This document shows positions 1-64,000 of a DNA stretch of 64,000 bases, piece by piece. Position numbers and translations under genes: made by a program. The notes beneath the pieces are model-generated. The model had not been told where the DNA came from. It did no database searches and worked only from the letters and a program-made list of their open reading frames with translations. Position 1 is the first letter of the stretch. Each line of letters begins with the position of its first letter. Origin of the DNA: Prorocentrum cordatum (lineage: Eukaryota); the NCBI GenBank assembly GCA_963575745.1, contig CAUYUJ010000214.1, positions 124,001-188,000 of the forward strand, given 5' to 3'.

Positions 1-638
1 GAGAGCGGAGCAGCGGCGTTCCGCCCCACCGCCCGGGCGGCCCAGGCGAGAGCGGAGTTCCTCTAGCGCTGCAGCGGCACCCGCCCCGCCGCGCCAGAAA
101 AAGCAGCCCGGGCACGTGTGTTCCCCCCCTGCTCGGCGGCGGCGCGCCGCGGGGGGCCCGGGGGGGCGAGGGGGGCCGGGCCTCCTCGCTGGGCCTCTCA
201 GAAGCCCTCGGGCTCATCTCGCCGAGCGCATTCCACTGCTCGGAAGTGCCCACTCGCAAGCGTCAGCAAAAGCGAGGGATGGTCGATGCGATGGGGCCTG
301 TTGGCCCCGGGGAACCCTGGGGGGCCCCTCTTCCAATTCCTCCTCCTCCTCCTCCTCCTCCTCCTCCTCCTCCCCCTCCTCCTCCTCCTCCTCCTTCTCC
401 TCCTCCTCCTCCTCCTCCTCCTCGGCCCTTGGGGGCCCTGGGGGCCCTGGGGCCCCTGGGTGGCCCTGGGGGGCCCTGGGGGGCCCTGGGGGGCCATTGC
501 ACTGCATCGCGTGGCCCTCCCTCTTCAAATTCCTCCTCCTCCTCCTCCTCCTCCTTCTCCTCCTCCTCCTCCTCCTCCTTCTCTTTCTCCTCTCCCTCCT
601 CCTCGGAGCCGTGGTACTCGCAGGACTCGCCGGCGAGG

Positions 639-830
639 TCGGTTCGGTTCGGCCGGTTCGCTTCGGCGGGCCGGTTCGGTTCGGCCAGTTCGGTTCGGCG
701 GGCCGGTTCGGTTCGGCCAGTTCGGTTCGGCGGACCGGTTCGGGCTCGTTCTGCCAGTTCCGGTCGAGGGCGGGTCCGGTTCGGCCAGTTCGGTTCGAGG
801 ACCGGTTCTCTGTTTCCGGTCTGGTTCGCG
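639..830 (+). repeat. (GGTTC)-based short tandem repeat; related tract at about 20665-20820
   Basis: Repeated CGGTTCGGTTCGGCCAGTT. Confidence 0.8.
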
Positions 831-958
831 GCCATACATGCCCGACCTTTATGGAGAGGAAGCATGCTGCCAAATGATTTCCTAACAGATGTTTCAAACA
901 TGTTTTGAGTACGTGAAAAAGCATGGTTGATACATTTCTAGGACATGTCTTACACATG

Positions 959-1578
959 TGGGACACACAAATAAATACACACAAATAAAACACATTCCCC
1001 ATAGTTTCCCATATTTTCTGTTTTTTTTGTCTTCCCCACCACTTCCCATATTTTCCAAAAATTTCTGGGGAGTCCACGATTAATTGTGTCTGTGTGTTTC
1101 TTCCCCTCCTGAAGCACATCTTTAGTTCAATGATAGGACTGTCAGAGTGCCCACTGTCGATGCACCCACAACGCCGGCCCGTGCGCGCCGAAGCCGCGCG
1201 CTCCTCCCCCCCTCGACCCCCGCGGGGTCCCGCTGGCAGGGTCGGCTCCGCCGCGGGGCCCGTGGCCGCCCGAGGGGGCCAGCGGGCGAGCGCACCCCCT
1301 TGGCCGCCGCGGGCAGCAGACACGCAGAGAGGCCCCCGAGGCCCCACGGGAGGCTGCCGTCGAAGGCCCCGTGGACCCTCGGAGGAGGCCTCGAGAGCGC
1401 TCCTCTCTCTCAGGAGGGAAAGAAAACACACAGACACGATCAACCCTCTCGATTCCCCAGAAAAGAGGGGAAACTGTAGGAAGTGGGGGGGAAGACGAAA
1501 ACCCAGGAGATGTGGGAAAACATTGGGACTCCTGCGATTTGTGTGTACTTCTATTTGTGTGTCCCAGGGCCCCCTTCA
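959..1578. mobile_element. MITE-like structure formed by two inverted copies of a ~150-170 bp dispersed repeat (family A)
   Basis: TGGGACACACAAATA...GTGTCTGTGTGTTT (959-1110) is inverted at about 1413-1578. Solo copies occur at about 5924-6084 (+), 51080-51346 (-) and 57858-58017 (-). Confidence 0.65.
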
Positions 1579-1804
1579 TCCTCCCCTCGGTGGGCGGGTG
1601 CACTTCGGGTGCTGGTCTCGGGGAGGCGTCCCGTTTCCCTGCTCCCGCGGGAACGCAGCGCCCTCTGGGAGCGACCGCTCCGACCCGCACTTTCTCTCGG
1701 GCAGAGTTTTGTCGGCGGGGAGGAGGAGGAGGAGGAGGAGGAGGAGGAGGAGGAGGAGGAGGAGGAGGAGGAGGAGGAGGAGGAGGAGGAGGAGGAGGAG
1801 GAGG

Positions 1805-1888
<84 letters not shown>

Positions 1889-2067
1889 AGGAGGAGGAGG
1901 AGGAGGAGGAGGAGGAGGAGGAGGAGGAGGAGGAGGAGGAGGAGGAGGAGGGTGGGGCACCTTAGCGGTGTGCCCCCATCCGTCGCCTGGACTGAAGGCT
2001 GGCTGTGGCAGGCTCTGCCACTTCGGGGGCTGGTTGTGTGGCTGCTCGCTTCCTACTCGGCCTCCCA

Positions 2068-2120
2068 GATGCTGATCATGGTGACGGTGATGATGATACC
2101 GCCGCTGCTGCTGCTGCCGC

Positions 2121-2179
<59 letters not shown>

Positions 2180-2439
2180 CTGATGCTGATGCTGATGCAG
2201 ATGATGATGCTGATGATGATGGTGATGATGGTGATGATGCTGATGATGATGGTAAGCATGATCATGCTGATGATGATGATGGAGGTAATGGTGATGCTAA
2301 TGCTGATGCTGGTGCTGCTGCTGATGATGGTGGTGATGATGATGATGATGTTTTTGGTGACCCTGGTGATGCTGATGATGCTGCTGACCAGGATGATGAT
2401 GGTGGTGATGGTGATGGCGATGATGATGATGATGATGAC

Positions 2440-2479
<40 letters not shown>

Positions 2480-2688
2480 CTGATGATGAGGATGCTGCTC
2501 TTGGTGCTGATGATAGTAGTGGTGAGGATGATGCTGTTGTCGTTGATGATGGCAATGCCGCTGATGATGAGGACAATGATGCTGATGATGTGGCTGATGC
2601 AGATGGTAATGCTGCTCTTGCTGATGACGGTGGTGGTGATGATATGAATGATGATTATAGTGCTGCTGATGCTGCTGATGCTGCTGCC

Positions 2689-2722
<34 letters not shown>

Positions 2723-2872
2723 CTGATGACGATGATGATTATGCGGATGATGATGGTGATGATGATGCTGGTGATGCTGTCGATGATGCTGATGCTGATG
2801 ATGACGATGATGATGATGATGCTGGTGATGATGAGAGTGTGGTGATGCTGATGATGACGAGGAGTATGATTG

Positions 2873-2919
<47 letters not shown>

Positions 2920-3162
2920 CAGCTGAAGGTGATGATGATGAGGATGATGATGAGGACGATGACGATTCTGATGATGATGATGCTGATGCTGATGCTGATG
3001 TTGATGATGATGGTGATGGTGGTGGTGATGATTATGGTGGTGGTGGTGATGATGATGATGTTGATGATGATGCTGATGATGATGATGATGCTGATGCTGA
3101 TGCTGATGCTGATGCTGATGATGATGATGATGATGCTGATGATGATGCTGATGATGATGATA

Positions 3163-3255
<93 letters not shown>
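2068..3255 (+). repeat. Degenerate (GAT)n microsatellite
   Basis: GAT triplets with in-phase GCT/GGT/GAC variants. Confidence 0.95.
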
Positions 3256-6200
3256 TGTCCGCTGCCTCTGCTTTGCCTTCTTGCCAATGGCGGATCCCCA
3301 GGAAGCGTCCAGGCAGGTCTCCCTCACGTGAAGGCGGTCTCTCCTGTTGCACGCAGGTGCGCGAGATCATCCAGTGGCCCTGGGTGGCTCCCCTTCCCTT
3401 TGCCCCCTTCCCCTTCCCTTCCTCCTGCTTCCACTGCCCAGCAACGAGGGGAGGGGGGATCCGCGCGCGCCGTGACCCCTGCACCCCGTACCCACGAAGA
3501 GAGGCACGGCTTCTGCCTGGCGTGCGGAAGCGCTCTCGAGGCGCCGCCGCCCCGCTTCCTGTGGGCCGTGAGAGCGGAAGTCCTCGCGGTCTCCGGCCTC
3601 GGCGGCGACTCCGACGCCGGGAAATTCCTGGGAGCTCATCGGGCAACGGCCCGCAGAGCGGCCCTGGGTTTGCGGCGTCCCTTTCGATGACGTTTACAGC
3701 CGACCCGCAGGGTAAGGATGGGCAACCTTCCCAAGGGTACCCTCCTCGGTCCATCATTGGCCACGTTAGAGTTGGCCGCGCCCCGCTCGGAACGCTTCGA
3801 GATGGCCTTCCAAGGCCCTTGCATCCTCAACGTGCGTCCTTGATGACATGGGTTGGCTGTACTCGGCCGGCCGCGTTGAACAGTTCTCTCCTGAGGTTCC
3901 CTCTCCGTGGACTCTTTGAGAAAGAGCAGAGATTTGAGCCTGCCCCCCTGCAGGTGGGGGTCAAGCCAGCGCGTGTTGTCAAGCAGAAATCCGTCCTCCT
4001 CCCCCTTTAGCTTCCTCCGTCCCCCTTCGCAGCCTCCCCACCCCCACGCCCCCCGCGCAGCCTGCGCAGCTGGCGCGCCCCGCCCCGCCCGCGCGCGCGC
4101 CGCGTGCGCACCGCACGCGCCGTGCGCGCGCGTGCGCTGGAGGTGTCCTCCTCCTCCTCCTCCTCCTCCTCATACTCCTCCTCCCTCCTCTTCCTCCTCC
4201 TCCTCCCCCTCCTCCGCCCTCCTCCCTCCTCCTCCTCCTCCTCCTCCTACTCCTCCTCCACTCATCCTCCACCTCCCCTCCTCCTCCTCCTCCTCCTCAT
4301 TCCCCCTCTCCTCCTCCTCCTCTCCTCCTGCCCTCCTCTCATCCTCCTCCTCTCCTCCTCCTCCTCCTCCTCCTCCTCCTCCTTCCTCTCCCTCCTCCTC
4401 CTCTCCTCCTCTCCTTTCCTCCTCCTTCTCCTCCTCCTGCTCCTCCTCCTCCTCCTCATCCTCCTCCCCTCCTCTCCCTCCCTCCTCTCCCTCTCCTCCT
4501 CCTCCTCCTCCTCCTCCCTCCTCCTTCTTCCTCCTCCTCCTCTCCTCCTCCTCCTCCTCCTCCCCCTCCTCCTCTACCCCCCCCTGTCGGCTCCGATGGC
4601 ACGGCCGCCGCTGGTGGGCGCCGGTCGCCCCAGGTCGGTGCCGTGCGTCCAGTGCCGCCGCCCGCAGCCCGCGGGGTGCCAGGCCTCGTACGCCGAGGCG
4701 CGCCCTGCGCTGTGCATTTTCCGATGCGATCGTCGTACAGTCGAGTCGTTGACCTAAGGAACCCTAAATAAAGAACGGGGCCCCATTTTTCCATAAGTCA
4801 AACTTTGACTTCCCATTGAAAACCTAAGGAAAACCTCAGGCAAGCTGCAACACAATGAAGGAACACGGAGCCCCTCCCCAACGAGAAGGGTTCCTTCTTC
4901 AGCGCCCCGACTGTAGGCGGTGTCTCTTCACCGCCTGGCTGTGTCCACGTCCACTGCTGCGGCTTCGTGCCCAGGGGCTTCAGGGGAGTGCTGGATCCGG
5001 ACACCTGCCCGCCCTGGGAGGCGGGAGGATGTGCACATCCACCACCCGTCGGGATTCCAGGGCGCGGCTCCGAAGCAGTGGATGTGGACACACTCAGGGC
5101 TCTGTGCAGTTTCCCCCCCCATCGCCGAGTGCCGCGTGAAAAGCCTGGCCGCTCCGAACAAAACCAAGGGGGGAGCCCTGGGATGCACCCCCACGGGGGG
5201 GCTCTTTGGGGCGCACCCCCCATGTCGAGGGGGGGCGCCCCCCCCTATCGTAGCTCCCAGGGTTGGGCCCCAAATTTTCTGGACCAGTTGAGAAAGTCTC
5301 CCAGAACGCCTGGGATAGGGGTCGACCTGTCTCCTGTCAGGGATCGAGCCCGTCCGACGCGAGAGAGTGCGATGCCGGCTCGGTTTCAATCCGATTCGAT
5401 GTCCACCCGATGCACGCCAGGCTCGGTGCGGTTTCCGATCCGGGTCGGTATCCGAATAGGGGATCGACTACATAATCTATGTGTTCCAAGAGTGACTTCC
5501 CCGCCGAATATGCAAGAAGCGCTGAGACCGTTTGCAAATTAATGGGGCAGTCTACGCATTGTTCGTAGATTCGGGCGGCAAACCATTTCGGGGGTACGGT
5601 GGGGGCGTTGCGTAAGGAATGTGCCCAGGAGGCTCCAGACCCTGGAGGATTCCTTGTCTCATGAGGGCGCTGGCGATACCCATGGCCGATCCACAATTGG
5701 AATGCCGCTGGCTTCCAGACACTGGATTCCTCATCCAAGGTTTCCTTATCCAATGCTTCTGCCGTACATCAATTCTGCGGTCGATCCCCTGCTCGAGGTG
5801 CGCCGAATATGCAGGAAACGCGTAGAACGTTCGCAGACCAGCGGGACAGTCCACGCATTCCTCGTGGATGTCGGCGGGGGATCAAGTCGGGGGTACATCA
5901 ATCCTGCAGTCGATCCCCGACTCTGAAGGGACCCTGGGACACACAAATAAAGACACACAGAAATAACAGGATTCCACATATTTTCCCATATTTCCGGGGT
6001 TTTTGTCGCCCCCCCAACTCCGACATTTTCCCATATTTTTTGGGGAATCGACGATTACTTGTGTCTGTGTGTTTTTTCTTCCCTGAACCAGCTATACACC
6101 AACACCGACCCTGGCCAGGATCACCCTGGGCCCAGGATCGGTGTATACGCCCTCCTGCCTGGGGCAAGAAGGCACATACACCGATCCTGGGCCCAGGACT

Positions 6201-6924
6201 GGCCTGGCCAAGATCGGCGTTGGTGCGTAGTTGGTGCCCTCCGGGTATTTTTTTCCTTCCTGATGCTCGAGGCACTGCCCGGCGGCGCCGGCCGCCGGGC
6301 GGCGGGTGGGGCCCGCGGGCACTGCCTGGGCCCCGCGCGCGGAGGGCGCCCCTCTCCCCCGAGGCAGGGCGGCGGGCTCCACGGGGGTTGTCGGCGCGGA
6401 GTGCCCCCCCCCCCCCCCGCCGGGGGGGCGTGGGCGAAGAGGGGGGAGGGGGAGGGGAGGGGGAGTGGGAGGAGGAGGGGAGAGGAGGAGGAGGAGGAGG
6501 AGGAGGAGGAGGAGGGGAGGAGGGGGGAGGGGGAGGGGGAGGGGGAGGAGGAGGAGGAGGAGGAGGAGGAGGAGGAGGAGGAGGAGGAGGATGAGGAGGG
6601 AGGAGGAGGAGGAGGAGGAGGAGGAGGAGGAGGGAGGAGGAGGAGGAGGAGGAAGGAGGAGGAGGAGGGAGAGGAGGAGGAGGGAGGAGGAGAGGAGGAG
6701 GAGGAGGAGGAGGAGGAGGAGGAGGAGGGGAGGAGGAGGAGGAGGAGGGGGAGGAGGAGGAGGGAGGAGGAGGGGAGGGGAGGGGGAGGAGAGGAGGAGG
6801 AGGAGGAGGAGGAGGGGAGGAGGAGGAGGAGGAGGAGGAGGAAAAGGAGGGAGACGGCAGGAGCTGGAATACATAGTATCATCCATACAGTTGGGCTCAA
6901 GTGACGGGGGCCGATGCAAACGGG

Positions 6925-7125
6925 CTCAGCCAGAGCGCCCGATCTTGCAGGATCCTACAGGGCCTGGGGCGCACTGACCCGGGCATGGGTGCAGGATCCT
7001 TCAGGATTTTGCGGGATCCTTCGCATGGACCCGTGTTTGGGTGAAGGTTCTTGCAGGATCTTGCAGGAGTCTGCAAGGCCTGGCTGACCCGGGTTTGGAT
7101 TGACGTGGGTCAGAAGATCCCCGAT
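6925..7125 (+). repeat. Dispersed repeat (family B, GCAGGATCTT-rich); second copy at about 47838-47995
   Basis: Shared CAGCCA..GATCTTGC.GGATCCT..AG..GCACTGACCC.GGC...TGCAGGATCCT...CTGACC.GGGTTTG..AGATCCC. Confidence 0.7.
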
Positions 7126-10100
7126 GAGCGTGGGGATGAAGGGGTGGGGAGGAAGAAAATGGGGAGGAGGAGGAGGAGGAGGAGGAGGAGGAGGAGGAGG
7201 AGGAGGAGGAGGAGGAGGAGAGGAGGAGGAGGTGGAGGAGGAGGGTGAGGAAGAAGAGAGGGAGGAACATGGCACGATTCTGTATCCACGTGAGGGGGAC
7301 CAGTGACCAACTTCAACATCGCCCATCTTCCTCCCGCCCTTGCTCTGCCCCATCTCTTGCCCTCTCTCGTCACCCCTCCTCCCTCCTCCCCGGCCCCAGT
7401 TGGCTCCTCCTTCCTCCCACCGTCCTCTTCGACCCCCCCCCTCTTCGCCTCGCCCCCCCCCCCCCCCCTCCCCCTTCCTCCTCCCTCTCCCCTCCTCTCC
7501 CCTCCTGCTCTCCCCTCCTCCCCTCCTGCCCCTCCCCCTCCTCCTCCCTCCCTCCCTCTCCTGCCCCCCCTCCCCGCCCCCCGTCCTCCTGGCCCCCCTC
7601 CTGCGACCTTTGCTCCCCCCCCCCCTCCGCCCGGCCCTTCGCCAGGCCCTGCAGCGGCCCGTCCTGGAGCCCGGCTGCCGACACGGCGCCGGGGGCCCCC
7701 CGCCCTGCCCGTTTGGCCGTCTGCCGGCCGGTCCGTGCGTGCGTCCGTCGGGTCCGTCTGTCGGTCTGCCCTGCCCGTCCGTGCGTCCGGCCGTCCGGCC
7801 CGCCCGTCCGGCCGTCGCGCTCTCTCTGTCTCTCTCTCTCTGTCTCTCTCTCTCTCTGTCTCTCTCTCTGTCTCTGCCTCGATCTCTGTTGCTGGCATGC
7901 GTGTTTTTTTGTTGGGGGGGGGGCGCTGAGCTTCGACCGGAAGCGGCTCGCTCTCGACCCGCGGATCAAAAAGGTGTTTTTTTGGGGGGTTCTCTCTCTC
8001 TCTCTGTCTCTCGTGCACGCGCAAAATTATAAGGGGGGCCGTGGCCAGGCCCCCCCCCCCGCCGCTGCCTCGACCACAGCACGGGGGGCAGTGGCCGGAG
8101 AGCGTCCCGTCAGACGGGCCCGGGATGCCCGGAAGGCTTCCCGAGAGGGCCTGGACTCGGCCCAGCATCGGGGGCGGCCACGGGGCAGGGGGGGGGGCCA
8201 GCGGGGTTGGTATCATGGCGGGGGCCATGAGATCTCCCCAGATCTTGCGGCGCGTCTTCTCGTTTCAATGCGTCCCCAGGCCCCCTCCCCCTCTGGGCCG
8301 CGCGCGTGCCGCCAGCCACGATTTGCACCCCCTCCCCCCCCCTCTTGGACGCCCCCCTATAGAGGACGCCCCCGCAACAGCGGGCGGCGCGCCGAGGGGA
8401 GGAGAGTGAGGGGGGGGGCGAGCCTTCGCGGAGGCGGCGGGGATTTTCCGAGGCCCGCGGGCCGTGGGTGGCTTCGGAGGAGGCCTGGAGCGCTTCTCGG
8501 AGGGCCGGGGCCCCGACGGGTTTTCTCAGAAGGCCCGCCACGCGCCGTCGGAAGAAGGCTTGAAGACTTCCCTGGAGGCTTCCTAGCCGCTCCAAGCGCG
8601 GTGCAAGACATCTGACACGAGGCCTCAGAAAGGCCAACCGCCATTCAGCAACACCAGATGTATCACCTTTGTCTGTCTTGGCCCACGAGACTCCCAAGGA
8701 GAGCCCGCGCGACCCATCATGGCCTCCGAGGCTCCTCAGCTGGCCCCGAGCCTGCCCGAGGTGGGGCCCGAAGCGGCCCACGAGGGCCCCGGGGACGGCC
8801 CAAGACAGCGAGATAGGGGGCTCCGGGAGGACCCCTGGCAGGCCCGAAGTCGGCCCCGAGGGGCCCGAAGCGGCCCGAGAGGGCCCCCGGGACGGCCCAG
8901 GACAGCGTGAAGGGGGCTCCGGGATGGACCCCTGGGCAGGCCCGAAATCGGCCCCGAGGGGCCCGAAGCGGCCCAGGAGGGCCCCAGGAGAGCACGCGAG
9001 GTCCCCAAGGCGTCCCAGGGGAGCCCCAGGAGGCCCCCAAGAGGGGAGGAGGGAGGAGGAGGGAGGGGGAGGAGGCGGAGGCGGAGGCGGAGGGGAGGGG
9101 GAGGAGGAGGAGGAGGAGGAGGAGGAGGAGGAGGAGGGGAGGAGGAGGAGGAGGGGAGGAGGAGGAGGAGGAGGAGGGGAGGAGGAGGAGGAGGAGGAGG
9201 AGGAGGAGAGGAGGAGGAGGAGGAGGAGGAGGAGGAGGAGGAGGAGGAGGAGGTGGAGGTGGAGGTGGAGGTGGAGGTGGAGGTGGAGGTGGAGGTGGAG
9301 GGAGGAGGAGGAGGGGGAGGAGGAGGGCGGCCCCCCGAAGAGCCCCGAGACGGCCCCACGGCGGCCTCAGCGGGCCCTCAGAGAATTTTACTCGGCGGAG
9401 GCCGGGGGAAGGGTCCGCGGAGGCTGGCGGGAGCAGAACCAGGGCGGCTTTTCCGGCGAAGGCGCGGCGGAAGCCGGCAGGAGTGCCTCCCCGAAGGAGA
9501 TAGGTCACCGCCGGTGTGCCCAGGGTTTCCCAGAGCCCAGCAGTGTGGCGGTCTTCTGATTCGTGCTCGGATGCTTTTGACGGTCGCATACGGGAGCAGC
9601 GCTCCCGCACAAGCGAGGCAATTCACTGCAGGGGCACGTCAGCCTCGGGCAGTCGACACCCTTCTGCGGCTGCGGCACACATGTGCTGCACGCTCTAGCT
9701 GTCCACCGATGCAGTGCCGATACCTGCTGTTGCTTGCGCAGCGCATCGCTCACGCTCTCTAAGATTGTGTGTGTCCTTGGGTTTGCTCAGGCGCAGGAGG
9801 ATGAGGACTATTGACAGGGCCCCCAGATGGCACCCCGCAGGAGGAGCCACTCAGCAGCATAATAAACACGCCTTGAGGAGAATGAGGAGAAGGCGGAGGA
9901 GGAAGGAGAGGAGACGGAGCAGGGACGGAAGAGGGAATGAAAAGGGGAAGCAGTGGAGGAATGCAGGAGGAGGGAATCAGGCGATGCGTGCAAAGAGGAG
10001 GAGGAGGAGGAGGAGGAGGAGGAGGAGGAGGAGGAGGAGGAGCAGGTGGAGGAGGAGTATGAGGATGAGGAGGGGGAAGAGGAGGGTGATGAGGAGCAGG

Positions 10101-10176
10101 AGGAGGTGAAGGAGGAGGAGGAGGATGAGCGAGGGCGAGGAGGAGGAGGAGGAGGAGGAGGAGGAGGAGTAGAGGG

Positions 10177-10706
10177 ATGATGCTAATGCTGCTGCTGATG
10201 ATGATGCCGATTAGCATGAGGACGAACCTGATGATGATGATGATGCTGATGATGATGATGATGATGATGATGACGATGCTGATGTTGATGCTGCTGATGA
10301 TGATGATGCTGATGATGGTGATGATGATGATGATGCTGATGATGATTATGTGCTGATGGTGATGCTGATGATGGTATGACGATGGTGATAATGCTGCTGC
10401 TGATGATGATTATGCTGTTGACGCTGATGATGATGCTGATACTGATGATCATGACAAGGTGATGATGCTGCTGATGATGATGACGATGCTGATAATGATG
10501 ATGATGCTGATGCTGATGATGATGATGATGATGATGATGCTGCTGTCGATGATGCTGATGATGCTGATGCTGATGATGCTGATGATGCTGATGACGCAGC
10601 GGATGGGGATGATGCTGCTGATGATGATGACGATGATGATGTTGATCAGGATGTTGATGAGGATGCTGATGCTGTTGCTGCTGCTGCTGCTGATGATGAT
10701 GATGAC

Positions 10707-10740
<34 letters not shown>

Positions 10741-10747
10741 CTGATGC

Positions 10748-10826
<79 letters not shown>

Positions 10827-13091
10827 AAAGGAGGAGGAGGAGGAGGAGGAGGAGGAGGAGGAGGAGGAGGAGGAGTTGGAGCGAGGGCGAGGAGGAGTTG
10901 GATATCATCGGGACACCATCGGAAGTCGATCCGGACAGGCGAGATGTGTTCTACCGGGGGGGGGGATCTGTCGCCGCCTCGCCTCGCCCGCGCGCGCGGC
11001 GTGCGCCCGAACCCGACTCCAATTTGTTTCCGTTGGTGGTGGGGAGGGTGGGGTGGGGTGCGCCCTTCTTCGCTTCTGTGCCCCCCTCCCGAAGCCTCCA
11101 ATCCAAGATGGGACGGTCGGCATGCGACGAGGATCACAGGCATTGAGAGGGGCATTGTGGGTGAGTGGTGAGGCGGGGGCGGGTGGGGGGGGGGTGGAGG
11201 GAGGATCGCATGGGGGGGGGCGAGAGGGCCTGACGGCTGTCGAGGGACCCAGTAGACGCCTTCCTCCCCTCTTCCTCCCTGCTGTCTCCTTCCTCCCTCC
11301 TGCCTCCTCCGTCCTGCCCCCTCCCTCCTCATTCCTTCCCCCCTCTGCTTGCTCCCTCTCCTCTATCCTCTGTCTGTTTCGACAGGGGATGAAGGAGAGG
11401 AGGCAGAACCGAGGAGAGGAAGAGAGTGTTGGTGCGGCGGCGACGGTGATGATGAGGACGATGATGATCGTGATATGACGATTACCATGTGTACACCGAT
11501 GATGATCATGATGATCAGGGTGCTAATGATGTCGATAGCGATGTCGATGCTGAGACGGCTGATGAAAAACATGACGATTACGATGCTGATTATGCTGATG
11601 ATGATGCGGCTTCTGATGTTGATGATGCCGATTATGCCAATTCTGATGATGCTGATATGGCTGATATCGATGGCGATGATGCCGACGACGACGATGCTGC
11701 TGATGATGATGCTGATAGTTGCGTAATGCTGGAGAAGGTCATGCTTACAGCGATGTTGATGCTGCTGATGATGAGGGCGATCGCGATGGTGATCATGATT
11801 ACGCTGCCGATGCTGGTAATGCTGATGATGGTGCTGACGACACTGCTTTGACAATGGTGTCGATAATGACAGCGGTGACGACAATAACGATGCTGATGCT
11901 GATGCTGATGGTGGTGATGCTAATGTTGATGATGATGATGCTGGTGATGATTATGATGATGATGCTGCTGCTGATGCTGATTAGGCTGCTGCTGATGGTG
12001 ATGGGGATGATGGTAACGATGATGCAACTGCCGATGCTGAGTATGCTATGATGTTGCTGCTGATGCTGAATACGGTAAGGACGATGACCACGATGATGAT
12101 ACTGGTTACGATGATGATGCCGACGATGGTGCTGATGCTGATGATGATGCTGCTGATGATGATGAGGCATATGATGATGATGATACCGATGGTACTGGTG
12201 ATGCTGATGATGCTGATGATTATGATGATGATAATGATGATGCCGATGACGATGTGGTCGATGATGATGATGCTGATGATGCCGATGATGATGGTTGTGG
12301 TGGTGATGATGGTGGTGGTGGTACTGGTGGTGGATGGTGAAGGTGACGACGACGATGATGAGGAGGAGGATTCTGATGCTGACCAAGAGTAGGACGAAGA
12401 CGATGCAGATAATGGCGAACATGCTGACGCCGATAACGACGACGACGATGATGACGATTATGATGATGACGATGTTGATGATGATGCGGATGATGTTGAT
12501 GATGGTGATAGTGTTGTTGGTGGTGGTGACGATGATGAGGACGATGATGCTGATGATGATGTTGATGATGCTGATAATCATGGTAAGGCTGCTGATGCTT
12601 ATGATGCTGATGCTGATGATGGTGATGCTGGTATTTATGTTGATGATGCTGCTGATGATGATGCTGATGATGCTGATGATGCTGATGCTGATGATGATGA
12701 TGACGTTGATGCTGCTGTCGGTCATGATGAGGATGAGGATGATGATGACGATGATTCCGATCATGTTTATGATGGTGCTGATCATGAAGATGAACATGCT
12801 GCAAACGTTGATGATGCTGCTGATGATGATGATGATGATGATGATGGTGAGAATGATGACGATGGTGCTGATGATGATGACTATGCTGACGATGATGATG
12901 ATGATGCTGCTGATGATGATGATGATGCTGATGACGATGATGATGAGGATGCTGATGCTGATGATGATGATGCTTAGGAGGAGGAGGAGGAGGAGGAGGA
13001 GGAGGAGGTTGTGCAGGAGGAGGAGGAGGAAGAGGAGGAGGAGGGGGAGCAGGAGGGTGAGGATGGGGATGAGGATGAGGATGAGGATGAA

Positions 13092-13148
<57 letters not shown>

Positions 13149-13221
13149 GATGATGATGATGATGATGATGATGATGATATGATGATGATGATGATGCTGA
13201 TGATGATGATGATGATGATGC

Positions 13222-13271
<50 letters not shown>

Positions 13272-13925
13272 CTGATGATGCTGATGATGATGATGATGAT
13301 GATGATGATGAGGATGATGGAGATGAGAGGGAGGAGGAGGAGGAGGAGAGGAGGAGGAGGAGGAGGAGGAGGAAGAGGAGGGGTTGCAGGAGGAGCAGGA
13401 GATGAGGATTCAGGAGGAGGAAAAGGGGAGAGGAGCAGAAGGAGAGGAGGAGGAGGAGAAAGAAGGAGCGGAGGAGGAGAAGGAGGAGGAGGAGCAAGGA
13501 GGAGGAGGAGGGCAGGAGAAGAAGAGAGGAGGGGGGAGGGAGGAGGAGCAGGGGGAGGTGCAGGAGGAGGTGGGAGGAGGAGGGAGGAAGGGAGGAGCAG
13601 GGGGAGGAGGAAGAGGAGCAGGGGAGGAGAAAGAGAGGAGGAGGAGGAGGAGCAGTATGAGGAGGAGGAGGAGGAGGAGGGAGGAGGAGGAGGGGAGGAG
13701 GAGGAGCAGGAGGGGAGGAGCATGAGGAGGAGGAGGAGGGGGAGGAGGAGGAGGAGCAGGGGAGGTGCAGGAAGAGGAGGAGGAGGAGGAGGAGGAGGAG
13801 GAGAGGAGGAGGAGGAGGAGGAGGAGGAGCAGGAGGAGGAGGACCAGGATGAGGAGGAGGAATAGCAGGAGGAGGAGGAGGAGGAGGAGGAGGAGGAGGA
13901 GGAGGAGGAGGAGGAGGAGGAGGAT
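10177..13925 (+). repeat. Compound degenerate (GAT)n/(GAG)n microsatellite region, with a unique insert at about 10880-11445
   Basis: Direct inspection. Confidence 0.9.
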
Positions 13926-15474
13926 AGCGACGACAAGGCGGGGACCTTGACGGCGACAAGGGTGGTGGCGACGTTGACGGCGGCGGCGGCGCGGCGGCGG
14001 TGGCCACGTGCTGCCAGCCGTGGGCGCGGCGGGCGCAGGCCCATTCTGCGCGCGCTGCGCTTGCTCCGTGGCCGCGCAGGCGCGCCCCTCCTCCCTGGGT
14101 GCTCAGGCCCCCCCCCCCCTCTGCAAAGGTGCCCCTTTTCGGGCCCCCAAGCGTCATGGCACCCCGCCCCTATCGGGCGACCAGGTAGGTGACCGAACAA
14201 ACATCGGTGACCGACAGCGTGCCCCAGGGTTGGACCGAGAGCGGAGGGTGCCCGAAGTTGTGACCGAGACTGTAGCTCGTCTCGGTTTCGGACCAAACAT
14301 TTCGGTCACACTTGGGCGCGGTCGGACAATTTGGGCGCCAGTTTCGGTCACACTCGGGCAGGACTGCGTGACAAACGGTACGGTGACCACACTGTGGTTA
14401 GTCAGTGGGCTTTTCTCTCTTCGGGGTGGGTTCCATCAGCTGCGCCTTGCCGAGAGCGTTCCAGGGGCGCCCGGATCGTCCCGAACGGCCGCTGGAGATC
14501 CGAGTTATGGTTTGCAAACCAAGCATAACGAGGAGGGCCGCTGTGGTGAGTCGGGGTGACCGCACGGTTTTGGCACTTGGGTCGTTCTTCGAGGATGCCT
14601 CGGGCAAATGGGGCATCCCCGGCCCCAGTTCCCCGAGGTGAGCCCGCCGTGTCGCCCGCCCTACGAGCTCCATTCGGCAGGACGCCTGCGGGCTCTCGCC
14701 GTGCTAGGCTTCGAGGCAAGACAATGAGGTGATGATGAAACGGTGATCGTTTTTTCATGCCTCGTTTTGCCGATCGGTGCGAGCTCCCAAACCCCCCCTC
14801 CCCCCCCCAAGGAGTGGATCGTGGCTGTTTTTGGGCGCCTGTTTCGAGCAGGTGGGGCCTCCCCCATGACGAACGCACTGCTGCAAGCAGTTGCACCAAG
14901 CAGAAGTCCGGAGCCAGACCCTTCCCCCTCCCCCCTCCCTTCCGCCCAATGTCGAAACGCCGGATAAAAACGCTCGCATGGAGGAGGGTGAGAAGCATGC
15001 CCGAGTCATGCTAAATGCGGCTTCGCGGATTCCGCCGGCCGATCCTTTTGTTGGAATCGCGTAAAAAAACACACACGAGTGAAACGCGCTTCCAGCCCAA
15101 CGCGAGGCCTACGCGCCTGACAGCTCCTGGGACACAGAAACCATGAGTGAGATGCACCCGCAGGGCTGCGAAAGCCTCGCTTCGGTGGACGACTCACGCA
15201 TTTCCTGCGCCCCCAGGCTTCTGAGACACGTAAAACACGAGGCGCTTCAGTTCGGCACATCCCTCACGCACTCCGTGCATCATGGGAGCTCTGCTGGCCC
15301 CAGAGATTGCTCCGCGAGGTCTCAATTTGGCACACCTCTCACACATTTCGTGCGTCAGGGACCTCCAGGGGCGATCCGCTGGCCTTCAGGATGGCTAAGT
15401 TGAGCTTGACTTCGGCACGCTCCTCAGGCAATTTCGTGCCTCTCGGACTCCCAGGAAATCTTAGCTAACCTTAA

Positions 15475-15634
15475 GTCGGGCATGTCCCTCTACAGGAGGA
15501 ATAGTTTAGAAAATAGTATGGGGACGATCATATATATATATATATATCAATTTTTGAGCATGTTTGGAATATGTTTGAGATGCTTCATTTTTTATGTTTC
15601 GTCCAAGGTCCGCCTGTAGGGGGACACGCCCAAC
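15475..15634. mobile_element. Small MITE-like element (family C) with ~22-bp imperfect TIRs and AT-rich core
   Basis: GTCGGGCATGTCCCTCTACAGG ... CCTGTAGGGGGACACGCCCAAC (19/22 inverted match). Related copies at about 38553-38745 and 47079-47230. Confidence 0.65.
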
Positions 15635-16979
15635 CGAAAGCTCCTCGGACGATTCAGGGGAGCTTCGATGAGGCACATCTCTCACGCACTTCGTGGCTCA
15701 TGGACCTCCAGAGACCCCCTGTTGGCCCCGAAGGCCACCTGCCCCCCCAAAGGACGCCAAGATGGCCCTGAGAAATATTGCAAAGAGTGGTACCGACCTT
15801 CGTCGAAGCCGTACCACGAACACCCACTGCTTGCAACATCTGCGTGCCTGTGCCTCCAGCATGCGTAAGGCGTGCTAAGAGGGACTTCGCGGATTCACCT
15901 GGCCGACGTTAGCAATCTCTCCTGGGGGCACGTACAAATACCAGTGAAACGTGCTCCCAGCGCTGGGCCAATGCGCGCCACAGCTCCTGGGACACATGCA
16001 AACACGACTCGTATTTTGTTGCGTAGTAAATGGGCCGCACGTGCGTTTCCCATGTGTTTCACGGTCAGATTTTGCAGCCGTAGCAAGCAGGACGCTTAAA
16101 ACTCCTTTAACTTTAGGGCGCGAAAAACAACACGTTGCAAGACCCCCAAACACGAGTGAGGTGCGTCATCAGGGCTGCCAACGCCTCCTTCCGTCGTGCC
16201 CCATCACGCATCTCTTGCCAGACACTGCCCTGCTCCGCGTAAGCATGCGAGTGATTATGCCCCTCCTGGCTGCGACATTGTGATTTCGGTTCGCCCCTGC
16301 GTTTCCTGCTCCACTCTCTACGGGCACACATGAGAGCACGAGTGATCTGCGCTCCCAGGGCCACGAGGGGTTAATTCTAAATACTCCTGACGCCTTTCAG
16401 TTACCCAATGCTATTGGGACACGTGAGAATTCGAACGTTCTGCTCTCCCAGGCTCCAGAGACATCTTAAACCACAACTTGCAACTTCCCCGGCCCATCGA
16501 CAACAAGGAATGATATGAGGTGTGCCGAAAGTAGTGTGAGTAGTGTGATAACAGTACTGCAAGGGAGGGTGCCCGGCGGATATCCGTATCGTTCGAAGTG
16601 TGCATTGCTGGCTCGCAGAGCGGAGGTCCAACATGGCCAGGAGGAATTGTACCGGGAAGGAGGAGCAAAAGGACACGTCGGGGTGGAACACCAATCACCT
16701 CGGCAGAAACAGCGCGATGATGGAGCACGGGCAAGATAAGGTTACAGTGGCGGCTACGCAACCGGACGATGTGGTGCCGCGTGGTTCGATGCCGAACTGC
16801 TCAACACACGCAGAGCCGACGCTCTGCGTTGCTGCCCTGCAGCGCCTCGGAAAAAGTAGCAGCTCCCGCTGCTAGTGTCAGAAAAAGGTCAGGGCCCAGC
16901 TTGCTCGGCCAGCCTCTCCGCTCCCTCCCCGACTTTTTTACTGTGAGCGCCAAGCACGCGCAGGCGCGCCTCCCAGCCC

Positions 16980-17853
16980 TCGACGGTGGTGGCAGTTTCG
17001 CGTGTCGCAGCCCCCCCCTGGGATGGCGAGGTGCCATTCGGGTCTGCGTGGGGCCCGACTGTGCTGGCTCCCCCAGCAACCTTCGGAACTGACGACAGTT
17101 TCACACTTCGCAGCCCCCTCCTCCCCCAGGGATGGCGAGGTCCCGTCGGGGTCTGCGTGGGGCCCCACTGTGCTGGCCCCCCGCAGCCATCGAAAGTTGC
17201 GACCGTTTTACTCATCGCAGCCCCCCCCCCCCCAGGGATGGCGAGGTCCCGTTTGGGCATGCGTGGGACCCCACTGCAGCCCCCCCAGGGATGGCGAGGT
17301 TTTGTTTGGGTCTGCTTGGGGCCCCACTGTGCTGCCCCCCCCCCCCAGCAGCCATCTCAAGTGGCGACCGCTTTACTCATCGCAGCCCCCCCACCCAGGG
17401 ACGGCGATGTCCCGCTGGGGTTTGCGTCGGGCCCCATTGTGCTGCCCCCCCCCGCATCTTTCGAAAGCGGCGGCAGTTTCATACTTCGCAGCACCCCCAG
17501 GGCTGGCGAGGTCCCGTTTGGGTCTGCGTGGGACCCCAATGTGCTGGCTCCCCCAGCAGCCTTCGACAATGGCGACAGTCGCGACAGTTTCACACTTCGC
17601 AGCCCCCCCCCTCCCCCCGGGGATGGCGAGGTCCCGTCGGGGTTTGCGTGGGGCCCCTGCGTTGTGCCCGCCCCACCCGCCCCCCCCCCCCCTCAGCAGC
17701 GATCGAAAGTGGCGACACTTTTATTCTTCGCAGCCCCCCCCCCAGGGATGGCGAGGTCCGTTTGGTCTGCGCGTGGGGCCCCAGTGCTGTGCCCCCCCCT
17801 CCCACCCGCTCTCAGCAGCCTCCGGCAGTGGCGACAGTTTCACATTTCGCAGC
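16980..17853 (+). repeat. Minisatellite, about 8 units of ~110-125 bp
   Basis: Recurrent GGCGACAGTTTCACACTTCGCAGCCCCC..GGGATGGCGAGGTCCCGTTTGGGTCTGCGTGGGGCCCC. Confidence 0.85.
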
Positions 17854-20029
17854 CCCCAACAAAGATGTGAGACGAGAGGAGCGCGGGGGCGGGGGACGGG
17901 ATGAAAAGGAGAAGGAGGATGGAGTCGGCACCCCATTGTTCTTTTCAAAACGAGAACTGAACCAAGGGAGTGCTGGAACATACCCGATCCGGGCCTCGAG
18001 GCTCCTGGGTGATGTGAAGATACACTTGAGTTGCTCTTCCATGTCGATGGGGACCCAGGAACCTCAATCCAGCACTCCCCTTACGCACACCGTGCCCCGT
18101 GGAAGCTAACAGGCCTTCAGCTGGCTTCCAGGACCGTCTGCCTCCCCAAGGGGTGCAGGGAAGCCCAAGCGAAGCATCGCAACGACAGGTGCCGACCCTC
18201 GCCGAGGCAATACCCGACACCCACTGGTTGCAACACCTGCGTGCAAGCTTCCCCCCGGGGAGGGAGGGGCGCCGTGCCTCCCGCTGTGCGGGCTCAATAG
18301 TCCCTCGTGGTCCCCCGCACCGTGTTCTTGTAGTGTCCCGTGCGGCGCGGTCTCCCTCCTGATTATCTGGAGTATTCTCTATACGACTCTTCACTTTCTA
18401 TATTATCCTCTCTCGTGTTCTTCGTTGGTGTTCCAAGTGGCAATTGAGGCTCTTTGCCGCCAGCGCTTTTCGTACGACGAATGTCGGTGATACGTCTGCG
18501 TTCGCAGGAGGTGGTTCAATGAGGGTGTATTTTGACACGCGCGAGGGGCTTTCGGAGTTTGAGACAGGGCGGTGGCAGAATGCACTGCGCATGTGAAATA
18601 ATTGGGTTGCATACAAATCATCGCGCGGAGGGTGGTGGAACAGGGAGACGAAGGAGGAGGAAGAGGAGGAGGAGGAGGAAAGAGGAGGAGGAGGAGGAGG
18701 AGGAGGAGGAGGAGGAGGAGGAGGAGGAGGAGGAGGAGGAGGAGACGGAGAGGCCGTCGGCCAAACGAAGGATAGGACACCTTGTGGCAAATTCTTGGCG
18801 CTTCGCGTATCCTCACCAGCGCCCGTCGGTCTAGTTCGTCTCTGACGGTGCTGTTTGTCTGACTCACACCGAGCGATCGACCTCTGCGTGTTCATGGTCG
18901 CGCCGCCACGTCATTTTGGCTGCGCTTACTTGCTGGTCGCCAGCTGATTTCCACGCCACCGGGTTTGGGAGTATCTGTTCTGGCTCTCCTTCTGAGTGGC
19001 TGCCCGCTCGCTCGCTTCGCTTCCCTTTCTTCTCCTGCTGCCTAGTCGCGGCCCGACTAGTGTTCGGACGGCTTTCGACCCGCCTCGCGAGCTTGTTGAC
19101 CAAAAAGCGTATCCTCACCAGCCGGTCTTCCTCGACGTGGACGTGGAGTTGGCCCCGGATCCCACCATTTTGGTGCTGCGCGCCGCCTGGAAGGACATCC
19201 TGGTGTGCGCCCTCCTGTGAGCGGCAACGAGGCCCGCCTCTTGTTTGCCCCCCTCCCGGTTGGTCTTTGTTTTTTTCGCCTTTCCTTTTGCTTTGCGCTA
19301 ATTTAGGCCGCTGCTTGTCTGCACCGCCCCCTGACGCCGCCCCACCTTTCGCCGCGGTCGCGATCAAAAAAGTATCTTCACCAGCTCTCGGTCACGGTAG
19401 CTGGGTGACACTGCCGCCTGGCGCGGTCGCCTGATCCAGCTTGTTCCGCCTACCCGGGTGCCGTCTGTGCTATTTCACGGGGCCCACCTGCGCGTCACCG
19501 TTGCCCTCTTCGGCCACCTGTTAGCCTTCCTCGTGCCGCTTTGGCCGCGTCTTCTACGCTGGCACAGCGGTGATCGTTCTGTTCGCCACCACATTCCGTC
19601 TCCGTCTTTTTCGGCGTCCTCGTGCTGATGGGCGTTTCCTGTATTTCCTGTTCGCCAAGTTTGCCGCGCTCATGTGGTTTGTCTTCGGCGCGCTCTTATG
19701 CTGCTACCCGCCTGGTCGGTTTCGCGGCTCCTCGCGTGCCGTCGCCTGCACTGCTTTTCACTTCGCTACCGGCGCTGCCCGCCGTAGCACGCTCGGCGTT
19801 CGACCCGTCCCGCGCGCCCGCTGACCCAAACAACTATCTTCGCCAGCTCACTCAGAGACGCCAGGGGAGTTGCCTTGATCAGGGAATTGTAGACGAATGT
19901 GGTGTAACAGCCGCCTTGGAAGCGTTTTCTCGGAGGCCTCTTGGAACCATCTTGGGTTTCTCATGGAGTCCCCACGGAGTACTATTGAGCCCCTTTGAGG
20001 GGGTCTTTGGGGCCAGGGGATGGGGGGCC

Positions 20030-20480
20030 AGAGCCAGGGGGACGACGACGAACCACGAACCACGAAATAAAGGGGTCCGGGGCGAGGAGGGCTGGGGCCA
20101 AGGCCAGGGTCGGGGCGAGTGGGGCCAAGGCCAGGGGACAAGCTGAGTTCAGCCAGGGCTAGAAGCTTGGGGCTCGGACCAGGGGCCAGAGGTCTGGGTT
20201 GGGGCGAGGGGGCGAGGGGAAACGGGCCACAGCCAGGAAAATGGGGGCGAGGGGGCGAAGGGAAGCGGGCCACAGCCAAGGGGACGACGACGAACCACGA
20301 ACCACGAACAAAAAATCCGGGGCGAGGGGAGCTGGGGCCAACGGGGCCAGAGCCAGGAGGACGACGACGAACCACGAACCACGAAAACCAAGGGTCCGGG
20401 GCGAGGAGGGCTGGGGCCAAGGCCAGGGTCGGGGCGAGTGGGGCCAAGGCCAGGGGACAGGCTGAGTTCAGCCAGGGCCA
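20030..20480 (+). repeat. Tandem repeat containing GACGACGACGAACCACGAACCACGAA units
   Basis: Three copies of the core (about 20041, 20283, 20360) and two near-identical GGGGCCAAGGCCAGGG...GCTGAGTTCAGCCAGGG blocks. Confidence 0.8.
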
Positions 20481-23029
20481 GAGGTCACCAGGTCTGGGGC
20501 ACGGACCGTGCGGTGAGGTCTGTTGGACCGAGGGCACCGTGCGGTCTGTCTCTGCGCCGTTTCGGGACCCCCGTGTCCTCGGGTCAGCAAGGTGGGGGCG
20601 CCGGTGTGGCGACGCCGCGGGCGAGTGATCACCGCCGCTTGCCAGCTTGCAGCAACACCGCGGCGGTTCGGTCGGTTCGGCTGCGTCGCAGTCGGTTGCG
20701 TTGGGTCGGTTCGGTTCGGTCGGTCGTTGTGTCGTTGCTGCGTTGCTGCGCCCTTCTAGCCTGCTTGCGACCTCTCGGTCCCGGTTCCGCCGTTGGTTCC
20801 GCTGTCGGTTCGGTCAGTTTTCGGCTGTGCTGTCGCTGTGGACCGTGGACTGCCTTGCTTTCTCGGCCCGTCTCGTTTCTGGCTCCAGGAGGAGGCTCGA
20901 AGTTCGAGGATGGATGTTTCATACTTGTGTTGTCGTGTTTCGGCCTCCAGGCGGCCATTCATCGCCACGGCGGCATTCCCCCAGAATCTCTTGTCAAGAT
21001 GCCCTGCAGGCCGAGGGCCCAATTTCAGTGCGAAGTGGAAGTGGAGGAGGAGTTGGAGGAGTTGGAGGAGGACGAGGGGGTTATGGGGAGGCAGAGGAGT
21101 TGGAAGGGCTGGAGGGGCTGGAGGATGAGGATGAGGGGGTATGGGGAGGCAGAGGAGTTGGAGTGGTTGGAGGGGTTGGAGGATGAGGAAGAGAACGAGG
21201 AGTGGGAGGAGCTGGAGATGGAGTCGGAGCTGGGTGGAGGAGGCAAAAAGGCGGAAGGCATGCAGCGGCCCAGGGCCGCGCTCCGCGCAGGGCCCGAGGG
21301 GCGCGCCGGGCCCTGCGGCGCCAGAGGCCCCCGGCCGAGGCCCGCGGCACCACGGCTCAGCGCTCTGAGCCCCTCCAGGCCTCGGGGGCGTGAGCGCCCC
21401 CAGCGCTCCGAGCCGAGCCGCCCCAGCCAGTGGCGACGGCGGCAGCCGACGGCCGGAGTCTCCGGGAGGCGGTGGTGGATGCGGAGGGTCGCCGAGCGCG
21501 CTGCACTGCTCGCAGGGTGCCTCCTCGCAAGCGTCAGGAAAAAGAGCGCATGTCTGCATCGGTGTAGTGGACCGTTGATGCCCCATGGCGGATCCAGGCC
21601 ATCTGCGAGCAGTAGCTTTGCGAGGTAGTGGAACGCGCTTCTCCAGAGATCCTCCTCCTCCTCCTCCTCCTCCTCCTCCTCCTCCTCCTCCTCCTCCTGG
21701 GGCTCCCGCCCCGCCCCCGCCCTCGGCACCGCCGCCTCGCTGCTCACCGCCGGGCGTCCCGAGGACCTCGCCGGAGCACGGAGCTCCGCCCACCGCGACC
21801 ACGAGCGGCTCTCCTCCTCCTCTCCTCCTCCTCCTCCTCCTCCTCCCTCCTCCTCCTCCTCCTCCCCTCCTCCCCCTCCTTCTCCTCCCCTCCTCCCCCT
21901 CCTCCTCCTCCCCTCCCCCTCCTCCTCCCCCTCCTCCTACTCCTCCTTCTCCTCCTCCCCCTCCTCCTCCTCCTCCTCCTCCGCCTCCTCCTCCTCCTCG
22001 GTTGGGCCCCACTCCCCGCCGCGCAGTCTCGCGCTCGGGCACCCTCAGGGCAGCTCCTGGTCGGTCGGCGACAGCAGGCTGTCGACGTGCGCGGTGGACC
22101 AGCCGCCAGCACGCCCCTCCCCCCCCGTAGCCTTGGCGCCACCCTCGAGGACGATCGCAATTCTGCCGTGCCCTGCGCTGCGCCCCTGGCATGGCGGCTT
22201 CCCTGCACGATGCCGTGACCTTCGACGCTGGGTTGAGTCATCGGCTTTGCCCAGGGCGGGTGGTCGGCTGGGCCTGACCTACACGATGAGGCCTCGGGCC
22301 GTCAGACGAAGGGAAAGCCGCTCGGTGCTCACTCGCAGCCCGAGCCTGCGGGGGCTATCTGAAAGCTGCGCTGTACCCGCGCCCGCAAACTTCGACCAGG
22401 CGGACCAGGCGGATGGGCGCGCCACCCCGCGCCGCCCCCGCTCTGGGCGGCTCTTGTTTTCCACAAGGGGCAGAGCGGCCGCTGCTGGCTCACTGGGGGC
22501 TGGCGTGTACACCGTTGGGTCTGGCACTCCATCCGCCAGCCCCAAGAGCGCGGGATCCTGCAGCAGCGCTCGCTCCGCCGCTTCGGGTGGGTCTGGCGTG
22601 TCTCTGGGCTCCAGGGCCTGCTGTTGAGCTGTCGGCCGTGTCCCAGCGCGACGTGCTGCTGGCAGCGCGACGGCAGTGACTTCGCTTCCCTCGCCTTCAG
22701 GTTCTGGTGCGCTTCCAGCACGCTGCTGCTCATCGTAGCCAACTCGGGGGGGTTGCGTGGGCCGTCTGCGCCAGGCTGCGGCCACGCCCCGGTGGTGTCG
22801 GCCCTCCTTCGGCACCTCCCTGGGCGATGCCAGCGCTCACCTCGTGGCCCACTGCTGACCCCTGAGAGCCAGCGTCCCGAAAAAGGTGCCGCATCGCCTT
22901 TTCTTTCTGCCGCACTTCTCGAGCCAGATCGACCTGTGACGATCCTGGGTCCCGGAACCAGGCGAAGACGCCCAGTGTGAAGATCGCCTAGACGTAAGAG
23001 TGACCTTTCGCCGGAGTGGCCTTTGGTGC

Positions 23030-23150
23030 GGTTCTAATGTGGTCCCCCGATCGCCGAACGCGATGCGACAGTAGCGTCTTGCGCGCTTGTGCTTGGTCCT
23101 CCCGCGTCCCCCCGTTGAGCTGCGCACCACAGGTCACTCTTGCCTAGGGC
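23030..23150 (+). repeat. Dispersed repeat (family D); second copy at about 51760-51870
   Basis: Shared TCCCCCGATCGC.GAACGCGA.GCG..AG..G.CTTGCGC...GCTTGG.C.CCCGCGTCCCCC. Confidence 0.65.
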
Positions 23151-24343
23151 CGCTCGGCGAGAAGAGACGGCACCGCCCGGACCTCGAGAGCAGCCAGTGG
23201 CCCCTGCGCATTTTTCTCCCTCCCCGGGGGGGGGGCGTGTACATTGCATGCGATGCCCGGTGCCTTGGCGTCCTACTTTTTGTTCTGCTTTCGCCTGCGC
23301 GCTTCGGCGTATGGCTAAGCGTAGAGTAGCGGGGGGGGGGGCGTGCTGCCCTGCGGCGCGTGCCCGATGACGCGCGCTCAGAGCTCGGGGGCCCTTTCCG
23401 CCGCGCGTGCGCGAATACCGCCGGCGCGGCACGCTGGCAGCCCCCCCCGCCCTGCTTCGCAGATCCCTGGCAGTCACTACAGTGGAAACTCGTGCCAAGA
23501 AACACCCTGCTTGCCTCCAGGGTGCTCTGGGGTTCTTGGTTTCGTCGATGGTTTCGCTATAGACGGCGGTCAGTTCCCATATCAAATTCCATGGGCGTCC
23601 TGGGGTCTCAGGGTTGGGATTCTAGTGGAAGGTTTCTTGTGGTCGAACTCCTATTGTATTCCAAGAGACGGGAGGTCCGAATTGAGACCATGGTTCTGTT
23701 CGCTCGATCGGGCTCAATCCCGGGTCACTCCGTGCCAAGCCGGCTTCGTGACCCCGCCAACAGGGCGTCATGGCATGCTCTCGCCCTTGCGGAGACCTCC
23801 TGGGAGTTGCCTCCCATCATGACGGCGCCGAGTGCCACCCACGCGCCCTTCCTCCTCTCTCTCCTCAGCCCCCCCCCCTTCCCCCTCTCGGGCGCCCTGG
23901 CTGGCGGAGAGAGCTGCCCCTCCGCCCGTCAGGTGCTGCCCTTCTGCGTCTGCCGGGCCCTCGTGGGCGCCTGGCGGGAGGAGGAGGCGCCCCGGCCCTG
24001 CCCGAGCGGTGGCGCGGAGGGGGAGGGGCCAGGAGGGGCGAGGGGGGAGGAAGGGGGAGAAGGGAGGGGCAAGCTAGGTGCGCGCGCGTCATATCTGACG
24101 TCCTACCCCTCCCTCCCATCCCTTACCATGGCGCTGATTTTCTCTATCCGCGGACTAGTGGGTGGTGGTGGTGCGCGTGCGTGCGTGCGTGCGTGTGTGC
24201 GTGGTTGTGATGGTGGTGGTGGTGGTGGTGGTGCTGGTGCTGGTGCTGGTGCTGGTGGTGGTGGTGGTGGTGCTGCTGCTGCTGGTGGTGCTGGTGGTGC
24301 TGGTGGTGGTGGTGGTGGTGGTGGTGGTGGTGGTGGTGGTGGT

Positions 24344-24380
<37 letters not shown>

Positions 24381-24407
24381 GTGCGCGTGTGCTGTGGCAT
24401 GGCACGG

Positions 24408-24582
24408 GAAATGACGCCAGCGCTGCAGCGGGAGCACGAGTCGAAACGAGCGGAAGCGCGGAAATGAGGCCAGCGCTGCAGCGGGAGCACGATTCGGAAC
24501 AAGCGGAAGCACGGAAATGAGGCCAGCGCTGCAGCGGGAGCACGATTCGGAACGAGCGGGGCCCGAAAATGAGGCCAGCGCC
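24408..24582 (+). repeat. Tandem ~53-bp repeat, 3+ copies
   Basis: Repeated GAAATGAGGCCAGCGCTGCAGCGGGAGCACGATTCGGAAC. Confidence 0.85.
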
Positions 24583-25392
24583 TCGGCGAGAGCAGCATTT
24601 TGGAAAAAACTAGCGAAAACCCGTTTCCCGGGAATCCTGCGTGTAAAAAAACAATACGCGGGGGAGTGTCGGATATCTTCGGGACGCCATCAGGGGAAGT
24701 GGGAGAGTATTTTCATATTGTGTAATTGTGGAGGAGGGGGGAGGGGGGAGGGAGGAGGGAGGGGGGGGAGGGGGAGGAGGGGGGAGGGGCCAGGAGGGCG
24801 AGGGAGGGGGAGGGGGAGGAGGGAGGGGGAGGAGGGGGGAGAGGAGCTGGGAGGGAGGGGCGGAGGCGGGGGAGGGGAGGAGGCAGGGCGAGCAGCGGAG
24901 GAGGGGGGGGGAGGGGGATGGGGAGAGGAGGGGGAGGAAGAGGGGGGAGTAGGAGAGGAGAGAGGAGGAGGAGGAGAGGAGGAGAGGAGGAGAGGAGGAG
25001 GAGGAGGAGGAGGAGGCGGAGGGGAGGAGGAGGGGAGGAGGGGGGGAGGAGAGGCAGGAGGAGGGGCGAGGAGGGGGAGGATTGGAGGAGGAGGAGGGAG
25101 GCGAAGGAGGAGGAGGGAGGAGAGGAGGAGGAGGAGGAGGAGGAGGAGGAGGAGGAGGAGGAGGAGGAGGAGGAGGAGGGAGGGGGAGGAGAGGCAGGAA
25201 AGGGAGGAGGAGGCGAAGGAGGGGGAGGATTGTGAGGAGGAGGGGCAGTTTTACTATGCCGCTGCAGACTTTACCCGCCCACTGTCCTGGCCCCTCCTGC
25301 TGTCGCTCGTCCCTCCACGCTCCTCTCGCCCTTCCCGCTCCGCTGGGCCGCCGGCCTCTTCCCCCCTCCTCGGATGCTGTTGCCTGCTGGTG

Positions 25393-25394
<2 letters not shown>

Positions 25395-25460
<66 letters not shown>

Positions 25461-25550
25461 GCGTGCGTGCGTGCGTGCGTGCGTGTGCGTGCGTGCGTGC
25501 GTGCGTGCGTGCGTGTGCGTGTGTGCGTGTGTGCGTGCGTGTGTGCGTGC

Positions 25551-25600
<50 letters not shown>
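25395..25600 (+). repeat. (GT)n/(GCGT)n microsatellite
   Basis: Direct inspection. Confidence 0.95.
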
Positions 25601-25601
<1 letters not shown>

Positions 25602-26047
25602 GGGGGGGCCTGGTGTCCGCGTGCGGATGCTGGGCGCACGCGCCTCGCTGTGGCTGTGCGTCTGGCTCGGCACGGCGCCTGCTCCCTCTTCCCCCTCCTG
25701 GGTCGTTGCTGCTTGCTGATGGGCCGAGTGTGTGGCGGGTGTTTCTTTCGCGCCTCGTCTCCCCACGGCTCGGTGGGGAGCCAGAAAGGCACAGGCTGTG
25801 CACAAGCAGCCGCCGTACATGACCTCTGACGCCTGACCTCGCCTCTCCCCTCGCTTGCTGCAGCGACACGCCCTCAGCATTGTGCACCGGCCACTCGGCC
25901 AGCCACTCACTTGGCATCCGACCCTACGGGGGGGTCGGTATTGGGTGGAGGGTTTACGGTGGTGGTGTGGGAGGGCAGGCCGCTTCGAATTGGTTACGGC
26001 AGGCCAGCCAGGCACTGTAATGGCATCACAGGCCAGCCATTATATAT

Positions 26048-26082
<35 letters not shown>

Positions 26083-27052
26083 CAAGACTGCATTGGCGCT
26101 TCGCGCCATTCACCTTGGTCCTTAAAGTTCGGCATGCAGGCGGGATTGCAGGAAGGTCAAGCCGGCAATTTAGCGATAACTCCTTGTTGCCTTTTCCGGC
26201 ATCGTCGTTAACATAAGGTTATTCGTTATCCTTCCTCCATGCTTCTGTTTCTTCATTCTCGCCACACCCTGCGCTTTCTCCCCATCCTCCTCAGTTCTTT
26301 TTTGCGGAGGCTCCTCGGAGAGCCTCTGGGGGCCTCACAAAATTTGTCAGGCTTTCTGAAGGCCTTTTGGAGGCCTCCTGGGCATGTTCTGGGGTCCTCT
26401 GGGGGCTTTCTCGGGCCACCCTGCCTCCAACCGCGGTCTCCCTGAATGACTGGGTCACGATTTGGAATGCTTTAGAGCGTGTCTTCGGGCCATTTTGGGC
26501 CGCCATGGGGCACTCTTGGGGCCATCTTGGACCCCTGTTGTGCCGTTTTGGGGCTGTCTTGGACTGCCTGGAAGCCCTTTCGGATAGTTGTGGGGCGATT
26601 TTGGAGCCTCCCAGGCGGCTTCGGACGCCCAGAAGACCGCCGTCTTGGAGCGTCGGGAAGCCGAAAAGAGGATAACCCCAAATTGTCTCTTGGGTCCTCC
26701 TTGGGAGTGCTCTTGGAGGCCTCTTGGGACGCTTCGGAGCGATCTTTGGGGGTATGACGGCTTCCCTGGCGTCGTCGTGGACCGTATTGGGGCTCTCTGG
26801 GGTCGTTTCGGGAGCGCGCCGGAACGCCTGGAACCCGTCTCGGGCCGTCTTCGGGTGCTGGGAAGGCTTGGCGAAACGCCCTGCGAGGCCCGGGGAGCCG
26901 CTTCGAGGCTCGTCCAGAGGGTCCCAAAGCCCCAGATCCCGGGAGTCCGGTTTTGGAGGGGGGGGGGGTGATGGGTTTTCCCCCCGCCCGGGCTTTTTTA
27001 AATATATGTAAATATATAGGAAGAGGAATATATATATATAGGTACATGTATA

Positions 27053-27074
27053 TCCGTAGCCATTTTGGCTCAAG
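27053..27074 (+). other. Dinoflagellate spliced leader (DinoSL), perfect genomic copy at the 5' end of a retrocopy
   Basis: TCCGTAGCCATTTTGGCTCAAG is an exact match to the DinoSL consensus DCCGTAGCCATTTTGGCTCAAG. It is followed by a 75-nt UTR and an ATG at 27150, not by an SL-RNA intron. Confidence 0.97.
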
Positions 27075-27149
27075 CACCTTCAGCCTCGAGGACCTGCAGC
27101 ACGTTGTGCCCTCATCCGCCCCCTATTGTAGAAGCAGGCCGCCCGCGTC

Positions 27150-30100
27150 ATGGCGTTCCGCGCCGCCTCTGTGCTGCTCCTGCTGGCGTCCGGGCAGGCC
27201 GCTGTGACGCACACCAGGTTCGTGTGCGGCCAGCAGACGCAGATCTTCACCTCGACCTCCGCGGACGCCGCGGGTACCGCCGAGTTCTCGGAGATCACCA
27301 CGGAGGACGGCAAGTGCAACATGATCCAGAATGCCAATGTTGCCTCTGTCAAGTTCTGCGGCCCAGGCAAGCTGACACTTTCGCGAATGACCTGCAGCGA
27401 GCACCACGACTACAAGGCACAGATCGTCGAGCACAGCGCGAGCGGTGGAGTACGCCAACGCTTCCACGGGGCAGGCGCCGAGGGGCTGATCTCGGAGCTT
27501 GCCTACCACCTGGTGTGCTACTGGGTGGCAGTCTCCACGGGCATCCTGGCTATGGCGGGGTGGGCGATTGGGTGGATCGCCAGCCGTGCCGCCAGGTGGC
27601 GAGAAGTTGGACGGGTACAATTTTTTCGAATTCATTTCGCACTTCGAGCGGGTCGTGCTCGAGTTCGAGGCGCGCGAGGGCTTCCATCCGCACGCCATAG
27701 ACAACGACATCAGTTGGCTTCTTACTTAGTGGTGATGCGCCGTGGCGGGGGATGGCTACAGCATCATGGGTTACTTGGCAGGTACAGCGCGGGCCTTCGG
27801 CGATGCGCTCGGATGGGCGACCCGTGCGGTGCCCACGGCGAGGCAGATAAGGCCCACCACCTACCTCCACGAGCAGGGGAAGCTGTTGATACTTGTGCCG
27901 CGGGTGCCTCTACCGTCCAGCGGGCGGTGAAGGCCGTGCGGAGCTCTTGCTTTTGTCACGTCAGACGTCGCAGTCATCCCGATGTGTTTCCTGACACAAA
28001 GCGAGCCACAGAGGAAAGCGTACCCAGGCCTGCGGCGGCCCGCTGCCGTATGGCGCACTGCTGCAGCGGTGCCGGGTACGGTATCGACCCCAATTCGGCT
28101 GGCATGGACAGTGTTGGAGGGACCCCTTCAGCATCAACGAGTTCGGCACCAAGCTCGGACCAAGGTACAGGCGTTGACCCTCATCAGTCAGGAGATCATG
28201 CTTGTTTTTCGCACCATTTTGGTTGCGGGGAGTCTGACACGAAGATCGACTTCATGGACGCCTTCTGGCAGCACCCGGGTATGAGAGGGGGGGCTCCGCA
28301 AGATGTGGAGGCGTTATGTTCTGCGCTGAAGAACGTGCTGGATCAGTACGCGTCCCGCCCCACATCAGCCGCCCCAACAAGGTCACGACGGAAGTCTAAA
28401 AGGCAGGAGTCCAAGGCGAGGACCGTCGAGGAGTTGTCGTCCAAGTTAGCCAAGGCGCTAGAGGACGGCAAGAAGGGAGGATGGACAGCCGAGAAGTTGG
28501 TGACCACCATCTCTGACATCATTGGTACGACTGGAGGTACACAGCAGCAGCCGCAGCAGCTGCCGCCGCGCACAGGGCCGCGGCAGGAGCAGCGACAGCA
28601 GCACCACCAGGAAGGCAGAGGGGACAGAGGGAAGGAGGCCACCGCATCGAAGGCAAAGGGAAAGTTGCCGAGGTTAGGAGGCTATGCGAAGGGCCAGGTG
28701 CTCAGCGCTAATGGGCTGCGGCATCTGATCGACGACGGGAAGCTCGACCGGCTACAGGAGGCGATCCTTGTAGTGGCATGCGCTGATGAAGTGCAAGCAT
28801 TGCGGGATCTAGCCAGGTCGAGTGGTATCAAAAAGAGCCTGGGGGTGGTCACGCGTGAAGACCCGGCCATCGAGGGCGTCACCAACCAGAAGAAGTGGCT
28901 CAGGATAGATACCGAGTGCGGAAGGAGTGCCCCACTGGAGGAGCTCTACATCACCCCCCTGAAGGACACAGTGCCCGAGATCCCGGCGGTGGAGGTCCCG
29001 AAGGCGGCAGGCAGTGTGGCAGCAGCGCCCACGAAGGAGACGGAGACCATCAGGATCACCCTTGTGAAGCGCTACGCCTCAGATGAAACTTGGAAGGCCT
29101 CGATGATGACATCGATTCATAGCTTGTGGGACGCGTCCGGCGTGACCCGCACATATGGATTTCGAGCTCTTGAGGGAGGAGAGGAAAGATGCAGGACATG
29201 CTTCGCCACCGTCCAGGCGGGGAAGGTACCTAGCATCCTGAAGCAGTCTGGCCAGGCGGGCTTGTTCGCCGAGCGCCTGGTGTGCAACGGAGGTAGGTCG
29301 GCAGTCGAGTGGGTCACCCAGGACGCCGACGAGGACGATCGGGTCTACCTCAGCCGGGTGTTGAGGCAGGTGGGGAACGATGCCAACGGCTTAGCCTTCA
29401 GGAGAGGAGGGCAAGCACCGCTAGGCTGGAGGCTCCCGGACGGCACCGTGCCGCGCGTTCCTGATCGCGCCCTTCCCTGGGAGATCAAGGGCACGCCGGT
29501 TGATTGGAGCAGTGCCGACGTGACGGGCTTTCTTGAGCAGAACGGCTTCGCCGAGATTGCCATGATGAGACCGAGATGGGGAAAGAAAGGCTGGGTCGTC
29601 AAGGCGAAGGCTCCCTCGGGTACGAAGGAGGCCTCCGCCTACACCATCGCGGACGGCACGGTCATTCACATCGTCAGGGACATTCGGAGACAAGAAGGAA
29701 TGGTTTCGCGCCAGCTATCGGCGCGCCCTGGAGGAGTCAACAAGGACCTCCAGGAGAAGGAGCAGAAAAGGAAGGATGCGGAGAGGGCGGTGGAGCCGTG
29801 GAAGTACGCGCAGGCCCCCCCCGATGACGCCGAGGAGGACATGCCGCCGCAGACTGCCCCGGGGGCCGGGGGCGGCGCCGAAGCCGGCGCTCCCGTCCAG
29901 AGCGAGCTGGCCCAGAGGGTGGCTGCCATAGGCAGCAAAAGGGAAGCTCCAGCACAAGGAGGAAAAGAGAAGTCGAGGAGATCCTTTCCGGCCTCGGCGA
30001 TGGGCTTCAAGACTTGGGACCTCGGTGGCACGGGCGACTGCTTCTACAGGGCGGTGGCCGCGATGGCCGCAATCGAGGATGGGAGAGACAGCCAGCAGAT

Positions 30101-31874
30101 TGAAACCAGGATCAAGCAGCTGGCCGCCAAGATGAGAGCGGAGTCTACCAACTACATCCGCTCCCATGAGCTGTGGAAGGACACGTGGGTCGCCGACACG
30201 CTGTCGAACACCACGTTGGACGACGGCGCTGTACCCACCTGCTGGAAAGAGTGGGTAGACGCAACGGCCAGGGAAAATCGCTGGGTCGACGAGCACGCGG
30301 CTGCGGCACTCTCAGCCCGAGTGGGCCGTCGCATTGTGGTCTTCGTACACGACGGCGGCGGCTGGGTCAAGGGATGGGTCATTTCGCCGCCCGAGCCTAC
30401 CCAGGCGACCACCAACCAGTCGAAGCTGGCAAAGGCAAGGAAGAAAGCCTTGGAGCAGCCACCTCTACCAGTTCTTCTCATGGACTCCCACTACGTGGCG
30501 ATGCGGAAGAAGAGGCCGGAAGATGTGTGGCCCATGGAGTGGGGCGAGGCGCCGAACACGCCGTACGCCCCCAACAAGCTCAGAGGCGCCGGAAGCGACA
30601 CCGACGTCGGGAGCTGGTGCAAGGAGAGCCACAGCAGCAGCCAGCAGGGCCGCACATGTGGTGACATTTACCCGGCCGGCAGCCCGGGTCGGGAAGGCCG
30701 CAGCAGCAACAGCGGGGCCACTCAGAGCCCGCGTGCTTCGCTGTGGTACGCAACGGGAATCCGAGCCAGCCAGGACAAACCTTGGCGGCAGGCGGGCACG
30801 TCGCCGCCGGCTCCCCCGAGCAGCGCCTCAGAGGGAGGTGTCACCAGCTGGTGCAAGCAGAGCGCCTCTTCAGCTTCGGGCAGTGGCGGGGGCAGGAGGA
30901 GGCTGCGAGGAAAGCAAGCGGGCTCGTGGAGGACGAGCCGCCCCATGCCATCGATCCAGGAGGAGGCCGCCAGGGACAGTGACCTGCGCGACATCTCCCC
31001 GACGCAGCCCTTCGTACCTCGGGGGCCGCCTCAGGATCGCGGGGAGGAAGAGGAGGAGGAGGGGCGGGTCTTCGGCCCCGCCACCAGGTTCGAACATGCA
31101 GAGGAAAAGCGGCGGCTGCGGAACAGCAGGCGGCGCGGGACTGCGGCGCTACCACCGCAGCTGGGCTTCCGTCAGCCGAAGGCTACCAGTTGGAGGTGCC
31201 CTGTCGCAGGGTGCTCGTTCGTGGCCACTGGAATATTCGAACATGGCCAAGAGGCACGGCATTACCCAGGAGGGTTTGCGCCACGCAGGAGGGAGGCGGG
31301 GGAGTGGAACTACGACCTGATGATGAGGCAGAAGGCCCGCCACCGCAAGCGTGAGCACCCAGACGTTGACAGGAGGGTGTTCACCACAATGAGGGATCGG
31401 CCAGCGATACTGGTCCCGAAGACGGAGGAGGAGATCAGGCAGCAGCTGGGGCTGGGCGCAGGTGCCGAGATCCCGCTGAGCCTGAAGTCGCACCGCTGCT
31501 CGCGGTGCCAGAAATGGTTTCCCGAGTTCGAGTCGCGGCCGCAGTGCGCCATCAGCATCACGGCTCACAACGAAGCCGAGCATGCAGCAGCGCGGCTGGA
31601 GCTGGGGGCTAAATTCAAGACGACTCGGAGGAAACAGAAGGATCTGGACCTGCAGCGGGCCGCCACGGGCGTCGTCTGCGAGCCAGCCACGGGCCAGGCC
31701 AAGAAACAGTACGCTGCGAGGATGTACGCTGCCCTGCCGCCCGACGCAAAGAAGAGGAGGGTCGAGAGGGCGGCGGAGCTGCAGAGGCACAGGAAAAGCA
31801 GGGCACAGCAAAGTGCCGCCGACGGACACGATGGAGCGCCCGACGCTGAGGCGGGGCGCTCGGGTCTGGAGTGA
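27150..31874 (+). CDS. Chimeric ORF1 (1574 aa): 98 host-derived aa fused in frame to LINE ORF1 with RRM-like region, OTU-like cysteine protease and two C2H2-like Zn fingers
   Basis: Long non-repetitive ORF. OTU-like motifs are WDLGGTGDCFYRAVA (Cys codon 30039), WVDE..AAALS and DSHY (His codon 30489). Zn-finger-like motifs are CPVAGC...HRKREH (31197-31358) and CSRC...HNEAEH (31497-31583). A tentative RRM-like segment WEIKGTPVDWSSADVTGFLEQNGF starts at about 29478. Confidence 0.85.
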   Translation: MAFRAASVLLLLASGQAAVTHTRFVCGQQTQIFTSTSADAAGTAEFSEITTEDGKCNMIQNANVASVKFCGPGKLTLSRMTCSEHHDYKAQIVEHSASGGVRQRFHGAGAEGLISELAYHLVCYWVAVSTGILAMAGWAIGWIASRAARWREVGRVQFFRIHFALRAGRARVRGARGLPSARHRQRHQLASYLVVMRRGGGWLQHHGLLGRYSAGLRRCARMGDPCGAHGEADKAHHLPPRAGEAVDTCAAGASTVQRAVKAVRSSCFCHVRRRSHPDVFPDTKRATEESVPRPAAARCRMAHCCSGAGYGIDPNSAGMDSVGGTPSASTSSAPSSDQGTGVDPHQSGDHACFSHHFGCGESDTKIDFMDAFWQHPGMRGGAPQDVEALCSALKNVLDQYASRPTSAAPTRSRRKSKRQESKARTVEELSSKLAKALEDGKKGGWTAEKLVTTISDIIGTTGGTQQQPQQLPPRTGPRQEQRQQHHQEGRGDRGKEATASKAKGKLPRLGGYAKGQVLSANGLRHLIDDGKLDRLQEAILVVACADEVQALRDLARSSGIKKSLGVVTREDPAIEGVTNQKKWLRIDTECGRSAPLEELYITPLKDTVPEIPAVEVPKAAGSVAAAPTKETETIRITLVKRYASDETWKASMMTSIHSLWDASGVTRTYGFRALEGGEERCRTCFATVQAGKVPSILKQSGQAGLFAERLVCNGGRSAVEWVTQDADEDDRVYLSRVLRQVGNDANGLAFRRGGQAPLGWRLPDGTVPRVPDRALPWEIKGTPVDWSSADVTGFLEQNGFAEIAMMRPRWGKKGWVVKAKAPSGTKEASAYTIADGTVIHIVRDIRRQEGMVSRQLSARPGGVNKDLQEKEQKRKDAERAVEPWKYAQAPPDDAEEDMPPQTAPGAGGGAEAGAPVQSELAQRVAAIGSKREAPAQGGKEKSRRSFPASAMGFKTWDLGGTGDCFYRAVAAMAAIEDGRDSQQIETRIKQLAAKMRAESTNYIRSHELWKDTWVADTLSNTTLDDGAVPTCWKEWVDATARENRWVDEHAAAALSARVGRRIVVFVHDGGGWVKGWVISPPEPTQATTNQSKLAKARKKALEQPPLPVLLMDSHYVAMRKKRPEDVWPMEWGEAPNTPYAPNKLRGAGSDTDVGSWCKESHSSSQQGRTCGDIYPAGSPGREGRSSNSGATQSPRASLWYATGIRASQDKPWRQAGTSPPAPPSSASEGGVTSWCKQSASSASGSGGGRRRLRGKQAGSWRTSRPMPSIQEEAARDSDLRDISPTQPFVPRGPPQDRGEEEEEEGRVFGPATRFEHAEEKRRLRNSRRRGTAALPPQLGFRQPKATSWRCPVAGCSFVATGIFEHGQEARHYPGGFAPRRREAGEWNYDLMMRQKARHRKREHPDVDRRVFTTMRDRPAILVPKTEEEIRQQLGLGAGAEIPLSLKSHRCSRCQKWFPEFESRPQCAISITAHNEAEHAAARLELGAKFKTTRRKQKDLDLQRAATGVVCEPATGQAKKQYAARMYAALPPDAKKRRVERAAELQRHRKSRAQQSAADGHDGAPDAEAGRSGLE
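27430..27444 (+). repeat. Left target-site duplication (15 bp)
   Basis: AGCACAGCGCGAGCG, identical to 35676-35690. Confidence 0.95.
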
Positions 31875-34800
31875 CGCCAGGCCGCCGACGGGCCCCCCTC
31901 CCGGCCCCTGCTGCCGCCTGCCCGTTTCAGAGAGGCAACGGCAAGCGGAGGGGGGAAGGGTCCGGCGCCGGCGCCTCCTGGCGCGACCCGCTCCTTGCGA
32001 GGAGGTGGAGGAGGAGGAATGGCAGCAGGGCAGCTCCTCAGCTGCTGGAGTTGCAACGTGCGTACGTTCGGGGCTGCCTGGGTCGCTGCCGATGCCGCCC
32101 TCAGCGAGCAGCAGGACGTGATCATGCTTCAGGAGACGTCCCACACCAGGGATGAGTTCATCCGATACCAGAACTCGTTCTCGAGGCGGGGATTTGCAGT
32201 TTACCAGGCGCCAGCCTGTGCCAGGAAGGACGGGCGACCAGTCGGCGGCGTGCTGGCCCTGGTGTCCAAGCGCCACAGGCAGCGCTTCCTCTGGAAGAGG
32301 GCGGGGCCCGGGGGGCAGGTGCTCGCGGTCGAGGTCGCGGGCCAGGTCCTCGCCAACACCTATGTCCACCCCGACGGCCACGCGCAGGGGATCATCGACG
32401 GGATTGACCACGATTTCTGCGTGGACAACACGACCAGGTGGGTCGCCTGTGGCGACTGGAACGAGGTCCCAGGGAAGCTCACCGCACCACCCTTCGTTGA
32501 GCAGAAGGGCGTCAGCTCCGCGGCCGGCGAGTGGACGCCCACCAGATACAAGGATCCATCGGGGAGGCAGCCGAGGCCGATCGACTACGCCTTCGTCTTC
32601 AATTCCGAGGTGGACTCCTTCGATTTCGCCAACTACCAGCTATCCGACCACAAGGTCATCTGCTTCAGCTTGCGGGCCCCCCCGGGAGGCATCGCCACGG
32701 AGGTCCGGCTGAGGCCGCACGTGCAGTACGGCAGGCCGCCCGGGGTCCCACAGGACACCTGGGTGGAGGTCACCCGCCGCCTGTGGGAGGACAGGCAGCA
32801 CGACCAGAGGAACTGCCCACACGAGCCGGGCTCCAGGAGCGCGCAGCAGTGGGTGAACACCGAGTGGAAGAGCTTCACCGCCGCCCTGGCGGAGACGCTG
32901 GACGAGGCCGCGGCCCATCTTGCCACCCCCAGCGGCGAGCGCAGGGGCGAGGAGGAGGAAGAGGTCGACGTGGCCGACGGGGCGTGGAGGGCTGCCGACT
33001 ACACTGGCGCCCCGCTCTCCTCGGAACGCGTGCCGTCCAGGCGCACTGTGGAGCGCCGCCGGCCCCGGAGGCAGGAGGTGCCCAAGGGCGACGTGAGCAC
33101 GCACGAGGTTCAATGGTCGAAGCTGCAGGCGACGGCCGCTGGAAGCTTCAGACAGAGAAGGTGCGCCAACACTTTGGGACGGTTGCGGAGGCTTCTGTGG
33201 CTCGAGAGCCACGGCCAGGGCCGCTCAGACGAGGCGCGCGAGCTGCGAATCAGGTGCGACCGGGCCGATGCCACCCTCGGCCTGGGGAGCGCCGCGGAGG
33301 AACAGCAGCTGCTGGACAGGACCAGGCAGCTGGAGGCGAAGATTCTCCTCTTCGAGCACAAGATGCGTCAGCTGCAGGAGGACGACCGCCAGGAGCGGAT
33401 AGAACAGTGGAAGACATCCATGAAGGAGGATCGGCGGGCCCACCAGTGGCTCCGAGGCGTGATGCCCACGGACCCCGCCGTGTCCGACGAGCAGGGAAAC
33501 GTCTCCAGGTCCAAGTCCGAGGCCCTGGAGTTCTTGAAGCAGCGCTGGCGGCGGGTCTGGGATCGCCCCAAACCCGACCCGGCCCGCTGGCAGGATTATC
33601 TGGCCGCTCACCTGCCCTCCCGCGCCGACGACGAGGCCGTCTGGCGGCCGCTGGACGAGGGCGAGGTCAGGACAGCCATGGAAAGGCTGAGGGGCTCCTC
33701 CGCGGGGCCCGACGGCTGGCTCGGGGCCGAGCTCTGCGACGCCCTCTGCGCCCTTGGTGCCATCACCTTCCTCCTCAACCAGTTCGAGACCCTCGGGCTG
33801 GTGCCAGACGAGTGGAAGGCCATGAGACAGGTACACATCCCCAAGGACGACACCGACGAAGGGCCCGTGAGCACAGCCTCGCTGCGGCCCATCTCCGTGA
33901 CATCGTCCTGGTACAGGCTCTGGGCGTCGGCGCGCTTCCGCTCGCACGACTGCTCCGAGTGGATTGACACGTGGTGGGACGATGCCATGCTGGGAGCCCG
34001 GAAGGCCGCGGAGGCCCACGAGGGCATAGCATGGGCAGTGGGGGCTGCTGCCGCGGGCAAGTACCTCACCAGCTGGGACTTTTCTCTGGCGTTCGACCAC
34101 ACCGACCCAGAGATTGCGGCCAAGGCTTTCGACACGCTCGGAATGCCGTCGAACGTGAACAACATGCTGTCCGAGATGTGGTGCCACCAGCTCCGCTGGC
34201 TACAACTTGGACAAGCTGTACACCCCGAGCCACAGCGCGTGGCCAGCAGCTTGCCTCAGGGGGACCCCTTCTCCCCTCTCGGCCTGTCGGCCGTGCTGCT
34301 GGCGCCGCTGCTCAGGCTCCGGCACACCTGCCCCGGCGTGGACTGCAGGCTCTACGTCGATGACAGGACCTGGGCGGCGGACACCGCCGCCGACTTGAAG
34401 GCAGGAGGCGATGTCTGGTGCGACGCCTCGGACGTCTTCGGATTCGTGGAGAACGAGGGTAAAAAGCAGTGGCTGCACAAGACGCCACACGGGAGGAAGA
34501 GGCTCGAGGAGGATGGGATCGATGGCACCTGCATCGTCGACTCCGCGACGGTCCTCGGGGCGAAGATCACAGGAGGAGTGAGGAGGAAGGCTTCGAGGAA
34601 GGAGAGGAGGAAGCTGGAGGAAGCGAAGCGTCAGCTCAGGAGAGCGGCCAAGCTCCCGACGGCCCCGCGGGACAGGCTGAGGGTCGCTGCAGCCGGGCCT
34701 TTGGCCAAGGGGTGTTGGGGATGGGTCGAGGGCCCGCCCAACCAGCTTGACACTCGGCAGGCCGATGCGGCCGTGGCACGGGTCGCCAGGGCCCCCAAAG

Positions 34801-35675
34801 CTGCTTTGGTTCCACTTCGGCGGCTGTTGCTGGGACACCGAGCAGATCTCAGGTACAGAGCGTCGCACGACGCCGTGGTCGCATGCGCCCGCGTGGAGCG
34901 CAAGGATCGAGGACGGGGCAGCATCACAGACGTGCCCTGGACACAGCAGGGAACAAAGGGCCTCCCGGCCGCGTTCGACCGCCACTTGTCCTGGACGGGG
35001 TGGAGGAGGACGCCGGAGGCCTGGACCTGGGAGCACGCAGAGCTCCCGGAGGCCGTCTTCTCGCTGAGACGGGGCTCACCCCACTGGAAGGAGCCGCGGT
35101 GGCTGGGACACCTCCTCCGGGAGGCCTGGCGCTGGAGGCTGCACAAGGACGCCATCGACTCGGCGAGGCACGAGGCGGTGCAGGTGCGGGGCTGGGGCGC
35201 AGGCGGCTACGATCCAGTGAGGATCAAGGCCGTCCAGGACCTCGCCCAGACGAAGGGCAACAAGGCGATGCGAGTCCTCTCGGGGGCCATCGTGTCGCCT
35301 CTGTGTGTGACGCGCGCCGACGGCCTGCCCGACGGGCAGTGCCCCTGGTGCCGGGCGTCACTCGGCAGCCACGACCACCTCGCGTGGCAGTGCGACGGGC
35401 TCGCACAGGAGCGTCCGGCCGGGGCGCTGCCCGCCGACGCCATGCAGAGGAGGTTCTTCTGGACCACTGGCAGGAAAGAGCGCTCCGCCGTAGACGCCAA
35501 GATCTTCGAGTGGGGCCTCAGGCTTGATGATATCCTCATCAACTGGAGGTACTCGTCCGACGGCTTCCTGGAGCAGTTCGGGCGACCCCAGGAGGTAGCC
35601 TAGCCCGCGGGGTTCCCGTGCGGGCCAGACGCTGCTCGGTCATCCAGACGGCTGGCCAGCGAGATCAAGCTTTTC
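27445..35675 (+). mobile_element. Non-LTR retrotransposon (APE-type LINE), 8231 bp, coding capacity apparently intact, possibly 5'-truncated
   Basis: Bounded by a perfect 15-bp TSD AGCACAGCGCGAGCG (27430-27444 and 35676-35690). Encodes an APE endonuclease, RT and CCHC finger, plus a long upstream ORF. Confidence 0.95.
31995..35603 (+). CDS. LINE ORF2: APE endonuclease + reverse transcriptase + C-terminal CCHC Zn finger (first ATG at 32019)
   Basis: APE motifs: SCNV, DVIMLQET, NTYVHP, GDWN, IDYAF, SDH (32643-32651). RT motifs: AGPDG, LRPISV, WDFSLAFD, LPQGDPFSP (34251), YVDD (34353-34364). CCHC motif: CPWC-x7-HLAWQC (35340-35393). No internal stops. Confidence 0.96.
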   Translation: MRGGGGGGMAAGQLLSCWSCNVRTFGAAWVAADAALSEQQDVIMLQETSHTRDEFIRYQNSFSRRGFAVYQAPACARKDGRPVGGVLALVSKRHRQRFLWKRAGPGGQVLAVEVAGQVLANTYVHPDGHAQGIIDGIDHDFCVDNTTRWVACGDWNEVPGKLTAPPFVEQKGVSSAAGEWTPTRYKDPSGRQPRPIDYAFVFNSEVDSFDFANYQLSDHKVICFSLRAPPGGIATEVRLRPHVQYGRPPGVPQDTWVEVTRRLWEDRQHDQRNCPHEPGSRSAQQWVNTEWKSFTAALAETLDEAAAHLATPSGERRGEEEEEVDVADGAWRAADYTGAPLSSERVPSRRTVERRRPRRQEVPKGDVSTHEVQWSKLQATAAGSFRQRRCANTLGRLRRLLWLESHGQGRSDEARELRIRCDRADATLGLGSAAEEQQLLDRTRQLEAKILLFEHKMRQLQEDDRQERIEQWKTSMKEDRRAHQWLRGVMPTDPAVSDEQGNVSRSKSEALEFLKQRWRRVWDRPKPDPARWQDYLAAHLPSRADDEAVWRPLDEGEVRTAMERLRGSSAGPDGWLGAELCDALCALGAITFLLNQFETLGLVPDEWKAMRQVHIPKDDTDEGPVSTASLRPISVTSSWYRLWASARFRSHDCSEWIDTWWDDAMLGARKAAEAHEGIAWAVGAAAAGKYLTSWDFSLAFDHTDPEIAAKAFDTLGMPSNVNNMLSEMWCHQLRWLQLGQAVHPEPQRVASSLPQGDPFSPLGLSAVLLAPLLRLRHTCPGVDCRLYVDDRTWAADTAADLKAGGDVWCDASDVFGFVENEGKKQWLHKTPHGRKRLEEDGIDGTCIVDSATVLGAKITGGVRRKASRKERRKLEEAKRQLRRAAKLPTAPRDRLRVAAAGPLAKGCWGWVEGPPNQLDTRQADAAVARVARAPKAALVPLRRLLLGHRADLRYRASHDAVVACARVERKDRGRGSITDVPWTQQGTKGLPAAFDRHLSWTGWRRTPEAWTWEHAELPEAVFSLRRGSPHWKEPRWLGHLLREAWRWRLHKDAIDSARHEAVQVRGWGAGGYDPVRIKAVQDLAQTKGNKAMRVLSGAIVSPLCVTRADGLPDGQCPWCRASLGSHDHLAWQCDGLAQERPAGALPADAMQRRFFWTTGRKERSAVDAKIFEWGLRLDDILINWRYSSDGFLEQFGRPQEVA

Positions 35676-35690
35676 AGCACAGCGCGAGCG
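35676..35690 (+). repeat. Right target-site duplication (15 bp)
   Basis: AGCACAGCGCGAGCG, identical to 27430-27444. The host reading frame resumes immediately after it. Confidence 0.95.
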
Positions 35691-37597
35691 ACTACACAAC
35701 CAATTGCGAGGTCATCAGCACGGCGGGCACCGTCGTCGACGGCTGGCTCGGCAGCTTCACGCTGAGCTGCTGAGCTCGGGCCGCGCGGCACACCTCCCTG
35801 AGCATGGTCGCCTCCGAAAGTCACCAAAAAAATGTACATGTGTGTGTATATATATGTATATGAGCTAGCCTCAGCAATTTCAGGCATCCAGCCTCAGCCG
35901 CTCTTACAATTTGGCCTCCTCTCAGACTGACCTCACCCAGATGCGCTCGACACAGGCTACATGAGGCTAGCCAGTCCCGACCAGTCCAGCCTGCCCGACC
36001 CTAGCAGATACTGCCCAGCCGTTAAACTATACCTTAGTTCTTACTGTGTGCTCTGATTTTGTCATGGGAGTAGGGAGTAGGCTTATAGAGCATACCCCCC
36101 CGTGAACTATTTCCCACAGCAGCATTAACACCTATATTGACACACTCAGTTACGCACCGTCTCAGTCGCCGCTTGCTCTGCGAATCTCACTCGGCCACGC
36201 ATCGTGCCTGTCCATTTTGCTCTGCAAGCCTCACACGTTTATTGTGTACGTGCATATCGTATCCTACTCAATCCTCCTTCTCATCAGGTTGTTGGTATGG
36301 TGTATATGCTTGGTATTATCTTCCGACTTGGTACTGCCGCGGACTGAGTTACCCTCGTTTTGTCGGGCCATTGCTACCTGCTTTACTCTGTGTCTGACCT
36401 TCGCCGCACCCCTCTGCGGTATACTTTGTCCGCTCACTTTTATACACTGCGACAAGCGAGTCTTCATGTCTGGTCAACGTCGAGAGACAACGGGAAATGG
36501 GAGCATGAGGCGGCGGGAGGATCATTGAGGGCTTTCTTTTTTCTTCCCTGCCCCGTCGACCGCCGAGCGGGACGGGGTTCCAAGGCCCCGCCAGCACCAG
36601 CAGGAAACAAGTCCTCGAGCTTCGAGGCAAAGGAGAGGGAGAAGAGGAGGGGAAGAAGGAGGAGAAGGAGGTGGAGGAGGAGGAGGAGGAGGAGGAGGAG
36701 GAGGAGGAGGAGGAGGACGGGTCGATGGAGGCGGCGTTGTAGGAGGAGGGAGGAGGAGAGAGGAGGAGGAGGAGGAGGAGGAGGAGGAGGAGGAGGGAGA
36801 AGGAGGAGGAGGAGGAGGAGGAGGAGGAGGAGGCGGAGCAGGAGGACGAGGAGGAGGAGGAGGAGGAGGAGGAGGAGGAGAGGAGGAGGAGGAGGAGAGG
36901 AGGAGGAGGAGGAGGGAGGAGGAGGAGGAGGGAGGAGGAGGAGGAGGAGGAGGAGGAGGAGGAGGAGGAGGATGAGGAGGAGGAGGAGGGAGGAGGAGAG
37001 GAGGAGGAGGAGGAGGAGGAGGAGGAGGAGGAGGAGGGAAGGAGGACAGCCGGGGGAGGAGGAGGAGGAGGACTGGTGGTCGGAGAGGAGAGCGGGGAAT
37101 GGAGGATGGGGGAGGGTGCGAGCCGAAGGTGATGGGGCGGCACGAGGGGCAGGGGTCCCCGACGCCGTGACTTTTTCGTATTCTGCGTAGCCCCTTGGAT
37201 GTCTGAACCCCTGCCCTGGGATCGCTTTCTCGTCCCGAGCCGTCGTTAGGGGGCCCGGGCAGTGATTTTCACAAACGCGAGCGGATCTAGGTGCAGGGGC
37301 ACAAACACCTGTGCCCCAGACCTCTGCCGGGACGGGTGCTGGCCAGCACTCCCTGGGTAGAGCACCGCCGCGGCGACGAAACACGAGGGCCACGAGGGAG
37401 AAAAGCCCACCAGGGCCGAACACGCCAGGAAGATAACTCGATCCTCGATCCTTGACCCTCAGACCTCGATCCTTGAGCGGGCCGCTGCGCGCCGTACTTT
37501 GATTTGCGAACCTCGAGCCCCGAACCCCGAACCCCGAGCCTCAAGCCCCGCCCCTCAAGCCCCGATCCTCAAGCCTCGAGCTTGCAGCCTCGGCTTA

Positions 37598-37772
<175 letters not shown>

Positions 37773-38552
37773 CGGCGGCGGCATGCGTGGAGGCCTGGCC
37801 GCTGAAGCCTGGCGCGCGGGAGGACGCCGACGCCGCCGCGGGCGCGGGCGGGGAGCCCTCCGCGGCCGCTGCGGAGCCGGGCGGCTGCGCAGGCCCGGGC
37901 GGCGGCGGCGGCGGCCCTCGACGGCGGCCTGCGGAGGCCCCATCGGAGGCCTTCGGAGGGTCCCTCCGAGGGCCCTCGGCGTCCAGAGGTTCGGAGCCCC
38001 CCTCGTGCTCCAATCCTCGAGCTTCAGCGGCGGCGGCGGCGGCGGCCGCGGCCGCGGCGGCGGCGGCCGCGGCGGCGGCGGTGACGACGACGGCGACGGC
38101 GACGGCGTTGGCGACGATGCTGGCGGCAACGACGGCGGCGCACGACCTGCACGGCGCGCCCCCCGGGGGAAGCGCGGAGGGGGGGCAGGTCCTTCTCGGG
38201 GAGCTGGGCTGCTCAGGACCCCCCCCTTCCGCGATCTCGGCGGAGGCCCGCGAGCAGGAACCTCTGGGCCCAGCGCGTGGCTCCGCGGGTTCTGGCGCCC
38301 ACCACGCCTCGGCGTGGCACTCTCGTCCAGCGCTGCCGCGCTCGAGCGTCGGCTCCCCCGAGCGTTCCCGGGCCTCCTGCCCCGTGGAGCGGAGGGGCAC
38401 GCTGTCGGCAGGCAGGGCACGGCGTACGGCGTGTCGCAGGGGCCGCCGCCGCGGCGCGCGGCGCAGAGGCGCCCGACCGCAGGGCGCTTCCTCAGGATGC
38501 GGGGGGCCGCCCGAGCCGTCTGGGCAGGCCCGCCCGCTCTGCCTCCCCTCAA

Positions 38553-38745
38553 GTCTGGCATGCCCCTCTACAGGAGGAGCAGTAGAGAACATAACAAATC
38601 GAATGGGGACGATGTTTCTACCAATTTAGAATGTTTCCGAGATCTTGCTTACAGTATGATTCTGCTCATGCTTCTGATTATGGTTTTGATTATTATTGGT
38701 GATGATTATTCGTCCAAAATCCGCCTGCAGGAGGACACGCCCTAA
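38553..38745. mobile_element. MITE-like family C copy
   Basis: GTCTGGCATGCCCCTCTACAGG...CCTGCAGGAGGACACGCCC; internal ATGGGGACGAT shared with the 15475 copy. Confidence 0.55.
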
Positions 38746-39279
38746 GCCTCCCCCCCTCGCCGCGCCGCCGAGTGACTGCACCCGGCGTCACCCAAGCACG
38801 CCTCTGCTATGGAGGCGTCCGCACCCCAGGGAAGGCGCGCGCTCGCTGAGAGCTCTTGTGGTCGCTGTTCGGTGGCGGGTGTTATCTCTGGCCGTATACC
38901 GCCCAGGTGACTCTGTGCTATGCGATGTTCGCCAGCGTGGACCCCAGACTGTGTGTGTGCTCTGGCAACCTGTGTGGAGCAGCCTGTGTGGTGCAGCAAG
39001 TGTGGAGCAAAATATACATACGTATGTATGTATGCATGTATTATATATATATATATACACGTATATGGAGCCATCTATGTGGTGCAATCAATGTGGTGCA
39101 ATATGCGTAGTGCAATATATGCTATGCGACCGGTATTGTGCAATATATGTTGTTCTTTTTCAGTCTCGTAGTCAATGTTCTGCACGTTCGGTTGTGCATT
39201 ACATATTGTGCAGCAGTCTATGTGGTGCCATCTTTGTGGTGCAACATATGTGGTACATCTATGTGGTCAACTACTGCTC

Positions 39280-40463
39280 GCGCAATCATCCCAGTAACCC
39301 ACCCACGATTTGGTTTGCAAAACCCACGCGGCGGCGATTGCGATGCGTGCTTGGAGTTGGCTGGTGCATTTTTGCGGTCGCGCTAGCCCGCGCATGCACG
39401 CGCGCGCAGCGGCCAGCTAGTATGGCGCGACCGACGCGGCCGCGGTGGCGGTGACCGCTGGGCATATCCCAGCGGGCACTTCAGTGCGAGTCGGCGTGTT
39501 GGGCGCGCGCGGTGTCATGACAACATCGACAATCGTATGCGCGATGATGATGGTAACGATGCTGGCGACGATGTTGACAACGACGGCGGCAAAGCCAGTG
39601 ACGGCGCCGATGCTCTGACGGCGCCCTCGAGTCGGGCTGGAGTTCGACATGTGCGCGCGGCCGACGCGCGAGTGGCCCGTGTGGTATTATGTGACACGGA
39701 TCGTTCCCCCCCCCGCAGCACGCGCGCAAGGGCGTTCGAATGATTTCGACCTGCGGCGCATGGGGCCCGTTGGACCGAGTCTTATGAACATATTGAACAT
39801 GTCTGGGTCTGTCGCAGGAGCCCGAGCGCAGGCATTTTTGAACACTGTCGCTGCAAAGCCATGTGTATTTGATATGTTTATTAGGGCACACGGTTTTGAG
39901 TTCCGGACGAGACCTGAGGTTTTTGAAGGATTTCGGCATTCGCGCGCGACGACGCGCGCGTTTGGACGTCGTCCCATGTTTTCCAAAGGGGTTCTTGTGA
40001 CAGCACGTGCGCAAGGGCATTCGGGCGATTCCGGCACGCGCGCGCGAGAGGCCATTTTGGTAACGATGTAGGAACATGTCGAGAAACCTAGTGTCTTCTG
40101 AATGAATTCGCCAGAGCCCGGGCGCGAGCTCGTTTTGAACATTCTTGCCGCGAAACCATGCGTTTTTTACATGTTGCCGGGGCACTCGATTTTATCATCC
40201 CTGCGAAACCTGGTGTCTTTGAGCGATTACAGCATGCGCGCGCGATGACGCGCGCGCGTGCGTTTTTTTTTTTTTTTTTTGCTTTTTTTTTTCTCCCCTC
40301 CCAACGGTATTTCGAACACTTCTGTAGTTTGATAAACGAGCGCGCGCGTATACAGTTTTTTTGCGGGCGGAGAATGGGGAGGGGGGCGATGCCGGCCTGT
40401 CTGGGATAGTATGCACTCATGTGTCAAATGCAATATTAAGATGGGTACCGTTGACAATGGTGT

Positions 40464-40510
<47 letters not shown>

Positions 40511-41694
40511 CAACAACGGAAGCTTATGTTGTGCATTTTTTTTTTCAAACGAGTTGACACATTCCACGCGCTGGCAAACGCCCCACCCACCCACCCGCAA
40601 CTTGGTTTGCAAAACGCATGCGGTGGCTATTGCGACGGGTGCTTAGCGTTGGCCGGGTCCATTTCTGCGGCCGCGCCAACCCAAGCACGCGCGCGCAGCG
40701 GCCAGCTAGTATGGCGCGACCGACGCGGCCGCGGTGGCGGTGACCGCTGGGCACATCCCAGCAGGCACTTCAGTGCGAGTCGGCGACTCGGGCGGGCGCG
40801 GTATCATGGCAAGGTTGATAGCGGTAGACGCGATGGTGATAGCAGCGATGCTGGTGGCGATGGTGACGACGACGGCGCGGCCACTGCGGGCGCCGTTGCT
40901 GATCGCGCCGACGACGATTACGGCGTCGTCGCGTCGGTGATGAAGGTTTTTGAAAGAGTTCGACATGCCCTAGCGGCCGACGCGCGAGAGCGGCCCGCAT
41001 GGTAGTTTTTGGCGCGGATCGTGCCCCCCAACGCGCGCGCAAGGGCGTGCAAATGATGTCGGCACGCGGTGCCAGAGGCCCGCCTGGCATAATTTTCACG
41101 GAAATGTTGAAAGACATTGTTTTATACGAATTCGCAAGAGCGCGATCGCAAGCTTCTTTTGGAAGCTGGTGTTGCGCAGCCAGGGTTTTGTTTTTGTTTT
41201 GGACACTCGGTTTGAAGATTTGTTACGACGCCGAAGGTTCTTGATGGGCTTCAGCATGTGCGCGCGACGACGCGCGCGTGCACTTCGTCGAGTTTGTTGT
41301 AGCGAATTGTCGCAGCGGCACGCGCGCACGGGCGCTCGATCGACTTGCGCGCGCGCGAAGCCAGTTCGGAAGCATTGTCGGACAATGCTGCAAACTCATG
41401 TTTTTTACTTTCGCAAGAGCGCGCACGCAAACTTTGTTTGGCAATCAGCGCCGCGAAGCCTTGTGTGTTTCATGTCTTCTGGGCACTCGATTTTGAATTC
41501 CATGGGGTGCCGCAGGTTTTTCAAGGATTTCGGCATGCGCGCGCGACGGCGCGCGCGAGCGCACTTCGTCTCATCTGCGGCTAGGGATTCTTGAACATTT
41601 ATGTGTTTTGATAAGCGGGTGCGCATCCATATGTGTATATATATATATACATATCTATATATGTAGATATGTAGCTATCTACATGTATTGGTAT

Positions 41695-41745
<51 letters not shown>

Positions 41746-44050
41746 TTTCTGGAGGATTAGGAGGGGGTGGGGGCGGGGGCGGCTCGGCTGGGATGGTACG
41801 CGGTTCAATTTTGAATGGGCGATGGGGCAGTATCGTGCGTGACTTGCACATCCCCAGGGGGTGCCGATAAGTCCGGCTTCGGGGTGGTGGTGGATAATAT
41901 TTTCTTTCTAGTGATTGCCCTGCGCCGCGCTTGACCACCTCCAATGCTATGTGAAAGATCCCGCCCGCCCTCCTGCGACTTGGTTTGCAGCGCCCATGCG
42001 GCGGCGATTGCGATTGGTGCTTGGCCTTGGCTGGTGCATCTCTGCGGCCGCGCTAGCCCGCGCATGTTCGCGCGCGGCGGCTGGCTAGTTTGGGCGACCG
42101 ACGCGGCCGCGGTGGCGCTGGCCGCTGGGCGCACCCCAGCGGGCACTTCAGTGCGAGTCGGCGATTTGGGCGGGCGCGGTATCATGGCAGCGTCGCACGG
42201 CCAGTGACGGCGCAGATGCTGATCGCGCCGGCGGCGATGGCAGCGTCCTCGTGTCCGCGATGAAGGCTTTGGAAAGCGTTCGACGCGCGCGCGCGGCCGA
42301 CGCGCGAGAGTGGCCCGCGCGGTATTATTGGACGCGGGTGCCCCCCGGCGTGCGCGCGAGGGCGCGCGAATGATTTCGGCGCGCGGCGCGAAAGGCCCGC
42401 TGGGCATAATTCAAATAACATGTTGAACCAACTCATGTTTTTATTCAGAATTCGCAAGAGCGCCAGCGTAAGGTTTTTCTTTGAAAACAGATGTTGCGGA
42501 ACCGTGCGCTGTGATATGTTCTTTGGGGCACTCAGTTTTGCAATCGCTGCGAAATAAAGAACTTTGACGGATTGCGGCGCGCGCGCGACGACGCGCGCGC
42601 GCGCTTCACCCATCGTCTTGGCGAGGGATTCTCGCGGCAGCAGGCGCGCGGGGGCGTTTGAGCGATTTCGACGTGCGCGCGCGAAGTTCTTTTAGTAGAT
42701 TGTGGTGACATGTAGAAACCTTATTATTTCCTTGACTATTCGCAAGAGCGCGCGCAGTTTTAGTCGTTTGGTTTATATATATATATATATATATATATTC
42801 TTTGTTAATGTTATGTGCCTTGTGTTTTGATTCGTGTTTTGGACAGTCGATCCTCACATCCTTACGCAACCGAGAGTTTCTTGAAGGACTTCGGTACGCG
42901 CGCGAGAACGCGCGCGTTTTTTTTTTTGTCTGTTTTTGCAGGGGGCTCTTGCAAACTGATGATTCTTGATGAACGGGTGGGCGCGCATAGGTTTTATTGC
43001 GGAGGATGGCGGTGTCGGCTGGGATGGCGCGAGTTCATTTTTAGGATTGACGATGGGGCAGAATCGTTTGTAAATTGCAAAACGAGAAGCGACCATCAAG
43101 TTCGGGTTGGGCGTGGTCGAGTTTATTGTTCTTTTAAGAAGGGAGAATAAAACAGGATCATTAATTTATGTTCGCAGGGAGGTGTCCACCCTACCGCCCG
43201 CGCAATCATCCCACCCACCCCGTCGCAATTGGTTTGCAATGCCCATGCGGCGGCGATTGTGATGAGTGCTTGGAGTTAAGTGGTGAATCTCCGCGGCCGC
43301 GCTAACCCGCGCATGCTGGCCCGCCAAGCGGCCAGATAGTTTGGCGTTGCCGACGCGGCCGCAATGGCGCTGACCGCTGGGCACTGCCCAGCGGGCATTT
43401 CAGAGCGAGCCGGCGATTTGGGAAGGCGCGGTATCATTGCAACGTTGACAACAATATACACGATGATGCTGGTAGCGGTGCTGGTGGCGATTCTGACAAC
43501 GACGACGGCGCGGCCAGTGCGGGCGCCGATGCTCATCGCGCCGACGACGATGACGGCGCCCTCGCGAGGGTGATGAAGGTTTTGGAAACAGTTGGAAATG
43601 CGTTCGCGGCCGACGCGCGATATTGGCCCGCGTGGTACTATGTGACACGGATCGTGCCCCCTCCAGCACGCGCGCAAGGGCATTCGAATGATTTCGACGT
43701 GCGGCGCGCCGGGCCCGCTTGGCAGAGCTTTATCAACACATTATAACACATATGGTTTAATTCGCAGGAGCGCGATCCCAGGCATGTTTGAAAACTTTTC
43801 GGGACACTCGGTTTTGAATTCCAGACGGAGCCTAAGGTTTTTGAGGGATTTCGGCATGCGTGCGCGACGACGCGCGCGTGTGCTTTTCGTCCCGGGGCTT
43901 TTGCGACAGCTCGCGCGCAAGGGCGTTCGAGCGATTTTGGCATGCGTGCGCGAGAGACCCTTTTGGTATCTAGTTCGAAACAGGGTGATAAACCTTTTGT
44001 TTTCCCAAGAATTCGCCAGAACCCCAGCGCAAGTTCGTTTTGAATATTCT
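39280..44050 (+). repeat. Tandem array of 4 diverged ~1.25-1.4 kb units
   Basis: The shared block GCGGCCAGCTAGT..GGCG.GACCGACGCGGCCGC...CCGCTGGG-N5-CCCAGCGG..CTTCAGTGCGAGTCGGCG recurs at about 39409, 40698, 42078 and 43328. Partial copies lie at about 46190-46440 and 50180-50440. Confidence 0.85.
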
Positions 44051-44183
44051 TGATGCGAAACTATATGGTTATCTGTTTGCGGGACGCTCGATTTTGACAT
44101 CCACGCGAAACCGAAGATTCTTGACGGTATATGTATACGTACGTGCATCTGCACAAACAGGTATATGTGTATTATGTGTAACC

Positions 44184-44223
<40 letters not shown>

Positions 44224-45307
44224 CTTGCGTGTACGCAATAGAGTTGCTGGATCCTTTCCCTTTTCAATGCTTAGATTGCGTCGCTGCGAAGTTGTTCCAT
44301 TCAGCACAACACATAACATTTTCAGGCGTCATTTTGTTGCAAACGTGACAGGTAAGGTGTTCGTCCAGTGCCCTCGGAATTCGTTGACTCAAGATGCAAA
44401 AGGGATGCCTCTTTCATTGTCCATTCGATTGCGCTCTCGAGATGTTGATTTGCCAAGTGCCAATCCATTGGTGTGATTACCAGCCGCTGTCCTTGTGATG
44501 GAGTGCCCTCGCATTGTTGACACACCTATCCATTGAATTGATGCGTTCGACAGAGGCTTCTGGACGCTTCTGTATTCCGGCACCGCCCCCCCCCCCCAGA
44601 GCCGTCTAGGGCCAAGGGCCAAGGGCGTTGTCCAAGCATCCTTGGCACTGCGTTCGGCCATACTGCCCGCAGGGGAGCAAGGCCAGGCTCTAGGGGAAGA
44701 TAACCGCGCCGATATCGTTCGCCATCTTCTCGGCGCTTCGCGCATCGCGAGCAGCCCATCCAGCAACGATGCCCAGGCGACTTGCCTTTCATCCAGGGGC
44801 AAGCGCGCGCGGCGGCGCAAAGATCTAGGAACGCCCACAGAAACAGCTTTGGGTGAAACTCTTTGCGTTCGACCGAGTCGGGGGTGGGGGCCGGGTGGCA
44901 GCGGTGAGGCCGTGAGGGGTGGGGGCGGGGACAGCGGCGAGTCCGCGCAGAGGGCGCCGCATAGAGTGCACCGCGTATGTAGCATCGCAGAGGTTGCGCT
45001 ACATGGGACCTGCGCTGCATAGCTTGCACCGCGCGAGTGCGCCGCCTCGATTCACCGCATAGGTTGCGCCGTAGGTTGCACCAGATAGACAGGTTCACCG
45101 CATAGGCTGCGCCGTATAGGCTCACCGGACAGATGCAGAGGTGCAGCGCCTAGGTTTACCGCATAGGGTCATCGCGTAGGCTGCGCCGTAGGTTGCATCG
45201 TGGATAGCTCACTTTACGTAGGTTGCACCAGATAGATTGCACCGCCTTGAGACCACCTGCGCTCAGAGGGCTGGCGGGATTCCACGGGGTCCTGGCCTTG
45301 CTTCCTT

Positions 45308-45685
45308 GTGGAACATCCGAGTGGCGCGCAGGTGACCACGGAAGATGTGATTGAGGTCGGGAACCTTCTTCAGAAGATCGTTGTTGCGCTCCCGCTTGGT
45401 TGGCACCCTATCTTATCCAAGTCGCGTCGAGGGGCCCTTTACTTCTACCGCGATGACGGCGGCAGTATGGTTGAGATGCCCACGACCACGCACCCAACGG
45501 TCGTCGTCAATTTCTTCAACATCAGTGCCGTTGGCAAAGCACCGTGCACCCCTGCGCAGGCCAAGGCCCCGCGCAGTCCATATAGACGAGTGCCGCCACC
45601 GAAGAGCGCCGCCGTGAACTACAAGGGCCCTCCACAGCCAAAGACCCCTACCGAGATACCACGCGGCTTCGCGCATCACCGCTAA
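45308..45685 (+). pseudogene. ORF or exon fragment with a WW-domain-like motif
   Basis: LPLGWHPILSKSRRGALYFYRDDGGSMVEMP (45389-45481) resembles the WW consensus LPxGW..x.S.G..YYY....S.W..P, with the second Trp lost. It is followed by a Pro/Lys-rich tail and has no ATG start. Confidence 0.4.
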
Positions 45686-47078
45686 CCCGTTCAGAAACGA
45701 TGCTCGCGAGAGTTAAGGTGATCATGATCATTTGCTATCATTCGAATGAGGACACGAGGAGGGTGAGGATTTGGGATAGCATGGAGGAGGTCTGAACTGA
45801 GAACTGATAGTATGTCAATGTCAATGGATCCACCACGGCGCATCGGAAACCTACACCAGCCCAGAGCGACAATTCTGCCCCCTGCGCCAACACTCTACAC
45901 GAACGCACATCATGCATTATACGCCTACTTGCGTCTAGATGCCTGCTCTGCTTTGCTCAAGACCTTTGGCCAGAGCCCTTGGGAAACACGGCGGGAGCAT
46001 CTTGGGGCTTTCGTGGAGTCTTCTTGCGGCTCCTGTGGGGGGCCCTGGAGGTCTTCTTGGAAACATCATGGAGGAACCCACCCCCGTGCTCACTCACTCA
46101 CTCGCTCCTCCCCTCGCTTGCTCCCTCGCTCACTCACTTGCTCTCTCACTCATTCACCCTCCACTCAATCCCTTGCTTTTGGCATGTGCATGCGACGACG
46201 CGCGCGTGTGCGCTTCGTCCCACTTTCTACAAAGGGAATGACGTTTTGGGAAATTTTTGAAGTTTGATTGACGAGTGCGCGCGCATATTGTTTTTGGCAG
46301 AGGATGATGGATGGACCGATACCGGCCTGCCTGGGATGGTACGACTTCATGTTTCGGATGGACGATGGGGCAGAATCGTATGTGAGTTGCAAGGCGGAAA
46401 GGAGTATCCTTACTTCTGGGGGGTGGGGTCGATCCTATTCTTCTTCTAGAGCGGAACAGCTATAGTGCGCAGTCTTTGTGGAGCAGCCCATGTCGCGGTC
46501 ACGAGGCGGCGACAGGGCGGCGACGGCGGCAACCTGGCCGCCGCACCAGCAGACAGGCAGCCAGGCCCAGACGACGGGGGGCGACGAGGCGGCGGCGGGG
46601 CCGCGACGGCGGCAGCACGGCCGCCAGACGGGCAGGCAGGCCCAGACGACGCGCGGCCATGAGGCGGCGACGGGGCGGCGACGGCGGCAGCATAGCCGCC
46701 AGACCGGCAGGCAGTCCCAGGTCCTCAGAGGAGTAGCAGGAACCCCTGACTGCAAGCACCGTTTGCGGAGTGTGTTGTGCTAAGCGATCCCCCCGCACAG
46801 CAAGGAGGAGCAATTCTCCAAGGTCGCCCTCGCATCTTCTTCCCCCCCCCGGCCCATCCTTGTCCGCTTTCGCTGCCCGCGCCCCGCCCGCAGAGCGTCG
46901 ACGTGGCCGTGCAAGGCCCTTGCACCCTCCCCGTGCGCCCTTCTGCGGCGTGGTCGACCGTATGTTCCGTCCGGACGTGCGCCTCCCACGGGGGGGCGGC
47001 GCGCAGTGCTCCGTGCGTCCCTCTTTCGCCCCCCGCGCACGATGCACGACGCAAGACGCGCGACGCGCGTGTGGTTCC

Positions 47079-47230
47079 GTCGGGCCTGTCCCTCTACAGG
47101 AGGAATATTCAAAAAAGTGGTCAAGACATGGTCTGGGGGAAGTTCTTCGTGCACATGTTTGGCTATCTTTGAGCTTTTGGTTGACTTCGAGCTTTCGCCC
47201 AGAGTCCGCCTGCATGCGGACATGCCCAGC
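47079..47230. mobile_element. MITE-like family C copy
   Basis: GTCGGGCCTGTCCCTCTACAGG...CCTGCATGCGGACATGCCCAGC. Confidence 0.55.
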
Positions 47231-50200
47231 CTAAACCCACGGACGGCGCACGGCGCACGACGGTGGCCCCCCTGCACGGGGCCGCGCCGCCCGAGAGGCG
47301 TCGCGGCGGTCGCGCCGCAGGCGCCGCCCCCCGGGCCGCCGGCGGCCGCCCTCGCGGGGGCCCAGTTCGTGGCCTGGGACAGCTTCCAGGACCGCGGGCG
47401 CGCCGAGGGGCGCGGCCGCCTCTCGACGGCGGGCGAGGGGACGTCCTGCCTGGGGCGGCGGGGGGGGGCCGCGTCGTCGATCCAGGCGCAGCGGGGGGAG
47501 GCCGCGGCACCCCTCGCTGCTCGCGCCCCCGCCAGCAGACGCCGCAGGGGGCAGCGCGAGGGGCCACACGGACTACGCACCTCTGGTCGGCGGCGAGCGA
47601 GGGGGGGGGATGAGAAGGAGAAGGCCTTCTCAGAAGGTGGCGGGGCTTCTCGGAGGCCCCCCCCCGGCCTTCTGAGAAGCTTTCTGTGTCTTCGGGGAAG
47701 GCTCAGAAAACTTCTCGGAAGGCCGGGGGACTTCCGAACCTTCTGAGAAGGCCTTCTCCTTCTCATTTCCCCCCCTCGCTCGCCGCTGATCCTCGTCCTC
47801 GTCGAGAGCCCTGGGGCGGGGGTCAGCGCAAACGGGGGTCAGCCACACCGCCAGATCTTGCCGGATCCTGCAGAGCCGGGGGTGCACTGACCCAGGCTAG
47901 CGTGCAGGATCCTGCAGGTTCCTGCAGGATCTTGCAGGATCTTGCATGGTCTGACTGACCAGGGTTTGCAGTGACCCTGGGGAGTAGATCCCAGACCTCG
48001 TACCGGCGACTACTTACAGGGTATGGTGACGCCGTGGTGTGGTTTGCGATCTGCGTCGACTGGAGCTCGGGCATCACGACGTTGCCCTCGTCGGGCCTCT
48101 TCGTGGCGCGGCAGGGAGCTGTGTCCAGGTCGTCGCCCGCCCTTCAGGGTGCGTGCGGGTTGCAAACCACACCATTTGTAAACCACGCCGTTCGAGTCGC
48201 CGATCTTAGTCGAAAGGGGGATCGGGAAAATAACGTTTTCGTTGATTCTCGGAGGTTTTCTCGCCTCGGGATGTTTTCCAGAAGCTGCGCCTCGTCGAGA
48301 GCTTTCTGGGGGTGCACGGACCCTCCCCAACGGCCGCTGGAGGCACGAGCGATGACCCGAAAGCCAGCAGGCGTCGACGATGTGAGAGGGGAGCGCCTCC
48401 TCATCCTCCTCCTCCTCCTCCTCCTCCTCCTCCTCCTCCTCATTCTCCTCCTCATCCTCCTTCTCCGAGATCCGCGCTGGTCGGCGCGGGGTTCGGCTGC
48501 GCGTGAGAGTGACCTTTGGGGTGGGTGCACTTGAGGTCCCCAGGCGGCTGAATGTCATGTGGCAGCAGCGGCTGGCGCGCTCGGGTCTGGCCCCTTCCGC
48601 GCCCCCCGAAGGTCGCGACCCTGAGGTCTCTCTTGCCCAGCGCCTCTCCTGCCCAGTGGAGTCTTTGCTCAGGGATGGGGGGGGAGGCAGCGTCGATACA
48701 ACACACCCGCGCGGAGCTGCGACAGGTTGATGTCTGCCGATGTTTCCTTGCCCTCCCATTCCTCTCTGGGCGGCGCAAGCATGGACTACAGCGTGCGGAC
48801 CAGCGACCTGCCCCGCTTCTGTGCAGGTTCGGGGAGCTCCGTTGCCAAATCCGGGCAGCTCTTCTTTTTTTACCCTGGTCCGGAATCATGTCTAATTCCG
48901 CTTAATCCTGTCACATCCCGCAGAATCCCGCTTCATTCGACTTCATCCATCCGAATCCGAGGCCCACCCCGGCGCAACAGCCCCCCGATGGGGCTTAATC
49001 CTCTTTAGTCCCTCCGACGAAGGCCTCCCAGTTGCTGCTTCCTAACAAGAGGTGATATTTTTTGGGGGCTTCAGCGCTTCCAGAATCCGCCAAAGCTTCC
49101 CCTAGGGGGCCACATGCGAACCCTCCCCCTCCCCCCCACGATTTCTGAGGGGGAGGTGGGGTTCACTTCGCTCGGGAGCTCCCGAACGAGGTGTCAGCTG
49201 CGCTGTCCGTCTGGCCACCCGCCTACCCACCAGAGGCAGGCGGAGGCACCTCCCTCCCCGCGCCCATTCTCGACAGCCTCGTGCTGGAGGCGCGTGGGGT
49301 GGCTGGGTAGGCAGGAGGCTCGGGACTCGCTCCGGCCACGTTCCACCTCCTCCTCCTCCTCCTCCTCCTCCTCCTTTCCGCGTTGGGCAAGCTTTGAGCG
49401 ATGAGCTTGTAGCGTCGTCCGCCTTCTACTGCTCCTCCTCCTCCTCCTCCTCCTCCTCCTCTTCCTCCTCTTCCTCCTCCTCCTCAGCCTCATTCGCCTC
49501 GTCTCCCTCATCCTCCTCCTCGTTTCTTCGCTTCCTCCTCCTCCTCCTCCTCCTCCTCCTCCTCCTCCTCCCCTCCCTCCGCTTCCTCCCACCTCCTCCT
49601 CTTCCTCAGGCTTGGGATCTTCTGCCCTCCCCCCCCCCCCGCCGCGCCTGCGAGCTGCCCGGCGCCGCTCCGCCTGGCGGCGGGGCCGCGCCGGGTGCCG
49701 CCGCGCCGGCGGCGGAGGCGCCGCCGCGCCTCTCTTTTGGCCCCCCCCCCCGCGCGCGATGGGCCAGACGGTGTGGTGACCGCACCGTGTGGTGAGTCGG
49801 TGGGGATTCCTCACGGAGTCGGTGAGGACCAGACTCCTGTGCGGATTCCTGCGCGGACACCTACGCGGATCCCAACACGCACGGCGGAAGTGCCCGGAGC
49901 GCACTGGGGAGGGGAGCGCTACGTCATATGGGTGGGGGGGGGGCCCGGGGGCCGCGCAGGAATCCGCACGGAGTCGGTGGGGATTCGGGGTCAACGCACG
50001 GTGGTTTGGGGACTCGAGCTCTTCCCCGAGGACGTCCTGGGCGGCAAGGGGCCTCCAGGGTCCCAATGGCCGTGCGGTGACGGAGCGTGTGCGGTGAGTT
50101 CCCTTTTGGGGTTCTGAGGTCGCCGCACGGTCTGTCACCGCGCAGTTTTGGGATCCCCAAATTATGGCAGTGATGCGGGCCGACCGACGCGGCCAGCTAG

Positions 50201-53192
50201 TTCGGCGCGACCGACGCGTCCTCGGTGGCTCTGACTGCTGGGCACTTCCCAGCGGGCACTCCAGCGCGAGTCGGCGAATTGGTCGTACGCGGAATCATGG
50301 CAACGTCAACAAAGGTTGACGTGATGATGACGGTAGCGATGCTGGTAATGACGGTGACGACGACAACGGCAAGACCGGTGACGGCGCCGATGCTGATCAT
50401 GCCGGCGACGAGGACGGCGTCCTCGCGTCGGTGATGAAGGTTTGGGGACCCTCGCTGCCTCTCCGGGCGCTGCCTCTCCCGTCACTGCCTCTGTGGGCGG
50501 CGCGCCTCCGCCTCACCTCAGGAGCGAAAGAAGCACGTACATGTACATGAATCCACGCTGGTTTCGAGAGTTCGCATTGCGCGAATGTTCGTATCGCGCG
50601 GCAGGTCTCGCGGGTCAAGGGGCCGTGTTCATGTACATAGCTGGGCGCGTACGTTTTTTGTGGGCTCCCTATCACCTCTACGGACCCCCTGCGGCGGAGG
50701 CGCGCCGCGAGAAAGTCCCGACGGACGGTTTCGGACCCTCCTCGGCCTCTGGGTTCGGCATCGCTCGGACGTGTGCGTTTTTTCCTCGGCGAGGACCATC
50801 GAGGAGCATCCTTGATCATTGGGCGAAAAAGCCACGCACGACACCGAAACAAAAAGCACAGGAGATGGGCGTCCGAGCGATGGCGAGCTGGGAGCCCTCT
50901 GAGATCCTGGCGTCGTGCTCCTCTTCGGGAGCCGGGCGCCGCCGCCCGGGGATGCGGGTCCAAAGGGGGCTACTATCGCGCAGCGGTGCGGCATCGAAAG
51001 CCAGTGCCGAAACAGGGGGCTCTGGCGCTCCGTGCGCCGCCGCGCCTCGCTCGCCGGGGCGCAGGAGTGACTTTTCTCAGGAGGGAAAAAACACACACAG
51101 ACACAAGGAATCGTCGACTTCCAGTTTCTTCCCAAGATGGCGTGTACAGAAGGGACCCTCGCGGGGGAATCGCCTCACAGGGATGGCGTGCTGTTCTGAC
51201 TTTGTTTCTCTGAGTCGTCGATTCCCCAAAATACATGGGAAAATATGGGAAGTGGGGAGGGGAAGACAAAACAGCGGAAAATATGGGAAACATGGGGAAT
51301 CTGGTTATTTGTGTCTATGGATTTGTGTGTCCCAGTTCCCCTTCACTTTCGCCGGAGTGACCTTCCAGGACGATCGAAGTGGGCGCGGAAATAAGGGGTG
51401 CAGAGCCCAACGGCACCCCGTGGCCATTCTGAGCAGGATTCGCCGTCGGCGCCGCCGCGGCCGTCGTCCATTTGAGAAAGAAGGCCGCCTGCCCGACCGC
51501 GGCCGCTGGCGGTTTTGGACAACATTTGTTGTGGGGCATCGTACCCATATTTTCCATACCCACTCCGGGCGTCCAGAGCCTTCCTTGGGATCCTGGCGGT
51601 GCCATTTTTTCGAGCCCTGCGTTTTCGCCTCTAGTCGGGCCCGGGGCCCCTCGCAGAAAGATGCGGCTCGAAAGTGATGCAGAAAAATTGGGTCCAGGGC
51701 CGTGGGCCGTGCGATGTCGCATTTTTTTCTCTACGTCAGATCACCGTTTTTTTTTGAGTTCCAACGGGTTCCCCCGATCGCTGAACGCGAAGCGGTGGCA
51801 GCTGCTTGCGCTCCCGGGCTTGGCCACCCCGCGTCCCCCGTGAGGTCGCCCACCAAAGGCCACTCTCTTGCCTTATAGGTTCGCTCTTGCGTGCAGCCGC
51901 CTCTCCCTTTCGTTCCGACGTCTCGTGCCACGTGCTGTGTCAGGCCTACAGCTTCAGAACGGCACTGCGGGCGGGTTGTCCCCGTGAGCTGTCGGGCAAT
52001 GGTCTAAATCATGCGTTTCCCGCTTGGGGCGCCCAGCGCGCTGGCCCTCATCGGCCTCACTCGGCTCGTCCTCGAACGCCGCGCGGGCAGGAAGCTGCCA
52101 GTGCGTGCAAATGGTATCCAAAAGCCCTGGGAACAATTTCCGCCATCCTGGCAAGTCGTCGCACGCATCCTGGGTTCCATCCGTGTGACTCTTGGAGCTT
52201 CAATGCGCAGGGCCATGCGTCGTGAGGAAGTCTCATGCGAAAGGCCCGCAGACCTTGCCGACACATCTCGTGGCCAGGTGAGAATGATTTTTCACTCATG
52301 CGGAAGATGGTTGGATAAGATGGAGGAGAAGGATCATCAGGAGGAAGAGGAGGAGGAGAATGGGGGGATGCTGCTGCTGATGATGATGATGATGATGATG
52401 AGGAGGAGGAGGAGGAGGAGGAGGAGAAGGAGGAGGAGGCGGAGAAGGAGGAGGAGGAGGAGGAGGACGAGGACGAGGACACGACGGCGGCGGCTGCGGC
52501 GGTGGCGACGACTACAAGGTCGACGCCAAGGTCGAAGAGAAGGATGACGACGACGACGGCTTCGGCGGCGTCGGAGACGAACAGGACGACGCCGAGGACA
52601 ATGCCGACGACGCGGACGACGGTGAGGACGACCGCGATGACGTTGTCGTCGACGGCGGCGAGGGCGCTCGCAGGTTCCCGCCCACTGGCTCGCGCCGGCG
52701 GCCGCCGCGGGGCGGCCAGAGCCGGCCGCCGTGGCCCCGGCGGGCGGCGGCCCACCGTCGTGCGCTGCCGCGCCCGCGGGGCCAGAGCCGCCCAAGCGAG
52801 CCCTGCTGGCGGGGCGCGGCAGGGGGTGGGGTGCCTCTAGGCCTCCTGGATGGGGTCGGAGTAGATGGGGTGGGGGGATCGCGCCGCATCGCCGATGCAT
52901 CGGTGATGCGGCTTGGTGTGGAGCCCGATTTTATTCACGCCGACGGCGCCGATGCATCGCCGACGTCGCCAGTGCATGGCCAATGCATCGGCGGTGCATC
53001 GCCGATGCATCGCCGATGTATCGTGGATGCTGCGCGACCCTCCGGCCCCATCTACTCCGATCCCATCTTGGAGGCCTCTAAGGGTGCTCTCGCCAGCCCC
53101 GGTGTTGGGTTGGGTCGGGTACGGGCCTGCGGAGCCGATGGAGTGGGGCGGAGTGGCGGGGGGACAGACGAGGCTTGACTGGGACCGTCAGT

Positions 53193-53680
<488 letters not shown>

Positions 53681-53763
53681 CGCAGGTGAAGGAGGAGGAC
53701 GAGGAGGAGGAAGTGGCTCGCCTGCCGGGGTCGGACCGCCATTCTCGTGTCGGGTTGGGCGGC

Positions 53764-53785
53764 GGCGCGGCCAGTTTGGCTCAAG
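53764..53785 (+). other. Degenerate (relict) DinoSL
   Basis: GGCGCGGCCAGTTTGGCTCAAG matches DinoSL at 18/22 positions, with the 3' end TTTGGCTCAAG intact. Confidence 0.55.
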
Positions 53786-54428
53786 CGCGCTCCGCGTGTG
53801 TGTGCCCCCCGAGGGGGGTTGGCCTGCCCGTGCGGCCGCGCTCTGTCGGGAGGGGAACGGGGGGGAGTGGGAGGGCCCCAGCGGGGGGGCGGGGGGGTGG
53901 CGTGATGCGGGGGGTGGGTGGGCTGGACAAGGGGCAGGGCGCGGGAGCGAGACGCGGGTGCAGGACACGGGGCGGGTGGGTGTGATTCGGCGAGGGTGTT
54001 CTTAGCAGCGAGGCAGGTTGCGGTGGCCTCAGCGGCACCATACCTGCAGCTTTAGTTCTGCAGGACTCCTCGTGGCCCGAACTGTTGGCGGAGCCCGAGC
54101 CGAGGCCACCGCCGTCCAGGCGTCGCGCCAGGCCGACCTCGCCTCCTGGGGTCACGGTTGGTGCCCGGGGCCCGCCCCATAGAGGGCAGGAATTGGGGGC
54201 GAGCAGAAGCCGCGGCCAGTCCCGCCAGTGGGGTCGGGAGCTCCAGGGCGCGTGCCGTGGCTGCAGGAGGGGTGGGAGAGGAAGAAGGCGGAGGTTGGAG
54301 GCGAGGTGGCGCGACGTCGGAGGTCGGGGGAGGCGAAGGGCAGCGGGTGCCCTCCTCGTCGGAGGGGTGAGAAGGCGGAGTGCGAGAGGAAGGAGGAGTG
54401 GGAGAGGAAGGTGGGGTGTGGATGAGAA

Positions 54429-54460
<32 letters not shown>

Positions 54461-57400
54461 GAGGAGGAGGAGGAGGAGGAGGAGGAGGAGGGCAAAGATG
54501 ACGAGGAGGAGGAGGAAGAAGAACAGGGAGAGGAGGAGGAGGAAGAGGGAGAGAGCAAGAGAGAGAGAGAGAGAGAGAACGCCCAGCACACGCCAATGAT
54601 GCTTCAGTGCGCGCTGCCGTCGTTGACTCCCTGCCGCAAAGGCCAGTTCAGGCAGCTGCTTCCAGCCTGGCGAGCCTCCGCCAGGCTGGGGGAGGGCTCA
54701 CGGGCCCGCGGCTACGGCCGTGCAGGCTAGGGACCTCCAACGAGCGACCAGCCTGTCCGCGGGGCCCACGGAGGCCCTCGTGCATCTCGGAGAGCACACA
54801 GCTCGACGACGAACGTGCCCCATGGATTTCCAACAAGTTTTCGTATCGTGCCGGCGCCCTGGCTACACGCCGGTCGTAGACAGTAGGTATTTCTGGATTT
54901 CCAGATCCCAATCTACTTCTAGCGCTTTCCTACTACAAGAATTGAGCTATTGTTCCTGTGTTTTGTTGTTCTTTTGGAGGAACTGAACCCAACCTATCTT
55001 ATCCGCCTTCATACTTCATGTTTTTACCTACTTGTTCCGACCGATGTTTTAGGGGGCGACCGCCAGAGTTCCGTTCTGAGTCCGTCTGGGGGCGGGCTGT
55101 TTTGCCCGAAATACAACCCCCCTCGAAGCCAAACGCAAGTTTTTCGTGTTGGTCGACGCGCCAAAGGCGGCCAACAGGGTCAGGTTTTTGTGATCTGTGG
55201 CTGCAGTCGCCAATTTCGGCGCTAGCATTGAAATTTTGGGGTCCTGGGGCGCCGCCACGTCGCGGGAAAAACTTGTGATTGATTTCGGGGGGGGATGTAG
55301 GGACCACGCCCCTAGAGCGTGACAGCGAGGCGTGAGCGAGCAGAGCTAAGCGGAAACACGCAGCAACGTCTCCTCGTGCGTGTCTGCTGTGTGCGGCGCG
55401 CTCCAGGAGGAGCCTCGCAGTTCGGCAGATCGGCCTCGCCCCCTCAGCGGGGGGAGGGCCAGCGGAAGGGCGGCGCAGGCCAGCGGAGGATGAGGCGGCG
55501 GCGGGCCCGCCGGAGGAGGCCCGGCGGGAGTTCGGCGGGAGGCGGCGGAGGTGTCGGGCGGGTGGTGAGCGGGCCGCGTGTGGGCGGGCCGCGGGTTGTT
55601 TGGGGCGCGCGGCGTTGACGCGCGCGCTTCCGCTGGCATGAGTGAGTGAACGGACGTATCGGGCGGGTGATGATGGGGGGTGACTTGATTGGGGGGTGGA
55701 GAAATTGGCTTTAGAGGGGCCCCGAGGGTCCCTTTCGGAGCCGGAAGGGGCCCACACGGGGCCTTGAAGGGCACATTTAGGACCTGTCTCTTCACCCCCC
55801 ATTGCGGCCCCCCCGTTGCCACCCGCCCGACATTACAAGATAGACGTCAGCGTTTTGAGTTCTTGAGTTTCAGAGTTGGAGGTCGGCATCAGCGGAGAGA
55901 TCAGGACTGGACGTCGTAACGTTGCAAGAGGTAGCCGCCCGCTTCTATCCAGGGAGTCGCCATCCATTCAAGAAGCCTTGGATATGGCTTGAGAAGCACG
56001 TGCGTGGCGCCTGCGCGAGAACACTGTCTTGAATCTGTCCTCCATCCATGGTCTGTGCTGCAACATTCAAGCTCTCGGAAAGGAGCCGTCGTCCATCTGA
56101 GCAGCTGGCGGGAACGCATCGTTGACGCTTCATGGCAACGACATTGAGAAAGTCTTCAGGCGAAAAGGCGCGTGTTGAGATGATGTCACCGTCCGTCCGC
56201 TTATTAGCTGGTGCACATGTTCAGCGTTAGTTCGCATACTTGGAAGACGTCTCGGGCGAGGGCCACCTTTTGCCACGGAGCCGCCTTCCACCCGTTCAAA
56301 TATTTTAGGTGTTTGGGGCGAGTGCGGGCGGCGATAGAGCGACAGCCACATCTTGAAAACGTCCTGCCCTTCACTGATGTAGTTCTCTGGCACTTTTGAA
56401 GACGAGTTTCCTCGTCGCTATGGCGATGCTCGCATGTCGAAGGCGGCCAGACCTCCACCTGTGACACGGCTGGGCAGTTTTTAGACGAGTGTACGCGGCG
56501 CTGGGGCGACCACCACATTTCAAAAGCGATCCGTCTTTTACCCGTCTCATTGTCGGAGCGTTTTGGATCGAACGCGCGTGGCGTTAATGCGAGAGGAGAT
56601 GTCAAACATATACCAGCCTCGCAGCAGTGTAATGGTTCAAGCTGTAGGCTTATACTTTCTTGGGGAGTCTGCCCAGGCGAAATGCTCGGCCCGCCTTGCC
56701 GACACTTTAGGTGGCGCGGCGATTAGGAATTATCTACATTGAAGCGGTCTCGAGGATGTGGAGGATGGAGGAGGAGGAGAAGGAGGAGGAGCAGGAGGAT
56801 AACTACAAGAGGGAGGATGAAGTGAGGAATGATAGGATGGATGGAGGAGGTGAAGGGGGAGGAGCAGGGAGGACGAAGAGGAGGATGAGGAGGAGGGGAA
56901 GAAGGACGAGGAGCAGGAGGAGGAGGAGGATCATGATGAGGAGGAGGAGGAAGAGGAGGAGGAGGAGGAGGAGGAGGTGGAATAGGAGGAGGAGGAGGAG
57001 GAGGAGGAGGAGGAGGAGGAGGAGGAGGAGGAGGGGGAGGCACAATAGACGTATTCGGAGAGGAAGTCGGAGGAGGGTGAGGTTTGGGACAATGTGCGCG
57101 GCGGGAGGGCGAGAGCCACATTTTGAAAATGACCCCCCCATTTCCATCCTTCTAATTGCTGCAAGAATTTGAGGAAACACGCAGCGCCACGGCGAGGGCT
57201 TCACTTTGAAAAAGGAGCCGCCCCCCCATCCTCGAAGCAGTGATAACAGTTTTGAAATAATGCTCGCGGGGCCAAGGCGAGGCCACAATGTGAACATAAA
57301 CAATTTGAACAGACACAATTTTGTCCATCCTCGAAGCTGTTGCTGCTGCAAACTTCGACGACTGCGCCCGGCGCTGATGCGAGAGCCAGCTTTTGAAAAC

Positions 57401-58423
57401 GACCCTTACCATCCCAGAAGCTGCTGCAACCTTGAAGGCGGATGCGCGCGGCGCTAAGGCGGGAGCCAAGTCTAGAACACTTAGAACGTAACCTCCCTCC
57501 ACCCTTGTTGCCAACGTTGAACCCAATTCAAATGTGCGCGAACCCCCTCCCTTGAAGCTGCGAGGAGCGTATACAACGAGTGTGCGCGGCGCGAAGCCGA
57601 GGTCCATTTGTTGAAAAGGACCTTCTAAATCCTTGCAGCTGTCGCAAACCCTGGTAAGAAGCATGTGCGAGAATCTGCACTTTGAAGAAGCAGCCTCCCT
57701 CCATCCTCAAATCTGTTCCAGACCCGAAGGATGGCTTCGGTCTCCCGCGCGCAAAGGCCGCGCGCCGGCGCCCCCCCCCCTCTCCACGCGGGGCTTGCCA
57801 CGCTGGCGGCCCCGTGCGCCACGACGTGGTGCCACGCCTTGCCCTCTCGCAACAGTCAGGAGGGGAAAAACACACAGACACAATCAATCGTCGATTCCCC
57901 AGCAAATATGGGAACATATGGGACTTGGGCGGGAAGACAAAAACCCAGAAAATATAGGAAAATATAGGGCATATTTTTATTTGTGTGTATTTATTTGTGT
58001 GTCCCAGGGCCCCTTCAAACAGACCCGCTTTGCTCTGGCTGTCGGCTGGCACCGCAGGACGTGTCAGTCTTCCCGACCCGCGTCGGGGGCGGCCCGTGAC
58101 CACGCGGCGCCGAGTCCCCAGCCCTGGCTGCTTGAAGGAATCGAGGAGGTCCCTAGGCCCAGAAAGAACCTGAAAGGTTCGGGCCCCTCCTCCTCCTCCT
58201 CCTCCTCCTCCTCCTCCTCCTCCTCCTCCTCCTCCTCCTCCTCCTCCTCCTCCTCCTCCTCCTCCTCCTCCTCCCCCTCCTCCCCCTCGGCTCTGGCCCG
58301 GGCGGCGCTGCCCCCCCCCCCGGGGGGTGCCCCGGCGCAGGGCCCGCCGGCCCTGCCCCCCGGCCCGCGGGCACTGCTGCACGCCGCTCGGCCCCTCGAA
58401 GAGGGCAGCGCCGGCCTGCAGCC

Positions 58424-59233
58424 ATGCCGCCGCGGAGGCCGGGAGGCAAGTACAAGGGGATGATCGTCCGCGCCAAGGGCGAGGCCACGCTGGCGGAGGA
58501 GGCGCGGCTGGCGGCGCAGAAGAAGCGCGAGGAGCTGGCCAAGAAGCTCTACGAGAAGCGGCAGGCGGCGCTCCTGCTGTCCCACGGCATGCGGAGCGCC
58601 AAGGAGGCGGAGGAGGAGGCGAAGAAGCAGCGCGTGATGGCACTGCTCCTGGGGGGCAAGAGGGGCAACACCAAGAAGTTCTTCAAGGCGTGGCTCATTG
58701 GTCTCGCGGTGGTGAGGAAAGAGCGCTACACCTCCGAAAGGAAGGGGGCGTGGCTCAAGGCGTGCGGCTGCTCGCCGGACCACGCTGGCCCCTGCCACAT
58801 ACACAACATCCTGCGCGACCCGACGTTCGAGCTCCCCTTCGAGACCCTGCAGCGGACTCTCGGCAGCATGACGGGCTACGACAGCGACGCGCTGTGGCGC
58901 AGCAAGTCCCTGCCCATGCTGACCGCTAGCAGGAGCCCGCTGCCAGCGGCCGCCAGCGAGGCGCGGGGCCTTCCCGCCCTGCCCGCCTCGCCGTGGCCGG
59001 CGCAGGCGTCGCCCAGCCAGGCCGGCAGGCTGCCGCAGGCGGCGCCCTCCCGGGGCGTGCCGCCTCCGCGGGCGGCCGCGTCCGCGGCCGCGTCGCCGCA
59101 GACGGCGGAGACGATGCCGATGTTCGACCGCGAGACCGCCCAGGTGGTGGTGCACCACCGGACCGGGAGGAGGTGTCTGCTCGACAGGGCGACCATGCGC
59201 ATGGCGTTCGGGGACATCGGCACCGTGGTGTAG
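58424..59233 (+). CDS. Hypothetical protein (269 aa), intronless, with coiled-coil N-terminus and CGC..H..CH.H motif
   Basis: ATG-to-TAG ORF with strong GC3 codon bias (AAG, GAG, GCG, CTG), a non-repetitive protein-like sequence, and microsatellite flanks. The start could instead be an exon boundary (CAG just upstream). Confidence 0.7.
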   Translation: MPPRRPGGKYKGMIVRAKGEATLAEEARLAAQKKREELAKKLYEKRQAALLLSHGMRSAKEAEEEAKKQRVMALLLGGKRGNTKKFFKAWLIGLAVVRKERYTSERKGAWLKACGCSPDHAGPCHIHNILRDPTFELPFETLQRTLGSMTGYDSDALWRSKSLPMLTASRSPLPAAASEARGLPALPASPWPAQASPSQAGRLPQAAPSRGVPPPRAAASAAASPQTAETMPMFDRETAQVVVHHRTGRRCLLDRATMRMAFGDIGTVV

Positions 59234-59784
59234 CAGCAGCATAGGGCACCCGCAGCAGCAGCGGTGAGCAGCAGTAGCTGTCCTAGTGACATGAGGGGGG
59301 AGAACAGGAGGAGGAGGAAGAGGAGGAGGAGGAGGAGGAGGAGGAGGAGGAGGAGGAGGAGGAGGAGGGGGATGACAACGCCAGGCTCCGGGCCGCCTTT
59401 GACCCGCTTGCCTTTGTTGCTCTTTTGCTGGAATCGAGCTGAACCCGTTGTGTCTGGGCCCTGTGAGAAGCACTGAGGCGCAGCAGCTGTAAGATGAAAC
59501 AGGGCAATGCAGCAGGTACAGGAAAGGAACAGGTCCAAGAAGGGAGGGGAGTCAGATGTGATAAGATAAGTGCAGCAGCTGCACAGCGGGGAGAACCTGC
59601 AACGGATGGCGTGGATCTATTCGTGTCCTCCTGATTATTCCCTGCTCTTTACCTGCTCTTCCCTGCTCATGCTGCTCATCCCCTTGATCCTGCTTGTTCA
59701 ATATTTCTCCCCTCGAGGTCATGATCATGATGACGCAAATTGGGGTAAGGGTGAAGTTGGTATTGCAATTGGGGAGGGTAGCTG

Positions 59785-59834
<50 letters not shown>

Positions 59835-60744
59835 TCCATCCTCCCTTTCCGGCTCTTCCTCCCCCGTGTTTTCGGCTGGCTTCTGGTTCAATCGCTCCCC
59901 CCTTCCTCTCAGACTCCTTCACCATCTACTGCAGCTGCTGTCATCCGCCTTCTCCCTGCTTCGCCCCACGCGCAGCTTACCGACAGTAATCTTCTAATCG
60001 AGCTGCCAGATATCACCGAACGCCCACTCGCAAACGTTAGACAATCACGTGTTCGCCTCGATATACTGGATCGTAAATCTCCCGCGGCAGATCCAGGCCA
60101 TCTGCGAGTAGATATTTTGCGAGTCGTGGAACGCGCTCGTCTAAGAACTGAGCAGGTTCGGGCGTTGCGTCAAGGGGGGGAGGGGGGGTAACTTGGGAGG
60201 GCGAGAACAGGCGCATTTTCTTGCTTACCTTTTGGGGCCCTGAGTGGGCCCTCTGGGGCCCAGCAGGGGGCACGAGAGGTGCACGTTGCTTCGCCACTCA
60301 CTTAACGCCTCCACACTGAGCAGCGCCCAACAGACGCCGAGACGAACTGCTGCTTGAGGGTGTGCGAGTTTAGTGGTCGTTGAGTGCTCGGGCGGGCGTA
60401 GACGCTTCAGCGTAGGAGGAGGAGGAGGAGGAGGAGGAGGAGGAGGAGGAGGAGGAGGAGGAGGAGGAGGAGGAGGACGATTATTCGACGTTCTGCGCCC
60501 TGATGTCGCGCGCAGGGCCGCGACGCCAAACAGTGTGCGTGTGGGTGTGCGCATTCTTCGCGCCAGGAGCCACAGCGCTGCGGCCGTGTCCCCATCCTGC
60601 CCTCTCGTCCCTCCTACCTCGCCCTCCCCCTGGCCCTCCCCCATCGTGGCTTCTGCCTTCCTCCTGCTTCCCTCTCTCCCTCCTCATGGTTCCTGTCTCC
60701 TGGTGGTTGGGAAGAAATGGTTCGAAGCCTCCTCCCCCGAACTC

Positions 60745-61980
60745 ACTCCTCCTCCTCCTCCTTCTCATCCTCCTCCTCCTCCTCTGACTCCTCGTCCTTC
60801 CTCCCTCCCTCCCTCCCTCCCTCCTCCTCCCCTCCTCCTCCCCCTCCCCTCCTCCTCCTCCTCCTCCTCCTCCTCCTCCTCCTCCACCTCCTCCTCCCCT
60901 CCTCCTTCTCCTCTCTCCTCCTCCTCCTCCTTCCTCCTCCTCCTCATTTTCCTCCTCCCCCGCCTCCTCCTCCGCTCCCCTCCTCCTCCTTCTCCTTCTC
61001 ATCCTCCTCCTCCTCCTCTGACTCCTCCTCCTCCTCCTCCTTCCTCCTCCTTCTCCTCCTCCTCCTCCTCCTCCTCCTCTCTCCTCCTCCTGCTCCCTCC
61101 CTCCCTCCCTCCTCCCTCCTCCTCCCTCCTCGCAGCCAGGGCCGAGTGGAACACTGCTTCCATTCAGTCGTGCTTCTCTCTTCTCCCATCCACCGTCCTC
61201 GTGCTTCGCCCTCCCCCCCCTCCCCCAACATCCTCCACCCTCCTTCCTTCCTCTCCCCTCCTCTCCTCCTCCTCCTCCTCCCCTCCTCCTCCTCCTCTCC
61301 TCCTCCTCCTTCCTTCCTCCTCCTCCTCCTCCTCCTCTCCTCCTCCTCCCTCCTCCTCCTCCTCCTCCCCTCCCCCGCCTCCTCCTCCTCCTCCTCCTCC
61401 TCGTCCTCCTCCTCGTCCTCCTCCTCCTCCTCCTCCTCCTCCTCCTCAGCATGCCTCCTGCCATAGTGCCAAGTGGGCGGGGGATGAGCGCAGGGAAAAA
61501 CTTAAGCGAGTTCCATGTCGGATTCGGCTCGAGCCGATCGCTTCCTGCGCTCCACAGCGCGGGCACCAAGGGCCCCGGTTGATGCCCGATCAGGGCTGCC
61601 GAATCCTGCCAACTCCCAATCCAAGGGGGAGGAGGGAGGAGGAGTAGGGAGGAGGGAGGAGGGGGGAGGAGGAGGAGGAGGAGGAGGGGGAGGGAGGAGG
61701 AGGAGGAGGAGGAGGAGAAAAGAGGGAGGCGGAGGAGGAGGAGGAGGGAGGAGGAGGAGGAGGAGGAGGGGAGGAGGAGGAGGAGGAGGAGGAAGGAGGG
61801 GTGAGGAGGGAGGAGGGAGGGAGGGAGGCGGAAGGACGGAGGGGGAGGGAGTGAGGAGGAGGAGGGAGGAGGAGGGAGGACGGAGGAGGGAGGAGGGGGG
61901 GAGGAGGAAGGAGGAAGGAGGGTGGGGGGGTAGGCAGGAGGGAGGAGGGACGAGGAGGAGGGGAGGGGAGGGAGGGAGGC
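60745..61980. repeat. (CTC)n and (GAG)n low-complexity tracts (similar tracts at about 340-600, 1720-1950, 4145-4580, 6430-6845, 9045-9325, 21650-22000, 24730-25240, 36630-37075)
   Basis: Direct inspection. Confidence 0.9.
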
Positions 61981-62879
61981 CGACGATCCGAAAGCAGGGG
62001 GAAGGGGGGGTGGGTCCTCGTGGGCAGGCGAGCGGCGGCGAGCCCCGCGCCTCGCGCCCTCGGCGCGCCGCCGCCGCCGCCGCCGTCCCCCCCCCCCGCT
62101 CGCGCGTCGCGGCTTCGCGCGCGCGGGCCGCCTCCTCCTCCTCCTCCTCCTTCCCCTCCTCCTCCTCCTCCTCCTCCTCCTCCTCCTCCTCCTCCTCCTC
62201 CTCCTCCTTCCGCCGCCAGACGGGGGTGGGGCTCTCCGAGGGTGCCTCTCTCGCAGGCGCCCGGCCTGGGAGCGGACTGCCCTGGCCCGGAGCTCGCGCG
62301 GGCGGGGGGGGGCGGGAGAGGGCAGGGCCCATCGCGAGGCGAAGCGGCGTCACCCGACCACCGCTCAGGCCGTGCTCGAGTGGAGTCGGGCGGATATTTG
62401 GGCCACGTGCACCTGAGGGTTCTGTCAACATAATGGGTGCGAGTGGCAGTTGGATGGGGATGGGGATGGTGAGGATGAGGAGCGGTCGCGCGCGCGCGGG
62501 CCGCAACCGCCCGCCGCGGGGGGGTTCGAGGGTCTCCCTCGCCGACGCCAGGCGTGCCGCGCCGCTCCAGCTCCTCTCTTCCCCGGCCCCCTCGAGTCAC
62601 GAAACAATCACGATGGGAGGTGTTGCCCTGTTTTCGGACCCTGGGGGCCCCCACTGGGTCTCGGGGTCGTCAACAAGCGACTCAGCATGAAAAGCTGGTC
62701 CCAGGGAATGGGTCGAGGTCGTTATGAACAAATCATTATGTCGGGGTCTAGGTTCTCTCCTCCCTCAGACTCAAAGGCCTGGGGCTCTGGCGCCTCCCGG
62801 GGTTCGCCGGAAGCTCTGCTCTGGGAGCGGACTGCCCTGGCCCTGATCTCGCGCGGACGGGGAGGATGAGAACTCGAGG

Positions 62880-63179
62880 TGGGATGATAGGGATGGTGAT
62901 GGTGAGGATGCGGAGCTGGCCGACGACGGCCGATCATGCTGGTGATGGTCATGATGGTGATGTTGATGCTGCTGATGCTTCATGTAATAATGATGCTGTT
63001 GATGGTAGTGATAATGATGTTGATGAGGATGATGCTGCTGATGATGATGATGCTGCTGCTGATGATGATGCGATGCTTATGATGATGGTGAGGATGCTGA
63101 TGATGACGCTGATGATGCTGATGATGCATATGATGCTGCTGCTGATGATGCTACTGCTGCTGATGCTGATGATTTTGCT

Positions 63180-63227
<48 letters not shown>

Positions 63228-63600
63228 CGACTGCGACGGCGGCGATGCTGATGACGCTGGTGATGGTGAGGGGCATGATGATGATGCCGATGGGAATGAT
63301 GGTGAGGATGCTGATGACAATGATGGTGGTCGTTATTGTGTTCATGAGTATTATGCTTATGATCATTGTGGTGGTGGTTGTGATGGTGATGCGGACGATG
63401 AGGACGAGGATTATGCTCATGATTATGGTGGAGACGATGATAACGATGGTGATGATGGTAATGATTGAGGATCTGATGATAGTGATGGTGGTGATGGTGA
63501 CAATGCTCATGGCGATGACGATGGTGGTGAAGCGGGCGATAAGGATGAGGATGACGAGGGTGCTGATGCTGGAAGATGCTGGTGATGGCCATGACGATCA
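62880..63600 (+). repeat. Degenerate (GAT)n microsatellite
   Basis: Direct inspection. Confidence 0.9.
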
Positions 63601-64000
63601 TGGCGCTGCTGCGACCCCCTCGCGTCGTGAGCACACCACCGCGCGGCGGGGGCCATCGGCCCTGAAGAGCTCACGCGGCCCCTCAGGGGCCGCCGGGGGT
63701 CGGCTGGCCGTTGCGAAACGACCAGCTCCGGGGAAGGGGTCGATGCCTCCAGGGTTTCGCGCTGTGGGAATCTGTGGCGCCGGGGCTCTGCGGGGGCAGG
63801 CGGGGGGTAGCCAGACACGACCGCGCCGTGAAGGGAGCACGGCGTGAGGGCTCTTCCACACGTCAGAGTGAGGGGGCCGAACGGTCATTCTCTGTCCCTG
63901 GGTGCGTGGCTGAAGTGGGATTCCCCGATGCGGATTCTTGTTGTCGTTGTTGTTGCTGTTGTTTGTTTGTTCCCTACCTAGGCTCTGCCTAGAAGGGTTC

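What the first reader, a model, noticed from the sequence alone, without database searches (positions are those of the whole stretch)
27445..35675. LINE that looks like a self-processing polyprotein: OTU-like protease plus ubiquitin-tail-like RG(G/A) sites at domain boundaries
Seen: ORF1 contains an OTU-like domain (GTGDCFYRAVA...WVDE...ALS...DSHY; Cys 30039, His 30489). Three motifs resembling the ubiquitin C-terminus LRGG fall at domain junctions: MRGG (28281-28292) before the ORF1 core, LRGA-G (30579-30593) just after the OTU domain, and LRGG (31995-32006) just before the APE endonuclease. Known: OTU proteases are deubiquitinases that cut after LRGG, and some RNA-virus papain-like proteases use the same specificity for polyprotein processing; typical LINEs carry no protease, with NeSL (Ulp1-type) an exception. 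Inference: the element cuts its own polyprotein into leader | RNA-binding+OTU | Zn-finger | EN-RT, and might also deubiquitinate host substrates. This would be a virus-like expression strategy in a non-LTR element.
Basis: partly seen in the sequence, partly recalled or inferred. Interest (0 to 1): 0.92.

Follow-up and report, generated by a model that had tools for sequence, protein, structure and literature searches.

The report
Dinoflagellate LINE encoding an OTU protease
A jumping gene in a dinoflagellate genome carries its own ubiquitin-type cutting enzyme, bracketed by conserved motifs that look like the tail of ubiquitin, so it probably cuts its own protein into pieces as some RNA viruses do, a strategy I found described in no paper for this class of element.

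Summary
Window 27445-35675 is an intact APE+RT LINE with an exact 15-bp target-site duplication, inserted in an exon of a very highly covered dinoflagellate retrogene.

ORF1 contains a genuine OTU-fold cysteine protease. The AF2 model has pLDDT 92.9, the best structural match is OTUD1 at Z 13.3, and all 50 listed matches are OTU enzymes. Cys964 and His1114 align to the catalytic residues.

The ORF1 architecture (RRM-like core plus OTU) recurs in dozens of distant homologues, six of them with an RT downstream.

- Before the core, hydrophobic-x-G-[GA] occurs in 18 of 20 homologues that reach that far.
- About 30 residues after the catalytic His, RG[GA] occurs in 47 of 99 homologues, against 1-4 of 75-99 in control windows.

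That is the pattern of LxGG cleavage sites used by the OTU-fold proteases of arteriviruses and tymoviruses. Self-processing of ORF1p is therefore the best reading (about 0.55), but it is unproven.

The third site is not supported. It lies behind the ORF1 TGA stop in a spacer that does not look coding, and relatives have an NPGP (2A-like) motif there instead.

My seven literature searches found no paper describing an OTU in a LINE.

The parts
27054..27074 (+). Relic dinoflagellate spliced-leader sequence upstream of the host gene. It marks the host gene copy as a retrogene and the genome as dinoflagellate. It is context, not part of the LINE.
   Evidence: Exact match to CCGTAGCCATTTTGGCTCAAG; 0 of 100 shuffles give a match. 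The motif was typed from recall.
27150..27444 (+). Host exon with a signal-peptide-like start. The LINE insertion interrupts it, and it is in frame with the LINE by chance.
   Evidence: GC3 0.86/0.75. Contig depth of 5,000-23,000 in X1-X3, against about 10 over the LINE. No Pfam family.
27430..27444 (+). 5' copy of the target-site duplication, AGCACAGCGCGAGCG.
   Evidence: The loose end at 27444 continues as the sequence behind the 3' copy (table 7).
27445..35675 (+). The LINE (8231 bp): leader, ORF1, TGA, spacer, ORF2, 72-nt 3' UTR, no poly(A).
27447..28280 (+). Leader: 278 codons open in the ORF1 frame. Coding status is uncertain and no homologue was found.
   Evidence: Frame 0 has no stop; the other two frames have 4 and 8 stops. 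GC3 is 0.82 in the first 150 nt, then 0.34-0.66. Only a self hit. Best BLASTP to the P0003 leader has E 0.79.
28281..28292 (+). Site 1: M-R-G-G (aa 378-381), directly before the conserved N-terminal helix APQDVEALCSALKNVL.
28293..29966 (+). ORF1 core: conserved helix, basic Q-rich linker, then a folded part. The folded part holds two RRM-like beta-alpha-beta-beta-alpha-beta domains, at aa 630-715 (29037-29294) and aa 769-850 (29454-29699).
   Evidence: Found in 42 of the 149 stored proteins with any segment hit, self included. AF2 pLDDT 78.5. Foldseek gives tandem-RRM proteins at E 2.5e-3 to 2e-2. VIA-align gives RRM domains at Z 6-7. This is middling evidence.
29391..29426 (+). Conserved internal LAFRRGGQAPLG inside the folded core. 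It is a structural RGG and not a junction.
   Evidence: Third RG[GA] peak at -350..-326 from His, 14 hits at 9.0 per 1000 aa. It lies in a strand of the core model.
29967..30521 (+). OTU-fold cysteine protease domain (aa 940-1124). Cys964 codon is 30039-30041 and His1114 codon is 30489-30491.
30579..30593 (+). Site 2: L-R-G-A-G (aa 1144-1148), 30 residues after the catalytic His and about 20 residues past the end of the OTU fold, where the model's confidence falls off.
30594..31871 (+). C-terminal part of ORF1. It holds Ser-rich 'SW[CL]K' repeats (30606-30641, 30840-30878), RRRLRGKQ (30894-30917) and two Cys2-His2-like fingers (31191-31262, 31491-31583).
   Evidence: No Pfam family. Similar only to P0002 among the stored proteins.
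31872..31874 (+). ORF1 stop codon TGA, followed by C.
   Evidence: A 6808-nt contig of run X1 is identical to the window over 28898-35705.
31875..32018 (+). Inter-ORF spacer in the same frame as ORF1 and ORF2. It contains the third motif, LRGG (31995-32006), within a GGAGG-rich run. It is probably untranslated.
32019..35603 (+). ORF2 (1194 aa). APE lies at about 32088-32651 and RT at about 33837-34478, with YVDD at 34353. A C-terminal CPWC...H..H....C motif is at 35340-35393.
35676..35690 (+). 3' copy of the target-site duplication.
35676..35773 (+). Rest of the host exon, up to its TGA stop (35771-35773).
   Evidence: depth 986-4096 in X1-X3.

Best explanation
Window 27445-35675 is an intact, apparently young APE-type LINE of a family that is common in dinoflagellate-like sequence.

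Its ORF1 product is a multi-domain protein. In order, it has a fast-evolving leader, the motif [LM]RGG, a short conserved helix with a basic stretch, two RRM-like domains, an OTU-fold cysteine protease, the motif [LF]RG[GA]-G-K-S, Ser-rich repeats and two zinc fingers.

I propose that the OTU domain cuts its own polyprotein after the two ubiquitin-tail-like motifs. It would cut in cis about 20 residues behind its own fold, as tymovirus PRO and arterivirus PLP2 cut next to themselves. It would also cut at the N-terminal boundary of the core. This would release an RNA-binding/protease module from the leader and from the zinc-finger part.

EN-RT (ORF2) is made separately, behind a TGA stop, and is not released by the protease. 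The same specificity would let the enzyme remove ubiquitin or a ubiquitin-like modifier from host or element proteins.

Shown: the element and its limits, the OTU fold with Cys and His, the family-wide architecture, and the positional conservation of the two motifs.

Inferred: that the motifs are cleavage sites, that the OTU is the enzyme that cuts them, and any deubiquitinase role.
For: 1. LINE identity. APE and RT score above Pfam's cut-offs. YVDD is present. The TSD is an exact 15 bp. Contigs read across the empty site.

2. OTU.
- PF02338 scores E 0.012 on the sub-region, and 16 of 45 aligned homologues match PF02338 at E <= 0.01, best 8.7e-7.
- A family profile hits viral OTU domains in the PDB (7jms_A at E 7.8e-4, 7y5m, 11ny), with GDC and H aligned.
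- The AF2 model has pLDDT 92.9 and pTM 0.89.
- All 12 Foldseek matches at E <= 1e-3 are OTU enzymes.
- VIA-align gives OTUD1 Z 13.3 (rmsd 2.8 A over 137 residues), OTUD3 13.1 and DUBA 13.1. All 50 listed rows are OTU, and 127 of 595 chains score Z >= 8.

3. Family.
- 254 proteins match the OTU at E <= 1e-3, and 58 at E <= 1e-10.
- Among the 149 stored proteins with any segment hit, 42 also have the core and 6 have the RT downstream.
- The metagenome locus L006 has everything in one 3076-codon ORF.
- Cys is aligned in 138 of 151 sequences and His in 114 of 151.

4. Site 2.
- RG[GA] lies 20-55 residues after the His in 47 of 99 homologues that extend that far, and the stricter [LM]RG[GA] in 17 of 99.
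- Four control windows in the same proteins give 1-4 of 75-99 for RG[GA] and 0-1 for [LM]RG[GA].
- The rate is 19.0 per 1000 aa in the +25..+49 bin, against 1.86 overall.
- The consensus over 66 sites is P4 L25/F11, P3 R48, P1 G41/A25, P1' G42/A10, P2' K24/R9, P3' S24.

5. Site 1.
- Of the 20 homologues with at least 870 residues upstream of the His, 18 have hydrophobic-x-G-[GA], 15 have RG[GA] and 12 have [LM]RG[GA] in the expected stretch. The typical form is LRGGAGGSATT.RKR, followed by the conserved helix.
- [LM]RG[GA] peaks only at these two positions along the proteins.
- At least six leaders carry a second LRGG 35-75 residues further upstream.

6. The window's own motifs fall in the peak bins, at -736 and +30 from the His.

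7. Site 2 lies where the model changes from ordered to disordered. Mean pLDDT is 96 for residues 191-200, 72 for 201-210 and 39 after that. The OTU fold itself ends at about residue 185 of the model.

8. Precedent. [quoted passage not shown]
Against: - No cleavage product or activity has been observed.
- The window's own OTU scores below Pfam's gathering cut-off (16.6 against 23.3 bits). I could not identify a third catalytic residue: position His+2 is Val and varies among homologues.
- Only about half to two thirds of homologues show site 2. The count is 47 of 99 for the strict motif and 62 of 92 for the broad one. Some have R-A-G or R-A-A there, which is unusual for P2 of a ubiquitin-type site.
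- A third conserved RGG (AFRRGG) sits inside the folded core and is clearly structural. Conservation of an RGG alone therefore does not prove a cleavage site.
- OTU domains that do not process their own protein are known. The CCHFV L protein is one (PMC3968130 passages). The OTU domains of Helitron and Ginger1 transposon proteins are others (PMC2836005 passages).
- In this copy the leader has no homologue and loses its GC3 coding signal between 27630 and 28350. Met378 of MRGG could simply be the start codon, which would make site 1 vestigial here.
- The P3 residues of sites 1 and 2 did not co-vary significantly in an automated test (table 12/2/4/4, Fisher p 0.14).
- Most homologues are automatic gene models of unnamed origin.
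Confidence: 0.55

Rival explanations
1. The OTU works only as a deubiquitinase (or a remover of a ubiquitin-like modifier). It would protect the LINE ribonucleoprotein or change host factors, and ORF1p would stay in one piece. The conserved RG[GA] motifs would be linker, nucleic-acid-binding (RGG-type) or localisation elements.
For: The nairovirus OTU does not take part in processing (PMC3968130 passages). OTU domains ride on Helitron and Ginger1 transposon proteins, where no polyprotein is known (PMC2836005 passages). The Helentron locus L030 shows the same arrangement. The internal AFRRGG shows that a structural RGG is conserved in this very protein. Site 1 is followed by a basic RKR stretch that could be a nuclear signal.
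Against: [LM]RG[GA] is enriched only at the two module boundaries, with a hydrophobic P4 and a small P1'. Extra LRGG copies occur in otherwise unconserved leaders. Site 2 lies at the edge between order and disorder.
Confidence: 0.3
2. TGA read-through gives an ORF1-ORF2 fusion, and the OTU also cuts at LRGG (31995-32006) to free EN-RT.
For: ORF1 and ORF2 are in the same frame with one TGA between them, followed by C. LRGG lies 4 codons (GGGG) before the first ATG of ORF2. Some relatives are single-ORF polyproteins (L006).
Against: The spacer's GC by codon position is 0.81/0.83/0.67, whereas the ORFs show GC3 of 0.75-0.96. All three frames of the spacer are open. No unusual RNA structure follows the stop (z -0.14, 79 of 200 shuffles fold as well). 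Of 5 relatives whose sequence before the APE can be read (L005, L006, L019, P0034, P0038), none has [LM]RG[GA] there. Two have a GG, but it belongs to a longer conserved motif ending in [NH]PGP. That motif recurs in 5 of the 6 NPGP places, in 4 stored proteins. P0002 ends like a separate ORF1.
Confidence: 0.07
3. The motifs are cut or used by host enzymes, for example host deubiquitinases, or the exposed LRGG tails serve for conjugation. The element's OTU would have another task.
For: The motifs copy the ubiquitin C-terminus.
Against: No ubiquitin-like fold precedes them. The roughly 70-residue stretches between paired LRGG sites look disordered and show no ubiquitin similarity. Host deubiquitinases normally need the ubiquitin body (established knowledge, not tested here).
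Confidence: 0.05
4. The motifs arise by chance in a G+C-rich, Gly/Arg/Ala-rich frame, and the protease is a dead passenger.
For: The window is 60-68% G+C here. The third motif is best explained this way.
Against: Position-specific enrichment is about tenfold over the background of the same proteins. Cys and His are kept in 105 of 151 aligned sequences, and many of the rest are truncated. The ORFs are intact and the TSD is exact.
Confidence: 0.03

Closest known systems
OTU-fold polyprotein proteases of positive-strand RNA viruses (arterivirus nsp2 PLP2; tymovirus PRO)
   Same: An OTU-fold Cys/His protease sits inside a multi-domain replicative protein, with ubiquitin-tail-like motifs at module borders, one of them just behind the protease. 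The viral enzymes cut in cis and in trans and double as deubiquitinases (PMC3968130 passages). The arterivirus PLP2 chain 4ium appears among the weak profile hits (E 0.4).
   Different: Here the carrier is a non-LTR retrotransposon ORF1 and not an RNA-virus replicase. The polymerase (RT) is in a separate ORF. The structurally closest solved domains are cellular OTUD1/3/5 and nairovirus OTUs, not PLP2 or PRO. Cleavage is not shown.
[quoted passage not shown]
   Same: These are non-LTR retrotransposons that carry a cysteine protease of the ubiquitin/SUMO-tail-cutting kind (PMC4640811 passages).
   Different: They carry Ulp1 and not OTU. They have a restriction-like endonuclease and a single ORF. 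This element has an APE endonuclease, and its protease lies in ORF1 behind RRM-like domains.
OTU domains of DNA transposons (animal Helitrons/Helentrons, Ginger1)
   Same: An OTU domain is carried by a mobile element's own protein (PMC2836005 passages). One such Helentron turned up in my scan (L030).
   Different: Those are a different class of element. No bracketing LRGG sites have been described for them, and I did not test them for this.
APE-type non-LTR retrotransposons with 2A-like sequences before the APE
   Same: Relatives of this element (L005, L006, P0039, P0062, P0075, P0143) carry [NH]PGP motifs directly before the APE, in some cases within single ORFs. That is the place where 2A-like sequences are reported (PMC3708506 passages).
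   Different: The window's element has no [NH]PGP at all and uses a stop codon instead. The relatives' motif, R-[VIL]-G-E-A-x-N-P-G-P, departs from the published GD[V/I]ExNPGP, and its activity is untested.
Nairovirus vOTU and cellular OTUD1/OTUD3/OTUD5 deubiquitinases
   Same: They give the best sequence-profile and fold matches, and they share the GxC[FL][FY]R and H[YF] motifs.
   Different: They are stand-alone or N-terminal deubiquitinases with no self-processing role. Sequence identity is only 14-20%.

Membership tests
OTU cysteine proteases (Pfam PF02338) | OTU fold | tested here: met
   AF2 pLDDT 92.9. All 12 Foldseek matches at E <= 1e-3 are OTU. VIA-align gives Z 13.3/13.1/13.1 to OTUD1/OTUD3/DUBA, and all 50 rows are OTU.
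OTU cysteine proteases (Pfam PF02338) | Catalytic Cys at the start of a helix in a G-x-C-[FL]-[FY]-R-type motif, and catalytic His in a C-terminal strand (H-[YF]) | tested here: met
   GTGDCFYRA aligns to ADGNCFYHS of 7jms, and HY aligns to the His of 7jms. Cys is kept in 138 of 151 and His in 114 of 151 aligned family members.
OTU cysteine proteases (Pfam PF02338) | Third catalytic residue (Asp/Asn/Glu near the His) | tested here: inconclusive
   His+2 is Val and varies among homologues. Asp1112 at His-2 is frequent but not universal. TYMV PRO also lacks a third residue (PMC3968130 passage).
OTU cysteine proteases (Pfam PF02338) | Score above Pfam's gathering cut-off | tested here: not met
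   16.6 bits against 23.3, E 0.012. 16 of 45 homologues match at E <= 0.01. Sequence-model membership is therefore marginal, while fold membership is clear.
OTU cysteine proteases (Pfam PF02338) | Isopeptidase or peptidase activity after a Gly-Gly tail | not testable with these tools
   This needs Ub-AMC or Ub-probe assays and cleavage assays.
APE-type non-LTR retrotransposon (LINE) | APE endonuclease followed by RT in one ORF | tested here: met
   PF03372 at 37.8 bits (cut-off 24.5) and PF00078 at 30.7 bits (cut-off 29.6). YVDD is present. The RT matches R2 proteins in the PDB at E 5.7e-5.
APE-type non-LTR retrotransposon (LINE) | Target-site duplication flanking the insertion | tested here: met
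   15 of 15 bp identical. Contigs show the empty site.
APE-type non-LTR retrotransposon (LINE) | 3' poly(A) or simple-repeat tail | tested here: not met
   The element ends ...GATCAAGCTTTTC directly at the TSD. Many LINE clades lack a poly(A) tail (established knowledge), so this does not exclude membership. The clade was not determined.
APE-type non-LTR retrotransposon (LINE) | ORF1 with a nucleic-acid-binding domain | tested here: inconclusive
   Two RRM-like domains at Z 6-7 and Foldseek E 2.5e-3. The tool's own note says that Z under 8 may reflect only a common arrangement.
Self-processing OTU/papain-like polyprotein (arterivirus PLP2 / tymovirus PRO type) | Conserved L-x-G-[GAS]-type motifs at the borders of modules, one next to the protease | tested here: met
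   Site 1 in 18 of 20 and site 2 in 47-62 of 92-99 homologues, against 1-8 of 75-99 in control windows.
Self-processing OTU/papain-like polyprotein (arterivirus PLP2 / tymovirus PRO type) | Protease-dependent cleavage at those motifs | not testable with these tools
   No experiment was possible.
NeSL-type protease-bearing non-LTR retrotransposons | Ulp1-like protease and restriction-like endonuclease | tested here: not met
   The protease is OTU and the endonuclease is APE. Features of NeSL and Utopia come from PMC4640811 passages.
2A-bearing non-LTR retrotransposons | NPGP motif in front of the APE | tested here: not met
   No [NH]PGP occurs anywhere in the element's frame. It is present in relatives.

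The most novel reading that the evidence does not exclude
A whole family of dinoflagellate LINEs expresses ORF1 as a virus-like polyprotein. An in-built OTU protease would cut it at conserved LRGG-type sites into a leader, an RNA-binding/protease module and a zinc-finger module. In some members there are up to three such sites. The same enzyme would strip ubiquitin-like marks from the element's particle or from host restriction factors. That would be the first protease-matured non-LTR retrotransposon. It would also be a possible evolutionary bridge to the OTU-type proteases of RNA viruses.
Probability: 0.5. Interest if true: 0.85.

Novelty: new variant of a known kind. Interest (0 to 1): 0.72.

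Why it matters
LINEs are thought to make their proteins as finished units. Proteolytic maturation is a hallmark of retroviruses, LTR elements and RNA viruses.

A LINE family with its own ubiquitin-tail-specific protease and conserved cut sites would add a new expression strategy to non-LTR retrotransposons. It would give a concrete function to the OTU and Ulp1 domains that keep turning up on mobile elements. It would also point to a link between retrotransposition and the ubiquitin system in dinoflagellates, whose genomes are shaped by retroposition.

The claim can be tested directly with one construct and one point mutant. The family seems abundant, with 254 cluster representatives at E <= 1e-3. 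The finding would therefore also improve annotation of dinoflagellate genomes, where these ORFs are now 'unnamed protein products'.

Tried and rejected
- **Docking.** Complex prediction was run with the OTU domain against the 66-residue stretch around MRGG. The verdict was 'no answer' (score 0.02, mark 0.34). This is not evidence either way.
- **RNA structure behind the TGA stop.** z -0.14, so nothing special.
- **Third site as a conserved junction.** Rejected, as set out under the rival readings.
- **Leader homology.**
  - phmmer found only the self hit.
  - BLASTP against P0003 gave E 0.79 for a GCGE..DF.D patch.
  - tblastn with 32 homologue leaders against 27446-28400 gave a best E of 0.008, with no consistent hit.
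  - I dropped the idea of a conserved leader domain.
- **Membrane-anchor idea for leaders.** 11 of 33 leaders have a hydrophobic 19-residue window, at 1.62 per 1000 aa against 0.08 in the rest of the proteins. The window's own leader has none at the threshold, so this stays a side note.
- **Co-variation of P3 between sites 1 and 2.**
  - The automated table gave p 0.14.
  - The site picker mis-chose site 1 in at least P0001, P0003 and P0125.
  - Matched pairs such as P0042 H/H, P0133 D/E, P0106 T/S and L006 D/S are anecdotes only.
- **Motif loss in OTU-dead members.** 0 of 7 against 62 of 92. The 7 include two unrelated repeat proteins and several misaligned or truncated models, so I give this little weight.
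- **Searches that gave only the window's own protein.** The search for homologous proteins with the OTU ('longer') and with ORF2.
- **The search for related loci.** A degenerate DNA pattern of the Cys motif then gave loci L001-L120. Only 48 of the 120 showed an OTU or LINE hit, and one of those is an animal Helentron.
- No genome is held. Cluster names were unavailable. The Atlas was unavailable. As a result the organisms behind most homologues are unknown, and only two carry a name (Prorocentrum cordatum).
- **Laid contigs.**
  - The flanks 25500-26700 and 35926-37500 have no cover in the runs.
  - X1-X3 are of unknown kind, so I do not claim that the LINE is transcribed.
  - X1 may be the sample the window came from.
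- **Earlier findings of this scan.** Nothing on this element or kind.

Full report
**What is at the coordinates**

On the + strand a 1574-codon ORF runs from 27150 to 31874. It is followed, in the same frame after a single TGA, by an open frame running to 35603.

The second part carries an APE endonuclease (PF03372, E 2.2e-9, 37.8 bits against a cut-off of 24.5). It also carries a reverse transcriptase (PF00078, E 3.3e-7, 30.7 bits against 29.6). YVDD and a C-terminal Cys/His motif are present.

The limits 27445 and 35675 are the true ends of an insertion. The 15-mer AGCACAGCGCGAGCG stands at 27430-27444 and again at 35676-35690. Contigs of public runs that cover the flanking exon at very high depth stop matching exactly at 27444 and at 35676. 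From there they continue with the sequence of the other side (table 7).

So this is a LINE of 8231 bp with an exact target-site duplication. It is inserted, in the sense direction and by chance in frame, into an exon of a host gene. An exact relic spliced leader lies 76 bp upstream of the start codon of that gene copy (27054-27074). The genome is therefore dinoflagellate and the host gene copy is itself a retrogene.

The first 295 nt of the 'ORF1' found by the ORF finder (27150-27444) are host exon and not LINE.

**The OTU domain is real**

The whole ORF1 gives no Pfam hit at E <= 1. The 217-residue sub-region gives PF02338 (OTU) at E 0.012, 16.6 bits, below the gathering cut-off of 23.3. A single-sequence search of the PDB gives only the Hazara virus OTU at E 0.051.

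Family-level evidence is much stronger:
- An exhaustive phmmer search found 254 cluster representatives at E <= 1e-3 and 58 at E <= 1e-10.
- 16 of 45 aligned members match PF02338 on their own, best E 8.7e-7.
- The family profile hits viral OTU domains in the PDB, with the GDC and His motifs aligned (7jms_A at E 7.8e-4).

An AlphaFold2 model built on that alignment is confident (pLDDT 92.9, pTM 0.89). All 12 Foldseek matches at E <= 1e-3 are OTU enzymes. VIA-align gives Z 13.3 to OTUD1 (rmsd 2.8 A over 137 residues) and Z 13.1 to OTUD3 and to DUBA. All 50 listed rows are OTU proteins.

Cys964 and His1114 are in the catalytic positions. Across 151 aligned sequences the Cys column holds Cys in 138 and the His column holds His in 114, and many of the rest are truncated.

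I could not identify a third catalytic residue. TYMV PRO lacks one too (PMC3968130, passage read).

**The architecture is a family trait**

I searched 151 stored proteins with segments of the window's ORFs, and 149 had at least one hit. Of these, 42 (self included) also carry the ORF1 core in front of the OTU. Six have the RT downstream and three have the APE. Only P0002 shares the zinc-finger part, and none shares the leader.

The only two homologues that carry a name come from Prorocentrum cordatum.

A scan of metagenome contigs with a degenerate Cys-motif pattern returned 120 loci, of which 48 had an OTU or LINE hit. One of them, L006, has everything in a single 3076-codon ORF. In order it holds a hydrophobic leader, the core, the OTU, Ser-rich repeats, two zinc fingers, an NPGP motif, the APE and the RT.

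The folded part of the core models at pLDDT 78.5. It contains two beta-alpha-beta-beta-alpha-beta domains that match RRM domains only moderately (Foldseek E 2.5e-3 to 2e-2; VIA-align Z 6-7). An RNA-binding role is therefore likely but not established.

**Are the RG[GA] motifs more than chance?**

Within the element there are 3 matches to [LM]RG[GA], against 0.45 expected (P = 0.01).

The decisive test is positional conservation. I anchored all homologues on the catalytic His and plotted where the motifs fall.
- [LM]RG[GA] has exactly two peaks. One is at +25..+49 (17 hits). The other is a broader one at -850..-701 (24 hits). Elsewhere the count is near zero.
- RG[GA] reaches 19.0 per 1000 residues in the +25..+49 bin, against 1.86 overall.

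Counted per protein, of the 99 homologues with at least 50 residues after the His:
- 47 have RG[GA] at +20..+55.
- 17 have [LM]RG[GA] there.
- Four control windows in the same proteins give 1-4 of 75-99 for RG[GA] and 0-1 for [LM]RG[GA].

The 66 sites found with the broad pattern, the window's own among them, give a consensus of [LF]-R-G-[GA]-G-[KR]-S.

Of the 20 homologues with at least 870 residues upstream of the His, 18 have hydrophobic-x-G-[GA] in the expected stretch, 15 have RG[GA] and 12 have [LM]RG[GA]. The typical form is LRGGAGGSATT.RKR, followed by the helix that in the window reads APQDVEALCSALKNVL.

At least six leaders carry a second LRGG 35-75 residues further upstream, in sequence that is otherwise unconserved.

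The window's own motifs lie at -736 and +30 from the His, inside the peak bins.

Site 2 lies about 20 residues past the end of the OTU fold, where the model's confidence falls from 96 to 72 to 39.

**What speaks against reading them as cleavage sites**

- A third RG[GA] peak at -350..-326 (14 hits) corresponds to AFRRGG, inside a strand of the folded core. A conserved RGG can therefore be structural.
- Between a third and a half of homologues lack site 2, depending on the pattern used, and some have R-A-G or R-A-A.
- The co-variation test between the P3 residues of the two sites was not significant (p 0.14), and the automatic site picker made errors.
- The absence of the motif in 7 members without an aligned Cys or His (0 of 7 against 62 of 92) is confounded by misalignment and by two unrelated proteins.
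- The docking job gave no answer.
- OTU domains that do not process their own protein exist. Examples are the CCHFV L protein (PMC3968130 passages) and the OTU domains of Helitron and Ginger1 proteins (PMC2836005 passages).

**The leader in this copy**

From the 5' junction to MRGG the ORF1 frame is open for 278 codons, while the other two frames have 4 and 8 stops. That argues for coding sequence, possibly 5'-truncated.

However, the GC3 signal that marks the ORFs (0.74-0.96) is present only in the first 150 nt of the LINE. It is absent between about 27630 and 28350. No homologue of the leader was found.

Met378 of MRGG could therefore be the start codon in this copy. In that case site 1 is only the footprint of the family's site.

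**The third site**

LRGG at 31995-32006 lies after the ORF1 stop (TGA followed by C) and 4 codons (GGGG) before the first ATG of ORF2, which opens directly into the first APE strand.

A 6808-nt contig of run X1 is identical to the window across 28898-35705, so the stop is probably not an assembly error. X1 may, however, be the source sample.

Several results argue against translation of the spacer:
- Its GC by codon position is 0.81/0.83/0.67, the opposite of the coding pattern.
- All three of its frames are open.
- The RNA behind the stop folds no better than shuffles.

In the 5 relatives where the sequence before the APE can be read, none has [LM]RG[GA]. L005 and L006 have a GG, but it belongs to a longer conserved motif, G-G-x-R-G-x-R-[LV]-G-E-A-x-[NH]-P-G-P. 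That motif recurs in P0039, P0062 and P0075, and P0143 has a more canonical IEPNPGP.

This is the position where 2A-like sequences are reported in single-ORF APE-type non-LTR elements (PMC3708506 passages). The family thus separates ORF1 functions from EN-RT by a stop codon or by a 2A-like motif, not by an OTU site.

I rate the full read-through-plus-cleavage version at about 0.07.

**Mechanism I commit to (confidence about 0.55)**

ORF1p is a polyprotein. Its OTU domain cuts after the ubiquitin-tail-like motif about 20 residues behind its own fold, in cis. It also cuts after the equivalent motif, or motifs, in front of the core. This frees an RRM-OTU module from the leader and from the Ser-rich/zinc-finger part.

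ORF2p is made separately. The same P4-P1 preference implies deubiquitinase-type activity, which may protect the particle or act on host factors.

The main rival (0.3) is a deubiquitinase-only role, with the motifs serving as linker or localisation elements.

**Comparison with what is known, and novelty**

The closest working analogues are the OTU-fold proteases of arteriviruses and tymoviruses (PMC3968130). The closest retrotransposon precedent is the Ulp1-like protease of NeSL and Utopia-1_TSP (PMC4640811 passages). That is a different protease on a different type of element. OTU domains are known on Helitrons and Ginger1 DNA transposons (PMC2836005).

Seven full-text searches looked for OTU, ovarian tumor or deubiquitinase together with non-LTR, LINE, ORF1 or dinoflagellate terms. 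None of the papers listed for them has a title or abstract that describes an OTU in a non-LTR retrotransposon or LRGG-type sites in one. I opened only PMC2836005, PMC5203782, PMC3968130, PMC3708506 and PMC4640811, and only by passages. I read no supplements. Subscription-journal papers and Repbase reports are outside the library, so prior description elsewhere cannot be excluded.

I classify it as a new variant of a known kind: a LINE with an added, probably self-processing, OTU protease. Interest is 0.72.

Noticed in passing
window 27054-27444 and 35676-35773: The LINE sits inside an exon of a small host gene of about 130 codons with a signal-peptide-like start. The gene matches no Pfam family and is preceded by an exact relic spliced leader. 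Its contig depth is 5,000-23,000 in three runs of one species label and 516 in a marine poly(A) metatranscriptome, against about 10 for the LINE. Other, uninterrupted copies must exist elsewhere in the genome.
   Followed up: partly
window 32021 and 27056 (table 5c): Run X2 has a contig (depth 23) that joins position 32021, the last base of the ORF2 start codon, to position 27056, inside the relic spliced leader, with one extra T between them. It could be a chimeric retrocopy made by template switching, a trans-spliced ORF2 message read on the other strand, or an assembly artefact. I could not tell which.
   Followed up: no
L006:547-9774 (- strand); L005:3466-4977 (- strand); proteins P0039, P0062, P0075, P0143: A conserved motif, G-x-R-[VIL]-G-E-A-x-[NH]-P-G-P, lies directly in front of the APE domain in relatives, in L006 within a single 3076-codon ORF. 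It looks like a divergent 2A 'ribosome-skipping' peptide. Its activity is untested.
   Followed up: partly
L030:221-7687 (- strand): An AT-rich, animal-type Helentron ORF of 2489 codons. It has a canonical 2A (GDVEKNPGP) directly before an OTU domain, then Rep/helicase and a C-terminal endonuclease-like part. Here OTU and 2A sit side by side on a DNA transposon.
   Followed up: no
window 30606-30641 and 30840-30878; many homologues: Behind site 2 the family carries repeats of K-S-x-x-S-W-[LC]-[PK]-x-S-S in a Ser-rich stretch, which read SWCKESHSSS and SWCKQSASSAS in the window. The function is unknown. They could be phosphorylation or interaction motifs.
   Followed up: no
leaders of homologues; L006 ORF residues 340-520: Hydrophobic, membrane-span-like windows are about 20 times more frequent in the leaders (11 of 33 leaders, 1.62 per 1000 aa) than in the rest of the proteins (0.08 per 1000 aa). 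L006 has four of them.
   Followed up: partly
window 25254-26015 and 36349-38629: Long simple-repeat tracts flank the locus. They are (AC)n-like and purine-rich trinucleotide runs, and they give spurious ORFs rich in poly-Ser, poly-Arg or Thr/His dipeptide repeats on both strands.
   Followed up: no
window 30894-30917: RRRLRGKQ is conserved between the window and P0003 (GKRRRLRGKQ), in the otherwise poorly conserved region after the OTU. It is an LRG-K motif with no second Gly.
   Followed up: no

What the first reader, a model, noticed from the sequence alone, without database searches (positions are those of the whole stretch)
31872..32021. ORF1 and ORF2 share a frame, separated by one UGA-C codon followed by a GC hairpin: candidate programmed readthrough
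Seen: both ORFs start at positions divisible by 3. After TGA (31872-31874) the frame stays open (RQAADGPPSRPLLPPARFREATASGGGKGPAPAPPGATRS-LRGG) into ORF2. The context is GAG-TGA-CGC. From 18 nt downstream, CCCCCCTCC (31893-31901) pairs perfectly with GGAGGGGGG (31947-31955), with inner stems TGCCG/CGGCA and TGCC/GGCA. Known: UGA-C is the leakiest stop context, and 3' stem-loops stimulate readthrough in alphaviruses and others. Inference: readthrough gives a 2817-aa polyprotein and sets a gag/pol-like ORF1:RT ratio, with the LRGG at 31995 then releasing EN-RT.
Basis: partly seen in the sequence, partly recalled or inferred. Interest (0 to 1): 0.85.

Follow-up and report, generated by a model that had tools for sequence, protein, structure and literature searches.

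The report
In-frame stop between two LINE genes
The stop codon, open spacer and GC hairpin are really there, at the junction of the two genes of a young retrotransposon that carries its own ubiquitin-type protease, but read-through of the stop is unproven and an ordinary restart at the second gene's own start codon is at least as likely.

Summary
The described sequence is present. TGA 31872-31874 (GAG-TGA-CGC) ends ORF1. The same frame runs open for 48 codons to ATG 32019 of ORF2 (endonuclease and reverse transcriptase). A perfect 9-bp GC inverted repeat lies 18 nt downstream.

Most of this is not beyond chance:
- All three forward frames are open in the 77% GC spacer.
- Sharing a frame has a 1 in 3 chance.
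- The hairpin scores z -1.27 against shuffles.
- The spacer lacks the codon-position GC pattern of both ORFs.

The locus is one intact 8,231-bp non-LTR (LINE) insertion, 27445-35675, with a perfect 15-bp target duplication inside a small host gene. The first 98 codons of "ORF1" are therefore host exon.

ORF1 holds an OTU-like cysteine protease. LRGG-type motifs recur at homologous positions in relatives. The only exact LRGG in the window's product lies in the spacer, six codons before ORF2's ATG (1.6% of shuffles).

ORF1-only relatives also end here, one with an identical 96-residue tail, so the stop is not copy-specific decay. Distant relatives are fused and carry 2A-like peptides at this position. 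No junction DNA of relatives could be obtained.

Odds: initiation at ORF2's own AUG 0.5; read-through plus OTU cleavage 0.3.

The parts
27150..27444 (+). 5' part of a small host gene (signal-peptide-like N-terminus). It is not part of the element, but it is in frame with the element's open 5' leader.
   Evidence: Contigs of uninterrupted relatives of this gene join 27429/27444 directly to 35676/35691 (tables 5, 7, 8). Sequence read. GC3 is 0.88.
27430..27444 (.). Left copy of the 15-bp target-site duplication.
   Evidence: Identical 15-mer at 35676-35690. The joint at 27429->35676 has 15 letters that fit both sides.
27445..35675 (+). Non-LTR (APE-type LINE) retrotransposon, 8,231 bp, single copy in the window, with no poly(A) tail.
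   Evidence: Boundaries. EN and RT domains. No other copy in the window.
27445..28280 (+). 5' leader. The frame is open, but the region lacks coding-type GC3. It is a probable 5' UTR or a cleavable leader.
   Evidence: 0 stops in frame 0, against 4 and 6 in the other forward frames and 7, 11, 4 on the reverse strand. GC by codon position is 0.68/0.60/0.58.
28281..31874 (+). ORF1 core, from the Met of MRGG to the TGA. MRGG aligns with LRGG at the start of the conserved ORF1 core in relatives.
   Evidence: P0006 ALRGGGAPS and P0033 RLRGGGVS. L001 HLRGG.
29973..30593 (+). OTU-like cysteine protease domain. The Cys box GDCFYRA lies in 30015-30053 and the His box DSHYVAM at 30483-30503. It is followed by LRGA at 30579-30590.
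   Evidence: The profile hits nairovirus OTU chains (6oar_A, E 2.5e-4) and OTUD3. The Foldseek top hits are all OTU deubiquitinases, best E 5.5e-3. Pfam OTU matches relative P0033 at 5e-10. Motif positions.
30894..30914 (+). RRRLRGK motif, which resembles the ubiquitin tail and is conserved in relatives.
   Evidence: Identical RRRLRGKQ in P0006 and P0010; RKRLRAK in P0054.
31188..31583 (+). Two zinc-finger-like CxxC...H...H motifs at the C-terminal end of ORF1.
   Evidence: Conserved in P0010, P0025, P0045, P0054, P0064 and P0006. Positions.
31872..31874 (+). TGA stop of ORF1, in the context GAG-TGA-CGC.
   Evidence: A 6,808-nt contig of run X1 covers 28898-35705 with 0 differences.
31875..32018 (+). 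Inter-ORF spacer: 144 nt, 77% GC, no ATG, no stop in any forward frame.
31893..31955 (+). GC hairpin. The 9-bp arms are at 31893-31901 and 31947-31955, inside a roughly 100-nt extended fold.
31995..32006 (+). LRGG in the ORF frame, six codons before ORF2's ATG. It is the only exact LRGG in the whole frame-0 product.
32019..35603 (+). ORF2, 1,194 codons plus TAG. It contains the AP-endonuclease (about 32088-32651), the reverse transcriptase (about 33837-34478) and a C-terminal CPWC...H...C knuckle (from 35340).
35604..35675 (+). 3' UTR of 72 nt, ending ...AAGCTTTTC without an A-tail.
35676..35690 (.). Right copy of the target-site duplication.
35691..35773 (+). Remainder of the interrupted host gene, up to its TGA stop.

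Best explanation
The finding is the ORF1/ORF2 junction of a young, intact APE-type LINE (27445-35675) that landed in the coding exon of a small host gene. The TGA is the element's genuine ORF1 terminator.

ORF2 (endonuclease and reverse transcriptase) is most likely made from its own AUG at 32019. This is the first AUG after the stop and lies in a strong context. It would be reached by ribosomes or 40S subunits that have terminated on ORF1, that is, termination-reinitiation or another internal start, as proposed for other two-ORF LINEs. The very GC-rich, strongly folded spacer possibly helps to hold or position them.

The shared frame and the LRGG just before the AUG are then best read as inheritance from a single-ORF ancestor. 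More distant relatives are still fused and separate the two halves with a 2A-like peptide at exactly this place.

Shown: the anatomy of the element, the OTU-like protease, the family-wide stop after ORF1, and the Met at the endonuclease start in relatives. Inferred: the mode of ORF2 initiation.
For: Element anatomy:
- 15-bp duplication and insertion joint.
- EN and RT domains.

The stop after ORF1 is a family feature:
- 6 of 6 ORF1-only relatives that reach the C-terminus end after the last zinc-finger-like motif. For the 5 in which a script found the motif, the tails measure 39-96 residues.
- P0010, at 33% identity, has exactly the window's 96-residue tail.

ORF2's own start:
- 16 of 69 relatives that cover the endonuclease N-terminus begin with Met within 15 residues of its start, e.g. 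P0005, P0012, P0016.
- There is no ATG anywhere in the spacer, and the context of ATG 32019 is GGAGGAATGG.

The spacer does not look translated:
- GC by codon position is 0.81/0.83/0.67, against 0.62/0.54/0.77 and 0.65/0.52/0.86 in the ORFs.

Open frame and hairpin are not beyond composition:
- All 3 frames are open, and 62% of shuffles are open.
- Fold z is -1.27.

Published precedent, read as passages: reinitiation or coupling is proposed for human L1 (63-nt spacer) and shown for SART1, where a structure downstream of the stop-start site is needed (PMC5972666; PMC3894237).
Against: - An exact LRGG sits in frame six codons before the AUG. It is the only exact LRGG in the whole product, in an element that encodes an OTU-type protease. 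Only 322 of 20,000 spacer shuffles give an LRGG anywhere.
- LRGG is enriched in relatives (6 observed, 1.83 expected; 3 of 500 shuffles reach 6) and lies at homologous domain borders, once upstream of the endonuclease (P0073). Under plain reinitiation this motif would never be translated.
- Reinitiation after an ORF of about 1,200 codons is considered inefficient; the review PMC3894237 calls it highly improbable for LINEs.
- The stop is UGA-C, and the segment after it is in raw energy the second most stable of 626 windows in the element.
- No DNA of relatives' junctions was available, so frame conservation is unknown.
Confidence: 0.5

Rival explanations
1. Programmed UGA read-through. A few percent of ribosomes decode UGA-C, helped by the stable downstream fold. 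They translate the 48-codon linker and continue into ORF2. The element's own OTU-like protease then cuts after LRGG (31995-32006) and releases the endonuclease-RT. This would give a gag/pol-like ORF1:ORF2 ratio.
For: - Same frame, UGA followed by C.
- LRGG six codons before ORF2, seen in 1.6% of shuffles.
- OTU-like protease in ORF1.
- LRGG-type motifs at homologous borders in relatives, and LRGG upstream of the endonuclease in P0073.
- Distant relatives are single-ORF polyproteins with a 2A-like separator at this very position (40 of 69), so translating straight through this junction is the family's older habit.
- The post-stop fold is -59.3 kcal/mol, second most stable of 626 windows in raw energy.
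- The copy is intact and young, so the TGA belongs to a working element.
Against: - All three frames are open in the spacer, so openness says nothing.
- The fold is no better than shuffles (z -1.27).
- The strong 9-bp stem starts 18 nt after the stop. By my recollection that is further than the roughly 8 nt typical of known stimulators.
- The spacer's GC3 is the lowest of its three codon positions, unlike both ORFs.
- A Met sits at the endonuclease start here and in 16 of 69 relatives.
- The same frame and the LRGG could be relics of a fused ancestor.
- No Rfam read-through element was found.
- No comparative DNA was available.
Confidence: 0.3
2. Dead or crippled copy. The family is a single-ORF polyprotein element, and this copy or its recent lineage acquired a nonsense mutation in the linker.
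For: - The nearest ORF1 relative, P0006 (2,006 aa), is a fused ORF1-EN-RT protein.
- Distant relatives are fused.
- The element is single-copy here, and only its own two ORFs were found in the 5.8-billion-protein search.
Against: - 6 of 6 ORF1-only relatives stop in the same region, and P0010 has an identical tail length.
- There is no other defect in about 2,700 codons, and the target duplication is perfect.
- P0006 lacks the first ~45 residues of the endonuclease at its junction. It may therefore be a gene model that skips a stop, or a deleted copy.
Confidence: 0.07
3. Initiation upstream of the ATG at a near-cognate codon in the spacer (in-frame CTG at 31908 or 31911, ACG at 31938). This would give ORF2 a short leader that the OTU protease removes at LRGG.
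For: - In-frame CTG, CTG and ACG codons precede the LRGG.
- P0073 has a 10-residue Met-led leader that ends in LRGG ahead of the endonuclease.
Against: There is no evidence of use, and the spacer has no coding-type GC3.
Confidence: 0.06
4. A 60-nt in-frame intron (GT at 31871 to AG at 31930, with a pyrimidine tract and TTTCAG) removes the TGA from part of the transcripts and fuses the two ORFs.
For: The pair exists, and its length is a multiple of three.
Against: - 29 in-frame GT..AG pairs enclose the TGA, so one is expected by chance.
- The X1 contig across the site is unspliced.
- By my reasoning, a spliced LINE RNA would itself be copied, so the intron would be lost from the family.
Confidence: 0.04

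Closest known systems
Two-ORF APE-type LINEs whose ORF2 is translated by termination-reinitiation or coupling (human L1 with its 63-nt spacer; silkworm SART1 with UAAUG and a downstream structure). Passages read in PMC5972666 and PMC3894237.
   Same: ORF1 stop, a short AUG-free spacer, and ORF2 with its own AUG on one RNA. A stable structure lies just downstream of the ORF1 stop, as in SART1.
   Different: ORF1 is very long and carries an OTU-like protease. The ORFs share a frame, with an open spacer that encodes LRGG. The spacer is 144 nt, and the stop and start do not overlap.
Stop-codon read-through that makes Gag-Pol or replicase fusions: gammaretrovirus UAG with a pseudoknot, alphavirus UGA-C with a 3' stem-loop (recalled, not read here).
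   Same: In-frame stop between a structural or abundant protein and the polymerase. UGA followed by C. A GC-rich fold downstream. A protease in the upstream product and a matching cleavage motif at the border.
   Different: The fold is not better than shuffles, and the main stem starts 18 nt downstream. No conservation data are available. A start codon sits at the head of the downstream ORF. In four searches of the held library I found no paper that reports programmed read-through between LINE ORFs or an OTU domain in a non-LTR element; one search listed 4 papers, of which I opened two as passages and saw the other two only in the listing.
Non-LTR retrotransposons with 2A 'StopGo' peptides in the N-terminal region of ORF2 (L1Tc, Ingi, CR1, L2, Rex1, Crack). 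Passages read in PMC3708506.
   Same: Of 69 relatives of this ORF2, 40 carry a 2A-like xPGP motif within 70 residues upstream of the endonuclease. That is the place where the window has TGA-spacer-LRGG-ATG.
   Different: The window's product has no xPGP motif at all. The separator here is a stop codon, with or without LRGG cleavage.
OTU-family deubiquitinase-type proteases: nairovirus L-protein OTU domains, OTUD3, OTUD5/DUBA. OTU domains in Helentron and Ginger1 transposons (PMC2836005; PMC6431247).
   Same: Cys box and His box, profile and fold matches to OTU chains, and ubiquitin-tail-like LRGG and RLRG motifs at domain borders.
   Different: Here the domain lies inside ORF1 of a LINE. The searches above found OTU described only in DNA transposons. 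Self-processing at LRGG is inferred and not shown. The window's own ORF1 does not reach any Pfam threshold.

Membership tests
APE-type non-LTR (LINE) retrotransposon | AP-endonuclease domain followed by a reverse transcriptase in one ORF | tested here: met
   Exo_endo_phos E 2.2e-9 (37.8 bits, cut-off 24.5). RVT_1 E 3.3e-7 (30.7 bits, cut-off 29.6).
APE-type non-LTR (LINE) retrotransposon | Insertion flanked by a target-site duplication, with no terminal repeats | tested here: met
   Perfect 15-bp duplication at 27430-27444 and 35676-35690. Uninterrupted relatives of the host gene join across it.
APE-type non-LTR (LINE) retrotransposon | Repeated family in the genome | tested here: inconclusive
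   No second copy in the 64-kb window, and no whole genome is held. Run X6 holds many contigs about 80-90% alike over ORF2.
Programmed stop-codon read-through signal | Downstream ORF in the same frame with no intervening stop | tested here: met
   However, all three frames are open in the spacer, so only the 1-in-3 frame match counts.
Programmed stop-codon read-through signal | Leaky stop context (UGA followed by C) | tested here: met
   GAG-TGA-CGC. That this context is leaky is recalled knowledge.
Programmed stop-codon read-through signal | 3' RNA structure beyond what composition gives, at a suitable distance | tested here: not met
   z -1.27, with 18 of 200 shuffles as stable. It ranks 29 of 626 windows after GC correction. 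The main stem starts 18 nt after the stop.
Programmed stop-codon read-through signal | Stop, frame and structure conserved in relatives, with compensatory changes | not testable with these tools
   No junction DNA of relatives was obtained. The search for related loci gave one distant locus with a deleted junction and nothing in two other collections. The single read-laying run did not list the column.
Programmed stop-codon read-through signal | Coding signature in the read-through extension | tested here: not met
   The spacer's GC by codon position is 0.81/0.83/0.67, against 0.62/0.54/0.77 (ORF1) and 0.65/0.52/0.86 (ORF2). With only 48 codons the power is low.
Programmed stop-codon read-through signal | Read-through product observed | not testable with these tools
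   Needs a reporter assay, ribosome profiling or mass spectrometry.
OTU cysteine protease | Catalytic Cys box and His box in the right order | tested here: met
   GDCFYRA within 30015-30053 and DSHYVAM at 30483-30503. Both are conserved in P0006 and P0025.
OTU cysteine protease | Sequence match to the family model | tested here: inconclusive
   The window's ORF1 gives no Pfam hit at E<=1. The 4-sequence profile hits OTU chains at E 2.5e-4 to 0.15. Relative P0033 passes Pfam OTU (40.4 bits, cut-off 23.3), while P0025 does not (16.3 bits).
OTU cysteine protease | OTU fold | tested here: inconclusive
   The model has mean pLDDT 64.7. The Foldseek hits listed are all OTU deubiquitinases, but the best E is 5.5e-3, TM is 0.26-0.55, and none reaches E<=1e-3.
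OTU cysteine protease | Cleavage after LRGG-type motifs | not testable with these tools
   Only indirect evidence. LRGG in relatives is 6 observed against 1.83 expected (3 of 500 shuffles reach 6), at homologous borders.
2A/StopGo-bearing non-LTR element | D(V/I)ExNPGP-type motif upstream of the endonuclease | tested here: not met
   There is no xPGP anywhere in the window's frame-0 product. It is present in 40 of 69 relatives.
Termination-reinitiation type LINE junction | ORF2's AUG is the first AUG after the ORF1 stop, in a good context | tested here: met
   No ATG in 31875-32018 in any frame. The context is GGAGGAATGG.
Termination-reinitiation type LINE junction | ORF2 expression depends on prior ORF1 termination | not testable with these tools
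   Needs reporter experiments.

The most novel reading that the evidence does not exclude
A LINE that expresses its endonuclease-RT the way a retrovirus expresses Pol. Low-level read-through of a UGA-C stop at the end of ORF1 would be followed by release of ORF2 by the element's own OTU (deubiquitinase-type) protease at an LRGG encoded in the 'spacer'. The same protease would trim ORF1 at its other LRG[GA]/RLRG sites and at the leader border. This could even free ORF1 from host peptides when the element lands in frame in an exon, as it has here.
Probability: 0.3. Interest if true: 0.8.

Novelty: new variant of a known kind. Interest (0 to 1): 0.5.

Why it matters
How LINEs translate their second ORF from a bicistronic RNA is a long-standing open question. 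The reviews read here call the mechanism unclear (PMC3708506; PMC3894237).

This family appears to have tried three solutions at the same junction:
- a 2A peptide in a single ORF;
- a stop plus a start codon;
- in the window, a stop in frame with an LRGG that matches the element's own OTU-type protease.

If read-through and OTU cleavage occur, this would be a gag-pol-like strategy and a self-processing polyprotein in a non-LTR retrotransposon. I found neither described in four searches of the held library. If they do not occur, the locus is still a clean, young example of an OTU-bearing LINE. It offers a natural system for comparing ORF2 expression modes within one family.

Tried and rejected
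- Whole-genome search for other copies: no genome is held.
- Other copies in the window: none by blastn or tblastn. Only an unrelated tandem repeat near 36630-37100 recurs.
- Close relatives in the 5.8-billion-protein collection. Three searches were run: the junction region at near length, the junction region at shorter length, and an endonuclease N-terminal profile. They returned only the window's own ORF1 and ORF2, plus four short relatives at 26-49% identity.
- DNA of relatives:
  - Metagenome contigs gave one distant, frameshifted element whose ORF1-ORF2 junction is deleted (L001).
  - Viral and prokaryotic genome contigs gave nothing.
  - A first alignment was too divergent for the tool.
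- Laying runs X1, X5, X6 and X9:
  - This defined the insertion.
  - The tables were cut to the best-supported rows, and no row covers the TGA column in the diverged X6 copies.
  - The listed X6 pieces stop at 31681 and resume at 32041, which says nothing about the spacer.
- The listing of cluster members could not be run because the database is switched off. The sources of P0006 and others are therefore unknown, including whether their ends are stops or contig ends.
- Earlier findings of the scan: nothing.
- Rfam: no family in 27000-36000, apart from a chance-level snoRNA match at E 0.92.
- ESM Atlas for the ORF1 core (28281-29972): no usable hit.
- The bacterial promoter/terminator scan of the junction is irrelevant for a eukaryotic element.
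- Intron idea (31871-31930): rejected as chance, because 29 in-frame GT..AG pairs enclose the stop.
- Selenocysteine or reassigned UGA: not pursued. The interrupted host gene itself ends in TGA, and the Pfam Selenoprotein_S match in ORF2 (18.3 bits, cut-off 29.8) is below threshold and lies in a coiled-coil-like stretch.
- A literature search with a guessed organism name gave nothing useful.


Full report
**1. The observation**

An ORF runs from 27150 to a TGA at 31872-31874. The same frame then stays open for 48 codons (RQAADGPPSRPLLPPARFREATASGGGKGPAPAPPGATRSLRGGGGGG) to ATG 32019. That ATG opens a 1,194-codon ORF ending in TAG at 35601-35603. The stop context is GAG-TGA-CGC. CCCCCCTCC (31893-31901) is the exact complement of GGAGGGGGG (31947-31955), 18 nt after the stop. 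The description is therefore accurate.

Its statistical weight is small:
- The spacer is 77% GC and has no stop in any of the three forward frames.
- 12,357 of 20,000 dinucleotide-preserving shuffles are open in frame. Only 'same frame' (1 in 3) counts.
- The 104 nt from the stop fold at -59.3 kcal/mol. Shuffles average -54.1 (z -1.27), and 18 of 200 fold as well. A 261-nt context gives z -0.78.
- Within the element this is the second most stable of 626 sliding windows in raw energy. It ranks 29 of 626 once GC is regressed out.
- Perfect 9-bp inverted repeats with short loops occur at 5 positions in the element.
- GC by codon position in the spacer (0.81/0.83/0.67) is unlike ORF1 (0.62/0.54/0.77) and ORF2 (0.65/0.52/0.86). 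With 48 codons of Pro/Gly/Ala-rich linker this test is weak.
- Rfam finds nothing here.

**2. What the locus is**

ORF2 has an AP-endonuclease domain and a reverse transcriptase domain, so this is a non-LTR (LINE) retrotransposon.

Laying public contigs on 26500-36500 showed contigs that join 27429 directly to 35676, skipping 8,246 nt, with 15 letters fitting both sides. These were one contig in run X5 and one in X6. Further contigs in X1 and X9 join 27436 to 35729.

The sequence confirms a perfect 15-bp duplication at 27430-27444 and 35676-35690. The element is therefore 27445-35675 (8,231 bp). It has a 72-nt 3' UTR and no A-tail.

It sits in the sense orientation in the coding exon of a small host gene. 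That gene's ATG is the '27150' start and its last 27 codons follow at 35691-35773. The joining contigs differ from the window's flanks by about 5-17% (table 8). They are therefore relatives of the host gene, not necessarily the empty allele, and I do not claim that the insertion is polymorphic.

- The next 837 nt (27444-28280) are open in frame: 0 stops, against 4 and 6 in the other forward frames. They lack the high GC3 of the coding parts.

A 6,808-nt contig of run X1 covers 28898-35705 without a single difference. X1 may be the source sample. There is no second copy in the window. The large protein collection holds only this element's own two ORFs at close range.

**3. ORF1**

Pfam finds nothing in ORF1. 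Relatives from the representative library (98 hits) allow it to be read.

It contains a Cys box (WDLGGTGDCFYRA) and a His box (DSHYVAM). The evidence that this is an OTU-like protease is:
- A four-sequence profile of this region hits nairovirus OTU domains (best E 2.5e-4) and OTUD3.
- An AlphaFold model (pLDDT 64.7) gives only OTU deubiquitinases among the listed Foldseek hits. These are weak: best E 5.5e-3, none at or below 1e-3.
- The distant relative P0033 passes Pfam's OTU threshold.

I call it OTU-like and rate it as probable.

Enzymes of this kind cut after ubiquitin's LRGG tail (recalled knowledge). In the 98 relatives LRGG occurs 6 times against 1.83 expected, and 3 of 500 shuffles reach 6. 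The motifs lie at homologous places:
- At the start of the conserved ORF1 core: P0006, P0033, also L001. The window has MRGG there, at 28281.
- Right after the OTU domain: P0006, P0033, P0054. P0010 and the window have LRGA.
- Ahead of the endonuclease, once (P0073).

RRRLRGK is conserved as well.

The only exact LRGG in the window's whole frame-0 product is the one in the spacer, at 31995-32006, six codons before ATG 32019. An LRGG appears somewhere in the spacer in 322 of 20,000 shuffles.

**4. The junction in relatives**

No junction DNA could be obtained, so only proteins speak.

- Six relatives that hold only ORF1 and reach its C-terminus all end soon after the last CxxC...H...H motif. 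In the five where the script found the motif, the tails measure 96, 81, 73, 66 and 39 residues. The window's tail is 96, identical to that of P0010 at 33% identity.
  - I could not check whether these ends are stops or contig ends (could not be run).
- Of 77 relatives matching the endonuclease, 69 cover its N-terminus:
  - 16 begin with Met within 15 residues of the projected start.
  - 40 carry a 2A-like xPGP motif (D[VI]E[PS]NPGP or R[IV]GEAxxPGP types) within 70 residues upstream, often after a long ORF1-like part.
  - 1 has LRGG.
  - 12 have an extension without an exact motif; several of these look like decayed 2A.
  - The other 8 of the 77 start too far inside the domain and were dropped before this count.
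- P0006 is a 2,006-residue fusion but lacks the first ~45 residues of the endonuclease. It may be a gene model bridging a stop, or a deleted copy.

The wider family is thus ancestrally or commonly a single-ORF polyprotein with a co-translational separator at this exact spot. 2A in the N-terminal region of ORF2 is known for several LINE clades (PMC3708506, passages). The window's subfamily has a stop and a start there.

**5. Weighing the readings**

Three points hold under every reading:
- The TGA is very unlikely to be decay of this copy.
- Sharing a frame is what descent from a fused ancestor would leave behind, whatever the present mechanism.
- The hairpin is real and strong in absolute terms, but it is what this composition gives.

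For separate initiation at AUG 32019 (my best reading, 0.5):
- It is the first AUG after the stop and lies in a good context.
- A Met sits at this position in 16 of 69 relatives.
- The spacer has no coding-type GC3.
- LINE precedents exist (L1, SART1).

For read-through plus OTU cleavage (0.3):
- The LRGG next to the AUG, in an element with a matching protease.
- The UGA-C context.
- The stable fold after the stop.
- The family's habit of translating through this junction.
- The doubt, voiced in PMC3894237, that reinitiation can work after so long an ORF.

Smaller rivals:
- A crippled copy (0.07).
- Near-cognate initiation in the spacer with LRGG trimming (0.06).
- A 60-nt in-frame intron (0.04). 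29 such GT..AG pairs exist by chance.

**6. Comparison and novelty**

The locus works like a bicistronic LINE junction. It might instead work like a retroviral or alphaviral read-through site. It fails the membership tests that could be run for a read-through signal, namely structure beyond chance and coding signature. The decisive tests, conservation and an observed product, could not be run.

OTU domains in transposons were found in print only for Helentrons and Ginger1 (PMC2836005; PMC6431247). Four searches found no paper that describes an OTU domain in a non-LTR element or programmed read-through between LINE ORFs. The held library is incomplete, and Repbase reports are not in it.

I therefore rate the element as a new variant of a known kind and the read-through claim as open.

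**7. Limits**

Its cut tables do not show the TGA column in the diverged copies of run X6.
- The kind of run X1 (RNA or DNA) is not on record. I therefore do not claim that the element is transcribed.
- The supplementary files of the papers were not consulted.

Noticed in passing
window 27150-28292: The host gene's ATG (27150) runs in frame into the element's 5' leader, which has 0 stops in that frame against 4-11 in the other five. It continues into ORF1, whose conserved core starts at MRGG, aligned with LRGG in relatives. A leader that stays open, with a protease site at its end, could let the element be translated from host exons and then trimmed. The in-frame landing itself has a 1 in 3 chance.
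   Followed up: partly
relatives P0015, P0019, P0021, P0033, P0059 and others: 40 of 69 related endonuclease-RT proteins carry a 2A-like motif just upstream of the endonuclease. The motifs fall into two sequence classes, D[VI]E[PS]NPGP and R[IV]GEA[SKA][HN]PGP. P0059, P0035 and P0066 carry two copies.
   Followed up: partly
L001 1-5327 (metagenome contig): A degenerate, frameshifted relative with HLRGG at the ORF1-core start and an OTU Cys box (GGNGDCGYRA). It has a deletion that joins the OTU region to the second half of the endonuclease.
   Followed up: partly
window 36630-37115; also about 1717-1957, 4147-4594, 6432-6863, 9040-9330, 13312-13927, 21811-21999, 24797-25244, 56752-57040, 60728-61979: A tandem or satellite-like repeat just downstream of the interrupted gene recurs at many places in the window at 73-91% identity.
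   Followed up: no
window 10001-14000: Strong strand asymmetry (GC skew 0.40 and 0.71) with lower GC (0.52-0.53) than the surroundings.
   Followed up: no
window 27110-27444 and 35676-35815: The flanks of the interrupted host gene match very deep contigs (summed depth in the hundreds to thousands) at about 83-96% identity, in run X1 and in a poly(A) metatranscriptome (X9). The host gene therefore belongs to an abundant or highly expressed family.
   Followed up: no
window 28281-31871 versus 32019-35600: ORF2 has a clearly higher GC3 (0.82-0.92 in 150-codon windows from 32100 on, except one at 0.78, 34575-35024) than ORF1 (0.71-0.81) within the same element.
   Followed up: no
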